Positions 1 to 64,000 of a stretch of DNA of 64,000 nucleotides are shown in pieces. How positions within the stretch are numbered: the first letter of the stretch is position 1; each line of letters begins with the position of its first letter. The notes under the pieces were generated by a model, which was not told where the DNA came from, searched no databases, and was given only the letters and a program-made list of their open reading frames with translations. Origin of the DNA: Lytechinus pictus (Eukaryota); the NCBI RefSeq assembly GCF_037042905.1, contig NC_087245.1:43152001-43216000 (forward strand), in the 5' to 3' direction. The position numbers were made by a program, and so were the translations under genes.

Positions 1-2059
1 TAATTTTATATTTTGTTAAGTTGTTTTCTTCCAATGAACTTTTGCTCTAAAGAAGTTCCTATGTTGAGTGATGTCAACATTTTTTTAAACTGCTTTTGTT
101 TTTTAATTGACAAAGTAAATGTCAAACTGTAGACTGTTCAAACCTGACTTAGTAAATGTCAACTTGTAGACTGTTTAACCCTATTCCAATGGGGGCGGGT
201 CAATTTGGCCCCCTCCCTCAACGATTCACGTGATAACTCCACAATGCGCAGTGATCTCTGCAAGCATAATTGAATTGAAGTATGATTATGCTAACATTAA
301 GTCATTTCAGCCATTTGAATTTTAAAAGTGAATTTTTATATTGATTTATTGAAACATAGAAATATTGCATTGAATTTGTACCCAAAATCATGTTTTTTAG
401 TCATTTTTTGACTTGATGAAAAGTTTTCAAAGGATCGTGGCCTTAAATCTGTATGTGCAGTAACGATAAATTTGGTGTTGACACTGTTGAAAGTTGTGCG
501 ATACTTGTTAAAAAAAAATTCATGAAAGCTTGTGCCAAGACCACTATGCATTATGGAGATATTGTGTGAATCGTTGAGGGGGAGGGGGTCATCAAATAGA
601 CCCCCACCCCCCCCCCCCAGTTGGTTAAGGCCTGATCTGGGTGGTGAACTTATAAAGGCAGTTAAATTGTATGTAAACTAGAGTAGAAATGCACCTGTAT
701 GTGATATAATTATTCTGTGTATATTTCAAAACACTTCTCTCATTTCCATCATCTATAATGATTGTTTGTTTGCCCTAATTATCGTTAATAATTAGATGAC
801 CTGATATTTTCAATAGGTGTTTTATACTTGACTCATTAGCTTGTCACCAAAAAGAGAATTCCAAAGTGTAGGGTGCCTGCATTTTTCCAATAGTTCGGAT
901 GTAGAAGCAATAACATGCCATATAGCCAGGGGAGGCGCCAGGGTGTTTTGGTAGGAGGGGCGAACTTTCCAGGGGGGGGGGGGGTGACATCATAATATTT
1001 TTTGAAAATTGAACAACAGGGGTAAAATCAGGGTAAAATGGCTTATACATGATTAAAAACGCTATTTTTACAATTATCTACCCTTCACCCTTTCTTTTTC
1101 TTCCTCTTTTTCTTCTTTTCTCTTAATTTTTTTTTTTTTTTTTCCTACTCAAAATATTGCAACCGCATCTTTCAGCAATTTACATGGGAGGCCTACTAGT
1201 TTTTCAAAACATGACTTAAAGTACATATATAATTTTTTCCACCATTTTATATTCCTTGTTGTTGTTTTTATAGAATCATCCTAATTATTTGTAAATATTG
1301 TAATTAATAGTTATTTTTTCTAATCCCTTATAATTATTTGTATAAATAATTCATGTAATTTTGTTTCTAAATAAACATATAAATATAAAAAAAAGTTGTT
1401 ACATGTATATAATGATCGATGTGTTCTTGTCTGTGTCATTATAATATTACAATATATGTTCTTTTTTTACATGATTTTCTGTATAATTGTTTTATTTTGT
1501 AAAATATACCAAACTATTATTTAAGAATTTACATTTCAGCAAGGTAAAAACTTTACATAACTGCTGTGTATTTTTTTAAATGAATCATTTTGGTGTAAAT
1601 TTTACTTCTGTATTCTGTACCCTTTACTCTGCTAGTACATGGAGAACCTATTGGGTGAACACAATAACAGAGTAAAGGGTACAGAATACTGAAGAAAAAT
1701 TACAACAAAATGATGCATTAAAAAAAAATAGTCAGCAAGTATGTAAAATTTTTACCTAGCTGAAATCTAATTCTTACATAATAGTTTGGTATATTTTACA
1801 AAATAGGGGTTAGGTAAAACTTTACACAATTGTTGTGGAGTTCTATACGTACATCGCAGATGTGTATTTTTTACAAAATGAAAAAATTACACAGCAATTA
1901 TGTAAAAAATTTACTTTGCAGAAATGTAAATTCTTACATAATAGTTTTGTATATTTTACAAAATAGGGGTTAGGTAAAATTTCACACAATTGTTGTGGAG
2001 TTCTATACGTACATCACAGTTGTGTAAAATTTAACACAACTTGTGTAAAATTTTCTGTG
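1..2059 (+). mobile_element. 3' part and right end of a CACTA/EnSpm element (family B, copy 1)
   Basis: Ends ...TGTGTAAAATTTTCTGTG (rc CACAGAAAATTTTACACA) after an array of TTTTACA/TGTAAAA subterminal repeats. Near-identical to 23887-25949, and the similarity stops a few bases after this terminus. Confidence 0.8.
1493..1805. repeat. Subterminal inverted repeat (~140-bp arms, ~36-bp loop) of family B
   Basis: 1493-1631 pairs with 1668-1805, e.g. GTATTCTGTACCCTTTACTCTG / CAGAGTAAAGGGTACAGAATAC. The same structure recurs at ~25383-25695. Confidence 0.85.
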
Positions 2060-3233
2060 TGTGTGTGCATCAAGGTGGTTAGGCCTTAAATGTATGCGTG
2101 TTTAATCAAAATCATAAAAACAACAGGAAAAAAGGTGTTAGCTATGAAACATATATGACCGATCTTTTATCTCACTTTATTGCTTTCCCCACGCCCCCCC
2201 CCCCCCCCTCACCAATGAAAAAAAGTAACGCGATGTTTTACCCCGGTGTTTTACATTTTCTTTTTACATTTCTTTCTACCGTTTGAAAAATGGCGACGAT
2301 CATCATGCGATTGAGCACATGCACTGACGGTACGTGTGCAGAGACCACAGCGCAGCGGGCGTGGCCACGTGCAATAAGTACAAGAGCTAGCTACCGGCGG
2401 CCGGCGCGCTAGCCGGGCCGCGAAACTATTTTTCCCACCGAGTTCTGGACCGACATATGAATATTCATGACTTGCGTCTTCGGATTGAGAGTACGCATGC
2501 GCGTGGACCAGTCTCGACCAGTGCCGATCGTAAGCATTCACGTTGCTCAGAATGAATTAGCATCGTCAAATTACCGGTACCCTTACATAGTTACATAGGC
2601 CTTATAGGCTTAGATCTATATATACATCCAATTCTTAAACACTTATCAAACTAGCTGCCATTAATGGCAAGACATGTGCTTGGGTAGGGCTAGCTTAGGC
2701 TAGCGCATTAACTTTACCTCAAATCTGGACCTGTCTAATGCCTAATACTAATAGGAATAGCCGACTAATGCCATGGTTAACTTCGAACTTGTTAATTCCG
2801 AACTTTACGTTTGATTAGGTTTGGACCAATATTAGATTATTTACCATGGTTTAATATGTCTAGTCCGTATTCAGAACCAGTCCTAGATCTAAAAAAAAAT
2901 ATCTTAGTTCTAGTCTAGTCTCTAGATCTAGACTCTGATCTACGCGCTATCAGCATGGAACCACTAGTGTACCAAAGGGGGGGGGGCAGACTGCCCCCCT
3001 GACGAGTCACAACTGATCCAGGGGACGCGCCCCCCCCCTTGAGAAGCCAAATTAATAATTTGTAATGTCAAAATGCAACGAAAAAAGACGTTTGTCCCCT
3101 ATTTTGAACGTGAAGATCTTTTTTTTGTTTTCTTGTCAAATTTTTTTCAGCTACGAAATCCTTAATTTTGGGTGAAGACGGGGATCAAGATCACTGACGT
3201 TAATTTGTGCCTGACGTTAGAATACGTTCCATG

Positions 3234-3559
3234 CACGCACTGGTGTACCTAGGATTTTCCAAAAGGGGGGCAAATTTTTTAGAGGATATTTCGTCCGCGA
3301 AAAAATGTGACAAGCCCCCCCCCCCCTAAAAAAAAAAGGGTCTTCACCGCAAATTATAGATTTCTTAGCTGAGAAAAAAAAATTGACAAGCAAAAAAAAA
3401 AAAAGATCTTCACGTTCAAAAAAGGGGACATACGTCTTTTTTTCATTGCATTTTTACATTACAAATTATTAATTTGGCTTCTCAAAGGGGGCATGTCCCC
3501 TGAATCAGTTGTGACTCGTCAGAGGGACAGTCTCCCCCCCCCCCCTTGGTACACTAGTG
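3234..3559. mobile_element. hAT-like MITE
   Basis: TIR CACTGGTGTACC (3238) / GGTACACTAGTG (ends 3559). The 8-bp direct repeat GTTCCATG lies at 3226-3233 and 3560-3567, with 4 extra nt on the left side. Confidence 0.6.
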
Positions 3560-3766
3560 GTTCCATGCTGATACAGCGTAGATCAGAGTCTAGATATAGA
3601 GACTAGACTAGAACTAAGATAAAAAAATTTTAGATCTAGGACTGGTTCTGTATACGGACTAGACATATTAAACCATGGCAAATAAGCTAATATTTGTCTA
3701 AACCTAATTAAACGTGAAGTTCGGAATTAACCAGTTCGAAGTTAACCATGGCATTAGTCGGCTATT

Positions 3767-6343
3767 CAGTGTTGTAGTCAAGGCTCAAACCTCCAAGGCC
3801 AAGGCTTTAATACCCAAGGCCAAGGCTTCAATACCAAAGGCCAAGGCCAAGGCATGGAAACCCAAGGCCAAGGCCTGAAAACCTCAAGGCCAAGGCATTT
3901 CAAACTTACGATATACAGAACAATGAACTAACAATACTTAGGCGGCAGACATCACACATGGTAAAATGTATGTGAGCGAGGGGACTGAGCGAGAAAAAAA
4001 ATTAACCTTTGTACATTTAAAACAAAAATAATTTCATGATAGAGACATATTAAAATAATGATATAGTTACCTGTGTACACATAATCCATAATTTTTCTAT
4101 AGGCGATTTACATTGCAATACTTATTATTACCACGGTCATCTGATCCTGGCATTCTCAACGTATGTTTTTCTCCACTCCATGGGACAGGGGCAACAGAAA
4201 ATTATTATGGGGGGGGGGGGTCAACGCCAAAAAGGCACCCATTTATCAAAATGAGTTTTTTTGTGCAAACAGATACATGTATTTTCAAAATGAGATTATG
4301 AACTGCGTGAAAAAATTGTGTGTTTTATAGAAATTAAGTTGAGCAAAGGCTTTCTAAAGTGATTTTTAGTTATAAGATAGATATTTTGCTTTAGGTTTTA
4401 CTTCTCAGCGAGAAAGCATAGCGAGCAAGCGGTTTTGAAAAAAAAATCAATTATGATGTTGTAAAACTTGATTTATGGTCAATTATGGGGTTAATCATTG
4501 TTGAAATTTCCTTGCGCGATGTTGCCAGCGCGAATCACCAGCTCAAACTTCTTGACATGTCGTGTAATAAGACATGGAAATTATTTTATTCTGAGCTGGT
4601 TTTGTAATCATGAAAAAGATGTGTATCTAACTAAAAAATAACTTTGCGCTCGCTCGCTAATTCTTTTTATATACTGACCAGTAAAGGAAGCAGTTAATTA
4701 CTGCATTTTAAATAAGATACATAACTCACCAATTAATAAAAAATAATGCGAGCGCAAAGCGCGAGCTCAAAAATTTGTGATATTCCAACCTGAAAACTGG
4801 ACATTCTAAGCATTTTTTTGTGAACGAGAAGAGAACGAGTACAATAATTGATGCGAGTGCAGGAAGCGAGCCAAATATTTGTGATATTTCAACCATAAAG
4901 CAACATTCTATACATTTTTGTAACCATTAGCAGTACTGTACTAAACAATAATTGATGCAAGCACGATTCAAAATCTGTGATTTTCGAACCTAAAATGTAT
5001 TATGTTTTATTATTAAAGAAGGTATTTCTTTTTTTTAAAGGGCATATTTCATTTGGATTTTTTTGGGCGGGGGGGGGGGGGCAAGAGAGCACAAAGCGCA
5101 AGCTAACATTTTCAAATGCTTAAACTGAAAATGAGTCATTTTAGGACTCTTGTCAGTTTTCATATTTTTTTCTGCTTACAACCACTTTTATCAAACAGTT
5201 AATTAATCATTAATTATTAATACTTATTGATAATATTGATAGTTATTAATTATTAAATTATTTTTTGTTAATCATTATTTCTTGAAACCATATTGACACA
5301 AAAACAAATACGTTGCTTATTTCCTTGAAACTGTAGAGAAATGAGATTCAATGTTGAACGATATATGATTAAAAAGAAGTAAACATTTTTTCCCCTTTGT
5401 TTTGTCAATCTGACCCAAAACAAATATAAAATTTAGAAGAGAGATAGAGAGAAGAAGAAGTCCCACCACCAAGAATAAACTTAGACAAGGGGGGGGGGGG
5501 GAAGGGAAAGGAAAAGATGGAGTAAATGTGATATTATTTTTTAAACAATCTATTGCAAAATTAGCTTTTCTTATAGAAAGAGGGGGACAAATTTTGTTCA
5601 CTCGCTCGCTTCAATCGCTTTCTTCTTTTTTTTTGACAGAAATTTTGCTCTATATATGCCGTGCTTGGCCCCTCAAAGTTTCTGGCTCATCATGCCATTG
5701 ACATAACCCATTTGGATATGACAAAATTGGAGACTGTGTTCAAGTTTACCAAATCTTTTCAGAATATCATTAAGACTTAAAACATTCTTGTTGGCCAAAG
5801 AAAATAATACAAGGAAAATCCTAATGGAATAGAAATCAACCTTGTTATCGTTCTTTAGAGTTAGCTATGTTTAAAGTATGAAAATTGTTGTCAAAATTGC
5901 AGTCAGATGTAAAAATTATTCTTGTCATCAAAGCACTATTATCTTGATCATGACCATTATTATTTACTGTCATTATCATATGATTACAACACATTACCAA
6001 TACATAATGCTATTTTTCATAACTGATGTATTCTTTGTTTGAATTTCTTAATAATGGTGACAATTACAATTGATGACACTGCTACTGTTACTGGTGATTG
6101 GTAGTATTGACCATTAGTGTTATTAAATATATATAAAAAAACAATTGAAACATTTATAATTACTTATTTAAAACAAATGAAAGTACAAAATACAAAATGC
6201 CTTGAAAAAGCATTGAAAATGCCTTGAAAATGCCTTAAAATTTTAAGGCTCAAAATCCTCAAGACCATGGCTTTGAAAAAAAAAGTAGCTAGGCATTAAG
6301 GCGCCTTAAGGCCAAGGCCGAGCATCAAGGCACTACAACACTG
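3767..6343. mobile_element. Non-autonomous TIR element, ~2.6 kb
   Basis: 12-bp TIR CAGTGTTGTAGT / ACTACAACACTG, subterminal (C)CAAGGC repeats at both ends, ATT on both flanks. It interrupts the palindrome arm. Confidence 0.8.
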
Positions 6344-6579
6344 ATTAGTACTAGGCATTAATTAGACAGGTCCAGATTTGAGGTAAAGTTAATGCGCTAG
6401 CCTAAGCTAGGAGATAGCCCTACCCTAGCACATGTCTTGCCATTAATGGCAGCTAGTTTATTAAGTGTTTAAGAATTTGATATATATATATATATAGATC
6501 TAAGCCTATAAGACCTATGTAACTATGTAAGGGTACCGGTAATTTGACGATGCTAATTTATTCTGAGCAACGTGAATGC

Positions 6580-6805
6580 TTACGATCGGCAGTGGTCGAG
6601 ACCAAGTCCACGCGCATGCGTACTCTCAATCCGAAGACGCAAGTCATGAATATTCATATGTTGGTCCAGAACTCGGTGGGAAAAATAATTTCGCAGCCGG
6701 GCCTGGCGGCGCGGGCCATGCGCCACCGTACCGGCACCCAGGCCGCCGGCCCAGCGCTCGCAATATCTTGAAGAATAATATTAAGAGTGACAGACCAGAA
6801 TCAGA
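6580..6805 (+). promoter_or_regulatory. CpG/GC-rich putative promoter and 5' UTR of SAM gene A
   Basis: Local GC/CpG-rich patch directly upstream of ATG 6806 in otherwise AT-rich DNA. Contains CGCGCATGCGT (NRF1-like). Confidence 0.45.
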
Positions 6806-6869
6806 ATGGCGACCTGGCAAATCTTATTAAAAGAATGGGACCATGAATACCTCATTGAAACTTTCGAAG
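6806..6869 (+). CDS. Element A accessory gene exon 1 (first half of SAM domain)
   Basis: MATWQILLKEWDHEYLIETFE followed by a G|GTGAGT donor in phase 1. Joins 11961 in frame. Confidence 0.75.
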
Positions 6870-9398
6870 GTGAGTTTCGTTTTTTTTTTCTTTGTTTTTT
6901 TACCTTGGTCTTTATAAATGTTAAACTTGAATGGCTGAAAATCAATTGGCCGACTCATAATCTACCGATGTTCGTAGAATCTAGCCTATAGGCCTACGGC
7001 GACGCCATTGAAGTTGACGGTACGCCCTGCCAGGCCCTGCCGGCACCGCGGGCCGCCCAGGCTTGGCTCAGCCAGGCTTTCGGGCCTAGGCGCATGCTAT
7101 TGTTGCCCAGGCCGTAGACCCTACATTGGCACAATGGATGAACCACTAGATTCTAGTAAATTTTCCAAGGTGAAGGGGGAGGGGGGGGGGATTGGGCGGA
7201 TAACCAATAATGTCAATACAAATTGCTATGTCTAACTAAATTAGCCATCACCATTTCTGCACTTATCATCTTCTAAGTTAGTTAGATCTAGTAACTGTTA
7301 GGCCTCACGGTAACGTTAGATCTATATAATCAACAGTAACACAAGTAACATCACACACAGCTGTTAAATTGACTCCAGACCAATCATGCCCTATATATAT
7401 CTAGATGATTTGTATTCCATTAGACTTCTGAATGACATTCATTGAATGAAAAGGGAATAGATTCTAGGGCAGTAAGGGGAAGGGGGGGGGCTAAGTTAGA
7501 CAGATCTCTAGACTCTAGCTTAGAACTTTCAAGATTAAGAGCTAGACCTAGAGATCTAGACCTTAATAGGCTATTTTTTTTTTTGGGGGGGGGGGGGAAG
7601 GTGTAAACCAGGGTCCTTTTTACGTGTTTTTTGTACACACATGATATCCACTTGTCAGTGAGAGTGACCCCGGCCCCCCCCCCCCTTCTCACCCCCTGGG
7701 TTTGTAGTATGCAGGGTGCTCCTAGCTGGAACATATGACATGCACAAATGCTGTCGTTATATTAGATGCAAATAGTAAAGTAAGATTGTAAAATTACCCT
7801 ATGCATCATATTGCTCATTGGACTTACTGTACAAACTTGCCTCCCTATTTGTCATGTTTGTATCTTTCTCGAAGCCACAAAAACTCTCTTGCAGGCTTCA
7901 TATGTATTAGAAAGAAAAAATTGACATGATAATTTACGATGAGAATAACCCTTCATTACGCAAATCACTGACCTAAAAGGGAATGGAGGAATTAACAGTC
8001 AGTTCACAACTGTGTTTTTCCCCTTGAAAGGAATGAATAGTAAATAATATATATGTGTATGTTATGTGACATATATGTCATATTTTAATCCTTCTTAATC
8101 TGTTTTCACAGCTTGAGAAAATGAGTGAAAGTATATCGAACTCTGGTCCTCCCAGCCATCCTCCTCTTCCTCCTCCCCCTCCTCCCAGCCCTACAACTTC
8201 ATCTTCAATTTCTGTTTCTACTCCTCAATGTACCCCTTACCCATCTATATCTTCAATTTCACCTGTTTCTTCTGTATATCCCTCTGATGCTGTTTCTTCT
8301 GTATATCCCTCTGATGCTGTTTCTTCATGTACTCCTCAATCTAACCCTAGACGTATGTCTCATACCTCAATTTTTTTCTGAATATCCTTCTAATCCTGTT
8401 TCCCCTCGTGTATTTTTCCCTCATCCCTCTTCTATTTCTCCTTCGTCAATTCATCTATCTCTCCCTTCATTAGAACATATTCCTTTTCCTCCTTCCTTCC
8501 GTTGTTTTGCTTTTGTCTGTGTTGTTTTTCTTATTGTTCTCATAGTTCTTCTGATTGTTCTTCTTCTTATTCATGATTGTTAATTTTTTTTCTCAAAATT
8601 TATTTATTATTAATTATTACTATTTGACCCTATGTTGGTAGTCTTCCCAGGGAGGGGGGGGGGGGCATATTGGGGCGTGAACATGGTGAGTAATTTGTTT
8701 AATTTTTTTCTGCATTTCATTCAAGATGAAAAATAGATTTGTTATCCTTTATTTAAGCCTGAATCTCCCAGCAAAAGCTCATCAGCTATTATTGCTGGAC
8801 ATTTAACAGTCTGTCAAAATGATTTTCACCATAAAACAGAAATAGTTTTGTGAAGGACCATTGTCCTGCTGTGAATGTATACCACAAGCAAGAATGTAGA
8901 AGCTATCTATAACATTCATCCCGGGATGTTCCAATAGCTCCTGAACAAATTTTATTGCGAAGTAATATGTAGTGATTATCAAAATCTGCATACATTATTA
9001 TTCAACAAAAAAAAACCCTTCAGATCCCCGAGTACTAATGAACTCATTAGATTAGATTAAATCAAGAAAATCAGTGAAATATATTTTCTCCTCTCTTCAA
9101 TACTGAACTCCCTGAGTTGATACATTTACTTGTGCATCTTCTCCACCAACTTTTGAGAAAAACTTGCATTTTTTTGTAGAAATTCTATGTATTATAGCAA
9201 CAGATGTGCGTAAAATGAAATTGCATATTTTTGCCTTGTTAACACTTATCCCAAGAAACCTTTCTTCCATTCAAGACTCCAAAAGGAGTCAAAAGTGAAA
9301 TTGACAAGTTGTTTATCAATCAATATAAGCTATAAAACACAATGAAAAATATGCTTTATTGTGCTTTTCACTGGGCTGAAATCTATACTGTTTTTTTT

Positions 9399-10343
9399 GT
9401 CTCGCCTGCATAGCAGTGTGAGACTATAGGCGTCGCTTTTCCGACGGCGGCGGCGTCAACACCAAATCTTAACCTAAGGTTAAGTTTTTGAAATGACAGC
9501 ATAGCTTAGAAAGTATATGGACCTAGTTCATGAAACTTGGCCATAAGGTTAATCAAATATTACTGAACATCCTGCCTGAGATTCACGTCACATGATCATG
9601 GTCAAAGGTCATTTACGGTCAATGAACTTAGACCATGTTGGGGGAATCAACATCAAAATCTTAACCTAAGGTTAAGTTTTTTAAATGTCATCATAACTTA
9701 GAAAATATATGGACCTAGTTCATGAAACTAGGACATAGGGTTAATCAAGTATTACTGAACATCCTGCATGAGTTTCACGACACATGATCAAGGTCAAAGG
9801 TCATTTAGGGTCAATGAACTTTGGCCGAACTGGGGGTATCTGTTGAATTACCATCATAACTTTGAATGTTTATGGATCTGATTCATGAAACTTAAACATA
9901 ATAGTAATCAAGTATCACTGAACATCCTGTGCAAGTTTCAGGTCACATGATTAAGGTCAAAGGTCATTTAGGGTCAATGAACTTTGGCCGAACTGGGGGT
10001 ATCTGTTGAATTACCATCATAACTTTGAATGTTTATGGATCTGATTCATGAAACTTAAACATAATAGTAATCAAGTATCACTGAACATCCTGTGCAAGTT
10101 TCAGGTCACATGATTAAGGTCAAAGGTCATTTAGGGTCAATGAACTTTGGCCAAATTGGGGGTATTTGTTGAATTACCATCATATCTCTGTAAGTGTATT
10201 GGTCTAGTTCATAAAACGTGGACATAAGAGTTACCAAGTATCACTGAACATCTTGTGCAAGTTATAGTAGGTTTCAAAGTCAGCACTGCTGCTATATTGA
10301 ATCGCGTGATGCAGGTGAGACCACCAGAGGCATTCCACTTGTT
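9399..10343 (+). mobile_element. Helentron/DINE-like (Tsp/pearl-type) element with internal tandem repeats
   Basis: Sub-TIRs GTCTCGCCTGCAT / ATGCAGGTGAGAC, a short (GGC)n tract, 163-bp tandem units containing AGGTCAAAGGTCA (9791, 9954, 10117) and T-rich flanks. Confidence 0.65.
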
Positions 10344-10484
10344 ATGCTTTTGACCAGAGTTTAAGTTACAAATAAAGTTTTAACATACCTTACATTGCGG
10401 TTAATATTAAGACGATAAATTCTACATCGTAATTTTATATTTTTTTTTATTAGGCTGACTTGTCATTAGTATTCTCTAGGTTTT

Positions 10485-11885
10485 GTCTTGCCTGCATAGA
10501 GCGAGACTAGAGGCGCTGCTTTTCCGACGGCGATGGTGGCGCCGTCAACATTGAAATCTTTATAACCAAGGTTAAGTTTTTGAAATGTCATAAATTAGGA
10601 AGTATTTGGACCTAGTTTATGAAACTTGGACATAAGGGCAAACAATTATCACTGATCATCCTGCATGAGTTTCCAGGTCACATGATCAATACAAGGACAA
10701 GTCCACCTCAACAAAAACTTGATTTGAATAAAAAGAGAAAAATTCAACAAGCATAACACTGAAAATGTCATCAAAATCGGATGTAAAATAAGAAAGTTAT
10801 GACATTTTAAAGTTTCGCTTCATTTCACAAAACAGTTATATGCACATCTTGGGCGGTATGCAATTAAATGAGGGAACTGATTACATAACTATTTCTTTTG
10901 TATTTTATTATATGAAATATGAAATATTTTGATTTTCTCGTCATTGTCATGTGAAGTGTCTGTCATTCCTCCCTGAACACGTGAAATTCCATTCTAACAT
11001 TTTGTGCTTCAGGCAAGGAGGTTCTTATCGTCAAATTCATAAAAATTGAAATATTGTATAATTCAAACAATAAAAAACAAAAGAAATAGTGAGTGACATC
11101 ATCGACTCTCTCATTTGGATGTAACTGGCTCGTTCATGTAACTATTTTGTTAAAAATAAGCTAAGCTTTGAAATGTCATAAGTTTCTTATTTTACATCCC
11201 ATTTTGATGAAATTTTCAGCATTGTGCTTGTCTGATTTTTCTCTATTGATTCAAATCAACATTTTTCTGAGGTGGACTTGATCTTTAAGTGTAGGCCTAC
11301 ATGTAAGGTCATTTGGGGTCAATGAAATTAAAATATGCTGATTTTTTTTTAAATGTTCATAATAACTTCAAAAATATATGGACCTAATTCATGATACTTG
11401 GACATAGGGGTAACCAATTATTACTGATCATCCTGCATGAGTTTCCAGGTCACATGATTAAGGTCAATGTACTTAGAAAATGCTCAAATTTTTCTCATGT
11501 TCATTACTTTAAAAGTATAAGTCATATTTCATGAGACTTAAAAGGTTATGAAGTATTGCTGATAATCTTGTATGAGTTTAGGTCACATGATCAAGATCAA
11601 AGATCAATAAGGGTCAAACTTTGACCATGTTGGGGTGACATCTCTGAAATCTTATTCTTATATAACATTTTTAATTTTTAAAGAATATTTTGCAAGTAGG
11701 CTCTATATCCTTTTCACATAAATCAAGTATCAGCAAATGGACAAATGTGATCTCAGGTCAAAGTCAAAATGTTACATTGTATAAGGATTATCAAATGAAT
11801 GTGTACTTGTTTCCCTCTCTATTTTACATGTAGTTGTTTTCAAAGTCAGCACCGCTGCAATAATGAATCGTGTGATCCACTTGTT
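10485..11885 (+). mobile_element. Second, degenerate copy of the same Helentron-like element, interrupted by a MITE
   Basis: Starts GTCTTGCCTGCATAG, has the same core repeats and ends CCACTTGTT like copy 1. Confidence 0.55.
10694..11284. mobile_element. Kolobok-like MITE (TTAA target)
   Basis: TIR AGGACAAGTCCACC / GGTGGACTTGATCT followed by TTAA. Same family as 39393-39996, in the opposite orientation. Confidence 0.75.
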
Positions 11886-11960
11886 TATCATAAATGTGAA
11901 GTACTAAACATTTAAGCTTATTATTCATTTCTTTTCAAATATTTGTTTCTCCACAAACAG

Positions 11961-12070
11961 TCAATGGAATTGATGACGATAGTTTCTGGCTGTTGGAGAG
12001 TGAGGAAATTAAAGAGCTTATTCCAAAGATGGGACCTAGGCTAAAATTCACCAAAAATGTCTCTGTACAG
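11961..12070 (+). CDS. Element A accessory gene exon 2 (second half of SAM domain)
   Basis: CAG acceptor, reads (V)NGIDDDSFWLLESEEIKELIPKMGPRLKFTKNVSVQ, then CAG|GTATGA donor. Matches the SAM pattern F-x-x-N-x-I-D...L-L...K-E-L-I-P-x-x-G-P-R-x-K. Absent from the ORF track. Confidence 0.8.
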
Positions 12071-12574
12071 GTATGACTACTTTGTATTCTAGTTATTAAA
12101 GCCTGTGTATAGTTTTGGTAAATCAACCAAAATGCACCTATCACTATTCCAATTTATTGCTAGCTAATATGAATGGATATGCCCTATAACATTTATGAGG
12201 TGGAGGATATGAAATGAAAATGTATTTTACATGATAAATTTTGCGATTTTACATGAAAATTTAACTTGATCGGGTGCCCAATCAAAATAAAATATCTGCT
12301 TGTATATATATATATGTTTTTTGTCTTTTCAATTTCAATTAAAACCTATTCCAGAGCATTGAATGGGTTGAAACTTTCTGGATATATTCTTCTTCTGTAA
12401 TTAAGGATATCTAATCTCTAAATTAGATAAGTGCTTAAAGACAATTTTTTTTAATTTAAAAACAAGCATCGCCGAGAGAGGGCGCTGATATCCAAGATTT
12501 TAATATTTGAAATTTTCTCAGAAGTGGTGGTTGGAAAAATATCTAGCGGTCTCTACGCTTTAGTAAGACTTTTA

Positions 12575-14217
12575 TATTAAATGATCTTGCTCTATGCAGA
12601 TGATTTTGAAACAGCAAATCCGTTAGGATCAAGGAAAGGTATTCATAAGCTCACAGCTTTTTACACATCAGTATTGTCTTTGCAAGCTACTAGTAAGTTT
12701 AGATCCAAACTGCATAACATAATGCTAGCTGCATTGGCACCAATCCCATTAGTAGTGAAGTATGGGATCGACAGCATCATTCAAGTATTGTCAGCAGAAC
12801 TGGAAAGAATTGAAGCAATAGGCATAGATGTACATAGGCCAGGGGAATTCGTTGGTAAAGTAAAACCTTTTCTGTTTCAGGTTACAGGTGACAATTTAGC
12901 ACAAAATCAACTGTTATGATTTGTTGGTAGTTTCTCAGCAAATCATTTTTGTCGCATGTGCAAGATGCACAGAGATGATAGTAAGAAAGCAGCAGTTGCG
13001 AACAAAAATCTCCTGAGGACAAAAGCGAACTTTGTTGCAGATCTTGAAATAAAAAACCATTCAATCACTGGAGTGCAAAGAAACAGTCCCTTGAATGCTC
13101 TACCAAATTAACATGTCACTCATAATGTAGCCGTTGACCTGATGCATGATTTCCAAGAGGGCATCCTACCTTTAGAACTAAAGCTGATACTGGGAAAGGT
13201 TGTTGCTGATAAATCTATATATATTGAAAACCTTTAATTTTGGATTCAGTGACAAAAGCAACAGACCTAGCCAAATACAAGCGTCTCAGCTTTCAAACCC
13301 AGGTGGTGCAAGTGGTCAGACAGCTGCACAGATGAAATGTCTCGCCCTTTATCTTCCATTGATCATAGGTGATAGGATAGAAGAGAAATCTGAGTACTGG
13401 GAGTTGTACTTATAGTTGATTGATATCTTCAAAATGATAATTGCACCAATAATTAGCAAAGCTGCTACATATCTATTATCAGACATTATTGAAGAACACC
13501 ATGAAGCATTTCTAATGCTGTTTCGGGAGAGAAAATTGACTCCCAAACAGCACATTTGCCTACACTATCCACATGCCATTAGACAACTAGGCCCTCTAAT
13601 GCAATTCAGCTCAATTAGAATGGAAGCAAAGCACAAAGAGTTGAAAGGTTGGGCAAAATCATCCTTCAACTTCACCAATATAGCAAAAACACTGGCTTTG
13701 AGCATGGACCTATTTGTGATAGGTCCATGCTTTGAGACACCAAAAGGCACAAGCTTTCCATTTCCGCTTAGTGCAGCATATTGAGTCTGAAAGTATTTTA
13801 GTCAATAATCAGCACATAGTGACTGCGTCCAACCTGCCAAATTCTGAACAAGTATGTCAGGTACTGAACTGTGAGTTAGATGAACCAATCATTACAGCTC
13901 GTTCTGTTGAACTTAATGGATATACTTTCAGGCCAGGTGTCCTTGTTCTAACAAGTTGGAATGAAGAGCCACAATTTTCATATGTTGTTAATGTGGTAGT
14001 AAAAGATTCTGCTATTGCTCTGTTAGCACAACCATGGGTCACTGAATATTTCTATGAACATTTTGGTGCATATGCAGTGAAGGAATCTGAGCAAGCTGAT
14101 ATGCCATTGCAAGTGATAACCCCATCATGTTTGTTTGATCATAAGCCATATGCAGTCCGTTGTTTTAACTTGGGAGACCCGCACTTGTATGTTATTACAC
14201 ATTTCAACTTGGCTTAA
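12575..14217 (+). pseudogene. CACTA/EnSpm transposase A, 5'-truncated, with stops and frameshifts
   Basis: Motifs LYADDFETANPLGSRKGIHKL, GDNL, FSANHFCRMC, DLMHD..EG, TPKQH..LHYP..IRQLGPL...RMEAKH and C-terminal HFGAYAV, spread over five broken ORFs. Confidence 0.85.
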
Positions 14218-14345
14218 ACTAACAGTGATTCAAATTTATGGTACACAGAACACAGTATGGATGTCAAAGCCTCATTGAAGGATACATGTATATTGAACAT
14301 TATTTTCTTTTGATATTCTCTCATATATATTGCCTTGTCCCATAG

Positions 14346-14603
14346 AAGTTAGAAACTATGCCTGCATCAAGTCTTCTTGGACTTAATGAGCAGAAAGCAG
14401 AAGAAACTGATACATCACTGTGCATCACTTTGGCATCAGAAAGTGACTCTCCATCTGCTGACATGCAAAGCTCGAAAGGCTCCTTGGCAGATACACTTGT
14501 TATTGAAGCATCCTCGTGTTCCAGTCTTTCAACCCCTGACAACTCTGTATCATCTTTTGCCAGTCATGACCAGCCAGTCTGCAGTCGAGCTTGTACAAAT
14601 TTT
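14346..14603 (+). CDS. Element A accessory gene exon 3 (Ser-rich linker)
   Basis: TAG acceptor 129 nt after the transposase stop, 258 nt open (KLETMPASS...RACTNF), then GTAAGT donor. Phase 0/0. Confidence 0.65.
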
Positions 14604-15066
14604 GTAAGTTTACTTCTATAACAATACTAAACGTTTTACATACCAATCATTTACCCCCCCCCCCCCTCTATCTTAGGGGCAATATAACCAAAAAGAAAAT
14701 AGGCAAAATTGTTTTATTTTTCCTCAAACATCCATTATCAACATACCTTGGAAACTATAAGTTGACACTGACTTTTACCCCATTTTTTCCAGAATCCCCC
14801 TTAGTCCAGTAAATGTGTATTAGATATTAAAATATGAAAGAATGTGGCTGCCTGTATTATTTAGAAAGTTACTGATGTTCTCATAAAATAATGTACTGGT
14901 AGTGCCAAGGTTACATTCGCCGGCCTGTGACCTTACGCGAATCAAAATTATCCATTTTATGTATTACTATATGAACCATTTTCATAGAAGGGCATTATTG
15001 TTAATTATTTATTTGAAATTGTGTTCATATATGTTTTTTTTTTCTTTCTTTCTTGGTCCTCTCTAG

Positions 15067-15209
15067 GATGTCATCAGTATTTTGAAGCAAGCTTCTGGCG
15101 GAACTCGCCTTGTGGAAAAAATCCAGGCTGAATGCATGCTATCCAAGAAAAACAAAAAGCAGATGGTTGACATTTTGGCACAGCGGCTGATTTCTGTCCA
15201 TGGGCATTT
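15067..15209 (+). CDS. Element A accessory gene exon 4 (SAMD3-like)
   Basis: DVISILKQASGGTRLVEKI...KKQMVDILAQRLISVHGH. 143 nt, with the same length, phase and similar sequence as exon 17106-17248. Confidence 0.7.
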
Positions 15210-15640
15210 GTAATTTTGATAATACAACTCTGCGTGTACATTGTTTCTTTTAGTTAGTCTTGGTCTCTATTTCCTCTTCTGTTTCCTACTTTCCTATACA
15301 ATCGAAATAATTTTTTGCATGCAGACAGGTATATAATTTCATATTCTCAATATGAATGATACATTGTATATCAATATCAGGATAAATAAGAAATACCCTA
15401 CCTTTTGTATCCAAATCATTATAAGGCATAGTTTTTCATATATTTTTGGGTTGTTTATATTCAAAAGGTACTAATGTACCATGTTCAACAGGTTTTTTAA
15501 AAGTTTAGCCTTAAGAGATTCAGTATTTCTTTGTTTATAACTCAATTTTCATCTTTGCCATTTATAGAGCATACATGTAAGTTTTTCAAGAATGCAAATT
15601 CTTTAAAGACATTACAGGGGGAAAACTACATTGATATCAA

Positions 15641-15938
15641 TGTAATCCACGAGAGGAAAAACACTGACTTCAGCCATGTGTACTGTGTCTTGGTAAAAAA
15701 ATTTGAACCAAATCAGGTCTATGCCATCATCGAAGGAAAGGTGGTTGAAACTAAAACTATCACTGATGCAGTTGATCTGTGCTTTAAAGCTTGTTATGCC
15801 TACAATCTGGAATATCAGGCGCAATGCTCAGCAACTTGGGAATTTCTTCAGAACATTGTATATGAAATGCCCGGACAGGTAAACTGTCCTATAATCAGAG
15901 ATTTCAGGGCATTCCAGAAAACTCTTAAAGACCAATAG
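15641..15938 (+). pseudogene. Orphaned terminal exon fragment of SAMD3-like gene A
   Basis: AVDLCFKACYAYNLEYQAQCSATWEFLQ aligns with AVDTCYKAVYVLDLEYQPQCCGAWEFLQ in 22816-23151. It is preceded by a copy of its own 3' UTR (15426-15640 ~ 15938-16160) rather than by the middle exons. Confidence 0.7.
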
Positions 15939-17105
15939 GCATTCAACAGTTTTTCATATATTTTTTGGTTGTTGTTTATATTCAAAATGTACTAATGTAC
16001 CTTGTTCAACAGGCTTTTTAAAAGTTTAGCCTTAAGAGATTCAGTATTTCTTTTTTTATAACTCAATTTTGATCATTGCCATTTATAGAGCATACATGTA
16101 AGTTGTTCAAGAATGCATGTTCTTTGAAGACATTACAGGGGGAAAACTACATTGATATCAAGTTTTTTGTTCTTTTGATCTTAATTGTGAACTCTTATTA
16201 CCATTACCATGTGTAAACTGAATAAGTGTTATATATATATATATGTGGTGTAACATGCCCGTAAATGGTTCATGGCCTTCTAGTTTTAGAGAGCTCTGTG
16301 TGAAGTAATTACAATGGAGGAACCTTTATAAATTTAATAGTCATATTCTATTGTAATGACTTGTTGATTTGATTAATATGCCAGAAAGATACAATGGTAG
16401 ATTTTTCCGCACCCGTTTTGCCCCCCAAAAGGTTAAAAACTGTCCAGTATTCATTGTGAACTCAATTATTAATATTACAAAGTTTTAATTTTAATACTTC
16501 AAGTTGAAAGCTCACTCAAGATGTCATTCCACTGATTGTTAGAACCTATCATTAATGTGTTTTTAATTTTAATCACTGTTACTTTGGAGTGTTATTGCCA
16601 AGAAATCATGGCTCTTGTAAGACTTAAACAATATGTAGATAGATGTATATTTCAAATGGGTGCTACATACTGTACATCCATTTGTTTTACTAATATTAGT
16701 TCCTAGGATGGAGAAAAAAACAATGTCCTGAAGTATCGCCGGTTAAAAGAAAGCGTAAGCCTATAGAAAGAAAAACCCACTTTTACTCCTTATGCAGATT
16801 AGCATTGTTCCATATGTGTCCATTGCTACTGACATGTTGTGAAAATTTTGAAAACACTTGCCTTCCTTTAAAAGTTTCTAACATTTGAATGGAATGTTTC
16901 AAGTTTTAAAAAAAAATTAGAGAAGATAAAATTACTATAATTTGAAATTGTTAAAATTGTTAAAAACTGATACACACTATAGAAAAAATAATCACGAGTA
17001 GTCATTAAAGTTTATTTTGATAATTTTGTATATGAGCCATGTAATTCTCGAAAATTTTCATGCATTTGCAACTTATGTGTTTTTATTTTTATTTTTGTGG
17101 TTTAG

Positions 17106-20100
17106 AATGTAAGGCAAATCATGTGTGCAGATCTATCTGGCCAGAAAATCTGTCAGCGACTTGATCGTACAAAGATAATAAGCAAACAAGATAAGAAGAA
17201 AATGGTGCACATTTTGTGTGACCATATGGTTGCTAGACATGGATACAAGTAAGTATAAATCTATAGATTTTGTGAAATATGAGGTGACAATGATAAAATT
17301 GAGATGGAAAATTAGCAACTATGTATCCATAAATTTATGCTTCCTAATATTTATAGGAATTACTGTGTGGGCGGGCGGGTGGGCAGGCGGTCGGTCGGTC
17401 CGTTTCCGAATCTTGTGGGTTAAACTACTTTCTCAGTTTTTGAGCTATTGACTTGAAATTTTGCACATGGGTCCATGAAAATGTTTAGATATGCAAGATA
17501 CCTTTTCCCTCAATGCCAAACAATGCGTTGCCATGGCAATGGCATTAAAAAAAATCATGAAAAATCTTGTGGATCAAAACTTGTTGTGGATTATGTTTTC
17601 TGGTTGTCCGTCCGTCCATCTCCACTTTCGTTCTCACGATAACTTAAAAACCAGTCAACCGATCAACTTCATACTAGGCTCGAGGATACTTATCTGGGTG
17701 ACGATGAGCTGTTTAGTTTTTGGGTCCAAAGGTCAAAGGTCATATAATTCAATAAAATACATAAGAAATAGACCGTTCTCCAACAACTCAAAAACGTTTT
17801 GATGGATCAACTTCAAACTTGGCTCATGTGTGCATATACAAGTGACAATGATCTGTTAAGATATTTGGTCTCAAGGTCACAGGATTCAATCAAGTTTATA
17901 TGTTTGCTTTTTGGAGAAAAAGTTATCTGACTAGATTTCGAAGTCACAAAATCAAAGGTCCAGTATTTGTTATTTTTTGGAAATAGAAACTAGGATGTAT
18001 ATTTCGAGTCTAGCAGTGGCGGAGGCATACATTTCGACCGTGCGCTGTCGAAAATCCATCTAGTGTAAATTTTAGTGGGACTTTTCTTTTTTTGTAGATC
18101 ATGCTGCTGGCGGGGGTATTATTAATCACCGATAGTAATATGTCTACTTGTCATTGCCTATGCTAACATTCAATATAAGAGGCCAGAAGCAGCAGGTGCA
18201 TGAGGTGCAATGCACCCTCCCCACTCCAAATCAAAATTGAAGTCCACTTTTCAGCCACGAAATGGCTAAAACTTCTGTATTTAAGATGTGCAAGTAACCA
18301 TTCTCGCTCAATTAGTCAATTAGGGGTTTCTTGTGTTACATCCTTATCCAGTTTATGTCCACCCTGCCCCCCCCCCCCCACCCTCCACCAATTTTTGACG
18401 AATAGAAATAGATCTTAAATCTAGCTGTGAAGTGAGTAAAATATTTAATATTTTTCTACAATTTCATTCATAGACCATCTTCATTCATCAAAGAAGAACT
18501 GGCAAAGGCTATACTGGTTTCTTTCCCATCACTGAAAGATCCTAAGGGTGTAACAGGCTATGTGAGTACATGCATACACATTCACATTGAAGTATACTTT
18601 CCTTGTTTGGACCGTAATCCTTGAAACAATTCCATGTATATCAGTAGTATACGTATATTATTCTACAACAAACGGCTATTTCCAGGCCTACTACATCATC
18701 CGGAATTTTTTTTTTTTCATGTATGTGTACTTCCTAACCAAATTAAAGATTTTTTAGAAACTAATTTGGGTCACATAGTTTAAGATTAAAATGTCTTACC
18801 TGTAACCCAGGGGGCCACTCGTATAAAAGTTGAAAGCATCCTCATGAACACAAACACGGAATAAAGTTGCTTTTTGCAGCCACAATGTGGGCCCGTATTA
18901 AGGGTATCTAAATGGCACTATTTTTTTCAAGAAAAATGACAGGTTTTTTTTTCATTGTCAGTCCACATCAAGTGTAGTTTGTAACAGTTCACCATGATCA
19001 CAAATTAAAAATATGGATAATGATTGACACTGGGGTCAATATTGTAAACGTGTAAATCATGGCAGTGACCATCTCTTTTGACAACTTAAATATAATTTCC
19101 TTTCTGCTAAAAACACCTGCACATCAAATCACCATGATTCTGAATCTGAAGCTGTATACAGAGATGGATGTGCTTCAAGCTAAGATTTTTTCAATTATGC
19201 CCAGAGTCGTGCTAGGCAAACCATATTCGACTATTGGAATTTGGCATTATTGGTCCATCATGATCACCAACAGCTGAATTATTGCTGACACTAAAACCAG
19301 TTTCCGTCTCTAATTACTTCACTTTTAAAAAGATTTGCTTTTCAAAGGCACCAATAATTAGGCTTAAAACTTTTTTTACAAAAATATGCCCCCCTTATAA
19401 CATGTGTAAATCCTTTGTATGTCATACTATTTGAGAGACTATCCTTGTTAAGAGTATACCAAGCTCAGAAAAGGGTCAATTTTCAACTACTGTACCTTGG
19501 TAATCCTTGCTATATGTGGTTTCTGTAAATGCTTTTTCATGGATGTTACAACTTTTGTACATGAGAGCACCACCCCTGGACCTGTGATATTCCTACATTA
19601 TAATTACAGGAAAATTACTATTGTAAAGGCGCTACTAAAATGCCAGCTAGAGGATGCTTAGAGGACAGGGTGTCATACTTACGAAGAGAGTTCTACAAAA
19701 GTACTGCTAATGATGGTGATCGACCCCCGAAGAAACAAAAATGTGAATCCCCAACAGCCGGCCCATCCAACAACAAACTGGAGGGCATGGAGCATGAAGC
19801 TAAAGGTAATTATTTTGTTGGTATCTGTGTTAGATTGATGGATTGCAAGATGACCCGAACATAAGTACAAAAGATTCATAATGTGTCTCCTCCTGCATTT
19901 TTTCAAAGGTGGTTAAGTGTGATCTATATTCACACATTCTCACAGGTTTTTAAAAATCCTCTGGAGGGGTAAAATGTTAAGAATAAGTTAATCCAAAAAC
20001 ATTTTTTGTTTCAGGGAAGTTCAAGTTAGTGAAGATGATTCTTGAACAGAAAAGGTTTAACAGTGTATAATACTATAATGGGTCTTCTATTTGTGCAGTT

Positions 20101-23100
20101 TTTTAATCCAGAATCTGTGAATTGTATTTGAAATAATTGGTATTTATTTCTAAATTCTAGAGATACAAGAACCTACTGCTAAAATACAATGGATGAAAGC
20201 AAACACCAGTGAGGATGATCGCAACAAAGTTGTTGAGTACATGCGCGATACAGCTTTGTACAGACAACAATGGATCAAATCTAACAAAATGTCAGCAACA
20301 GAGATACTTGAAGAATATTCCCGTCTTGCGGACAGTGGGATGGTAAGACAATTTTATATACAATGTAATTGTATATTTGGATGGTGTTACTAGATTTGGT
20401 TTTTTATATTCCTGTAGTTTCTTGGTTTCCATGAGTCTGCTTTCCTAAAGAATTAATTTTATAGGGGAAAATGAAACCAATTAAGTGTTCAACTTGATTC
20501 ACCATTAATGGTAATAAATTAGACAATGTGAACATAAACTTCATGTACCTTCCAACCATGATCATCTTTATAAAAGTCCCTTTCCTATAGTGTTTGACAA
20601 AAATTAAGCAATGTATATTGGTCAATGGTCATGTTGGTTGTAGAATGCGTGTGTGTGCACCATGTAACGAAAATTATGTTGCTAATAGACATTTTCATGT
20701 ATACATTTACAACCATATTTTAAGTTTTAAGCAATCAAAATATTTCTATCCTTTGTACAGATTGAACAAGATTTTGAAATAGGCCTACTTCAAAATGTGG
20801 CCAGCAGCAGGTTATATCAAAATTGGAGTAAGACTGCAACCAAACTAATTGAGTGGTGCCCAAGGATTGCACCATATGCTTTGAAGGACTTACTTGCAGG
20901 AGAAGACGACCTTGAGGTAGATGAACTAAATACAGGTAATTGCATTCTTTTGCATTATAATAAAGTTTTTCATATTATAAGAAAGAACATGCAATAATTT
21001 TTTTTTCACAGTCCTAATTTAGGCATCTGGTATCTGCTCCATAAAACCGGCATGATGCTGGCAAACAAATCTGTTTATCGTCGCACCATTGTCATGGATT
21101 GGACATGTTGAAAGCCTCAACCTGGCAAAACAGATGAAATACACTATTTGATGTACTTTAAAAAGATCCTTTCTTATGTTACTGGCCATGTGCACCTTAG
21201 TCAAATTACTTCAGTGGATAAACAAAAACTTACCTTACAGGGTGTATCGAAAAAAGCAAACCCAACTTTGATCAATAATAATTTCAAAAATATAACTGTG
21301 GCAATAGTGGGGTTTATATCAACAGATAGATCAACTCATTACCTTTCTTATGATAGCACTCTTAGCTCGTCATGCTCATGCATCACTGAACACCATTGTT
21401 CTGAAAAAAGTGTTACAAAATTTCAAGGGGTTCACTCTCACGCATCTTTCATTTTCAAAATTAAACTTTTTTATGATGAAGACAAAATGATGAAACATAT
21501 CAACAGTTATTCATTTTCAAACTTTGTTTATTTTTCTTCACTTCTTGATCATTTCTTTTTTAAAATGTCTGTAACAAATAAGAATAAGTCTCTGAACTCT
21601 TCAAGCTAATGCTGTAAAAATGAGAAAGAAAGGGTGAGTGTGATGAAACCAGATTTTTTGCTTAAGGTCTTAAGGGGGGGGGGGGAGTGTCAAATTGACA
21701 CACCCACCCCCCCCCCCAGTAATCTCAAGCACTGAAAATGCCCAGTTAGAATAGGGTTAAATAGAAGTGTCTTTGAAATAAATCTGGGGAAAGAGACTGA
21801 TTTTTTGATATGTTAACAATTAATGAGATGTTTTTTAACGATTTTGTTACTGTTTTTTTTATTTCTTTATATTCAGAGCAAAAGAACAATCTAGCCTTTG
21901 GCTTGTTACCAGTACTATTTCCAGGTAGAAGAAAGGGGAAAGGGGGCAGATATTCAACCCGGGAAGCACAACTAGGATTCATAGATGTCCAAAATGTAAG
22001 TTGGGTCAGCTTGCTTTTTTTTTAATTGTAATGCTGTTTGGTCCTGTTAGTTAGCATGTTATAAAGTGTGTATCTTATAGTGGAGATTCTAGATACAACA
22101 GAGGCTCAATTCTGTTGCAGCTTAGGAGAAATCTCTAATTTTGCGAGAGACATTTGTATTGTATGTATGATTCTGATCTGGTTACCCACACTGTTTAATG
22201 CAAATTCCTTGAAAATAAATTTTGATTCTCATAACCACTCTCACAAGAATTGATTTTGTGATTCTCGTAAATTGAACATTTCTTTATGTGCAATTACCCG
22301 GTAAAAACACTTAGACAGTGTGCAGCTTTCCCCCTCCCCCCCCCCAAACTTAGACAGAATCAGGAACATGAATCACGAACCCATAAAAATGGCTTGTGTT
22401 CAATCAAAAAAGTCCCAACTTCCTGATTTGTTCTAGACATGAATAATAAATTTATAAATCGACATAGTTCATTCTTCACATCGAGCAAATGTCATTTCTT
22501 TCAGCGAAGAGGACTACGTGTAGTGCAAGTTCCTGATCAAGAATGGATAAAATATGCTTGAACTTGAACATGTTTTGTTTCGGGAAAATAGCCACCTCAT
22601 GTCATGTGACCAGCCAATGGTCAGGGTCAGTAACTCTTGGTCAACGGTGTGTTCCATGAATTTTGATTCAGATTTTTATTTTTTTTTCATTTGAAGATCT
22701 GTACTTAAGGTAATCCTGGCTTGAATTATCTATCAAAATTATATTTCCTGCCAATCCAGTTCTGAACCTCTTTTGCATGAATATTTTTCTCTTTTTCTCT
22801 CATTCTTCTGTTCAGGAAAACCTTGCACTAGACAAGTTCCTGGAAGATATTGTACCTGAAAGTCGACCTCAATCGTTCATACTAGTCATTGGGTCTCTCC
22901 TTAAACCAGTGCAAATTTTCATCATTGTGGAAAGGCGGGCATTGGAACAAAGTAGCTTAATGAAAGCCGTAGATACATGCTATAAAGCAGTGTATGTCCT
23001 GGATCTAGAATACCAGCCTCAGTGTTGTGGTGCGTGGGAGTTCCTACAAACATACATTTATGAGATGAAAGGAGCTGTAAAATGCAGTGCGATCAGGGAG

Positions 23101-23151
23101 TTCAGAATCTTCGAGACAGCCTATGAGTCAATAATGAATACCAACATCTAA
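17106..23151 (+). CDS. SAMD3-like accessory gene of element B, seven in-frame exons (412 aa, no own 5' exons)
   Basis: Exons 17106-17248, 18474-18561, 19610-19805, 20161-20342, 20761-20935, 21877-21995 and 22816-23151. All are AG/GT bounded with compatible phases; total 1239 nt with no internal stop. Motifs LAKAILVSFPSLKD..GY, MRDTALYRQQWI, IEQDF, YVLDLEY..WEFLQ. Confidence 0.8.
17330..18062 (+). mobile_element. Degenerate Helentron/DINE-like element(s) in an intron
   Basis: (GGCG)n/(GGTC)n/(GTCC)n microsatellites, GGTCAAAGGTCA core motifs, 3' end ...CCATCTAGT. Boundaries are approximate. Confidence 0.45.
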
Positions 23152-23886
23152 CTGTCCTCATGTGAGCTAGCAAGTTTATTGCCTTTCCAGATACTTTTGC
23201 TTAAGAGAAGTTCCTGTGTTGATAAATGTTTTGTTAAACTTTCTCTTTTTTTTTTTGGAGGGGGGGGGCGGTTAATTGACAAAGTGAATGTCAAACTGTA
23301 GACTGTTTAGTCGACACGTTATCTGATATCTGAAGCCAGTTTGCAGCCCGCATTCAATAACTATACTTTGTTTCGCTTCAACTTCAGTAGTGATGACACT
23401 GTTTTGTAGTGTACGCAATGCTTTACGCACCTGCAAAGTTTCACAGTGATCCTGGGCCGAGATCTCGGGGGGGGGGGGCACTTGATGCCCCCCCCAAAAA
23501 AAAAATAACGTAGTCTTTTTAGGGTTAAGTCAGAAAGTTGTTTGTTGTATGAAGTAAGGTCTTAATTATTATATTTTGTTAAGTTGTTTTCTTCAACTGC
23601 TTTTGTTTTTTAATTGACAAAGTAAATGTCAAACTGTAGACTGTTCAAACCTGACTTATTAAATGTCAACTTGTAGACTGTTTAACCCTTTTCCTTTGGG
23701 GGCAGCGGGGGGGTCAATTTGGCCCCCCTCCCTCAACAATCTGCGTGATAACTCCACAATGCGCATGGGGAGGGGTGGCACTTGATGCCCCCCCAAAAAA
23801 AAAGTTTTCACAGGGCCCAAAATAACCTAGTCTTTTTAGGGTTAAGTCAGAAAGTTTTTAGTTGTATGAAGTATGGTCTTAATTAG

Positions 23887-25949
23887 TAATTTAATATTTT
23901 GTTAAGTTGTTTTCTTCCAATGAACTTTTGCTCTAAAGAAGTTCCTATGTTGAGTGATGTCAACATTTTTTTAAACTGCTTTTGTTTTTTAATTGACAAA
24001 GTAAATGTCAAACTGTAGACTGTTCAAACCTGACTTAGTAAATGTCAACTTGTAGACTGTTTAACCCTATTCCAATGGGGGCGGGTCAATTTGGCCCCCT
24101 CCCTCAACGATTCACGTGATAACTCCACAATGCGCAGTGATCTCTGCAAGCATAATTGAATTGAAGTATGATTATGCTAAAATCAAGTCATTTCAGCCAT
24201 TTGAATTTTAAAAGTGAATTTTTATATTGATTTATTGAAACATAGAAATATTGCATTGAATTTGTACCCAAAATCATGTTTTTTAGTCATTTTTTGACTT
24301 GATGAAAAGTTTTCAAAGGATCGTGGCCTTAAATCTGTATGTGCAGTCACGATAAATTTGGTGTTGACACTGTTGAAAGTTGTGCGATACTTGTTAAAAA
24401 AAAATTCATGAAGCTTGTGCCAAGACCACTATGCATTATGGAGATATTGTGTGAATCGTTGAGGGGGAGGGGGTCATCAAATAGACCCCCACCCCCCCCC
24501 CCCCCCCAGTTGGTTAAGGCCTGATCTGGGTGGTGAACTTATAAAGGCAGTTAAATTGTATGTAAACTAGAGTAGAAATGCACCTGTATGTGATATAATT
24601 ATTATGTGTATATTTCAAAACACTTCTCTCATTTCCATCATCTATAATGATTGTTTGTTTGCCCTAATTATCGTTAATAATTAAATGACCTGATATTTTC
24701 AATAGGTGTTTTATACTTGACTCATTAGCTTGTCACCAAAAAGAGAATTCCAAAGTGTAGGGTGCCTGCATTTTTCCAATAGTTCGGATGTAGAAGCAAT
24801 AACATGCCATATAGCCAGGGGAGGCGCCAGGGTGTTTTGGTAGGAGAGGCGAATTTTCCAGGGGGGGGGGGGTGACATCATAATATTTTTTGAAAATTGA
24901 ACAACAGGGGTAAAATCAGGGTAAAATGGCTTAAAAATGATTAAAAACGCTATTTTTACAATTATCTACCCTTCACCCTTTCTTTTTCTTCCTCTTTTTC
25001 TTCTTTTCTCTTAATTTTTTTTCTTTTTTTTTCCTACTCAAAATATTGCAACCGCATCTTTCAGCAATTTACATGGGAGGCCTACTAGTTTTTTCAAAAC
25101 ATGACTTAAAGTACATATATAATTTTTTTCCACCATTTTATATTCCTTGTTGTTGTTTTTATAGAATCATCCTAATTATTTGTAAATATTGTAATTAATA
25201 GTTATTTTTTCTAATCCCTTATAATTATTTGTATAAATAATTCATGTAATTTTGTTTCTAAATAAACATATAAATATAAAAAAAGTTGTTACATGTATAT
25301 AATGATCGATGTGTTCTTGTCTGTGTCATTATAATATTACAATATATGTTCTTTTTTTACATGATTTTCTGTATAATTGTTTTATTTTGTAAAATATACC
25401 AAACTATTATTTAAGAATTTACATTTCAGCAAGGTAAAAACTTTACATAACTGCTGTGTATTTTTTTAAATGAATCATTTTGGTGTAAATTTTACTTCTG
25501 TATTCTGTACCCTTTACTCTGCTAGTACATGGAGAACCTATTGGGTGAACACAATAACAGAGTAAAGGGTACAGAATACTGAAGAAAAATTACAACAAAA
25601 TGATGCATTAAAAAAAATTAGTCAGCAAGTATGTAAAATTTTTACCTAGCTGAAATCTAATTCTTACATAATAGTTTGGTATATTTTACAAAATAGGGGT
25701 TAGGTAAAACTTTACACAATTGTTGTGGAGTTCTATACGTACATCGCAGATGTGTATTTTTTACAAAATGAAAAAATTACACAGCAATTATGTAAAAAAT
25801 TTACTTTGCAGAAATGTAAATTCTTACATAATAGTTTTGTATATTTTACAAAATAGGGGTTAGGTAAAATTTCACACAATTGTTGTGGAGTTCTATACGT
25901 ACATCACAGTTGTGTAAAATTTAACACAACTTGTGTAAAATTTTCTGTG
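23887..25949 (+). mobile_element. 3' part and right end of CACTA family B (copy 2)
   Basis: Direct, near-identical repeat of 1-2059. Follows the B gene stop and ends TTTTCTGTG. Confidence 0.85.
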
Positions 25950-27339
25950 TGTGTACAATGGTAGATTTTTCCGCACCCTTTTTGCCCCCCAAAAAGGTTA
26001 AAAACTGTCCAGTATTCATTGTGAACTCAATTATTAATATTGCAAAGTTTTAATTTTAATGCTTCAAGTTGAAAGCTCACTCAAGATGTCATTCCACTGA
26101 TTGTTAGAACCTTTCATTAATGTGTTTTTAATTTTAATCACTGTTAATTTGGAGTGTTATTGCCAAGAAATCATGGCTCTTGTAAGACTTTTAAACAATC
26201 CCTGTTTAGAAAGGGTTTGTTATTTTTACTTTAGTTGTTATTTTTATAATTTTTGTTGTTTTATTGTTTTTATTCAAAAGGTACTAGTCAACCTTTTTCA
26301 AACAGCTTTTAAAAGATTTAGCCTTAAGAGATTAAGTATTTATTTTTTATAACTCAATTTTGATCATTGCCATTTATAGAGCAAACATGTAAGTTGTTCA
26401 ATAATGCATGTTCTTTGAAGACATTACAGGGGGAAAACTACATTGATATCAATTTTTTGATTCTTTTGATCCTAATTGTAGTTGTGAACTCTTATTACCA
26501 TTACCATGTGTAAACTGAATAAGTGTTATATATTATGGTGTAACATGCCAGTAAATGGTTCATGGGCTTCTAGTTTTAGAGAGCTCTGTGTGAAGTAATT
26601 ACAATGGAGGAACCTTTATAAATTCAATCGTCATATTCCTTGTAATGACTTGTTGATTTGATTAATATGCCAGAAAGATACAATGGGAGCTTGTTCCGCA
26701 CCTGATTTACCAAAAATGAGTTAAAAACCATTCAGTATTCATTGTGAACTCAACTTAATTATTAGTATTTCAAAGTTTTTTCTTAAATTGTAAGATTGCT
26801 TAAAGTTCATATCACTCTTAAGACATCATGTCAAGTCTTTTAGATTAAAATGGGAGAACATCCGATTGCATTTTATGTGTAGCATAAACGTAATGCAATG
26901 ACGATGCAATGACACATTGCTGCCTATATAGGTTAAAATTGTCTTCAGTTCAGGCTGCAATGGTAAGATATGCCAAGAATCCATCTCTGTCTATTGAGAC
27001 CATAGCCTTAAAATGTAATTGATACCAATGTTAAGAATGAAAGCACTTTTGTCAATCATTTTATAAAGGCATAGAGAAACCAGATTTCCAAAAGTTATCA
27101 ACAGTGTGTAAGGGTCTTCAATAAAGAGGACATTTCTCATGATATTTTAATTTTCAAATATGCAATGTAGAGAAGAGGTAATGAACATATTGCAGCTTTC
27201 TTATTTTACCTTTAAAAAAGTTCAATGGAAGTTGGTTAATTGATTTTAAGAAATTAATTTCTTTTCTATCTGATGTTTTATTGTCAAGGGATGTTATTTC
27301 TTAAAATAAACACCAAATAATATACATGGTTTCTTTGCA

Positions 27340-27857
27340 TGTTCACATAGTCAAATGTTGTCACTCCAGTCTTACATTTGGAAGGTAGTAATACACTAAA
27401 TATTTAGCTAAAATGTTTGGGGAAATATCTTGACAGAAACAATTATATTTTTTTTTCAAAGGCAGTTTGACTACTTATTACACCTGTATCAATTTATGTC
27501 ACAATGGTAATGAATTTTTCATGGTAATTTATAATGTCAACTAAAATATTTTAAGCCTCGGGTATGTAGGTTGGTTTTGGAAATAGAAAACGAATTTGCA
27601 TATAACACTTTATGATTTGTAATGTACAATTTAATGTTTGGTAAGATTTACACCAAAGATGAAGTGCTGATAACACTACATTTACACATTATATATAAAT
27701 TCTATTTTGGGGTAAAATTTACCAAAAAGTTATCAAAAGATTGTACATAATATTTATCAAAACATTTTTCATAATTTTTGTAAAACATTTTACAGGAATT
27801 GGGTTTAATTTTACATCATGATTTACATAATATTTGTGAAATGTCTCCTCTCTCAGT
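27340..27857 (+). mobile_element. Candidate subterminal array and degenerate right end of element A
   Basis: Dense TTTACA/GTAAA motifs ending CTCCTCTCTCAGT (rc ACTGAGAGAGG, lacking the terminal C). An unrelated coding sequence follows abruptly. 25954-26760 continues element A 3' repeats. Confidence 0.45.
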
Positions 27858-30611
27858 TTCTCAACAGAGTGGACAATGTTTCACGTCCGAGACATGGATG
27901 CCATGAACTGAAGAGGAAAGCTGACAATGCTGCTGAAGCTGACAGTGCTGGCTCAACAAACCAAAAGCGAGATTCGTATGGATGTCTTAATTGGCAACCA
28001 CTATCGCTACCAGAGGGGGAGACCGAGGAGTCACAAATGACAATCAAAGAGGAACTAAAGGAGCTTCATAAATCAGAACCTCATGTCGATAGAAGAGAAG
28101 TTGAATAAAAAAAGGCAAATACCTATGCCTCGCAACGTATTTCTTTGAACAAACCTGATTGTGCACTGCTGGATGTTGTTGAAGAATGGCCGTATCTGTT
28201 CGATGAGACGATTCTCCTTCTGCACTTCAAACAACTTGTAGGTATGGATGCGAAAGAAAAAATCACAGAAGGGTTGGAAAAGAAATCTGCCAAGATGTAT
28301 CGCTTCTTCAGACAATCTAGGTCCTTTGGGAACGTGCAAGATAAGCGCATTCATCAAGTACTGAATTCAGTGGATGAAGCTGTCCTGATGATGAGATGTG
28401 AATCCTCGAAAGTCATGGGGTTGGTCTACCTGGTGTCAGCATACGTAGGCGAAGAAGTACAACACTACATCTACCAACAGGTAATCCTATGATGTATGTT
28501 ATTAAGGAGTTTGGGTAATCAAGTTTAGTGTCTATAATTGTTTCCAAATTATATGTGAATTTTAAATGAAAATTAAAACTCATTTTCCATTGTCATTGAA
28601 ATTGACTTGAACAAAATTTTAGAGTAGTGTTTCCAGAAAGACTTTTCACAAGAATGAGACCAATTGCCATTATAAATGGTACAATCTTCTGAAAATCTTA
28701 TTCTATAGTATAAATCTTGCATGACCAGTTGCAATGTATTAAAACGATGCAAGTGTTGATTAAAATATTGATATTTATGATGATCATCATAACCTTATTA
28801 GGCATGCTATCAGTATACTGCAGCAATAAAGGAAATAACATACCTAGCGAAAAAGTTTACCCTATCAAAATACCGCTGATTTTGATTTTCCAAGATACAG
28901 GAAGCATTATGTGTTTATACATGTACCACTGCCAATGAGAAATGTTGTCATGGGAAATCCCATGGCAGGCTTCTTTGATGCACATTTTGTTGCAAGAGAC
29001 TCGATTACTGACAGTATAAAACCATTGCAGGATTTGCCTTCCGTGTACATTTGTATTTTCTTATCATTATATAAGACATTGCACTACATTACATTACATT
29101 TATTATGTTACACTTCTGTCTCGGGTGTTGTGTCTGTTTCCATGTCAGGATTTGGGGCAACCACAGCAAACAAAGAACCAGCTGCCTGGACATCCATGCT
29201 TGATTTCCAAAGGTAAAAATGTTTATTTTTTACTCTCCTGAATAGGATAATGTGCCTTGCCTAAGGGCACTACTGCTGCAGCCAGTGTACTCGAACCCGG
29301 GACCTCAAGGCTGAGCGTCTGTGGTCTTACCCACTGAGCCACAACAGCTCCTGAATAACATATTTTTTGTAATACCTAAATTACTTAAATTACCTAAATT
29401 TTTCCTTCAAGTTTCAAGAATTTTCATAGAAAAATTGAAACTGTTGGTGATCCAAACATATTTATTATTGCTCTGTTTAGTGGTAATCCAATGATTTCAG
29501 TAATTTCCTGATTGAAATTTCTTGGATTCTGAAAATTCTGGGACAAATAACCAATGGTTAATTACTTCCTCTACAATTCCTGCCCCCCCCCCCCCCAAAC
29601 AAAAAGAGAGAAACAAATAAAATGAATTATTGAAAATAAAAATATGAATAATAGATTTAAAAAGACAAATACCATTAAAATTCATAGAAAATAACTTTTA
29701 CAAACAGATTTCTTTTGAAGCTTATTGTCATTGACATTCTGTTTAACTGCAGTAATTTTATTAGTATGTGTTTGTTTTCTTGTTTTATTTTGTGACAAGG
29801 AGATCCACTGGAGAGCACAAGGTTTTCACTTGCTGTCGGGGGCATAGTGACAACACATGTAGAGAACCCCATCAGCGCTCTTGCAGTTTGGTTTGCTGCC
29901 TTCTATGTATTCAACTTGCAGTATCCTAAAGAAGCGTATGGGGTACCAGAGTTTATTCAGAGGTAAGAGGTAGTGTTGTGTCTGAGACCATCAGTTCTGA
30001 GTCTAATGGAAAATGTCACGTTCTCAATGGTTTTGTACTCGGGATTTGGGTTGAGTCCGAGGCCATCAATTTTGCACTCGAATTCAAGAGACAAGGACAA
30101 GAGTCTGTAAAGAACTGATACTAAAAAGAAACCTAGCAGTAACTCGAAAGCAATTCTAAATTTTAATTTTGCAGATTTTCCAACAGCTCTATGGTCTGTT
30201 AAGAGATAATACAGCTATAACATTGTCTCGGTATGGGACAAAAAGTTATTTCCAAATGTGGGGCACCCTTTGTAGGATTTGGAGTCAATGTGGGAACTAG
30301 CATTAATAATGAGGAAAGTTCTTGCCTTTGTACAAACCTAAATGTTTCAAGACAAAATGATAACATGGTAATCTTGGTGGTTTCTGCTGTTTACCTAACC
30401 ATCCGTATCGAAAATATATTCAGTTGAGAGCCAGAAGGGCGTTTACACTATTTTATCTCTATCTATCTCAAATTCCCTTTTTTTCAGGTGCTTCCTGGGC
30501 ATCAACCCACAAACAGGATCAAAGGGAGGAAAGAGGAAGATGCATCCAGGAGTACTGAAATTAGCAAATCGTCTTGTGTCCTTTGAAAACGAGTGGGCAC
30601 TTAACGAATAA
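27858..30611 (+). pseudogene. 3' exons of SAMD3-like gene of element C
   Basis: Exons ~27858-28480 (stop/frameshift near 28108; DSYGCLNWQP, EEWPYLF), 29149-29212, 29800-29962 (FAAFYVFNLQYP..EFIQR) and 30488-30611 (CFLGINP..GSK). Phases are compatible. Confidence 0.75.
29245..29347 (-). mobile_element. tRNA-derived SINE 5' fragment
   Basis: Minus strand has box A TGGCTCAGTGG and box B GGTTCGAGTAC, then GTGCCCTTAGGCAAGGCAC. Flanked by the direct repeat CTCCTGAATA (29235-29244, 29348-29357). Confidence 0.7.
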
Positions 30612-32063
30612 TAGCACAACCCATCTTGAACCCCCCCCCCCCGGACTTCAGTGGCAGTACGATTGAAGCATCCGTCCTCTTTCGTCGTAATGTAAGATCC
30701 ACGGGTACAAATGCAGAATGAAACTTTCATTTTCGTCTGTATCCTATTTGCATGTATGTACAGTTAATGGTAATGTCACCCAGTGAAAGGATCAATCCGG
30801 ACCAATTATAAGTTGATGATCCAGAACTTACTCAGCAGGCATATTCAAATTACAGTGTTTGTTTTTTTGCAGTAGCAATAAGAGTTTATGTACTGTTGCT
30901 GAAGAAAAAAGGAAACGCACCTTGCAGAAAAAAACTATCCAACAGGATTATTCACAACGGTTGTTCTTGAATTATGGTATTAAAAACAAGTGGACTTGGT
31001 AAACATGCATACATTGCTTTACAATTTGCATTTTTTACATAAAAAATAAGAATATCTGATAACATGATTGCTTGTTTGTTTAACGAATCAGTGAAGGAAA
31101 GAGGATAACGTAATATATATAATTTTTAAATTAATCAGCAAAATAATGATTAGGGTAATACAGCCCATTAGTCCTATACAGCACAGTGGACATACAGACT
31201 GAGTTGAGATTGCTCGATATTACTTTTTCTTGTGCATGTAAGTCTCCTTTCAAGCTACTTCCAAGTTCTCTTTTTTATTGCAATGTTATCGTAGTCTCCA
31301 TTCAAAGCTGTAGGATCAATAAGCTGTCTCTGATTAGAATTTGTTTTTTACTATAGTATTTAAACAAACTGGACTCTGTACTGTTATTATACACATGCGA
31401 TTTGTATGTGTGCATGATAAGAATCTCATGATTAAAAAAATTGACTAAATATATACATGCATACATTGGTTTACAATTTGAATGTTTGCATCATAATTAT
31501 GCCTGATATCATGATTGTTTGTTTACCAAATCAGCAAAATTAAGATTAGATTTACAGCCCTCTAATTCTACAGCCTAGTGGTGATAAAGTTGATTGTTTT
31601 GTTTGATATTACAATTTGTTGTGCGTGTTAGCCTCTTTTCAAGCTATTTCAAAATGTTAATGCAATGTTATGGTAGTCTCCATCCAAAGCTGTACGATCA
31701 ATAAGTTATCTGTAACATTGTGTTTGTACTGTAGTATGAAAACAAACATGACTCAGTCATGTTATTACACACATGCAATTAGTAATTGCATCATAAGAAT
31801 ATGTTATCTCATGTTTGTTTACCAAATCAGCTTGTAAAAGAGAAAAAAAACATACTCTTTTGTTTGGGATTACTCATAAGAAAGCTGATTCTTAGTTCTT
31901 GTACTGTAGCATTAAAACTGAATGGAATCTGGCCTGCTATAATGTTATGTATATGTTTTCATTATAAGAAAATCTCAATTTCATGTTTATTTGCCACATC
32001 AATGTGGAGAAGAGAAAAACTTCAATTTTTGTTTGGGATAACTGATTACCTCTCAGCAAGATG

Positions 32064-32148
32064 ATATCTTCTGTTTAGAACCAGAAGGGCGTTAACTCAT
32101 ATACTTTAACACAGAGTCAACGCCCTTCTGGCTCCAAACAGATGATAT
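32064..32148. repeat. Short hairpin / mini-MITE
   Basis: ~35-bp arms (CCAGAAGGGCGTTAACTC / GAGTCAACGCCCTTCTGG). A half copy lies at ~30413-30443. Confidence 0.6.
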
Positions 32149-33099
32149 TTTATCTTTCTGCATATGCAGTTTGCATAATGATTGAAGTCGATGATTAGGA
32201 GCAGGAATTTCCTATAAAGAAACAACCTTTTTTTATTGGTTCCATTTTTTTCTTATATTAATGTTTAAAAACGTTTCAGTTGTGTTGTGTTTGAGAATTC
32301 AAGTGTTTACAGTCCTTTCTCTGCCATATCCATGCTGGACGTCATTGTTGCAAATTACTTATTCTATGCTCTAAATCATTATTTTAAATTTTGTATGTGA
32401 CTACATGATTTTTATATTGTGATGGTTTCTTCCTTCAGGATGTTTCCTTTTTTAATTATCAAAAATGATTAGGCAGAGGACAGAAAGGAAGAAAAAAAAA
32501 ATCATCTGACACTAAGAGATCAGTTTATTATGCAGGGCAGATGTCAGATAAGTCACTTATTTCAGCCTCAATTATTATTTTGTTTTAGCTTTATTTATGA
32601 AACTGCTGGTCAGATTGAGCCAACCTTGCTTGCCTGTAATGTCTTGTTTCATCTTTTCATGATAACTTTGTTCTCTTTTTAATGTTTTCATCATAAAAAG
32701 CAATTTGAAGAAAATATTCCAATATATCTTTTTTCGTTTGATGAATAGTTTAAATTATATTGTGAAACCTCATTATGATGAACACTTAGTGCTTTTTGAT
32801 ATCACCTTATCACTTTCAATATCTTGTTATATCAGAAGTACAAAAAAAGTGAAGAAGAAGAGTTTAGACCACAAAGATCATCTTTTTGTATCAGGTACGT
32901 CATTACAGAGCTCATTATTTCGAGGTTCCACCTTTTATTTTTTTTCTAGGATGTATGATATACTACATGTAGTATGAAAATGTCAGTGACCCCTTGTGAA
33001 TATCAATAATTGATATTGTTCATGTGTACAACAGTTCAACTCTTCTTGATTTTCAGTGTACTCTTTGAACAAATCATACATTACTCCAGTTACATCACC

Positions 33100-34004
33100 C
33101 TCCTGTATGAGATTACAACAATATTTTATTTGCCGTTTAATTTACAGGACAGGTATTTTACATGAACAAAATTATTATGACAAATACCAACAATGCCTGT
33201 AAACTAACAGTGATCTGTTTCACAGGAAGCTGTTCAAGTAGTGAAACAGGGTTAAGTACATGCAATTTGTAAATTTACAGTATGTAAAATCTGGAAACCC
33301 GATTAAGCAGCACAGTTCCTGTAATAGAATAGGTTACTGTTATTTTACAAGAAAATACAACATAAAAATTACAGGAAATCCCTGTACAATTACAATATAT
33401 AAAACCAGCAATATCATAATAATACGGGGCCAACTGTTATATTACGAGAATATATTACATGAAAAATACAGAAAGTTTCTGTAAAATAACAGGTTCTAAA
33501 CATGAATCCGTACATGTAATTTTACGTGAGGCTGTAAAATAACGGGCATTCGTGGCGTTATGACTGCCAGGAAACTTCCAGTAATACAACAGGGTAACTG
33601 TTATTAAACAAATATATATGAAACTAAAAATAGGCATTGTTTGTTAAATAACAATAAACAAAGTATTAAAATCTGGTATTTAAACAGGAGAGTTCCTGTG
33701 ATAAAATGGGGTTGCTGTTAATTTACAAGAATATATGACATGAAAATTACAGAAAGTCCCCGTAAAATTACAGTATATAAAACCAGGAACATGATATTTT
33801 AGCAGGAAATCGCGTAAACAAAATGGGGTTTACTGTAATTTTACGAGAATGTATGACATGAAAAAATACATTAAGTTTCTGTTAAATAACAGTTTTTTAA
33901 ACACGAATCTGTTATTTTACGTGAGGCTGTAAAAAAACGGGCACTCCTGGCGTCCCGACTGCCAGGAAATTTCCCGTAAAAATACGGCAATATTTTTTAC
34001 AGTG
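33100..34004 (+). mobile_element. Subterminal repeats and right TIR of CACTA element C
   Basis: Array of (C)TGTAAAATAAC/TTTTACA motifs ending TATTTTTTACAGTG (rc CACTGTAAAAAATA, a typical animal EnSpm terminus). Confidence 0.85.
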
Positions 34005-34129
34005 TGTGTCTGTGTGTCCATACTTCAAAGATCTGTTGTAAATGAGGTAATTGCTAAACACGAAATGACTTATTTGTATAAACCTGGCCCTAAATTGGCT
34101 CCATCATTGTTTTCTTTTACTAAAATTAG

Positions 34130-34422
34130 GGTGAAGACACCATGGATCCAAATGTCTGCATTCTGACAGATGGTGAATCCCCCCTTGACTCAACCCAGTT
34201 CATCATAACTGTCGAAAAGTGTTCAGTGTGCACAGTTGGCGACATTATCACTGCATGTGCATGTTACTTGGCATGCTTCTACGTGTTCCACCTGCAGTAC
34301 ACACCAAATGTGCAGAAGACTTTGACATTTTTCCAAGTGCTACTAATGAACATCAAGGACAAATGTCCAGTGGACAAAGTGTGTTGCACCTTATCTTACG
34401 ACTGAACAGGGTAACAAAGTAA
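34130..34422 (+). pseudogene. Terminal exon of SAMD3-like gene of element D
   Basis: TAG acceptor; YLACFYVFHLQYTPNVQKTLTFFQ; frameshift near 34380. Confidence 0.7.
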
Positions 34423-36639
34423 ATCATGGAAGACAATGAGTCCACCATGGTCAAAACTGCACTAATTTTGGAAAATCAAGTAACTAATTTCCTAGACTCA
34501 TGTAGCAGCGATCACTGCTGTAGCACAGATCTCTCTCGTTGGCGGCGCTTTTTCGGGTTTACAGCTCTGGGTGACGGAGTTCAGTTCGCGAGAGTGTAAT
34601 CTAGACTTTCCAGAACTCTGCTAACCCTCTTCAATTTTGAGGGAGTTATGTGTGCTGCTTATACAGAAAAATGCTTCCACACCTTCATTGTGGACTAAGA
34701 GGAAAGATTAGGGGTCGTAATTTATTTTTATTTTTTTTTACTTGTTTGAAAATGCTGTATTCCTTGACATTTTGACTATGGGTGTAGGAATGTGTTTTGT
34801 CCCATAAAGGTTGTAATGGGATATTACATGCTGATTGTGTCAGATATTGTTGGAGAGATTTATCAATGCTTCTTATTGATGTAACATATTTACTAAATAT
34901 TACATTGTTCAAAGGTATTGATGTGTAGATGCTGTGTTTCATGGCATTATTAAAACATATATTGGAAGCTTGCATTTAACATGGATATTCTTGTAATGTG
35001 ATTGTATGTGCTAAACAGTATCTCTTATAGTTTTGGAGAGATTTAAGTTTCTTGTGCATTCTGATGAGTTCTTAATGATGTAACCTTTGCATAATACATA
35101 TGACATTGTTCAAAGGAGTTGCTGTGTAGATGTTGTGTTTCATGCCAGTAATACAATGTCTCACACATGCTAACTGAATAGGTTTATAAAATAATATTGA
35201 ATGCTATGTACAGCACATTGCATGAATGTATACCGGTGTATATATAGTATCAATTGGAGTAAACTATTGGCCAGATTTTGAGAAGGTATTTTGCACTTCC
35301 ATTTTTTCATGCTAAATAGTTTTCAAGGTTTTTTTTTCTTGTGTTTTCACAGGAATATACAGTATCTGACACATGACGTTAAATACCTGCAGTTGCTTTC
35401 AGACATGCGCATGTTCTATAACTGTATAAAGATACAGTATTTAAATGGATGGTTATTCTAGCTGCTGATTTGTTGCCGAATTCAGAATATACAAAATATG
35501 TTTATGTATATGTAGAATAAAAATAATCACAAAATGATTCAGCCATAAGATTTAAATGATCTGAGCCCATATTATTAAAAATTCATTAGCTTGTACAGGA
35601 TTTGGATCTAGTGGATGATTACATGGTGTAGTATTGAATTGTGTTTACCCTTACAGGTATTTATTTTTATCATGAATTAAGACATATGTTACTGATTTAT
35701 TTTGTATCTGCAGTCGTCTGCAGTCCCACATGTTCTATGTAATATATTGTAAGATACAGCATGCGAAGTGAATGTTATCCTGCTGAGGACTTGTTGCTGA
35801 ATACAGAGTCTAACAAATTTCCATTGTGCTTTGACAACGCATGATGTAAATTCACAATAATCAGGATTGTTTCAAAATTATTCAGCAGAAATATAAAATG
35901 AGATTTTAGCCCATATTTGTTACAATTAAATTTACATTTTCTTTGAATATGGATTTATGATAAGCAATTTATTAGATTGGCAACAGTTTCATATTGGAAA
36001 TTGTTAGTTATTTTATTTAAAATTCATAAAAATGTTAATTTTGTGTAATGCAATATCTCAGTTTAAGGAGTACAATACATGTATCAATGCACACAATGTA
36101 GCAAATTAGGATTTTATGATTCCTCCTGACACTACAGTATCATTGCTGTCTTCAGCAGTTGACTATGAAGATGAAATGTTAAAGATTTTTTTAAATTGGG
36201 CCTAATTTGAATACTTTGCAAATAACTCTTTAAAAGAGTAAAATATTAAAAATGATGGTATTAATGTATGCTGCAATTGGTCTGATGTCCAGGATTGCAG
36301 TTACATCAATCGTACATTTGCACTGAAAGGTTGTTAATAGTATGTTTAAACATGTTTAAACATAATTGTTACAGATGTTGTCCTCAGTTTGTCAGTTTGT
36401 ATTCAACAATGTTATTTAAATTCATGTATTTGAATATTGACAGTTTTGCTCTGTTTTTAAATCAGCTCACCTGATAATAAAGAATTTGCTGATATTATTT
36501 CTGATTTCCTGTATGAATTGATTGGTGTGTCAAATCATTATTTTCACTGTGTAAATCAAATAACCTTACTGTAACCGTTTGTTTATGTAACTGTTTGTTT
36601 ATGTATACATGCACAATTTTTTTTTTGGGGGGGGTGCAA

Positions 36640-36968
36640 ATAACTGCATGACAAATTGTATTTCAGGCATTAAAAATTTATTCCTTTGCATGACAAAGCA
36701 ATTTTCATGCTTGACAAATTAATTTGTGTGCAATACAAATTAAATTCTTTGCATGACAAACGACAAACTGAAATTTGTCAAATAAGACCACTTTCCACGA
36801 CAAATCAAAATTTGTCATGTACTACATAAAAATTTGTCAAATAGACCCCTTTTCACGACAAATTAAAATTTGTCATGAAAAATTATTCGACGAGTTATTA
36901 GTTTGTCAAATAAGACCACCTACGTGACAAATTTTAATTTGTCAATTGACTAAACAATAATTTCAGTG
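36640..36968 (+). mobile_element. Subterminal repeats and right TIR of CACTA element D
   Basis: Dense TGACAAA/TTTGTCA array ending AATAATTTCAGTG (rc CACTGAAATTATT). Confidence 0.75.
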
Positions 36969-37213
36969 TTGATTCTTGCAAACTGGTATCATGAGAATCA
37001 AGGCTGAAGGCAGGAAGCTATTCATTAGTTTTGAGCAAAATTACAGCTCAGAAATTCAGTCCCTTGTTCTAAAGATAGTGACAAATAATATTGCGGTGGT
37101 AACGCGGTGGTATAATCAATGTTAGATTCCAACTTACAGAATACAAGCTTCTGTTTTGAATTAAAAACATGGTGCATTTTTTTATTTATTGACATTTTTT
37201 AATCTGATTCCAG

Positions 37214-38155
37214 AAATTGCCATACAGATCCTACCAACCTTCTTCAAGGAAGACCTAGGTGATATATTAATCTCAAGTGACAAGGTATGGTAACCGCATA
37301 ACCAGTTAGAAGTAATTTTACAACATTGACATGGACTAGATTATAAGTTTCATAAAGCCAAAACCTAAGAATCATATTTTAGCATTCTTTTGCACTCCGC
37401 TCTACAACTTCAGACTGCTGAGCCAACTGGTGGGTTGTGTTTATCACAAAGTACACTGGAATTATGTGATCAGGTACTTAAGATTTACATGCATGCTATG
37501 TGTGATAACACAACATTCCAGTCAGCCCACCAGCATGCAGTTGCAAATTACAGCACCAAACAAAGCTGAATATATTCTGAGTGGTGGAATTTTGTTAGTT
37601 TTGCATTTCATCAGAGTGATTTATTTGCCAAAAATATTGTTACATCTTATTAATGTTATTTGAATAATTATTGAAAGAGAAATATTTCAATCCAAGTAGG
37701 GTGAAAAATATTGTGCGTTGCTTGGTCGTCATGCTGCATGTCGCGCGTTTGCAAGACACGCTGTTAACGGGCTATTTAGCATGCATCAGTCACATGATTA
37801 CGCACCATAATCTAAAGAAATCAATCTTATCGTTTTTTATAAAACTCCGCCCGCCCATCCATTGTCCCATAATGGATGGGCCAAGTTTCTAAAAAAACAA
37901 ACAACATATTTCTTGTTGAGAAGCTAAACCACATGCATTGAATAAGAAACCCTTCTTGTTATTGTTTTTCATTGACAGGTTGATACGAAGCCCATGTACA
38001 TACGTGTATCCGACAATCAAGAGGATTCATACGAGCTTGTTCTGGAGGAGCAAAGAGTCTGTCAAGTCCAGGATAAATTGCATGCATTGGCTTGTTACGT
38101 AGCTGGTTTTTACATTTTTCATTTGGGCTATGAGCCATCAGTCATGAAAATTTGA
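37214..38155 (+). pseudogene. Last exons of SAMD3-like gene of element E
   Basis: Exon 37214-37284 (IAIQILPTFFKEDL) and exon 37979-38155 (YELVLEEQRVC..ALACYVAGFYIFHLGY then early stop). Not in the ORF track. Confidence 0.6.
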
Positions 38156-39392
38156 ATATATTGTGAGGTAGCCTCACCAACTGCATCAGGATTATCTCAT
38201 ATCAACCTGTACTGGTTCAAGAACTGCCTTGTTTATTTATTGCAACAGCTGAATGCAAAATTGTTTTTGAAAATATGCTTGTAAAAAAAAAGAGAAAATA
38301 GTATTGTGAACAAGTCAAACAAAAGGACAATATTTTAAAACTTGATTGGCCATTAGTTTTGGTCTCGACGTAAATGTTTTTTCTACAAAGTGCAGTAGTT
38401 GTACATACCTGCCAACTATTCAGATTTTTGAGCTTTCAAAGTAAAAATTCTGGATAGTTCAGATTTTTGAAAATCTTCATGATGGTTAATTCAATCATAA
38501 AGTTCAAAGATTTTATATATAAATTAATTGGAAAAAATCTCCATCTTTTCAATTTGATGATTTTAGACTATCAATGTTGGCAGTTATGGACTGGCATTGT
38601 GTATAGCTAAAACGTTTTGCTCTCTAAATGTGAAATGGTAAGTGGGCTCTCACTTTCTTGAGTAAATCATGGAAAAAAGTGAGAGCCAACTTTCAAGAAA
38701 GGAATAACAATTCCAAAAACAGTAAATACAGTTCCAAAAAGACTGAAACACTAAAAAGGAATTTTCATTCTTTAATGGCTTTGGATCAGGGAATTTTCTT
38801 TTTTTTTAAGTTGTCCAACATTTTATTGTGCTTTTGGAATGATTTTCAACTTTTAATGGAAAGTATTTTGATTCGTCAGGTTTGTAATAAATCATCAAAT
38901 TTGTTGTTTTTGTTTGACAAAAATGAATTGGTTTTGTCAAACAAAAACAACAAATTTGATATTGTTATTGAATTTGATGCAATTGTTGCATGGTACTGGT
39001 AACTGAATTTGATGTCAGGAAGTTAAACATTGCTGCTCTTAATGCCAGGGGCATATGCAGGTTTTTTTTTTTGGGGGGGGGGGTGGAGAAATTTTGGAAA
39101 TTGGACCTTTGCAAATATTTTCCCGAAATATACCACATGTATTTTTAATCATCGACCAAAAACAGCTGATAAGGGGGGAGGGGCGGCAATTTGACAACCC
39201 AATTTTTTTCAAACGTAAAAAAGGGCGATTGGTTAACGCGTACACACAAAAGTAGACCTTTAGCATTTTGCGAACGCACACCCCGCACCCCCTGCAATGC
39301 ATATGCCCCAGGTTTATGCAAAGTATTTTGACATTTTTAGTGAGTTTGATGTAGGCCCTAATTGTTCTAACTGAATTTGTTGCAATTGTTAA

Positions 39393-39996
39393 AGGTCAAG
39401 TCCACCCCAACAAAATGTTGATTTGAATCAATAGAGAAAAATCAGACAAGCACAATGTTGAAAATTTCATTAAAATCGGATGTAAAATAAAAAAGTTATG
39501 ACATTTCAAAGTTTTCGCTTATTTTTAACAAAATAGTTATATGAACGAGCCAGTTACATCCAAATTAGAGAGTCGATGATGTCACTCACTCACTATTTCT
39601 TTTGTTTTTTATTGTTTGAATTATACAATATTTCAATTTTTACGAATTTAAGGATTAGGACCTCCTTGCCTGAACCACAAAATGTTAAAATAATGGAATT
39701 CCACGTATTCAGGGAGGAATGAAACTTCATTTCACATGACAATGACGAGAAAATCTAAATATTTCATAATTCATATAATAAAATACAAAAGAAATAGTGA
39801 GTGAGTGATGTCATCAGTTCCCTCATTTGCATACCGACCGGGATGTGCGTATAACTCTTTTGTGAAATGAAGCGAAACCTTAAAATGTCATAACTTTCTT
39901 ATTTTACAGTCGATTTTGATGAAATTTTCAGTGTTATGCTTGTTGAATTTTTCTCTTTTTATTCGAATCAAGTATTTGTTGGGGTGGACTTGTCCT
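39393..39996. mobile_element. Kolobok-like MITE
   Basis: TTAA|AGGTCAAGTCCACCCCAAC ... GTTGGGGTGGACTTGTCCT|TTAA with an intact TTAA duplication. Confidence 0.85.
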
Positions 39997-40068
39997 TTAA
40001 CCAGTAGTGGTAACTGAAAAGAATTTGTTGTCAGGATGAAGATTGCCTGTTGCTCTTAAGAATATATC

Positions 40069-40650
40069 GAGGAGTTTTAGCTAATCTCCTTTGCAGCCTG
40101 CGTAACACTCATACTGTGACAGCAGGAGTCTCAATCAGACTGCGAAGGAGATTAGCTAAAACTCCTCTATATTTACTTTAATGCAGAATATTTTGACATT
40201 GCTAGATAATTTAATGTAGGCCCTAATTGTTGTAACTGAATTTGTTGCAATTGTTATACAGTAGTGGTAACTAATACAAAGAATCTGTTGTCGGGATGAA
40301 GATTGTTTGTTGCTCTTAAGGGTATATAGGAGTTTTAGTTTATCTCCTTTGCAGCCTGCTTGACAATCATACTGTGACAGCAGGAGTCTCAATCAGACTG
40401 CGAAGGAGATTAGCTAAAACTTCTCTATATCCTTAATGCAGAAAATTTTGACATTGTAGTGAATTTGATGTAGGCTAGGTTTGTAACTGAATTTGTTGCA
40501 ATGGTTATTACTTGTAATTGAAAAGAATTTGTTGTCAGGGTGAAGATTGTTTGTTGCTCTTTGAGGAGTTTTAGCTAATCTCCTTCGCAGTCTGCTTGAC
40601 ACTCATACTGTGATGGCAGAATTCTCAATCAGACTGCAAAAAAAATTAGC
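40069..40650. repeat. Three tandem ~250-bp units, each containing a ~100-bp hairpin
   Basis: GAGGAGTTTTAGCTAATCTCCTTTGCAGCCTG ... CAGACTGCGAAGGAGATTAGCTAAAACTCCTC at 40069-40167, repeated at ~40328 and ~40563. Confidence 0.75.
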
Positions 40651-40849
40651 ATCCTTAATGCAGAGTAATTTGACATTGCAGTGAATTTTAGTAAATATTT
40701 TATTAAATGTTACTTGCTGGCAAGTGTTGACTGGATCTGATGTGTTTTGAATTTGTTTCCTCAGGAATTTCGAGTTTCTATTAAAACTTACAAAAATATT
40801 AATTATCTGTATTTGTTTGTTTATTACAGGTGGGTGTTCTGACTATTAA

Positions 40850-41111
40850 ATGACAAATTAACGTCAAAATGCATTACAAATTGGTGAATGAAAAAAAAAC
40901 AAATTGAAAAATGCGAATGAGGAATTAAAATGTTGCAATGACAAACTTTGAAAAAGGTTTGTCAAATTGGACCACTTTTCATGACAAATTGAAATTCGTC
41001 ATGTTATGGTGCATAACAAATCTTTGGCATGACAAATTTATTAATTTGATAAATTAAACCACATGAATGACAAATTTATATTTGTCAATTGACAAAGTTA
41101 TCTTTTAAGTG
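40850..41111 (+). mobile_element. Subterminal repeats and right TIR of CACTA element E
   Basis: TGACAAA/TTTGTCA array ending GTTATCTTTTAAGTG (rc CACTTAAAAGATAAC). The next base enters a different transposase. Confidence 0.7.
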
Positions 41112-41674
41112 TATTTGTGCGGGGAGCACAATGTCCCCGTGAGGGAATGCATAGACATCATATCAGATGACCATAAGCATGACATCCATGCGGTCCATAC
41201 CTTCCTGGAGAGAGCTCGCCAGCATCTCCAGAAAGACAGCAGACACTTCATCAGAGAAATCCAATTCTCTGACGGATGCGCTGCCCAGTATAGATGCAAG
41301 AGCGCTTTATCGGACATCTGCGATAGTAACAAGATCGAGAGGCACTATCTAGGGGGCAGACACGGGAAAGGACCATGTGATGGCGAGGGAGGGGTCTTGA
41401 TATCTCTATGTGACCGTGCAGTAAAGAGTGGCAAACCATCATCAGGAATGGTAAGGAAATGGCAATGTACCTTGTGCAAATTCACCAAAAGGGACCCCGT
41501 GATCACAACGATGAATGCCAGCATTCAAGGGGGCGTGTGATCTACGTGAGTAGTCAGGAAATTGACAGAAAAAGACATGATGCTAAAGTACTCAAGACCG
41601 TCCAAGGCACGTTGAAAATTCACGTAGCCAAAGGAGTCGAGCCAGGGACTATCCAAACACGCAAAAACATGTAG
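41112..41674 (+). pseudogene. DDD/E transposase fragment, Sola2-like
   Basis: ISDDHKHD..AV, FSDGCAAQYRCK and HGKGPCDGEGG, then after a frameshift LKTVQGTLKIH. The 5' part is missing at the element E end. Confidence 0.65.
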
Positions 41675-41914
41675 AAAGGCCAAAGAATCAAAAGATTTTT
41701 GCTACAAGGCGGAAAATAAATATTCCAACCGCACGAAACGAGAGAGAACAGTCAGCAGAGATACAGATCAACGAATTTGCAGAAGAGACCATGAGAGAAA
41801 TAACAGAACAAGAAGACCTCGTTGAACTGACGGCAGAATCGGTTATGACAGAACTAGAGGGGACGAAAGAAGAAGGGATGGGGATCATACAAGAGAGTGG
41901 ACTGGAAGAAAGAG

Positions 41915-42560
41915 ACAAGGAAGTCCAAGAAACAGAGACAAAGATAGAAGAAGACATGGAGAAGACGATTGAAGAAGATATCGAAATAGAGAATAATGAG
42001 AGAACACAAGATACAAGGTCGGAAGGAGAAAGAGAGAAAGGAGTCCAAGAGACCCAAGAGATTGAGATGACGATTGAAGGAGGAGACATCGAAATAGAGA
42101 ACGAGGGAACACGCGATAGAAGGTCGGAAGGAGAAGGAGAGAAAGGAGTCCAAGAGACCCAAGAGATGGAGATGACGATTGAAGGAGGAGACATCGAAGT
42201 AGAGAGCAACGAGAGAGCACAAGATAGAAGGTCGGAAGGAGAAAGAAAGGAGTCCAAGAGACCGAAGAGATGGAGATGACGATTGAAGGAGACATCGAAG
42301 TAGAGAACAACGAGAGAACACACGATAGAAGGTCGGAAGGAGAAGGAGAGAAAGGAGTCCAAGAGACCCAAGAGATGGAGATGGCGATTGAAGGAGGAGA
42401 CATCGAAGTAGAGAATGAGAGAACACAAGATAGAAGGTCGGAAGGAGAAAGGAGTCCAAGAGACCCAAGAGATGGAGATGACGATTGAAGGAGGAGACAT
42501 CGAAGTAGAGAACATCGAGATAACACAAGATAGAAGATCGTAAGGAGAGAAAGGAGACCA
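41915..42560 (+). repeat. ~105-bp purine-rich tandem repeat (~6 units) encoding a Glu-rich 35-aa unit
   Basis: GAGTCCAAGAGAC anchors at 42041, 42146, 42250, 42355 and 42452. Peptide GVQETQEMEMTIEGGDIEVENERTQDRRSEGE. Confidence 0.9.
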
Positions 42561-43019
42561 GCATAGGAAATATTTGGGAGAGATGGGAATCAAGGAACCC
42601 GCAAAAGTACCAACAAGGGAATTATGTCGAAGTGACGTTTACAGCAAATCGCAAAGTCAAGACGTATGTCGAACTCGTGAGTTTGGAAAACGTCGCTTGG
42701 ACGCTAATTTCTTCATTGGATAACAATATTTCCATTTTACTTTGCTTCGTTTGTTTCCCTACAGATTTGCTTTGACTGCCTTTGAACCTCCGTTAATCAG
42801 TTAATAAGACATTTCGTTGTTGATGTTTTTAAAATGTATTTTTTTTTCTTTCATTAATGTCACACGTTTCTTTAATATATTTAATATAAGTTTAGATTTA
42901 TGCTTTGTCTTCTTTTCCTTGATAAAAATAAAGTTATTTGAGTAATTAACTTTTTAATATCTCCTTATTGTATATTTTCTGATCAGTCTACTTTTTATTT
43001 TAACTGAGAATAATCAAAG

Positions 43020-43280
43020 TGTTTGAATACACTCTAAATTTAAAAGACTTAAATTATAAAACTTAGGAGGGACTTGAAATAATTCAAGTCTCATGGACTT
43101 ATTTTAACACAAGCTACGGTAAATCCTAGGACACTTATGAAATTCAAGTCTTTGAAGACTTATTTCGCTAGCTACGATTTGTATATTTTGACAAACCGCC
43201 AAAATGTTAAACCTTTCGAAAGACTTAAACTTTGAACCAATCAGGTTATGAGGATGCGCATGCACGTGACACAGAACCTC
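43020..43280 (+). mobile_element. Candidate right end of the Sola2-like element
   Basis: AAGACTT/TTCAAGTC subterminal motifs, then GTGACACAGAACCTC (rc GAGGTTCTGTGTCAC, a GRG-type terminus). Confidence 0.4.
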
Positions 43281-45888
43281 GGGTCCTGCAGCCAGTTTTT
43301 ATTTCGTTTCCTGTCTCTGACTTGGAGTTGTCGCCGAGCTAGGATATGATGGAGAACTTTTTAAAGGAAAATGGGCTGGATGGAACTGTATTGGAGACAT
43401 TGAAAGGTATTTTACATTTAAGTTTATATAGGACGATTTTAACTTATTTTTTCGGTGATTTAGAGTAGATTTATACTTGAAATTCTGCTGTATGTTCTGA
43501 GCCCGCCTCCCAGAAAAAGCAGACCCGGGGTCATGCATAGATGGCAGTGGGGCGGCGATATTTTTATATTTGCCAAAATAGCTGTGGTAGAGTTCTAAAT
43601 TGTACCCCTTTTTGGGCCAAAATAATTTTCGTGTCCAATAAGTTTCTTCCACTCAGACGGCTAAGCAAACAACTTGACATAAGAGGTAGTTTGTTGGCTG
43701 AAATATATTTGTTTAAATGTGTGGATTTCTACTTTAAATCAAACTACCAGTTAGGCCGAGGCAATGTTTTCGTAAAACGCGCACTCCGACTAACGTTAGC
43801 CATGCCATCTTGCCCGAGTCCGGAAGTTGGAGGCACGCAACACGGGCACCGGCCGCCGTGCCGGTGACGGTCTGTGTGATACTGTGAAAGTAGCATTAGA
43901 GTCTAGAGTGTCTGAAGAAAAACATTATTTTGCCTCATGATCATTGATGTTCAATTTTTTTCTGGAATTAGAAACGAATCACCTTCAAAATATGGGGTGC
44001 CCGAACTTCGGACACTTTTCAGCTCTCATTATCAGATTGCTGTAACAGTATACTTCACATTTTTGTCAGATTTTGTCACTTTTATGATTGTTCCTAGTGA
44101 TGCAAACAATATATTGTTCCTCATGTAGAGAATTGCGTATGCATACAGTAACGAGCGTTTTTCTCCTATCCTAATTTGGACCTGCGTGAAGTTTGGACAT
44201 CCGCCCCTAGATCTAAATAGAGTAAGCCTCCCATGATACATACACCTAAGGCTAAGCCCTTTTTGCATTAATTTGATAATTAGAAATGCATCAGCTAAGG
44301 TTTCTGGCATGTAGCATCTAAAGACAATGTAGATCTATAAAAACCTGTGATATTCAAAATATTTTGATAAACATCTATGCCTAATAAACGTTAAACTTAT
44401 TTTGGATAAAAATCTTGGATTTAATTGTAAGACCCTCTTTTTTGCCATGATTCATACAGCCACAGGTAAGCCATGAATTCATACGGCGTGTTAAAGTATA
44501 TTGCTCACAAAAGCCCCAGAAATCTGACCACTCTGCTCACAGCCAGAATTCTGGGGAGGGTAACCTGCATGTCTGCCTGTACGAATCATGGAGGAGTGAT
44601 CCTGTAAGTGACCAAATTTAGATGTCTCAAAACAGATATATTTCTCATCAATTTTCAATCACCAATCTGTTTGAGTGTCTCTTTACATGTAGACTTCTTT
44701 GCTTAAGATTTTTTAAATGGAAATTTTTAAATTCATATTAAATTATTGGCAACCATGTTTTTTAGAACAAATTTAAGCTTCACTGGGCTTTCAAAATGCA
44801 TAAATTTTAACAGTAAAATTCCACTTTTTAAAAGTTTAATTTCAGGAGATTTACTGAATAATATTTTAATGTAAAGCTGTATTCATATTTTCAAATGAAA
44901 ATGCTGATGTATTTGTAGTTTTGTGATTTTATCTTGAAATTAGTGCTACTGTACGAATCATAGCAGGTGTGTGAATCTTGGCTGGTTTACTCTGTAATTT
45001 TCTTCTTATTTTTTGAAGAAAAAAAAAATCGAAAAAATTGCTGAGAAATAAGAATAGGGACCATTTTTCAGATTTTCTCTTCCATAGGCTATGTAGTTAA
45101 GTAATGGTACCCACAGAAATTCAAATTTTGGTATAAAATGCCAAAATATGAGTTTATTATTGTTCATGAAACATCTATAACGTGCTTGAAATGGCAAATA
45201 GGAAATGTTTCACTCTTTCCAAATTCCAATAATGGGTTTTTTTCCTTGGTTTGAATCTCGGATCATAGACCTGGGCTCGATTTCACTAACATTGCCGAAC
45301 GATTAATCGCCCAACCCATCGCTCGCACGCAACTCATCGCGGCTGCATTTATAGTTGGTTCATAGGATTTCACAAAACCCATCGCAGCCGCGATGCGTTT
45401 TTAAGGAAAAAACAATTCTTGAACGAGGATGGGGTCAAAACGCATCGCAAGCAGCGCACATTTACCCGCGGGTTTTTTTCTTGTAATTAATTATACCGAG
45501 ATTCTAATGTTAATTAACTCTCAAAAAGATTGCAGTTATGGATGGACAGACTCCTACCAAGGACTAGGTAAATAAGTTTGGTTAATTCATAAAAAGATTG
45601 CTCACTACCAAATTGACAGGTGATTTTCTATTTTTTGTAACAATTTCAGAGGCGTAATTAACAAAGAAGTACCGGTATTTAGATCTAGACTCGAACTTTT
45701 TTTGTCATGATAGAAGATTGTCCGTTAGCTCAACGTGAATCGCTATCTGCAGTAGATGTAAAGTTAGACGTATAATCTAACGTTAGACTCTAGTTCTAGA
45801 TCTAGAGTCTAGATCAAGCCGCAAGGCCGGCCATATCTAACGTTAGATCTAACGTTATAGATGTAACGTTAGTTCTCTTCGTTATTAA

Positions 45889-46653
45889 CCCTAATTCTCC
45901 CGGGGGGGGGGCCATAATGGCCCCCCCCTCGACAATTTTCGCGATTTATCTGCTGCGCAAAATTTTTCGACCTCGCCCCTCTCTGACTTTTTACTTTCAA
46001 GTCTCGCGCAAATTTTGAGACCAAATTTGTGACGCCCGGGTACGCGGTTACGACATTACGCAACATTATGTAAGTGCATGTCAGACCCAAAATTGCTCAT
46101 AAACGTGATTTCATGTACAAATCCAATACAAATTGTGTATTTAGCCAAAATTCATATATGTATCATTATTTCTACTTTTACTGATTAAACTTAATTAATT
46201 TTGACTTGTTTATGATCAGAATTAAGTCTGGAATGATTTCTATTGAAAAAACAATAAAAAACAAAAAGTAAAAAAAACAAAGAAATACATAAGAAATTCA
46301 TAAAACAATAAAATACATAAGAAATTGATTTCCGAACTGAAGTTTTTTTAATTCAGATCGTTAAGAATGCTACAGAGAATATTTTTACCAAAAATTAGCA
46401 TTCTAGGAGCTTTATTTAGTAAATTAGAGCAAAAAGTATGATTTATGCATAAATTAGCATAATTAATTCATATAAAATAAAATCTCATTATTTTGGAAAA
46501 TTTTACCATACAGCCTTGTAGATTACATCACACACTACCAGCGTGCAAATTTTTGCGTCGCTAGCGCGATCCGCGGCCGAGATCTTAAGGGGGGGGCCAT
46601 AATGGCCCCCCCCCGGGAATGACAAGAATCAAAATACCCCGGGAGATTTAGGG
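45889..46653. mobile_element. piggyBac-like MITE
   Basis: TTAA|CCCTAATTCTCCCGGGG ... CCCCGGGAGATTTAGGG|TTAA, with the internal palindromic GGGGGGCCATAATGGCCCCCC motif near both ends. Confidence 0.8.
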
Positions 46654-47094
46654 TTAAAACACGATGAGAAAAGCCAAATGAAGATAGGAAACATAGAATA
46701 GGATCTAGATCTATAAAAGTATAAAAGACTATAGGCCCTAGATCTAGTCAAGATCTAGGCCCAAGTTCTAGTAGGAAACTAGGAATAGGATTAGGATGGG
46801 GGTTGGGTGTCCGTACACTTAACAAAAATGACGCCTTGTTTTTAATCCCAGGAATAAGCAAAAAAATATGGTTTGAATAGTGATTATCACCATCAATATT
46901 TGTTCTCTAGATCTATAATGTTTTTTACATTCTGTGTTAAAGAAATCAAAGGCATTGCTTGTAAACTTTTCAAAATTGAGAGTAAAAAATAATGTGTCCG
47001 GACACACAACCCGTCCGGACACACAACCACTGGGTAGATATAAGTTAGAGGTCGATGTAACGTTAGATCTAACATTAGTTAGATTTTTGTAGAG

Positions 47095-47329
47095 TCACAA
47101 ACGGACTCTGAGCTTGTCGTGACAGTCAGAAAAATAGCCATTGGTAGTGTTGTATATTGCGTTGGTTCTTGTGTTGTAGTTGGTCTTGATGAACATGAGA
47201 TGTATACATTCGGAGAGGTAACCTATACATTTGAGTTTGGGGGAGAGAATTTCCTTCGTTGCAAAACTATGAGAGCAGAATATGAGAGACACTATCACGC
47301 CTATAGCATGCAAGAAACTGGTGACTTTA
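47095..47329 (+). pseudogene. C-terminal fragment of a third CACTA transposase (element X)
   Basis: YCVGSCVVVG...FGEVT...YERHYHAYSM parallels FRPGVLVLT...FYEHFGAYAV (A) and YHHRHLQAYAV (Y). Cut off by the TIR at 47330. Confidence 0.55.
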
Positions 47330-47710
47330 CACTGCAAAAAATATGGGGTAAATTTGTTGTTGGTCAAATATCTTTACAAAATAATTGGACATAAGTTGAC
47401 CAATAATTTGATGATATATTGTATTTGTTTACGTTTCCAACTGTTGGGGTTTTGAATACCGTGATGTGGTAATTTTTCCTGTTTAATTGGGCAAAGCACA
47501 AGTGCTTATCCAACTATTTAGCAAATCGTGTCTACAAGATATCGCCCCGGCCGCGCCGTGCCATTTTAATTGCACGAGCATAATACTGTACATGCATGCT
47601 CGCAGCGCACCGTACCGGCACCGTATGCGCGTACCGTGCATGCATGCGAGACTAGACTGCCATCTGCGTCTAGATCAAGAGTAAACAACCAGGAACAAGA
47701 AAAGTCATAT

Positions 47711-49049
47711 ATGGACCAGCTTCTTATCAGTTGGGGCCTAAGAGGGCTGCAAGATATCTTCAAAGGTACCTATCTAATAATCAACTTGTATATAAAAAGG
47801 TTGTTTAAACGAATTTGAACTTGAAGTCTCGAGAATTTGATTGAGAGTTTAACCTATAAAACCGCAGTGTGTTGACTGCATGGCTGTGCCTGGCTCAGTT
47901 TCATATAAGGCCAGAGTAGATCTAACTTAGAAATCGCAAGTTGTAAGATTTGCCATCGAGGCTTTGAGTTACGATTAAAATGACCTATTGATTGTATGAT
48001 TGATATCAATCGTAGCTCAATGATTAATGGTAAATCGTGTACTTTAATAGGTGTAGAATCTAGCCTGTAGAGAAGTTGTGTGAAACGAGGCCCTGGGCCT
48101 GGCTGGCTATATAGCTGAGACTGCAGCCTTTGCACCCCAGGCCAGCCGGCCAGGCCTTGTAATTGCCTTGCAAAGCTTGGTAGCTTTAGTTTTTTATTCA
48201 GCTATTGCCGTTTTTAAAGTATGGTTAGTGGATTGTAAATGTATATATATCATTGAGGAATGTATATCTTTGACTGATATTATATTACTAGATCTGTCTC
48301 TTCCTCGGGGGCTTCTCATTTTACGGTATTGACATTCGTCGTCAGCTCCCCTTGTTAGAGACAGAATCACAGATGTCTTTCGATCCACACGCCAGTCAAG
48401 CGAGTCAAGCAGAGTGTGAGTAGGTTAATTCGCACTGAAGATTGCCTCAATATTGCCTTACCAATTTTTAGGAAAGGCAATTTCTCTCCCCACCGCTGTG
48501 AAAAGCATCAACATATGATATCTGATATATTGCACTTTAAAATAATCATTACACATAACAGCAGTGGCGGATCCAGGATTTCATGACGGGGGGGGGGGGC
48601 AGATCGCCGATTCTCAGATTTTGGTAGACCCCGGCCGAATTGGGGTTAAAATCGGGCCGCTCGAAAGTGCTCTCAGTGGGGGGGGGGGGGGGGTAGGGCA
48701 TGAATTTTTTTTGCCCTTTGGCCGTCAAAAAAACTACACACAATATTTTTTATGGTCATAATCCGGCCGGATGAAAGTGCTCTCAGTGGGGGGGGGGGGT
48801 GGTATTATAAGCATTACAAAAATTTCAAGCCAACAAACGCATAAAAAAATATGCATTCTCCAAAACGATTTTTTTTTTGGGGGGGTGGGGGCCGGGCCCG
48901 TCCGCCCCCCCCCCCCTGAATCCGCACCTGAACAGCTAGAATTAAGTCAACATTCATTTTTAGTAGACCTGTCTAATAAATGAAATATTACCAAAATCAC
49001 ATCGTCTTGCTTTCTTTCACAGAAAATGGGATAGACCTTGAAGCAGCTG
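47711..49049 (+). pseudogene. SAM-domain exons 1-2 of element Y, exon 2 disrupted by element Z
   Basis: Exon 47711-47765 MDQLLISWGLRGLQDIFK (phase 1) and exon from 49023 (E)NGIDLEAA. Same intron position as gene A. Confidence 0.7.
48562..48930. mobile_element. G/C-run-rich MITE
   Basis: TIR CAGTGGCGGATCCAGG / CCTGAATCCGCACCTG, with AACAG on both flanks. Confidence 0.7.
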
Positions 49050-50193
49050 CACTGAAAACTTTTCCGAGTCCGAGATGGGTCAGTCGACTCACTTGCAGTG
49101 AGTAATTTGCTTTGACACATTTATACGCGTCCATTTACACAATCCCCGACAGCAGCGACCCACGCGTGATGAGTCATTCTATAATTAACCGGCAGAAACG
49201 ACCCATGTGTGGCGAGACCAGGCGAGTCGATACATTTGTCTGTGAGTTTCTTGACTCATTCAAAAACCAAAGTGAGTCACACATACGATGCAGAATTGTG
49301 ATTGGTCAAAAGTAAAAAATGTGGATGCGCGCGCACGCACGTCGCGTCGTCGATATGCATCCGGTGGACATTTTGAACCATACATGGCTGACCAGACAGA
49401 GGAAGGATCTGGCATTCTGGGCGGGAGTTTAAACAGGTAAATTCTACATTTTAAGAGTCTATGTTTATATGAATAGGGAATGCGAATGCATCAGCAAATT
49501 CCAGTTAGTCCGTTAGGTACAAAATGTAATTTTCATGACAAGTATTTTTCTTTAGAAAACCTTGTCACTTGTGCTTCGACTATAGTTTGTAACTGTAAGT
49601 TTAACTTTTCGCGGGTCTATATACACGCGCTACTCCTAATGCATATGGAGCCCAAATAATGCATTCACTTAACAAGCCACAAAAGGCACCGTGACTACAC
49701 AAACGTGTTTGAGTTCAAACTTCAAAATACTTCATTTTACGGCTGGAGAAAGCCAGAAGCAGCCAAGGTGTCAAAAAGTATGATTGAAATTAAGCTAATC
49801 AGTGTAGGCCTAGACTTTGTTTAAGACCTAACGTTAAATGTAAGTTAGGCCAAGTTCTAAGTAGATCTAGGGCTAGGCCTAGCCTACATGCATAATTTCT
49901 CGTGATACTCACAACCGGACCGCCAGATACATGTACATGATGTATCATGTATGTACTTTAGCTAGCGCCGGCGCCTATAGACCTACATGTATGATGTGTC
50001 ATGTGTGCTTGATAGTACACATGGTCTAGATCTACACACACACACACACACACACCCTCACCCACAGACAGAGCCCAGTGCATGTGTGTATAGTGTGCGC
50101 ATATTAGCAAATTGGTAGGCAGGAGAGTCAATTCTCAAGCAGGGTAGAGTAATTCAGTCACTTGTAAAGATAATCCAAAAAAAAAGATAAGAT

Positions 50194-51515
50194 AATTTTT
50201 TTTTTGTCACGAAGACTTATGGGCCTACCCATCTAAAACTTTTAAGGTGAGAAGAATATGCAGCGTCAGATAGAGTAAAAATAATAAAACAAAATATTGA
50301 ATTGTATGAATTCAGTATGATGTGAACAACAAAGTGTAGCTTTTGGTCCCCCCCCCCTTCATAACATTAGCTTGTTCTTGCAAGCAGACGATCACTGTCA
50401 CTGACAAAGTGATAGGCAAAGAAACAAAATTTTATTTTAATTTGATCTTTCAAAATTATTTTACTGCAAAGATGGAGTTTAAGATCTAGACTAGAGGATA
50501 TTTTGAAAATTATCTATGATGTTTAATACTAATTTGTAATTTTTTTTTTCTTCAAATGAGCTGTGCGAGACTTAAAGTCACATTTTCAACTTCCTCCCAT
50601 TGCAGCATATATATATATATGCAGAAATTTCATTTGATTCAAAATGTGTTATTCAATGATTTTTCAAATATGGATAGTTTTATCATATATGTTGTGTAGA
50701 TCTATTGAGCAGCAGGTCAAGGGACATCATGTGCCCAAACTTAATTTACAGTCCTGACAGTGAAGTAGTAGTAATAGTAGTAAATCCAAGGTTTTAAATC
50801 CAGTTTTGTCCCGTGAACGGGGGTAGCTGGATTCACCTCACACCCACAGCAATCGCACTTACCCCCTCCACGAGAAAGTTCTTCATCTTCATATTTGTTT
50901 GCCAAATTAACAAAAATAAGTAAAATGGCCACTTCATTGTACGAGGCTCCCAATTTTTTTTTTGTCACGAAGACTTATGGGCCTACCCATCTAAAACTTT
51001 TAAGGTGAGAAGAATATGCAGCGTCAGATAGAGTAAAAATAATAAAACAAAATATTGAATTGTATGAATTCAGTATGATGTGAACAACAAAGTGTAGCTT
51101 TTGGTCCCCCCCCCCTTCATAACATTAGCTTGTTCTTGCAAGCAGACGATCACTGTCACTGACAAAGTGATAGGCAAAGAAACAAAATTTTATTTTAATT
51201 TGATCTTCAAAATTATTTTACTGCAAAGATGGAGTTTAAGATCTAGACTAGAGGATATTTTGAAAATTATCTATGATGTTTAATACTAATTTGTAATTTT
51301 TTTTTTTCAAATGAGCTGTGCGAGACTTAAAGTCACATTTTCAACTTCCTCCCATTGCAGCATATATATATATATGCAGAAATTTCATTTGATTCAAAAT
51401 GTGTTATTCAATGATTTTTCAAATATGGATAGTTTTATCATATATGTTGTGTAGATCTATTGAGCAGCAGGTCAAGGGACATGTGCCCAAACTTAATTTA
51501 CAGTCCTGACAGTGA
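50194..51515 (+). repeat. Near-identical ~570-bp direct duplication
   Basis: 50194-50764 matches 50952-51515. The spacer plus the start of copy 2 recurs at ~53798-54055. Confidence 0.9.
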
Positions 51516-51787
51516 AAAGTTAACTCAAATTCTAAATATGCTAATTAGGCTGGACAAAAATAATTGTGTGGTTCCAGTTCCATACCATAAATAACCCAGA
51601 AAGTCAGGTCGGTCGGTCGGTCAGGAAAATATTTTATTTTTTCATTAAGAGAAAAAAAATTGAGCTGCCTTGTGAAACAGGAGCAAAATTCGAAAACCTG
51701 TGGGGGGAGGGGGCACTCATGTACATGTATATTGTAGTACAGGGACATGCCGCTTTGATGACCCCCCTTTTTTAGCTTGTGTTTAAA

Positions 51788-52491
51788 CCCGACATAGCCT
51801 GGGCTATTTTGCAATTGTATATTATTAGGCCACCAAAATCTCGGCAGTCAACCGCGCGATTGCGGTGAAAATTGGCACGCATGTTGCCCATGACGTAATT
51901 TCCAAAATCATATCGCTAATTTTTTTCCAAAACAATGTAATTTCGTTAAATATGCTGATTAAGCTAATATGCATGAAATAAGATTTGTTGCTCTAAATCA
52001 CTGAATGAAGCTTCATATAGGCTAATTTTTGGTCTGAATACTTTTTGTAGTATTCTCAACAAATTTACTTGAAAAAAAAATTGCTGTATTAAAATTCATT
52101 TTTATGTATTTTATTGTTTTCTCAAATTCTTATGTTATGTTTTTTGACCTTTTTATTTTTATGAGTGTTTTTAATGAAATTCTTTGGCGCCACTTTTTCA
52201 GCCATAAAGATCATAAAATTGATTGATTTTCATCAATAAAGCAAAAATAATCACACACTTATGAAATAGCTGAAAACACAATTTGCAATTTTTGGTCCGA
52301 CGTGCAGGTACAAATGTGTAACTTTGAACCGCGTAACCAGGCGTCGTGAATTTGTTCTCAAAAGATGCGCGAGACTCGAAAGAAAAAAAATTGAAATATT
52401 GCGGCAAGAGCTCCTCGCGTTACAAATTTATTGCGAAAAATGTCAAGGGGTCCCGATCAAGCCCCCCCCCCCCTGCCCTGGCTACATAGGG
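51788..52491. mobile_element. piggyBac-like MITE, degenerate relative of 45889-46653
   Basis: TTAA(A)CCCGACATAGCCTGGG ... CCCTGGCTACATAGGG|TTAA, with similar internal sequence in the reverse orientation. Confidence 0.55.
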
Positions 52492-52856
52492 TTAACAGAT
52501 TCAAAATATCAAAATTAGAATATATTTATTTAAATTATTGTTTTAAAATTATAATAAAGTATAATATTTTGAATTTGATCATTTGAATTGGTGATAGGCT
52601 TTTAGATCCTATAGCAAAATAGTACACTATGACTGGGGCTTATTTTTGTAAATACATGTACATGTACTTTGTTTTTCAATTTCTATTTTTCTGCAGATTT
52701 CAAGTCCTAAAGACCTGATATCTCCTTGCCTCATCTTGGTTGGACATACACTACAGTTTGAATTTCCATCATACATGTACAAGGAAATAGTGATGCTTAC
52801 CACCACCACAGTTGAACAGGATTAGCAAGTGAGTGTTTCACACATAACTGTAACTT

Positions 52857-53167
52857 ATGGCAGCTGCTCCTAATGATGTGAACCAGGCTATTCTTGTGTA
52901 TTCATGTGTTTACTGTCAGTATCAGACAGGTAAACTAAATAAATACTTAAGTCATCTAGAGTACGTCCACCAAACAGAAAGGGGATTTAGCGTCACATGT
53001 GGGATAGAAGGTTGCCAAAAGAAGTATTCCATTGTTCGCTCACTTTCACGTCACATAAGAAGGAATCATAACATTAACATAGGCCAATGTGTAGCTATTC
53101 AACATGACAGGCCAAACGATAGTGATGGTGATGAATCCGATGATGGATACATGCATTTGCAGGAAGG
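52857..53167 (+). pseudogene. Two C2H2 zinc fingers, probable N-terminus of the element Z transposase (remainder deleted)
   Basis: CVYC...HLEYVH and CGIEGC...HIRRNH followed by an acidic tract. The ATG lies 29 nt after a GTGAGT donor at 52829. Confidence 0.6.
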
Positions 53168-53507
53168 TAAAATTCTTATATTACATGTACCTAAGACCTT
53201 CAGATGTAAATTGAGTTCATCGAAAATGGTATGTTGTGGAAAGGTTCAGAAATTTGGCGAAAATTCATCAATCCATTCAGATCGCAAAGATTCTCCTACA
53301 TAGATCCATATAGATTCTCACAAACTTTTGCGGTCTTTTCACAAATTAAATGCAGGAAACTGAAGATACTTGCAAATTCTTTTGCAGGAATCTAAATGGA
53401 TTATCCCAGCTCTCCACAAACTTCTGACCCTGGTGTATCTTGCTCCTGTATAGCATATTGAAGTGTTTCCTTGCTTTATATATGTGGTCTTATAATCACT
53501 GTTGCAG

Positions 53508-54375
53508 ATAATGGCTGAGTTCAAAAGACTGACGGGAAAGGATGCAAAGAAACTCATGCAAGATGGGTTGGACAAATATGCAGCTGCCATTTTGGAATGT
53601 GCATCAGAGATGAATCCTAAAAGGCAGATGGTGACGGGCAAAAAGCGTAAGTATTATAAAACCTGTAGCACAGCAGCAGTAGAATTCTTTCCATTAAAAA
53701 GCCCCAGTACATTTTTCCAAATAAATTTTGGTCTTCTTCAACAAAAAAAAAAAAATTGAATTGAAATAGTCTTTTTAACTACATCTCAAAAGTTGTAGAA
53801 GTAGTAGTAGTAATAGTAGTAAATCCAATTAGGTTTTAAATCCAGTTTTGTCCCGTGAACGGGGGTAGCTGGATTCACCTCACACCCACAGCAATCGCAC
53901 TTACCCCCTCCACGAGAAAGTTCTTCATCTTCATATTTGTTTGCCAAATTAACAAAAATAAGTAAAATGGCCACTTCATTGTACGAGGCTCCCAATTTTT
54001 TTTTTGTCACGAAGACTTATGGGCCTACCCATCTAAAACTTTTAAGGTGAGAAGATCATGTACTGGAGCTTCAAGTAGATAAATTACAGGTGACTGCAGT
54101 CAGGGTCAGAAATGTTGCAATCTGAGAATCCATTCTTACAAAGATTCTCCAGAGCAAACTCTTCTTGTTTACATGTACACACAAACTGAATGAATGAGCT
54201 TTCCAAGGACTACTGCCCCTGACAGATGTTAATATAATTTTTTTGTGAGGGAATACTAACAAATTATAGACGATGATGCTTTAACACGTGATCTAGCAAA
54301 TCAAAAGATAGAAACCGGCATAACGACTCACGAGCACATCATCCTTTTTTGAAAAATTTTACGTTGTTTTTCAAC

Positions 54376-54406
<31 letters not shown>

Positions 54407-56004
54407 ATACCAGCCTTTCACATCTGTGCAACTGTCAATTTTCTTATATCAGGTGTTGGAGAAATTGGAGCACTGCTGTTACTCACATGTATGCTGCATG
54501 AGAAAATAGAGCTCCTTCTTTGTCCAAAGGCCAAGGTATTTGCATTATAATATTTGAGCCCTAATTAATTATGCAGATGAAAATTAGTCAAAAGCTACAA
54601 TACAAAGCTCTTAAAGTCTACTACCAGTGTACCAAGTCTCATCATCATAGCTTATTTACTGTTATTGCAAACTATACTTTTCTGTTTTATGAATACATAA
54701 TTAGCCACCATATTGAGAAATGGATTTAGAAAAAGAAAAAGAAATTAAATGAAAGATGTTGGCTGAGCTGTTGATTCCCCAGATTTTAACATTAATATTT
54801 CATCAACTGAATGTCTGATTCATATAATTTTTTTCAGTTCTAGAATATGCAGACTAAGGACTATAACATATCTGATTTGAAAAGAAATCTACATTTTCAC
54901 TCTGACAATAGACTAAAAGCAGAACTTTGCTTATTATAGTTCAGATTGGTAGTGATGTCAAAATGTCTTCATGCGCACTCGCTAAAGTGTATTACATTTT
55001 ATCACTCGCGTAATTTTTTACAAGACTAAAATGATGCAAAAGATATCACGGGCGCACATCGATAGACCAGGGCCCCATCTTATAAAGAGTTAAGATTGAT
55101 CCGAATCAAATCGAAGTCCAATTCCCTATCTCCAATGTACAGAGTAACGATTGATATTAATCACAAGTGAAATTGAGACTGCCCTGTCTTTATAAGACAG
55201 GGCCCAGAGGTGACACCATTATTAATCTGAATCTGGGTCGCACTTTAGATTGTAGATTCTTAACACATTTATTTATCATCTTGCATAAAGGGATGGAAAG
55301 GTTTTAAAGGTTTTATAGTTTATTTTCACACACAGTGCATCAATTGTGGTGATGTAGTTATGCTCTTAACCATTTTCTAAACCATAGGGCCTATGTGATA
55401 TTAATGTACTTTTGGAAGTGTAACTTTGTATTCTTGTTAAGTGCCTTCGTGGTTCTGTGCAACATTAGATGCTTACCACCACTTGCAATATGATTGTAAA
55501 GTTATATTACTACAAGACCAGTCATTATTACATTTTGTTATTCCTATAGTAAAGAAAGTTCCATCAGCCTTACTGGACCACTATCACAAATTATGTCTTT
55601 CTGGATAAATAGATATAAAGAAGACTTTTTTTCAATAGGCCTATTCAATTTTTTTTCCTCCCCCCCCCCTTTTCTAGGAGTTGGATCCTGAAGAACCACA
55701 ACCTCACATCCACATTGAATACAATGGGAGAATTGAAGATGTTTTGGCTGCAACTGGGAGAGTGAAGGAGTTTGCAATCGTGGCTGAAGGAGAAGTAGTT
55801 GCTCAGACAAGTGAAGTCTTGAAGGCTGTGTGCATTGTGATGGCAGTACACTATGTGTTCAATATGAGTTACCACCCAAAGCTGAATGCCTCATTGACAT
55901 TCATCCAGAAAGTGATCATGAATATGAAGGATAGTAGCCCAAACCCAAAGAAGGTTATCAAAGTTTTGTTTCAGGTGAACTCCAAATTAAATGCTGCAGT
56001 TTAG
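53508..56004 (+). pseudogene. Last exons of SAMD3-like gene of element Z
   Basis: Exons 53508-53646 (IMAEFKRLTG), 54453-54535 (ALLLLTCMLHEK) and 55678-56004 (MAVHYVFNMSYHPKLNASLTFIQK). Phases are compatible. Confidence 0.7.
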
Positions 56005-56039
56005 CCAGTGAGAGAGTAACAAAATGGTCAAACCTTTAA

Positions 56040-57381
56040 AGACCGTATCGGAAGCGAAAAATGAAACTGACAAATTATACCCCAATGGAAAGCTTATAAG
56101 CTACAGAATACCACAATGCAAGTTTCATGCATTTTCACCACTTACCAGCAGAGTATTTGCTATAGAAACGCTCAAATTCGAGATCTTCGAAAATCGGCAT
56201 TATTGCTCTCCGTACGGGCCTGAATTCTCCGACGTCACGTTATGAGAACGAAGTTGTGATTACATGTGTTTGCATGTAGAAAAGTTTTATAATTTTTTGT
56301 TTTCCAGATTACAAATTTGAATTTTTTAAACAATTTGCACAGGAAAATAACGAAAGTATTTCGTGCTTTGTTTTCCTCATATTTGGCTATGACTGCTATG
56401 CCAGGCAGAACTTGCACACAATCTGAATGCAGATACAGATGAATAGCTACACTAAATAAGTGGCAAAGGAATGACCAAAATATGGTATAGAGCTGTAGAT
56501 TTCATCAATCTAACAGGAAATACTTTCAATGTTATTTTCGTGTGAAGATCGTTATAAAAATTTTGAATTCGTAATCTGGAAAACGAAAAATTATCGATTT
56601 TTTATACGTGCAAACGTATGTAATCACAACTCCATTCTCATAACATGATGTCTGAGAATTCAGGCCTGTAGGGAGAGCAATAAAACTCATTTCAAAGATC
56701 TCAAATACCCTTTTTACACAGGATTTTCTTAACCCCGGACTATCGCTAACCCCGTACTATCCTTAACCCCGTACTATTTTTTTTCCTTTTCACACATGCC
56801 AAATTGTTATCGCCAACCCCGGATAAGGAATGCTTGCTTTTCACACACGAAACTCGCTAACCCCGGACTAGTGGTTTTTGTCGATCATTCGTAGTACAAG
56901 TACTTCACTCGTACCTTTTTACACACGCTAAAATTTCCTTAACCCCGTACTATAGGTGGGGCTAAATTGCCATTTAGCCCCACCTATAGTACGGGGTTAA
57001 GCTTAGCCCACTTTCGTTTTACACTAGCGATCTTAACCCCGTACTATCGCTCTTAGCACCGCAATTGCTGGGATAACCCTGCTTTTTTGCAGGGCCAAAT
57101 AATCCCGTACTAAAGGTGGGGTTAGCCCACTTTGCAAAAATGCTGTGTAAAAAGAAAGTGGGCTAAGCTTAACCCCGTACTATAGGTGGGGCTAAATGGC
57201 AATTTAGCCCCACCTATAGTACGGGGTTAAGGAAATTTCAGCGTGTGTAAAAAGGGTAAGTGTTTCTCAAGCAAATACTCTGCTGGTAATTGGTGAAAAA
57301 TGCATGAAACTTGCATTATTGTATTCTACTTCTTCTTATCTTTCCACTGATGCATAGTTATTTTGGCTTCCGAGATGGTCT
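56040..57381. mobile_element. Kolobok-like fold-back MITE carrying a nested MITE
   Basis: TTAA|AGACCGTATCGGAAGC ... GCTTCCGAGATGGTCT|TTAA. Confidence 0.75.
56708..57256. mobile_element. TA-target MITE with internal AACCCCGTACTA repeats
   Basis: TA|CCCTTTTTACACA ... TGTGTAAAAAGGG|TA, with internal palindromes (CCCCGTACTATAGGTGGGGCTAAA..TTTAGCCCCACCTATAGTACGGGG). Confidence 0.85.
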
Positions 57382-58628
57382 TTAACCTAAGTTGATAGAA
57401 TGCTAGAGATTAATTTACACAAACGATATATAAATGTGCCTATTAAAGATCTAATTTGTTTTTAAGTGTTGATCTACAAGATTTTGCACAGAAGTATTCG
57501 AAAGGGGAATAAAGAAAGATATTATTGTGAAAATATGTGGTATCCCTGTACTAGTGGGGCTGCCATTTTGTTGATAATGTGAAGCTAGACTGGCCTGGTA
57601 GTGCTTCAAATTCAATTGGTCAATGAATTTTAAATTGTTGTTAAGGAGTATACCTAGTTAATTGGTGCTTGTTACTGTAAGGGTGATATATCATTGGTTT
57701 GACATACTTCTGTCTTGGCTAAAAATAAGGGGGGGGGAAGAAGCCATCTGTGATACCGATTTTGATAGTAAATATGATAATGATGCTAGCAATATTTTAG
57801 TCAATATTTCAAGCTTTGTAAAATTACACTTGGAAAATAATAGCTCTGATGAACATAATTGCCACTTCCAATTTTGGGGACACTGAAGTTAAAGGTTTAT
57901 TAAGCAATATTTTGAAATGATTTGTCTTCAATCTGATGTATCAGGGAGGTAAATATCAGGTTAGTTAACCTGGTGGGAAGTTGCCCAAACAGTAAATTAC
58001 TTTTCCCATCCAGTAAATTAAACCTGCCCATTGCCCCACATTGCCCTCCCAGTAGATTATCTTACCCCCAGAAAAGAAGCCATCACAATGATTGAAGATG
58101 GCCAAATTAGACCCAAGTTTTTGCCAAATTGTATAAATCTGAGTGAGAAACTCCCTTGGACATGTCGGCCACCCCAAAATAGGCCTTAAGTATGTTAATG
58201 TCCGAGTTCATTGGACAGCTCATATCAAAACCTACTGCCCACAGAACCTGTATTACGTATTAGGGGATGTTAGTATTCAGAAAGGCTCAAGGCTTAATAT
58301 CTGAATTTCGGAAATAAAAAACACACTTTTTTGGTATAAGGGCACTTAAAAATTCAGCCTGCCCACATTTTGGGGCAAAAAATAGTAAGAATTACCCACC
58401 CAGTAATTTTTCTTAATTACCCCCCTCCATGGTTAGAACTTCCAAATTTTGTATCCAAAGAGTGCACTGATTTATACTACATTCTGCAGGCCCTTAAATT
58501 CGGCAAGAACCTGTTCTCGTAAACTTGCTTGCAAGAATCTTACTTGGTTTTCATGGACACATGTCCGTTTATATGTTGATTTTAGCATTTTGGCAAGTTC
58601 CTGCGGTCGACTGCAAATTTCAAGGCCT

Positions 58629-58853
58629 GGGGGGGGGGGTTTCACAAAGAGTTAAGTTTGACTTCGAGTCATGCTTAAGCGCCAATGCGCACCCAGTATT
58701 TAACACGTAATCTCATTGATAGATTTCTCCATAGCATGCGTCCAATGAGCATGATCTGACCGATGCGGTGATGCATAATATACAACACTCACCTAGGACT
58801 TAAAGTGTGACTGTAAGTCAAACTTAACTCTTTGTGAAATGCCCCCCCCCCCC
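58629..58853. mobile_element. Small MITE
   Basis: TIR TTTCACAAAGAGTTAAGTTTGACTT / AAGTCAAACTTAACTCTTTGTGAAA bounded by G and C runs. Confidence 0.7.
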
Positions 58854-59247
58854 GAACTTGGCAGTTGATTTTATGGTTCAATGTTGTTACACTGCATGTA
58901 TTGATTGATTTCACATTATTGATCTGCTACAACATAGATATGTAGATATTCCTGTTTTGAAAATTTGCATTTGTAATACATACAGTTAAAATACTTTAAG
59001 TGTTATATTTCAGGACTTTGAAATCAAATCTAGATTAGAACTCAGAGAGGTGGAAAAGATGAAGATACAGATGATTTACATAAAAATTGCTTGCATAAGT
59101 TGTGGATGTACAATTCATGTGACTTTTGAGCTGGATTCCGTCTGATACCCCAGGACAGTTATAAAAAGTGCTTGGATGTGAAAGGTAGTGATAACAGTTT
59201 AATCATTCATATTTATGGTGTTTAAATGGATTCCAAAAGTTACTTAA

Positions 59248-60100
59248 GTACCAGATCGCAAGCCAAAACAACTATACATTAGTGGAAAGCTAAAAGGAAG
59301 TGGAATACAACAATACATTTTCATTGCTTACCAGCAGAGTATTTGCTTAGAAATATTCACATTGGAGAATTTCAAAAATTGGCTTTATTGCTCTCATCAC
59401 GGGCCTGAATTCTCTGACATTACGCTATGAAATGGAGTTGTGATTACATGCATTTGCACATAGAAAAAAAAATCGATTTAAAAAAAAAAAAAAAAAATCC
59501 AGATTACGGATTCGAATTTTTTAACGATTTTCAAATGAAAATAACATTGAAAGTATTTCCTGCTTGAATTGATGAAACCTACAGCTCTAGACCATATTTT
59601 TTGTCATTTCTTTTTTTGCTGCTTATTTGGTGCAGCTATTTATCTGTACTAGTATCTGCATTCAGATTGTGTGCAACAGTTTTGCCTGGCAAAGCAGTCA
59701 TAGCCAAATAAGAAGCAAACAAAGAAATGACTAAAAATATGGTCTGCAGCTGTAGGTTTCATCCATTTAAGCACGAAATACTTTCAATGTTATTTTCCTT
59801 TGAAAGTGGTTAGAAAAATTTGAATTCGTAATCTGGAAAAAAAAATAATAATTGAACTTTCTACAAGCAAACAGATGTAATCACAAGCCCGCTCTCATAG
59901 CGTGACGTCATATATATCAGGCCCTTGAGGACAGCAATAAAGCTTATTTTTGAAGCTCTTGAATTTGAGTGTTTCTATAGCAAATGCTGTGCTGGCAAGC
60001 GGTGAAAATGCATGAAACTTGCATTGTGGTATTCTGTAGCTTATAGGCTTTCCATTGGTGTATAATTTGTCAATTTCATTTTTCGCTTCCGACATGGTCT
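59248..60100. mobile_element. Second copy of the 56040 MITE family, inverted
   Basis: Ends TTTCGCTTCCGACATGGTCT|TTAA, the reverse complement of the 56040 start. The left end is degenerate after TTAA. Confidence 0.7.
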
Positions 60101-60945
60101 TTAAGTTAAACATGTTCAAATTCATCAAAATGAATAATATTTACTTGAATATCAGATGGAAGAGTGTTTCATTCTAAAGCACCTCTATATTGGAGTGTGC
60201 ATCTACCACAATTGTTTTTTCCAAGAGGAAGAACAAGAGAATTAAAAGATTGACTGAAAATGTTACCACTACCTGCATTATTATGCAAACTTATTTGAGA
60301 CATGTATACCTAAACAATGGATTTTGATTATGCTTCTCTGTACGTATACTTCTCAGAGAAAATTGAATAAGCTAATAAGTTTATTGGTCTCTTTTTTTCA
60401 TATGAAAATACAAGTTACATAATTTCAAATTCAATGTTTGAAAATAAAATATTTTATGCGTTATTGTCAATAAAATGCCATTCATAACTTGACAAAAGAA
60501 CCGTGATTTGTGAATCATTGACTCATTTTAACTTGACTCACTTGATGTACGAAAACAAATCTGTTGACTCACCTCAAGTGGGTCATTTGACTCACAAAAT
60601 TTTTAAAAGGGTCATCTGGGGGACAAAATCAAAACCCGGCCACATGAGTCATTTGACCTACTAAGGTGGGTCTAAGGACTTACTTAAGTAGGTCTGTGGA
60701 CTCATCTTAAACTCATGTGGGTCCTATGACCCACCTTAAGTGGGGTTAGTTGGGTGGAGCGATCCATATAGTGTATCATGTGACACACATATGTGTGACT
60801 TGTGACACACAAGGGCCAATTAAATATGTCGTGTGACTCACTTCAAGTGTGTCATTTGACTCACATTAATCGTAAAGGGGGTCACCTGGGGGACAAACTT
60901 GAAACTCACGTAAGTGAGTCATTTGACTTGGAAAAGTTTTCAGTG

Positions 60946-62517
60946 TATGAGACAGGAAACCCCCTTGGGATCCAGGAAAGGCGAACATAAACTGGTTGCA
61001 TTTTACATCAGTGTCTTAAGCTTACCAATAAAATATCAGGCTTCACTAAATAACATTCTGCTTCCTGCATGTGCCAAGAGGAAAGTTGTTAACAAATATG
61101 GTATAGACAGTGTTTTGTCAGCAATAGTGGACGATCTCCAGGTGCTTGAAAAGGAAGGTCTTGAAATTTCAAGCACTGACTTCAAAGGGATTGTAAAACC
61201 TGTTTCATTTCAGGTTATTGGTGACAATCTGGGTCTCCATGAATTGCTTGGGTTTGTGGGAAGTTTCAGTGCTAATTATCCTTGTCGCTTTTGTAAGGCC
61301 CCAAAGGAAATCATCCGTAGACAGCTCACCCCCGACTCGGCACTTCTACGGAGCAAAGAGACCTTTCATGAGGATCTTGCCCTTGATGATACATCAAGAA
61401 CTGGAATGAAACGTTAATCAGAACTGAATAATCTAGAGCAATTTCATATCAATGAAAACTATGCACCAGATATTACTCACGACTTCTTGGAAGGAATCAT
61501 GCCATTAGAAGTCAAACTGGTCTTGAATTCACTCATTGACAAAGAACAGGTTACACTTCAACAGGTGAATGACCGCATATCTTCCTTTAACTATGGGTTT
61601 GTAGACAAAAAAAAAAAAAGTCCTATCCCGCAATCGGCGCTGAAGAATCCTCGTGGAGCTAGCGGTCAAAAAGCTGCATAGATGCGATGCCTGTATCTTC
61701 CCATCATGCTTGGAGATTTGATTGATGAGTCATCAGATGAATGGGAAGTTCTACTATTGGCTGTAAATATTTACAAGATTGTAGTAGCCCCATACATCAC
61801 CAGATCAGCTACTTTTTTCTTGAAGGCCCTCATTAAGGACCACCATCAACTGTTTCTTCAAGTGTTTGATGGATCTCTTATTCCAAAACATCATTTTGTT
61901 GTCCACTATCCTCAGTTGATTAGGTTACTTGGCCCACTTGAACAATACTCAACAATTAGGAAAGAAGCGAAACACAAACCTTTTAAGAGTTGGGCGCGTG
62001 CTTGCAATAACTACAAAAATGTGGCCAAGACTGTATCAAGGAGACATCAAGAACAACAAAGCTATGTGTTTCTCCAAGGAAAGACCCTTTCTTCTGAGAT
62101 GGACATAAAGAATCAGTTTCCAGCCCATATATCAACATTTGAAGAAGCACAACATATTTTGCTACACTTGATTGTTCACAAGATGAATTCATCCATGTAG
62201 CAGATAAACTGACTGTTCACAGCTATGAGTTTAAGCTGGGGTGTTTGGTGTTGACAGAATGGGATAAAAATGGATCCGTGTGTGCTCAACTAAAGAATAT
62301 GATCATACACAAGGCAGTTGCCCTGTTTGTCTTGCTTGTGTACGAAACAGAATACCACCACAGACATCTACAGGCATATGCTGTGTCAGAATGTGTGGGT
62401 CGAATCAAATTCATGGAACCATTAGATCTTCTAGTGCCTCGTCCTTTGCATATGGTTCGATCACTTGATGTTAATGACAAGTTCAATTATATCATTACAC
62501 CATTCCAAATTGTATAA
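60946..62517 (+). pseudogene. CACTA/EnSpm transposase Y, 5'-truncated by element Z, with stops and frameshifts
   Basis: YETGNPLGSRKGEHKL, GDNLGLHELLGFVGSFSANYPCRFC, DITHDFLEG and IPKHHFVVHYP..IRLLGPL..RKEAKH. Colinear with transposase A. Confidence 0.85.
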
Positions 62518-62549
62518 ATATGAACCCTAGGAATTTCCATTAATCACAG

Positions 62550-62933
62550 GTTCAAGAGCAGCAAGCACAGGACCTGGTGTCATTACCAGCTAATTTACAG
62601 CTACCAGTAACCCTAGTCATGTACGAGATGAACTTACCAACAGCATCACCATCATCATCGTCATCATCGTTATCCTTCACCAACTACTCAGCAGCTACTT
62701 AAAACCACCTACATCTGGGGGATTATGCTATCTGCAGCACTGATGAGGCAATTTCAATCCCATCTACATCAGGATCTTCACCATTGTATTCAGAACCACC
62801 ATCAGATTCCTGTCCATCGGGGCCAGATCCTGGCCCATCTACTTCAGCTAAGTCTGCTAAGCTAAGTCAACGGTCATCAGCAGAAGGACCAAATACACCC
62901 CCACCACTTAAGAGACAGAAGGCTTGTTTGTTT
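62550..62933 (+). pseudogene. Ser/Pro-rich exon 3 of element Y accessory gene (disrupted)
   Basis: CAG acceptor 33 nt after the transposase stop. Ends KACLF|GTGAGT like exon 3 of gene A (RACTNF|GTAAGT). Contains an internal stop or frameshift. Confidence 0.55.
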
Positions 62934-64000
62934 GTGAGTAACAAAATCAAATAGGGGCATTGATCTTTCTGTCATTGAGACTAATTCCTTATGAAGAGAA
63001 GGAGATTTAGATCTAAAAAGATGTACTTTAAATCAAATTTAATTCCATTTTTATTTCTAGTAACTGCTGAATGAATGATTATTCAGATTTGAGACATATG
63101 TAAACAACTATAATGAATCTGATTGACTGGAAAATTGGCACATACGTAAAACAAACAAGTCGAGTAGAATGAGAATTAAAAAAAAAAAATTAGCATTATT
63201 ATTATTTTTTTTTATTAATTAGAATTTTGAATATGCAAATTTTTGACGAAATTGGGAGAAAATTGGGATTTTCGTCTAAAATCAAAAGAAATTACAGGAT
63301 TTCTTCAGGTTTTCTGCAAAAGTCCTTTCAAATGATGTTATCTATCATATCCAAGTTTTTTATGCTGTTGAAATGTGTCACTAATTTGCATAAATATGCA
63401 AATTAGTATTCCCGGATTTATACACTTGTTTTCATTCTTACGTATTCTATTGGTTTTTTTTTGTTGTTCTTTGAATTTTTTTTAAAGAAGAATTTATCGC
63501 TCAAATGTATGAATTCAACTAATAACAAAGAAATAATCCAAATTATAATTCGAAGTAACAATAATAACAGATTTGGACTGAGATTACATGGCATCGGATA
63601 TAGGAATTACATAGAAACCTGTACAAAAATTACATTTTTTTGTGACGGACGAGCAATTTATCGACCTGTAAAATCAGTTCTACATGTCCGACCGGGGTGA
63701 ATTATATATCAAAACATGCGGGAGAATTGAGAAAAAAATGTCATGAAGTTTGAACGTGAAATTCCAATCGCTCTAGGTGCACGTCAAAAAACCGACAGGA
63801 GGGCCTAAAAGGCCCCCCTAATGGGATTAGGGTTAAGATCCCCATCAGAGGATCATTGAAAATTTGAAAACACGTAACTTTTGAACGTATTGTCAAATCT
63901 TGCTCAAATTTTAAGTTTGTTCATTTCATTTTCCTCATTTACTGACAGGGGTAGCTTTGCCATTAAATACATAGGTACACAACTTTTTGGGAGTGACTTG

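What the first reader, a model, noticed from the sequence alone, without database searches (positions are those of the whole stretch)
6806..15209. Two-gene CACTA architecture: transposase nested on the same strand in intron 2 of a SAM-domain accessory gene
Seen: in element A the order is SAM exon 1 (6806), SAM exon 2 (11961), intronless transposase (12575-14217), Ser-rich exon 3 (14346), then SAMD3-like exons. Element Y independently repeats this order (47711, 49023, 60946-62517, 62550), with the same phase-1 intron inside the SAM domain and a similar exon 3 end. In element Z a zinc-finger ORF begins 29 nt after a splice donor. Established: in maize En/Spm the TnpD-specific ORFs lie in a tnpA intron, TnpA binds subterminal repeats, and SAM domains often polymerise. 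Inference: the SAM/SAMD3-like protein is the animal functional counterpart of TnpA. A splice choice would set the transposase/accessory ratio, and SAM polymerisation could bridge the two repeat-coated ends.
Basis: partly seen in the sequence, partly recalled or inferred. Interest (0 to 1): 0.8.

Follow-up and report, generated by a model that had tools for sequence, protein, structure and literature searches.

The report
Animal CACTA transposon with SAMD3-like partner gene
The window holds two dead copies of a sea-urchin cut-and-paste transposon whose transposase sits inside an intron of a second, SAM-domain gene; that second gene travels with this transposase in fish and insects too, and its only reviewed (Swiss-Prot) look-alike is the vertebrate protein SAMD3.

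Summary
In element A the pieces lie in the stated order with canonical GT/AG sites and an open 191-codon spliced frame. Element Y repeats that order but is broken.

Both window copies are relics. The "transposase" of A lacks its first ~292 residues; an unrelated common repeat sits there instead. It also has three in-frame stops and two frameshifts.

Intact relatives show that the layout is a real design. A 13,991-bp element in the same genome (Lytechinus pictus, two 99% copies) has CACT termini and TTGGGTAAA subterminal repeats. It carries SAM exons 1-2, an 831-aa zinc-finger transposase, then nine accessory exons. The same nesting occurs in Strongylocentrotus, Apostichopus, Holothuria, a cave fish and a springtail. 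A moth has the two genes in tandem instead.

Contigs from a PacBio RNA library show two donors joined to one exon-3 acceptor: one skips the transposase, the other lies just after its stop codon.

The N-terminus is a SAM domain at family level. The whole protein is collinear with SAMD3.

Unproven: DNA binding, SAM polymerisation and a TnpA-like role. I found no paper that links SAMD3 to transposons. This is a new variant of a known kind.

The parts
6806..6869 (+). Element A, accessory gene exon 1 (SAM domain, first half; phase-1 donor GTGAGT)
   Evidence: Sequence. Joined with exon 2 it scores 60.7 bits against the family SAM profile A3.
11961..12070 (+). Element A, exon 2 (SAM domain, second half), ending at the proximal donor D1 (CAG|GTATGA)
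12095..12570 (.). Unrelated common interspersed repeat, lying where the transposase N-terminus (residues 1-292) should be
   Evidence: 565 candidate copies in the genome at 69-81% identity. The flanks match nothing else.
12581..14217 (+). Element A, 5'-truncated decayed transposase (residues ~293-830). The DDFE..NPLG, GDNL, CRxC and MHDxxEG motifs are kept. Three in-frame stops and two frameshifts.
   Evidence: Closest relative is Holothuria P0009 (54-70% identity).
14346..14603 (+). Element A, exon 3 (Ser-rich linker); acceptor CCCATAG
15067..15207 (+). Element A, exon 4 (start of the conserved SAMD3-like region)
   Evidence: Its homologue in the intact copy lies at L012:5479-5631.
15513..15938 (+). 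Last-exon-like piece of the accessory gene; the middle exons of A are missing
18421..23112 (+). Exons 5 to last of a second accessory gene copy, from a high-copy family
47711..47765 (+). Element Y, exon 1 (phase 1)
49023..49058 (+). Element Y, exon 2; only the first ~12 SAM-like codons remain
52857..53072 (+). Zinc-finger N-terminus of a transposase ('Z'), 28 nt after a GTGAGT donor. Probably part of Y.
60959..62517 (+). Element Y, transposase residues ~304-825, broken into three ORFs
   Evidence: 61.5% identical to Asterias P0007.
62550..62948 (+). Element Y, exon 3, whose acceptor lies 32 nt after the transposase stop
   Evidence: 85% identical to S. purpuratus P0127.

Best explanation
Elements A and Y are dead copies of a CACTA/CMC-superfamily DNA transposon. 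Its single transcription unit makes two products.

- The multi-exon gene encodes an accessory protein of about 500-550 aa: an N-terminal SAM domain, a Ser-rich linker, and a ~390-aa SAMD3-like domain.
- The intronless ORF for a C2H2-zinc-finger DDE-type transposase (~830-860 aa) lies in intron 2 on the same strand. Its start codon lies within about 30 nt of the exon-2 donor.
- Splicing at that proximal donor removes the transposase ORF and gives accessory mRNA.
- Keeping the intron retains the ORF. In the intact L. pictus family this is done with a second donor placed directly after the transposase stop codon (TAG|GTATGC). Both donors join the same exon-3 acceptor.

Shown: the architecture, its conservation, the common termini and the two splice forms.

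Inferred (roughly 40% likely): the accessory protein acts like maize TnpA, by recognising the TTGGGTAAA subterminal repeats and using its SAM domain to assemble or pair the ends.

How the transposase is translated from an mRNA that starts with the SAM ORF is unknown. In most families it is in another frame.
For: - Intact L. pictus element, 13,991 bp, two 99% copies with different flanks. It has a 19-bp TIR CACTCTTAAAAATATTGGG and carries both genes.
- TTGGGTAAA occurs 12 times in the terminal 600 nt of the two ends and not at all in the interior.
- Three 99.9% copies of a 15.85-kb S. purpuratus element have the same layout and TA-flanked CACTCTTAAAA termini.
- In A. japonicus the 828-aa gene is nested in the 511-aa gene. 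The two are named isoforms X1 and X2 on the same contig.
- Astyanax and Folsomia show the same nesting.
- 22 of the 25 best non-self transposase hits in the genome have an accessory last exon 6-16 kb downstream on the same strand.
- RNA: PacBio RNA contigs give the junction L012 1946|4977. A 2,544-nt contig runs through the whole transposase ORF and then continues into exon 3. There is no depth over the shared intron 4517-4874.
- NCBI's L. pictus model P0101 uses the same exon 2 to exon 3 junction.
- SAM: the family N-terminal profile finds 51 PDB chains, all of them SAM domains; the best is ANKS6 at 1.3e-10. The fold matches at Z 8.5.
- SAMD3: Foldseek E 3e-12 with a full-length collinear alignment; the next hit scores 0.065. 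The nearest Atlas clusters are named SAMD3-like.
Against: - The window copies themselves are broken and unique, so nothing here functions now.
- The RNA evidence is from one library, labelled 'sea urchin metagenome'. It consists of assembled contigs about 2% different from the reference copy. Two raw RNA-seq runs of the species label gave no reads.
- A donor directly after the stop codon is not conserved in other families. In Y only 32 nt separate the stop from the acceptor.
- Exon 1 of the intact C11 copy has no in-frame ATG.
- In Cydia the genes are tandem, not nested.
- The accessory C-terminal domain has no recognisable DNA-binding fold.
- Pfam Transposase_21 is below its cut-off: 19.7 against 28.6 bits.
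Confidence: 0.75

Rival explanations
1. A host SAMD3-like gene happened to receive transposon insertions in its second intron, so the two genes are unrelated neighbours.
For: The window is a dense nest of transposon fragments, and A does carry an unrelated repeat in intron 2.
Against: - Both genes lie inside the same TIR-bounded unit. That unit is multi-copy in two sea urchins, and homology ends exactly at the termini.
- The same nesting occurs in families only 40-50% identical and in three phyla.
- Pairing is genome-wide, 22 of 25.
Confidence: 0.03
2. One element with two genes, but each has its own promoter. The splice junctions seen are by-products, and no splice choice regulates anything.
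For: - In Cydia the transposase follows the accessory gene in tandem.
- In five of eight families the transposase is in another frame with its own ATG.
- No contig covered exon 1.
Against: - The transposase ATG stays within about 30 nt of the exon-2 donor in all nested families examined.
- RNA contigs show exon-2 sequence continuous with the transposase ORF, and the ORF spliced on to exon 3.
Confidence: 0.15
3. The accessory protein is not a TnpA-like end-binding factor. It could be a regulator of another kind: an inhibitor of transposition, a factor that recruits or blocks host SAM-domain chromatin proteins, or an RNA-binding protein.
For: - No DNA-binding fold was detected in a confident model (pLDDT 91.6; best PDB Z 4.8).
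- The best SAM matches are to host scaffolds such as ANKS3/6, BICC1, tankyrase and polyhomeotic.
- A high-copy family seems to keep the accessory gene without a nearby transposase hit.
Against: - Subterminal repeat arrays need a reader, and the transposase's own zinc fingers may not be enough.
- Strict co-inheritance with the transposase across Bilateria argues for a role in transposition itself.
Confidence: 0.35

Closest known systems
Maize En/Spm (CACTA): tnpA and tnpD from one alternatively spliced transcription unit
   Same: - CACT termini and subterminal short-repeat arrays.
- One transcription unit.
- The transposase-specific ORF lies in an intron of the accessory gene, and splice choice decides which product is made.
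(Established knowledge; summarised in PMC1636069.)
   Different: - The transposase lies in intron 2, not intron 1, and is a single intronless ORF with N-terminal C2H2 fingers.
- The accessory protein is SAM plus SAMD3-like, with no similarity to TnpA and no PF03004 hit.
- The flanks show TA on both sides in 5 of 5 copies, rather than a 3-bp duplication.
SmTRC1, Schistosoma mansoni CACTA element (DeMarco et al. 2006, PMC1636069)
   Same: It is an animal CACTA element with several alternatively spliced transcripts. Among them are shorter, more abundant ones that lack the transposase domain and were proposed to be TnpA-like. That paper also lists S. purpuratus and Danio relatives of the transposase.
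   Different: Its short products (PrA, PrB) had no detectable relatives in other animals. Here the accessory protein is a large conserved family (5,654 representatives at E<=0.001) found in echinoderms, fish and insects.
Vertebrate SAMD3 (Q8N6K7, Q8C4H2)
   Same: N-terminal SAM domain followed by a ~400-aa domain. It is collinear over residues 9-505 with the transposon protein model (Foldseek E 3e-12).
   Different: SAMD3 is named as a host protein. The proteins here are multi-copy and lie inside inverted termini beside a transposase. Identity is only about 15%. Sequence-profile homology to a named SAMD3 could not be tested.

Membership tests
CACTA / En-Spm (CMC superfamily) transposon | Terminal inverted repeats beginning 5'-CACT | tested here: met
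   L. pictus C11 and C14 copies: CACTCTTAAAAATATTGGG, 19 bp perfect. S. purpuratus copies: CACTCTTAAAA / CACACTTAAAA. The own termini of window element A were not identified.
CACTA / En-Spm (CMC superfamily) transposon | 3-bp target site duplication (plant CACTA) | tested here: not met
   All five intact copies have TA on both sides and no longer duplication. From memory, 2-bp duplications are described for some CMC members.
CACTA / En-Spm (CMC superfamily) transposon | Transposase_21 (PF02992) catalytic domain | tested here: inconclusive
   - 19.7 bits against a cut-off of 28.6.
- 2 of 34 relatives hit PF02992, 2 hit DUF4218 and 1 hits Plavaka.
- BLASTP E 1e-6 to 1e-7, collinear over ~400 aa, to L. 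pictus ORFs that do pass the PF02992 cut-off.
CACTA / En-Spm (CMC superfamily) transposon | Subterminal arrays of a short repeat in both orientations | tested here: met
   TTGGGTAAA occurs 12 times in the terminal 600 nt of the two ends and 0 times in the 12-kb interior. The same motif is present at the S. purpuratus termini.
CACTA / En-Spm (CMC superfamily) transposon | Two products from one alternatively spliced unit | tested here: met
   RNA contigs show two donors joined to one acceptor. The A. japonicus products are named isoforms X1 and X2 on one contig, with one gene nested in the other.
CACTA / En-Spm (CMC superfamily) transposon | Accessory protein homologous to TnpA | tested here: not met
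   Pfam scans of 50 accessory proteins give only SAM_1, SAM_2 and DUF4769.
SAM domain | Sequence profile and five-helix fold | tested here: met
   - The family profile finds 51 PDB chains, all SAM.
- Model residues 25-90 match SAM structures at Z 8.5, rmsd 2.5.
- 8 of 50 members pass Pfam SAM_1 at E<=0.01.
- The window A peptide gets no Pfam hit on its own but scores 60.7 bits against the family profile.
SAM domain | Head-to-tail polymerisation | not testable with these tools
   The nearest solved relatives (ANKS3/6, BICC1, tankyrase, DGK-delta, polyhomeotic) are SAM domains described as polymer-forming, from memory. That is resemblance only.
SAMD3 | SAM domain plus a ~400-aa C-terminal domain, collinear | tested here: met
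   Foldseek E 3.3e-12, probability 1.00, model 28-533 against SAMD3 9-505; the next hit scores E 0.065. The nearest Atlas clusters are named SAMD3 or SAMD3-like.
SAMD3 | Significant sequence-profile match to a named SAMD3 | not tested
   Word-based searches returned only 'uncharacterized' names. No SAMD3 sequence was obtainable.
SAMD3 | Single-copy host gene outside mobile elements | tested here: not met
   The copies here lie inside TIR-bounded multi-copy elements. They are SAMD3-like transposon genes, not SAMD3 orthologues.

The most novel reading that the evidence does not exclude
A clade of CACTA-like transposons found across Bilateria is defined by a conserved SAM-domain accessory gene that hosts the transposase ORF in its second intron. 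An alternative 5' splice-site switch chooses between the two products. Vertebrate SAMD3, whose function is poorly understood, would then be a domesticated copy of this accessory gene.
Probability: 0.55. Interest if true: 0.75.

Novelty: new variant of a known kind. Interest (0 to 1): 0.62.

Why it matters
- Two-product CACTA elements are textbook material in plants. In animals the second product has been called 'a protein of unknown function' (PMC9191631) or thought to be lineage-specific (PMC1636069).
- This analysis gives that product an identity: a SAM-domain protein family with thousands of members, tied to the transposase in echinoderms, fish and insects.
- It gives a concrete, testable splice switch.
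- It offers an origin for SAMD3 and for the many 'uncharacterized' SAM-domain proteins in animal gene sets, which would then be transposon genes.
- It supplies natural intact copies, with defined termini and repeat motifs, on which the TnpA-like hypothesis can be tested directly.

Tried and rejected
- Pfam on each separate piece of the window's transposase and accessory exons gave nothing. The joined 58-aa SAM peptide alone gave no Pfam hit.
- Two word-based protein searches with accessory queries never reached a protein named SAMD3. Neither did two cluster look-ups.
- Foldseek against the PDB and a full VIA scan of the confident C-terminal model found no significant fold. The best was Z 4.8, to small three-helix DNA-binding domains, which is below the noise level.
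- A predicted trimer of the SAM domain gave no verdict. It counts neither for nor against polymerisation.
- Two raw RNA-seq runs under the species label laid no reads on the intact element, about 6% of each run being read. That is no test of expression.
- A donor directly after the transposase stop was looked for in other families and is not conserved there.
- The idea of a selected SAM-transposase fusion was rejected: frames agree in 3 of 8 families, which is the chance expectation.
- No other DNA-level copy of element A exists in the genome, so its termini could not be defined by comparing copies.
- The terminus-like AAGAGTG at 6777-6789, 17 nt before exon 1, has no obvious partner.
- Literature searches combining SAMD3, SAM or DUF4769 with transposon, EnSpm or CACTA found nothing relevant.
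Full report
**What is in the window.**
The window is G000:C1:43152001-43216000 of an 812-Mb genome. That genome is Lytechinus pictus: protein P0101, named for that species, lies on a contig of exactly the length of C14.

- Exon 1 is 6806-6869.
- Exon 2 is 11961-12070.
- Exon 3 is 14346-14603.
- Exon 4 is 15067-15207.

All four have GT/AG sites. A phase-1 intron splits the first domain, and the spliced frame is open for 191 codons.

Between exons 2 and 3, on the same strand, 12584-14214 is homologous to about 830-aa transposases. It is a relic, for three reasons:
- It starts at residue ~293.
- It has in-frame stops at 12917, 13109 and 13235, and two frameshifts.
- The stretch 12095-12570, where the N-terminus should be, is an unrelated repeat with hundreds of copies.

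After exon 4 the gene jumps to a last-exon-like piece (15513-15938). Exons at 18421-23112 come from another copy.

Element Y has these pieces:
- Exon 1 at 47711-47765.
- A stump of exon 2 at 49023.
- Transposase residues 304-825 at 60959-62517.
- Exon 3 at 62550.

The zinc-finger ORF at 52857, 28 nt after a donor ('Z'), is closest to the same starfish protein as Y. It is probably the N-terminus of Y.

**Is the order a design or an accident?**
The genome holds many open frames of 840-860 aa related to the A fragment.

The closest lie on C11 and C14. They are two 99% identical copies of a 13,991-bp unit whose homology stops at CACTCTTAAAAATATTGGG inverted termini flanked by TA. Inside the unit are:
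- exon 1 (c11 8534-8597);
- exon 2 (L012 1837-1946);
- an intact 831-aa ORF (L012 1934-4429);
- nine further exons ending at c11 19109.

The terminal 600 nt of both ends carry TTGGGTAAA 12 times in both orientations. The interior carries it not at all.

Other species show the same layout:
- In S. purpuratus, three 99.9% copies of a 15.85-kb unit with TA-flanked CACTCTTAAAA termini hold it. The 546-aa protein P0100 is its spliced product.
- In A. japonicus the 828-aa gene is nested in the 511-aa gene. The two are named isoforms X1 and X2 on one contig.
- The cave fish Astyanax and the springtail Folsomia have the same nesting.
- The moth Cydia has the transposase 11 nt after the accessory stop instead.

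Genome-wide in L. pictus, 22 of the 25 best non-self transposase hits have an accessory last exon 6-16 kb downstream on the same strand. A chance insertion into a host gene is therefore excluded.

**Splice choice.**
Contigs from a PacBio RNA library were laid on the intact element. They show two things:
- A junction 1946|4977 (GT..AG), which is exon 2 joined to exon 3.
- A 2,544-nt contig from 1917 through the whole transposase ORF to 4429, followed by 28 nt that are the start of exon 3.

The DNA reads TAG|GTATGC at 4427-4435, so a second donor sits directly after the stop codon and uses the same acceptor. There is no depth over 4517-4874. That fits RNA rather than contaminating DNA. NCBI's model P0101 uses the first junction.

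Limits on this evidence:
- It comes from one library, as assembled contigs about 2% different from the reference.
- Two raw RNA runs gave no reads.
- A donor at the stop codon is not conserved elsewhere. In Y only 32 nt separate stop and acceptor, so plain intron retention must serve there.

What is conserved is the position of the transposase ATG, always close to the exon-2 donor:
- 13 nt before it in the C11 family;
- 13 nt after it in A. japonicus;
- about 29 nt after it in the C8/S. purpuratus family and in 'Z'.

In Astyanax the transposase homology starts 26 nt after exon 2.

**The proteins.**

Accessory N-terminus:
- A profile of 20 family members finds 51 PDB chains, all SAM domains. 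The best are ANKS6, BICC1, ANKS3 and tankyrase.
- The model matches SAM folds at Z 8.5.
- The window's joined exons score 60.7 bits against that profile, though Pfam alone misses them.

Whole accessory protein:
- The model has pLDDT 84.
- Its only significant Swiss-Prot matches are human and mouse SAMD3, collinear end to end at E 3e-12.
- The nearest Atlas clusters are named SAMD3-like.
- The family is large: 5,654 representatives at E<=0.001. It includes many insect and fish 'uncharacterized' or 'SAM domain-containing' proteins.

C-terminal 390 aa: it folds confidently (pLDDT 91.6) but matches no solved structure.

Transposase:
- It has N-terminal C2H2 fingers and invariant D298, D392 and E480-type positions.
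- Pfam gives only sub-threshold Transposase_21, DUF4218 and Plavaka signals.
- It has a weak but collinear BLASTP relation to L. pictus ORFs that do pass the Transposase_21 cut-off and that lack the SAM gene nearby.

It is therefore a distinct clade of the CACTA/CMC superfamily.

**Comparison and novelty.**
Maize En/Spm works the same way in outline. An animal precedent for alternatively spliced short products exists in SmTRC1, but those products had no known relatives (PMC1636069). A recent paper still describes the second CACTA ORF as of unknown function (PMC9191631). Searches found no paper that links SAMD3 or SAM domains to these elements.

The TnpA-like mechanism (repeat binding, bridging of the ends by SAM) remains inference. 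The direction of the SAMD3 relationship is also inferred: the transposon-borne form has a wide taxonomic spread, while SAMD3 is named as a host protein.

**Verdict.**
- The architecture and the splice switch are supported.
- The function is unproven.
- The window copies themselves are dead.

Noticed in passing
G000:C1:43.016-43.320 Mb (includes the whole window) and C31:0.21-0.45 Mb: All transposase and accessory-exon hits of this superfamily in these two regions lie on the + strand: at least 8 of each on C1, and 5 of each on C31. These are one-directional graveyards, either piRNA-cluster-like or an insertion hot spot.
   Followed up: no
window 1-2033 and 23887-25923: A 2-kb block is repeated directly at 99-100% identity, 23.89 kb apart. 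It could be a segmental duplication or the two ends of a large element.
   Followed up: no
G000:C12:19099131-19126901: Ten tandem copies, period 3,059 nt, of a unit that contains an accessory last-exon-like piece, each with one TGA. The array lies 18 kb upstream of an intact element at C12:19145297.
   Followed up: no
window 22816-23112 and at least 12 other loci: A high-copy family shares an identical-scoring 145-codon last exon of the accessory gene, with no transposase hit beside the copies. It may be a non-autonomous derivative that keeps the accessory gene.
   Followed up: partly
L039 (Holothuria leucospilota) 4629-7235; L030 (Folsomia) 6132-8032: In these copies the SAM exon-2 frame runs without a stop into the transposase ORF, which would give a SAM-transposase fusion on intron retention. 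In five other families the frames differ, so 3 of 8 in frame matches chance.
   Followed up: partly
L031 (Cydia pomonella) 6001-14146: The same two genes are linked here, but in tandem: the transposase starts 11 nt after the accessory stop rather than lying in intron 2.
   Followed up: partly
window 2412-2695 and 6412-6702; 6777-6789: A ~290-nt inverted repeat pair (91-97% complementary) encloses 3.7 kb just upstream of exon 1. A CACTA-type right terminus (AATATTAAGAGTG) ends 17 nt before the exon-1 ATG.
   Followed up: partly
c11 8444-8597 (L012 444-597): Exon 1 of the otherwise intact C11 copy has no in-frame ATG. An upstream ATG (MDLEYDLDDDVDMDNPALDLG) is in another frame, so there is a frameshift or an unusual start.
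   Followed up: partly

What the first reader, a model, noticed from the sequence alone, without database searches (positions are those of the whole stretch)
25940..43280. Russian-doll stack: five consecutive CACTA right ends, each dropping into the interior of a different element
Seen: right termini at 25949 (B), ~27857 (A, candidate), 34004 (C), 36968 (D) and 41111 (E), with no intervening left end recognised. Immediately after each, sequence resumes inside another element: A 3' region, C exon, D last intron, E gene, Sola2-like transposase. Inference: these are closing brackets of a nest at least five deep, implying strong insertion or retention preference of CACTA elements for other transposons. 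This predicts left halves upstream of the window in mirror order.
Basis: partly seen in the sequence, partly recalled or inferred. Interest (0 to 1): 0.75.

Follow-up and report, generated by a model that had tools for sequence, protein, structure and literature searches.

The report
Stacked right ends of dead transposons
In a transposon-crowded stretch of sea-urchin DNA, four (perhaps five) dead cut-and-paste transposons survive only as their right-hand parts, laid end to end in the same direction. This looks like jumping genes landing inside one another, a well-known pattern, but the matching left halves could not be checked.

Summary
Four of the five claimed right ends are real transposon termini. 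Each ends in ...GTG, has its own subterminal repeats, and lies 2.6-4.0 kb after a plus-strand last exon of a SAMD3-like gene.

The fifth end (A, ~27857) is doubtful. CTCCTCTCTCAG|TTT reads as the splice acceptor of C's exon. Any A terminus more likely lies at about 27839-27845.

After each end the sequence does resume inside another element:
- C starts at an exon start.
- D starts 125 nt before its last exon.
- E starts 245 nt before its second-to-last exon.
- After E, a transposase-like reading frame is open from the first base. I could not confirm it as Sola2.

Serial nested insertion remains the simplest origin, but a clean mirror-image nest is not what the window shows. B, the supposed innermost element, is itself cut short on the left at 16633 and abuts an A-family 3' region. 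No left ends of B, C, D or E occur in the 26 kb upstream.

All elements point the same way and every entry point lies in the host's 3' part, so rivals stay open. The upstream contig could not be reached. Verdict: an ordinary kind of transposon graveyard, of moderate-to-low interest.

The parts
1..2063 (+). B1: right-hand 2 kb of a second B copy, ending ...TTTTCTGTGTGTG, followed by unrelated sequence.
   Evidence: 99% identical to 23887-25954 over 2071 bp. The flanks differ after the terminus.
6344..16632 (+). A': an A-family element with exon 1 at 6806, transposase remnants at 12584-13697 and its last exon at 15641-15938. Its 3' region is traceable to 16632.
   Evidence: It is uninterrupted across the point where B sits in the downstream A copy.
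16633..25953 (+). B2: a 5'-truncated B copy of 9.3 kb. It has SAMD3-like exons at 17106-17249, 18472-18561, 19610-19807 and from 20154 on, and its last exon at 22879-23136. Its right terminus is at 25953.
   Evidence: The exons are collinear with profile positions 146-331 and 429-501. There is no transposase and no left TIR. The terminus is defined by the B1/B2 comparison.
25954..26199 (+). A1: a piece of A-family 3' region that starts exactly at B's end.
   Evidence: 96.7% identical to 16391-16632.
26200..27856 (+). A2 plus tail: an older or more diverged A-family 3' region, followed by 1 kb of unassigned AT-rich sequence. Any A terminus lies somewhere in 27839-27857, and its position is unresolved.
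   Evidence: 26241-26779 is 87% identical to 15951-16486. No subterminal motif is enriched. X1 contigs break at 27844/45. ...ATATTTGTG ends at 27839.
27857..34004 (+). C: the 3' 6.1 kb of a CACTA-like element. An exon starts at 27857 behind a pyrimidine-tract AG. The coding region covers roughly the second half of the SAMD3-like protein and carries one in-frame stop at 28106-28108. The last exon is at 29781-30029 and the subterminal repeats run about 33150-34004. The terminus is ...ACAGTG.
34005..36968 (+). D: the 3' 2.96 kb of a second element. It starts in the last intron, 125 nt before the last exon (34130-34402). It has TTTGTCA subterminal repeats and the terminus ...TTTCAGTG.
   Evidence: gene structure of relative P0004. 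A related element in another genome, probably complete, has the same motif at both ends.
36969..41111 (+). E: the 3' 4.1 kb of a sister family of D. It starts 245 nt before its second-to-last exon (from 37214, with the ILPTFFKED motif). The last exon is at 37955-38206 and is decayed. It has TTTGTCA subterminal repeats and the terminus ...TTTAAGTG.
41112..43029 (+). The 3' part of another transposon. A transposase-like reading frame is open from the first base after E (41112-41671). A 105-bp coding tandem repeat follows (41951-42548), then an AT-rich tail.
43030..43407 (+). H: the left end of a further CACTA-like element, CACTCTAAATTT, with AAGACTT subterminal repeats and a first exon (43347-43407, MMENFLKENGLDGTVLETLK). 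The exon was read as SAM-like by eye only.

Best explanation
This is a dead transposon graveyard. It was built mainly by serial insertion of CACTA-like, SAMD3-like-gene-carrying cut-and-paste elements into the 3' parts of earlier residents. The proposed order is: E into the transposase exon of an unrelated element, D into an intron of E, C into the last intron of D, an A-family copy into or next to C just before an exon, and B into the 3' region of that A copy. Each right-end junction is a transposase-made integration junction. This is inferred from the complete ...GTG termini. Afterwards at least one deletion or repair event reshaped the pile. It removed the left part of B and fused B's intron to another A-family copy at 16632|16633. 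The region is transcriptionally near-silent and has no function of its own. The junctions and truncations are shown directly. The order of events and the existence of left halves further upstream are inferred.
For: - Termini are complete to the last base and family-specific subterminal arrays stop exactly at them.
- Each host resumes in a recognisable interior position of the conserved last-exon architecture.
- An uninterrupted A copy shows that B's site is a simple interruption of A.
- B1 and B2 are 99% alike, so B moved recently and locally.
- Other transposon-in-transposon insertions occur in the same elements: a TTAA-flanked MITE in E, and a 12-bp-TIR element with ATT/ATT flanks in A's 5' arm.
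- A D/E-like element in another genome has TTTGTCA arrays and a CACTCTTA TIR at both ends. D/E-type right ends are therefore ends of ordinary two-ended elements.
- Nests of up to 8 layers are documented in wheat (PMC4290129).
- Only 3-4 RNA reads per run were laid on 24600-30400.
Against: - No left half of B, C, D or E lies in the 26 kb upstream.
- The innermost element B is not complete.
- All stack members have the same orientation.
- All entry points lie within the last 2-6 kb of hosts. Earlier notes give the full size of such elements as 15-25 kb; I did not check this. That position bias is unlikely for random nesting, roughly 1 in 1000 by my own estimate, although the locus was picked after the fact.
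- TSDs could not be examined.
- The A/C junction is not located.
Confidence: 0.55

Rival explanations
1. Deletions by alternative (reversed-ends) transposition. The elements once lay side by side in the same orientation. The right end of one and the facing left end of its neighbour were cut together and inserted into the neighbour's interior. This deleted the neighbour's left part and fused a precise right terminus to interior sequence. Repeated along the array, it gives a stack of right ends with no left halves anywhere.
For: - It explains the uniform orientation and the precise termini without requiring left halves.
- D and E have closely related ends, so one transposase could plausibly act on both.
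- Several copies of the same families sit within 64 kb, which is the setting such events need.
- The mechanism is documented for maize Ac/fAc (PMC1592236, PMC3744419).
Against: - B, C and D/E have different TIRs and subterminal motifs, so cross-recognition at most junctions is unlikely.
- It does not explain the interior-to-interior junction at 16632|16633.
- It has never been shown for animal CACTA-like elements.
Confidence: 0.17
2. Aborted double-strand-break repair. A break, for example after a transposon excision, was extended by copying from a paralogous locus where B already sat inside an A copy. Synthesis stopped inside B's intron and the end was joined without homology. At least the block 16633-26199 would then be a copied fragment. 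The whole stack could be a partial copy of a nest located elsewhere.
For: - The 5'-truncated B is flanked by a 242-bp direct duplication of A sequence.
- The two duplicate copies differ by 3.3%, while B1 and B2 differ by 1%. This fits a copy taken from a paralog.
Against: - It accounts for only one junction.
- The same picture arises from two neighbouring A copies plus a plain deletion.
- No donor locus was seen.
Confidence: 0.1
3. The uniform orientation is the real signal. The region is a one-strand transposon trap, either a flamenco-like piRNA cluster or a long intron of a minus-strand host gene. Only insertions in one orientation persist there, and nesting and truncation are by-products.
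For: Eleven of 12 strand-assignable transposon genes or fragments in the 64 kb are on the plus strand. No recognisable coding was found on the minus strand.
Against: - No small-RNA data were available.
- Total-RNA reads are almost absent.
- No host exons were seen.
- Several of the 12 elements are copies of one another, so they are not independent.
Confidence: 0.1
4. Assembly artefact: collapsed or chimeric joins between repeats.
For: The region is repeat-rich. Only the stretch 24600-30400 could be laid against reads, and the best-matching run may be the sample the assembly came from.
Against: - The joins fall exactly at the termini of different families, not inside shared repeats.
- X1 contigs run through 26868-28660 with normal 30-nt overlaps.
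Confidence: 0.03

Closest known systems
Nested transposon clusters in plant genomes (maize intergenic nests; wheat chromosome 3B, up to 8 layers, PMC4290129)
   Same: Younger elements sit inside older ones. Hosts are split and termini are precise. The result is a dense transposon island.
   Different: Here only the right halves are visible, all elements point the same way, and every entry point is in the host's 3' part. The elements are animal CACTA-like transposons with a spliced SAMD3-like gene, not LTR retrotransposons or plant CACTAs.
Fractured Ac (fAc) and nested deletions from alternative transposition in maize (PMC1592236, PMC3744419)
   Same: An intact transposon terminus is fused to sequence that was formerly distant, and one side is lost. 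The partners are in direct orientation.
   Different: Those cases involve two ends of one family served by one transposase. Here at least four families with different ends are involved.
flamenco-type one-strand piRNA clusters of Drosophila (from general knowledge, not tested here)
   Same: A graveyard of truncated, nested transposon fragments, almost all in one orientation.
   Different: No piRNA or precursor-transcript evidence is available here. It is not known whether sea urchins have such clusters of this type.

Membership tests
CACTA/EnSpm-type cut-and-paste transposon | Termini 5'-CACT(A/G)...(C/T)AGTG-3' | tested here: met
   C and D end in CAGTG and E ends in AAGTG. B ends in TGTGTG (a CACACA-type terminus), so B does not meet this feature.
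CACTA/EnSpm-type cut-and-paste transposon | Arrays of short subterminal repeats next to the termini | tested here: met
   Family-specific arrays lie within about 300-850 bp of the ends of B, C, D and E and are absent elsewhere. They are not seen at the claimed A end.
CACTA/EnSpm-type cut-and-paste transposon | 3-bp target-site duplication | not testable with these tools
   No left ends of these copies are in the window. In the related element on L002 the flanks are GTT and TAG, so no duplication is seen.
CACTA/EnSpm-type cut-and-paste transposon | EnSpm-type DDE transposase | tested here: inconclusive
   The stack fragments carry no transposase. The window's two transposase remnants (12584-13697, 60962-62448) match the 716-aa product of the gene called next to a SAMD3-like gene on L001. 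They have no Pfam hit.
Nested (Russian-doll) insertion | Both halves of each host flank the insert and rejoin across a short duplication | not testable with these tools
The protein searches found no proteins of this genome. Within the window no left halves of B, C, D or E exist.
Nested (Russian-doll) insertion | The innermost element is complete | tested here: not met
   B2 lacks its left TIR, the N-terminal exons of its SAMD3-like gene and its transposase. It begins in an intron at about 16633.
Nested (Russian-doll) insertion | The host is uninterrupted at the same point in another copy | tested here: met
   Shown only for B in A. A' reads ...CCAGAAAGATACAATGGTAG... straight across the site.
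Sola2 transposon (the sequence after E) | Sola2-type DDE transposase | tested here: inconclusive
   The 143-aa frame 41109-41537 has no significant Pfam match, and the word search found no relatives.
One-strand piRNA cluster | Strand-biased transposon fragments plus strand-biased piRNAs | tested here: inconclusive
   The strand bias is 11 of 12. No small-RNA data were available and total RNA is nearly absent.

The most novel reading that the evidence does not exclude
These animal CACTA-like elements may home directionally. They would insert in the same orientation, a few to a few hundred nucleotides upstream of an exon in the 3' part of a resident relative's SAMD3-like gene. A possible cause is tethering by a transposase or accessory protein bound to the host's subterminal arrays. 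Alternatively, the locus may be a one-strand transposon trap that supplies piRNAs.
Probability: 0.12. Interest if true: 0.6.

Novelty: new member of a known kind. Interest (0 to 1): 0.3.

Why it matters
If the pile is a plain nest it adds little. Nested transposon islands are textbook in plants and in heterochromatin. The locus mainly gives a relative age order for five families of an animal transposon type only recently recognised in this scan (CACTA-like with a SAMD3-like gene). It would matter more if the uniform orientation and the 3'-proximal, pre-exon entry points recur genome-wide. That would point to directed self-targeting, to end-pair deletions by alternative transposition in an animal, or to a one-strand transposon trap.

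Tried and rejected
- **Left ends in the window.** I searched for the left TIRs of B, C, D, E and A with up to 3 mismatches and with 14-mers, and found none.
- **Possible A' right end.** CTAATCAGTG at 49795-49804 matches A's left-side CACTGATTAG. I rejected it because the flanks are CAA and TAG, there is no subterminal context, and the CACTG at 6339 belongs to the TIR of the inserted 3767-6343 element.
- **16632/26199 as a true A-family terminus.** The endpoint is shared only because one of the two copies stops there, it does not end in GTG, and it has no TIR partner.
- **Reaching the upstream contig through gene models.** Word searches with D's exon, with a profile carrying B's exons and with the post-E frame found no proteins of this genome. 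Walking upstream was therefore impossible.
- **Other tools.** Earlier-findings look-ups gave no note on the upstream neighbour.
Full report
**What the window is.** Earlier notes of this scan place the window in the sea urchin Lytechinus pictus. They describe 15-25 kb CACTA-like transposons whose transposase sits in an intron of a spliced SAMD3-like gene. I did not re-derive the species. I did confirm the gene family. The D exon (34130-34402) matches the C-terminal ~90 residues of 500-590-aa proteins. One of these is named 'sterile alpha motif domain-containing protein 3-like' by NCBI. Another, P0004, lies directly after a 716-aa gene on its contig. That gene's product matches the window's two transposase remnants.

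**The four solid ends.**
- A self-comparison shows that window 1-2064 and 23887-25954 are 99% identical over 2071 bp and diverge at the same base. B therefore ends ...AAAATTTTCTGTGTGTG at 25953 (B2) and at 2063 (B1).
- C ends ...TTTTTTACAGTG at 34004, D ends ...AATTTCAGTG at 36968, and E ends ...CTTTTAAGTG at 41111.
- Each end is preceded by its own dense direct and inverted subterminal repeats.
- Binned by 500 bp, CGTAAAA clusters only at 33501-34000. TTTGTCA clusters only at 36501-37000 and 40501-41500.
- The last ~70 nt of D and E are clearly homologous, so they are sister families. C and B are different.
- A related element on a contig of another genome (L002) has TTTGTCA arrays at both ends and CACTCTTA... 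/ ...TAAGAGTG termini about 17.9 kb apart. These are therefore the ends of ordinary two-ended TIR elements.

**The shared architecture.**
- tblastn and a small profile of five full-length relatives place plus-strand last exons at 15645 (A'), 22879 (B), 29781 (C), 34130 (D), 37955 (E) and 55750 (F).
- The distance from last exon to right end is 2.8 kb for B, 4.0 kb for C, 2.6 kb for D and 2.9 kb for E.
- C keeps roughly the second half of the protein. One frame runs 27857-28489 with a single stop, and the last exon follows.
- D keeps only its last exon and starts 125 nt before that exon's acceptor. The exon boundary was judged from the seven-exon structure of P0004.
- E starts 245 nt before its second-to-last exon (ILPTFFKED motif, from 37214).
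- After E's terminal GTG a transposase-like frame is open from the first base and runs to 41671. It is followed by a 105-bp coding tandem repeat.

**The claimed A end.**
- At 27857 the sequence reads TGTCTCCTCTCTCAG|TTTCTCAAC. That is an 11-nt pyrimidine tract plus AG, immediately in front of the frame that matches SAMD3-like proteins.
- AG at 27855-27856 is the only AG between the upstream stop (27806-27808) and the start of the coding match.
- The expected terminal G is missing, and no motif is enriched in the last 500 bp.
- Contigs of run X1 overlap normally but break at 27844/27845. Depth is about 6 to the left and 3.4 to the right.
- A right end somewhere near here is still plausible. An A-family 3' region of 694 + 1657 nt would give about 2.35 kb from last exon to end, close to the other families. 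...ATATTTGTG at 27839 ends in GTG, but it has no left partner in the window.
- I therefore count this end as unlocated rather than absent.

**What lies between B and C.**
- 25954-26199 is 96.7% identical to 16391-16632.
- 26241-26779 is 87% identical to 15951-16486.
- Both reference stretches belong to the 3' region of A', an A-family element with exon 1 at 6806, transposase remnants at 12584-13697 and its last exon at 15641-15938.
- A' reads straight through the point where B sits in the downstream copy (...AGAAAGA|TAC|AATGG). B is thus a genuine interruption of an A-family sequence, possibly with a TAC duplication.
- The two A pieces overlap by 242 bp and differ by 3.3%, whereas B1 and B2 differ by 1%. 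A' and the downstream piece are therefore different copies, not two halves of one host.

**B is not a complete innermost doll.**
- Upstream of its last exon I read exons at 17106-17249, 18472-18561, 19610-19807 and from 20154 on. Joined, they align collinearly with profile positions 146-331. This match is weak: 9 bits, E = 2.9e-5 with a search space of one.
- The first ~145 profile positions, the transposase and the left TIR are missing.
- B2 therefore begins in an intron at or shortly after 16633, directly behind the A' 3' region. This is an interior-to-interior junction that no insertion can make. A deletion, an aborted repair copy or a similar rearrangement must have happened there.
- The same 26 kb upstream contains no left TIR and no left subterminal array of B, C, D or E.

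**Weighing the explanations.**
- For serial insertion: the complete ...GTG termini argue that a transposase made each right junction. Serial insertion is also the only mechanism that naturally brings five unrelated end types together. Nests up to eight layers deep are documented in wheat. I therefore keep 'nest plus later rearrangement' as the best explanation, at about 0.55.
- Against a random nest: B, the A piece, C, D, E and the post-E frame all point the same way. So do A', H, F and the transposase at 60962-62448, giving 11 of 12 assignable units and a two-sided binomial p of about 0.006 (my arithmetic, with some copies not independent). In addition, each host keeps only its last 2-6 kb.
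- One caveat on the position bias: a reader looking for closely spaced ends selects for it. The orientation bias is not affected by that selection.
- Alternative transposition that uses the right end of one element and the facing left end of a same-orientation neighbour would give precise right ends fused to a 5'-truncated neighbour, with no left halves anywhere. It is documented for maize Ac. It needs cross-recognition of ends, which is plausible only for D and E.
- Aborted gap repair from a paralogous B-in-A locus explains the 242-bp diverged duplication around B2, but little else.
- A one-strand trap (a piRNA cluster or the intron of a minus-strand gene) would explain the window-wide orientation. 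It is untested.
- Total-RNA reads on 24600-30400 were nearly nil.

**Limits.** No tool gave access to the rest of this genome, and the protein searches found no proteins of it. Only one stretch could be laid against reads, so the junctions at 34004, 36968 and 41111 rest on the assembly alone. They fall exactly at the termini of different families, which misassembly would not produce.

**Verdict.** This is a real stack of four right ends, perhaps five. It was most likely built by transposons landing in one another and was later reshaped. The kind of structure is known, and the locus is of moderate-to-low interest unless the orientation and position bias proves to be genome-wide.

Noticed in passing
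window 1-64000: Eleven of 12 strand-assignable transposon genes or fragments are on the plus strand: A', B1, B2, the A1/A2 piece, C, D, E, the post-E transposase frame, H, F and the transposase at 60962-62448. Only the inverted A 5' arm at 2399-3179 is on the minus strand. This suggests a one-strand transposon trap or an intron of a minus-strand gene.
   Followed up: partly
window 16391-16632 and 25954-26199; junction 16632|16633: A 242-bp direct duplication of A-family sequence (96.7% identical) brackets the 5'-truncated B2. The left junction joins an A 3' region to a B intron, so a deletion or an aborted repair copy occurred there.
   Followed up: partly
window 43030-43407: The left end of a further element (H) starts with CACTCTAAATTT and has AAGACTT/AAGTCTT subterminal repeats. 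A first exon at 43347-43407, read as SAM-like by eye only, follows. No matching right end is in the window.
   Followed up: partly
window 2399-3179 versus 3340-3766 plus 6344-6717: The 5' region of the A family forms a ~780-bp inverted repeat (90% identical) around a 160-bp loop. One arm is split by a 2.6-kb element with perfect 12-bp TIRs (CAGTGTTGTAGT...ACTACAACACTG, 3767-6343), AAGGCCAAGG subterminal repeats and ATT/ATT flanks.
   Followed up: partly
window 39393-39998 and 10693-11288: A ~600-bp palindromic MITE with GGTCAAGTCCACC... TIRs, TTAA-flanked in E, sits in E's 3' region. A relative lies in A's intron (89.7% identical, inverted).
   Followed up: no
window 41951-42548: A 105-bp tandem repeat of 5.8 copies encodes an acidic repeat (...EEMEMTIEGGDIEVEN...) downstream of the transposase-like frame.
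   Followed up: no
window 52857-56001: A compact SAMD3-like gene (F) has a zinc-finger-like N-terminal exon instead of a SAM start. It has weak C2H2/BED Pfam hits and matches P0065 residues 4-60. No transposase lies within it.
   Followed up: no
window 15430-16161: In A', the end of the last intron plus the first 31 nt of the last exon (15430-15640) is repeated just after the stop codon (15948-16161, 93% identical). The downstream A piece carries the same unit at 26241-26453.
   Followed up: partly
L002 7329-25249: A D/E-like element of about 17.9 kb lies on a contig of another genome (GCA_040938485.1). It has CACTCTTA termini and TTTGTCA arrays at both ends. Its flanks are GTT and TAG, so no obvious target-site duplication is seen.
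   Followed up: partly
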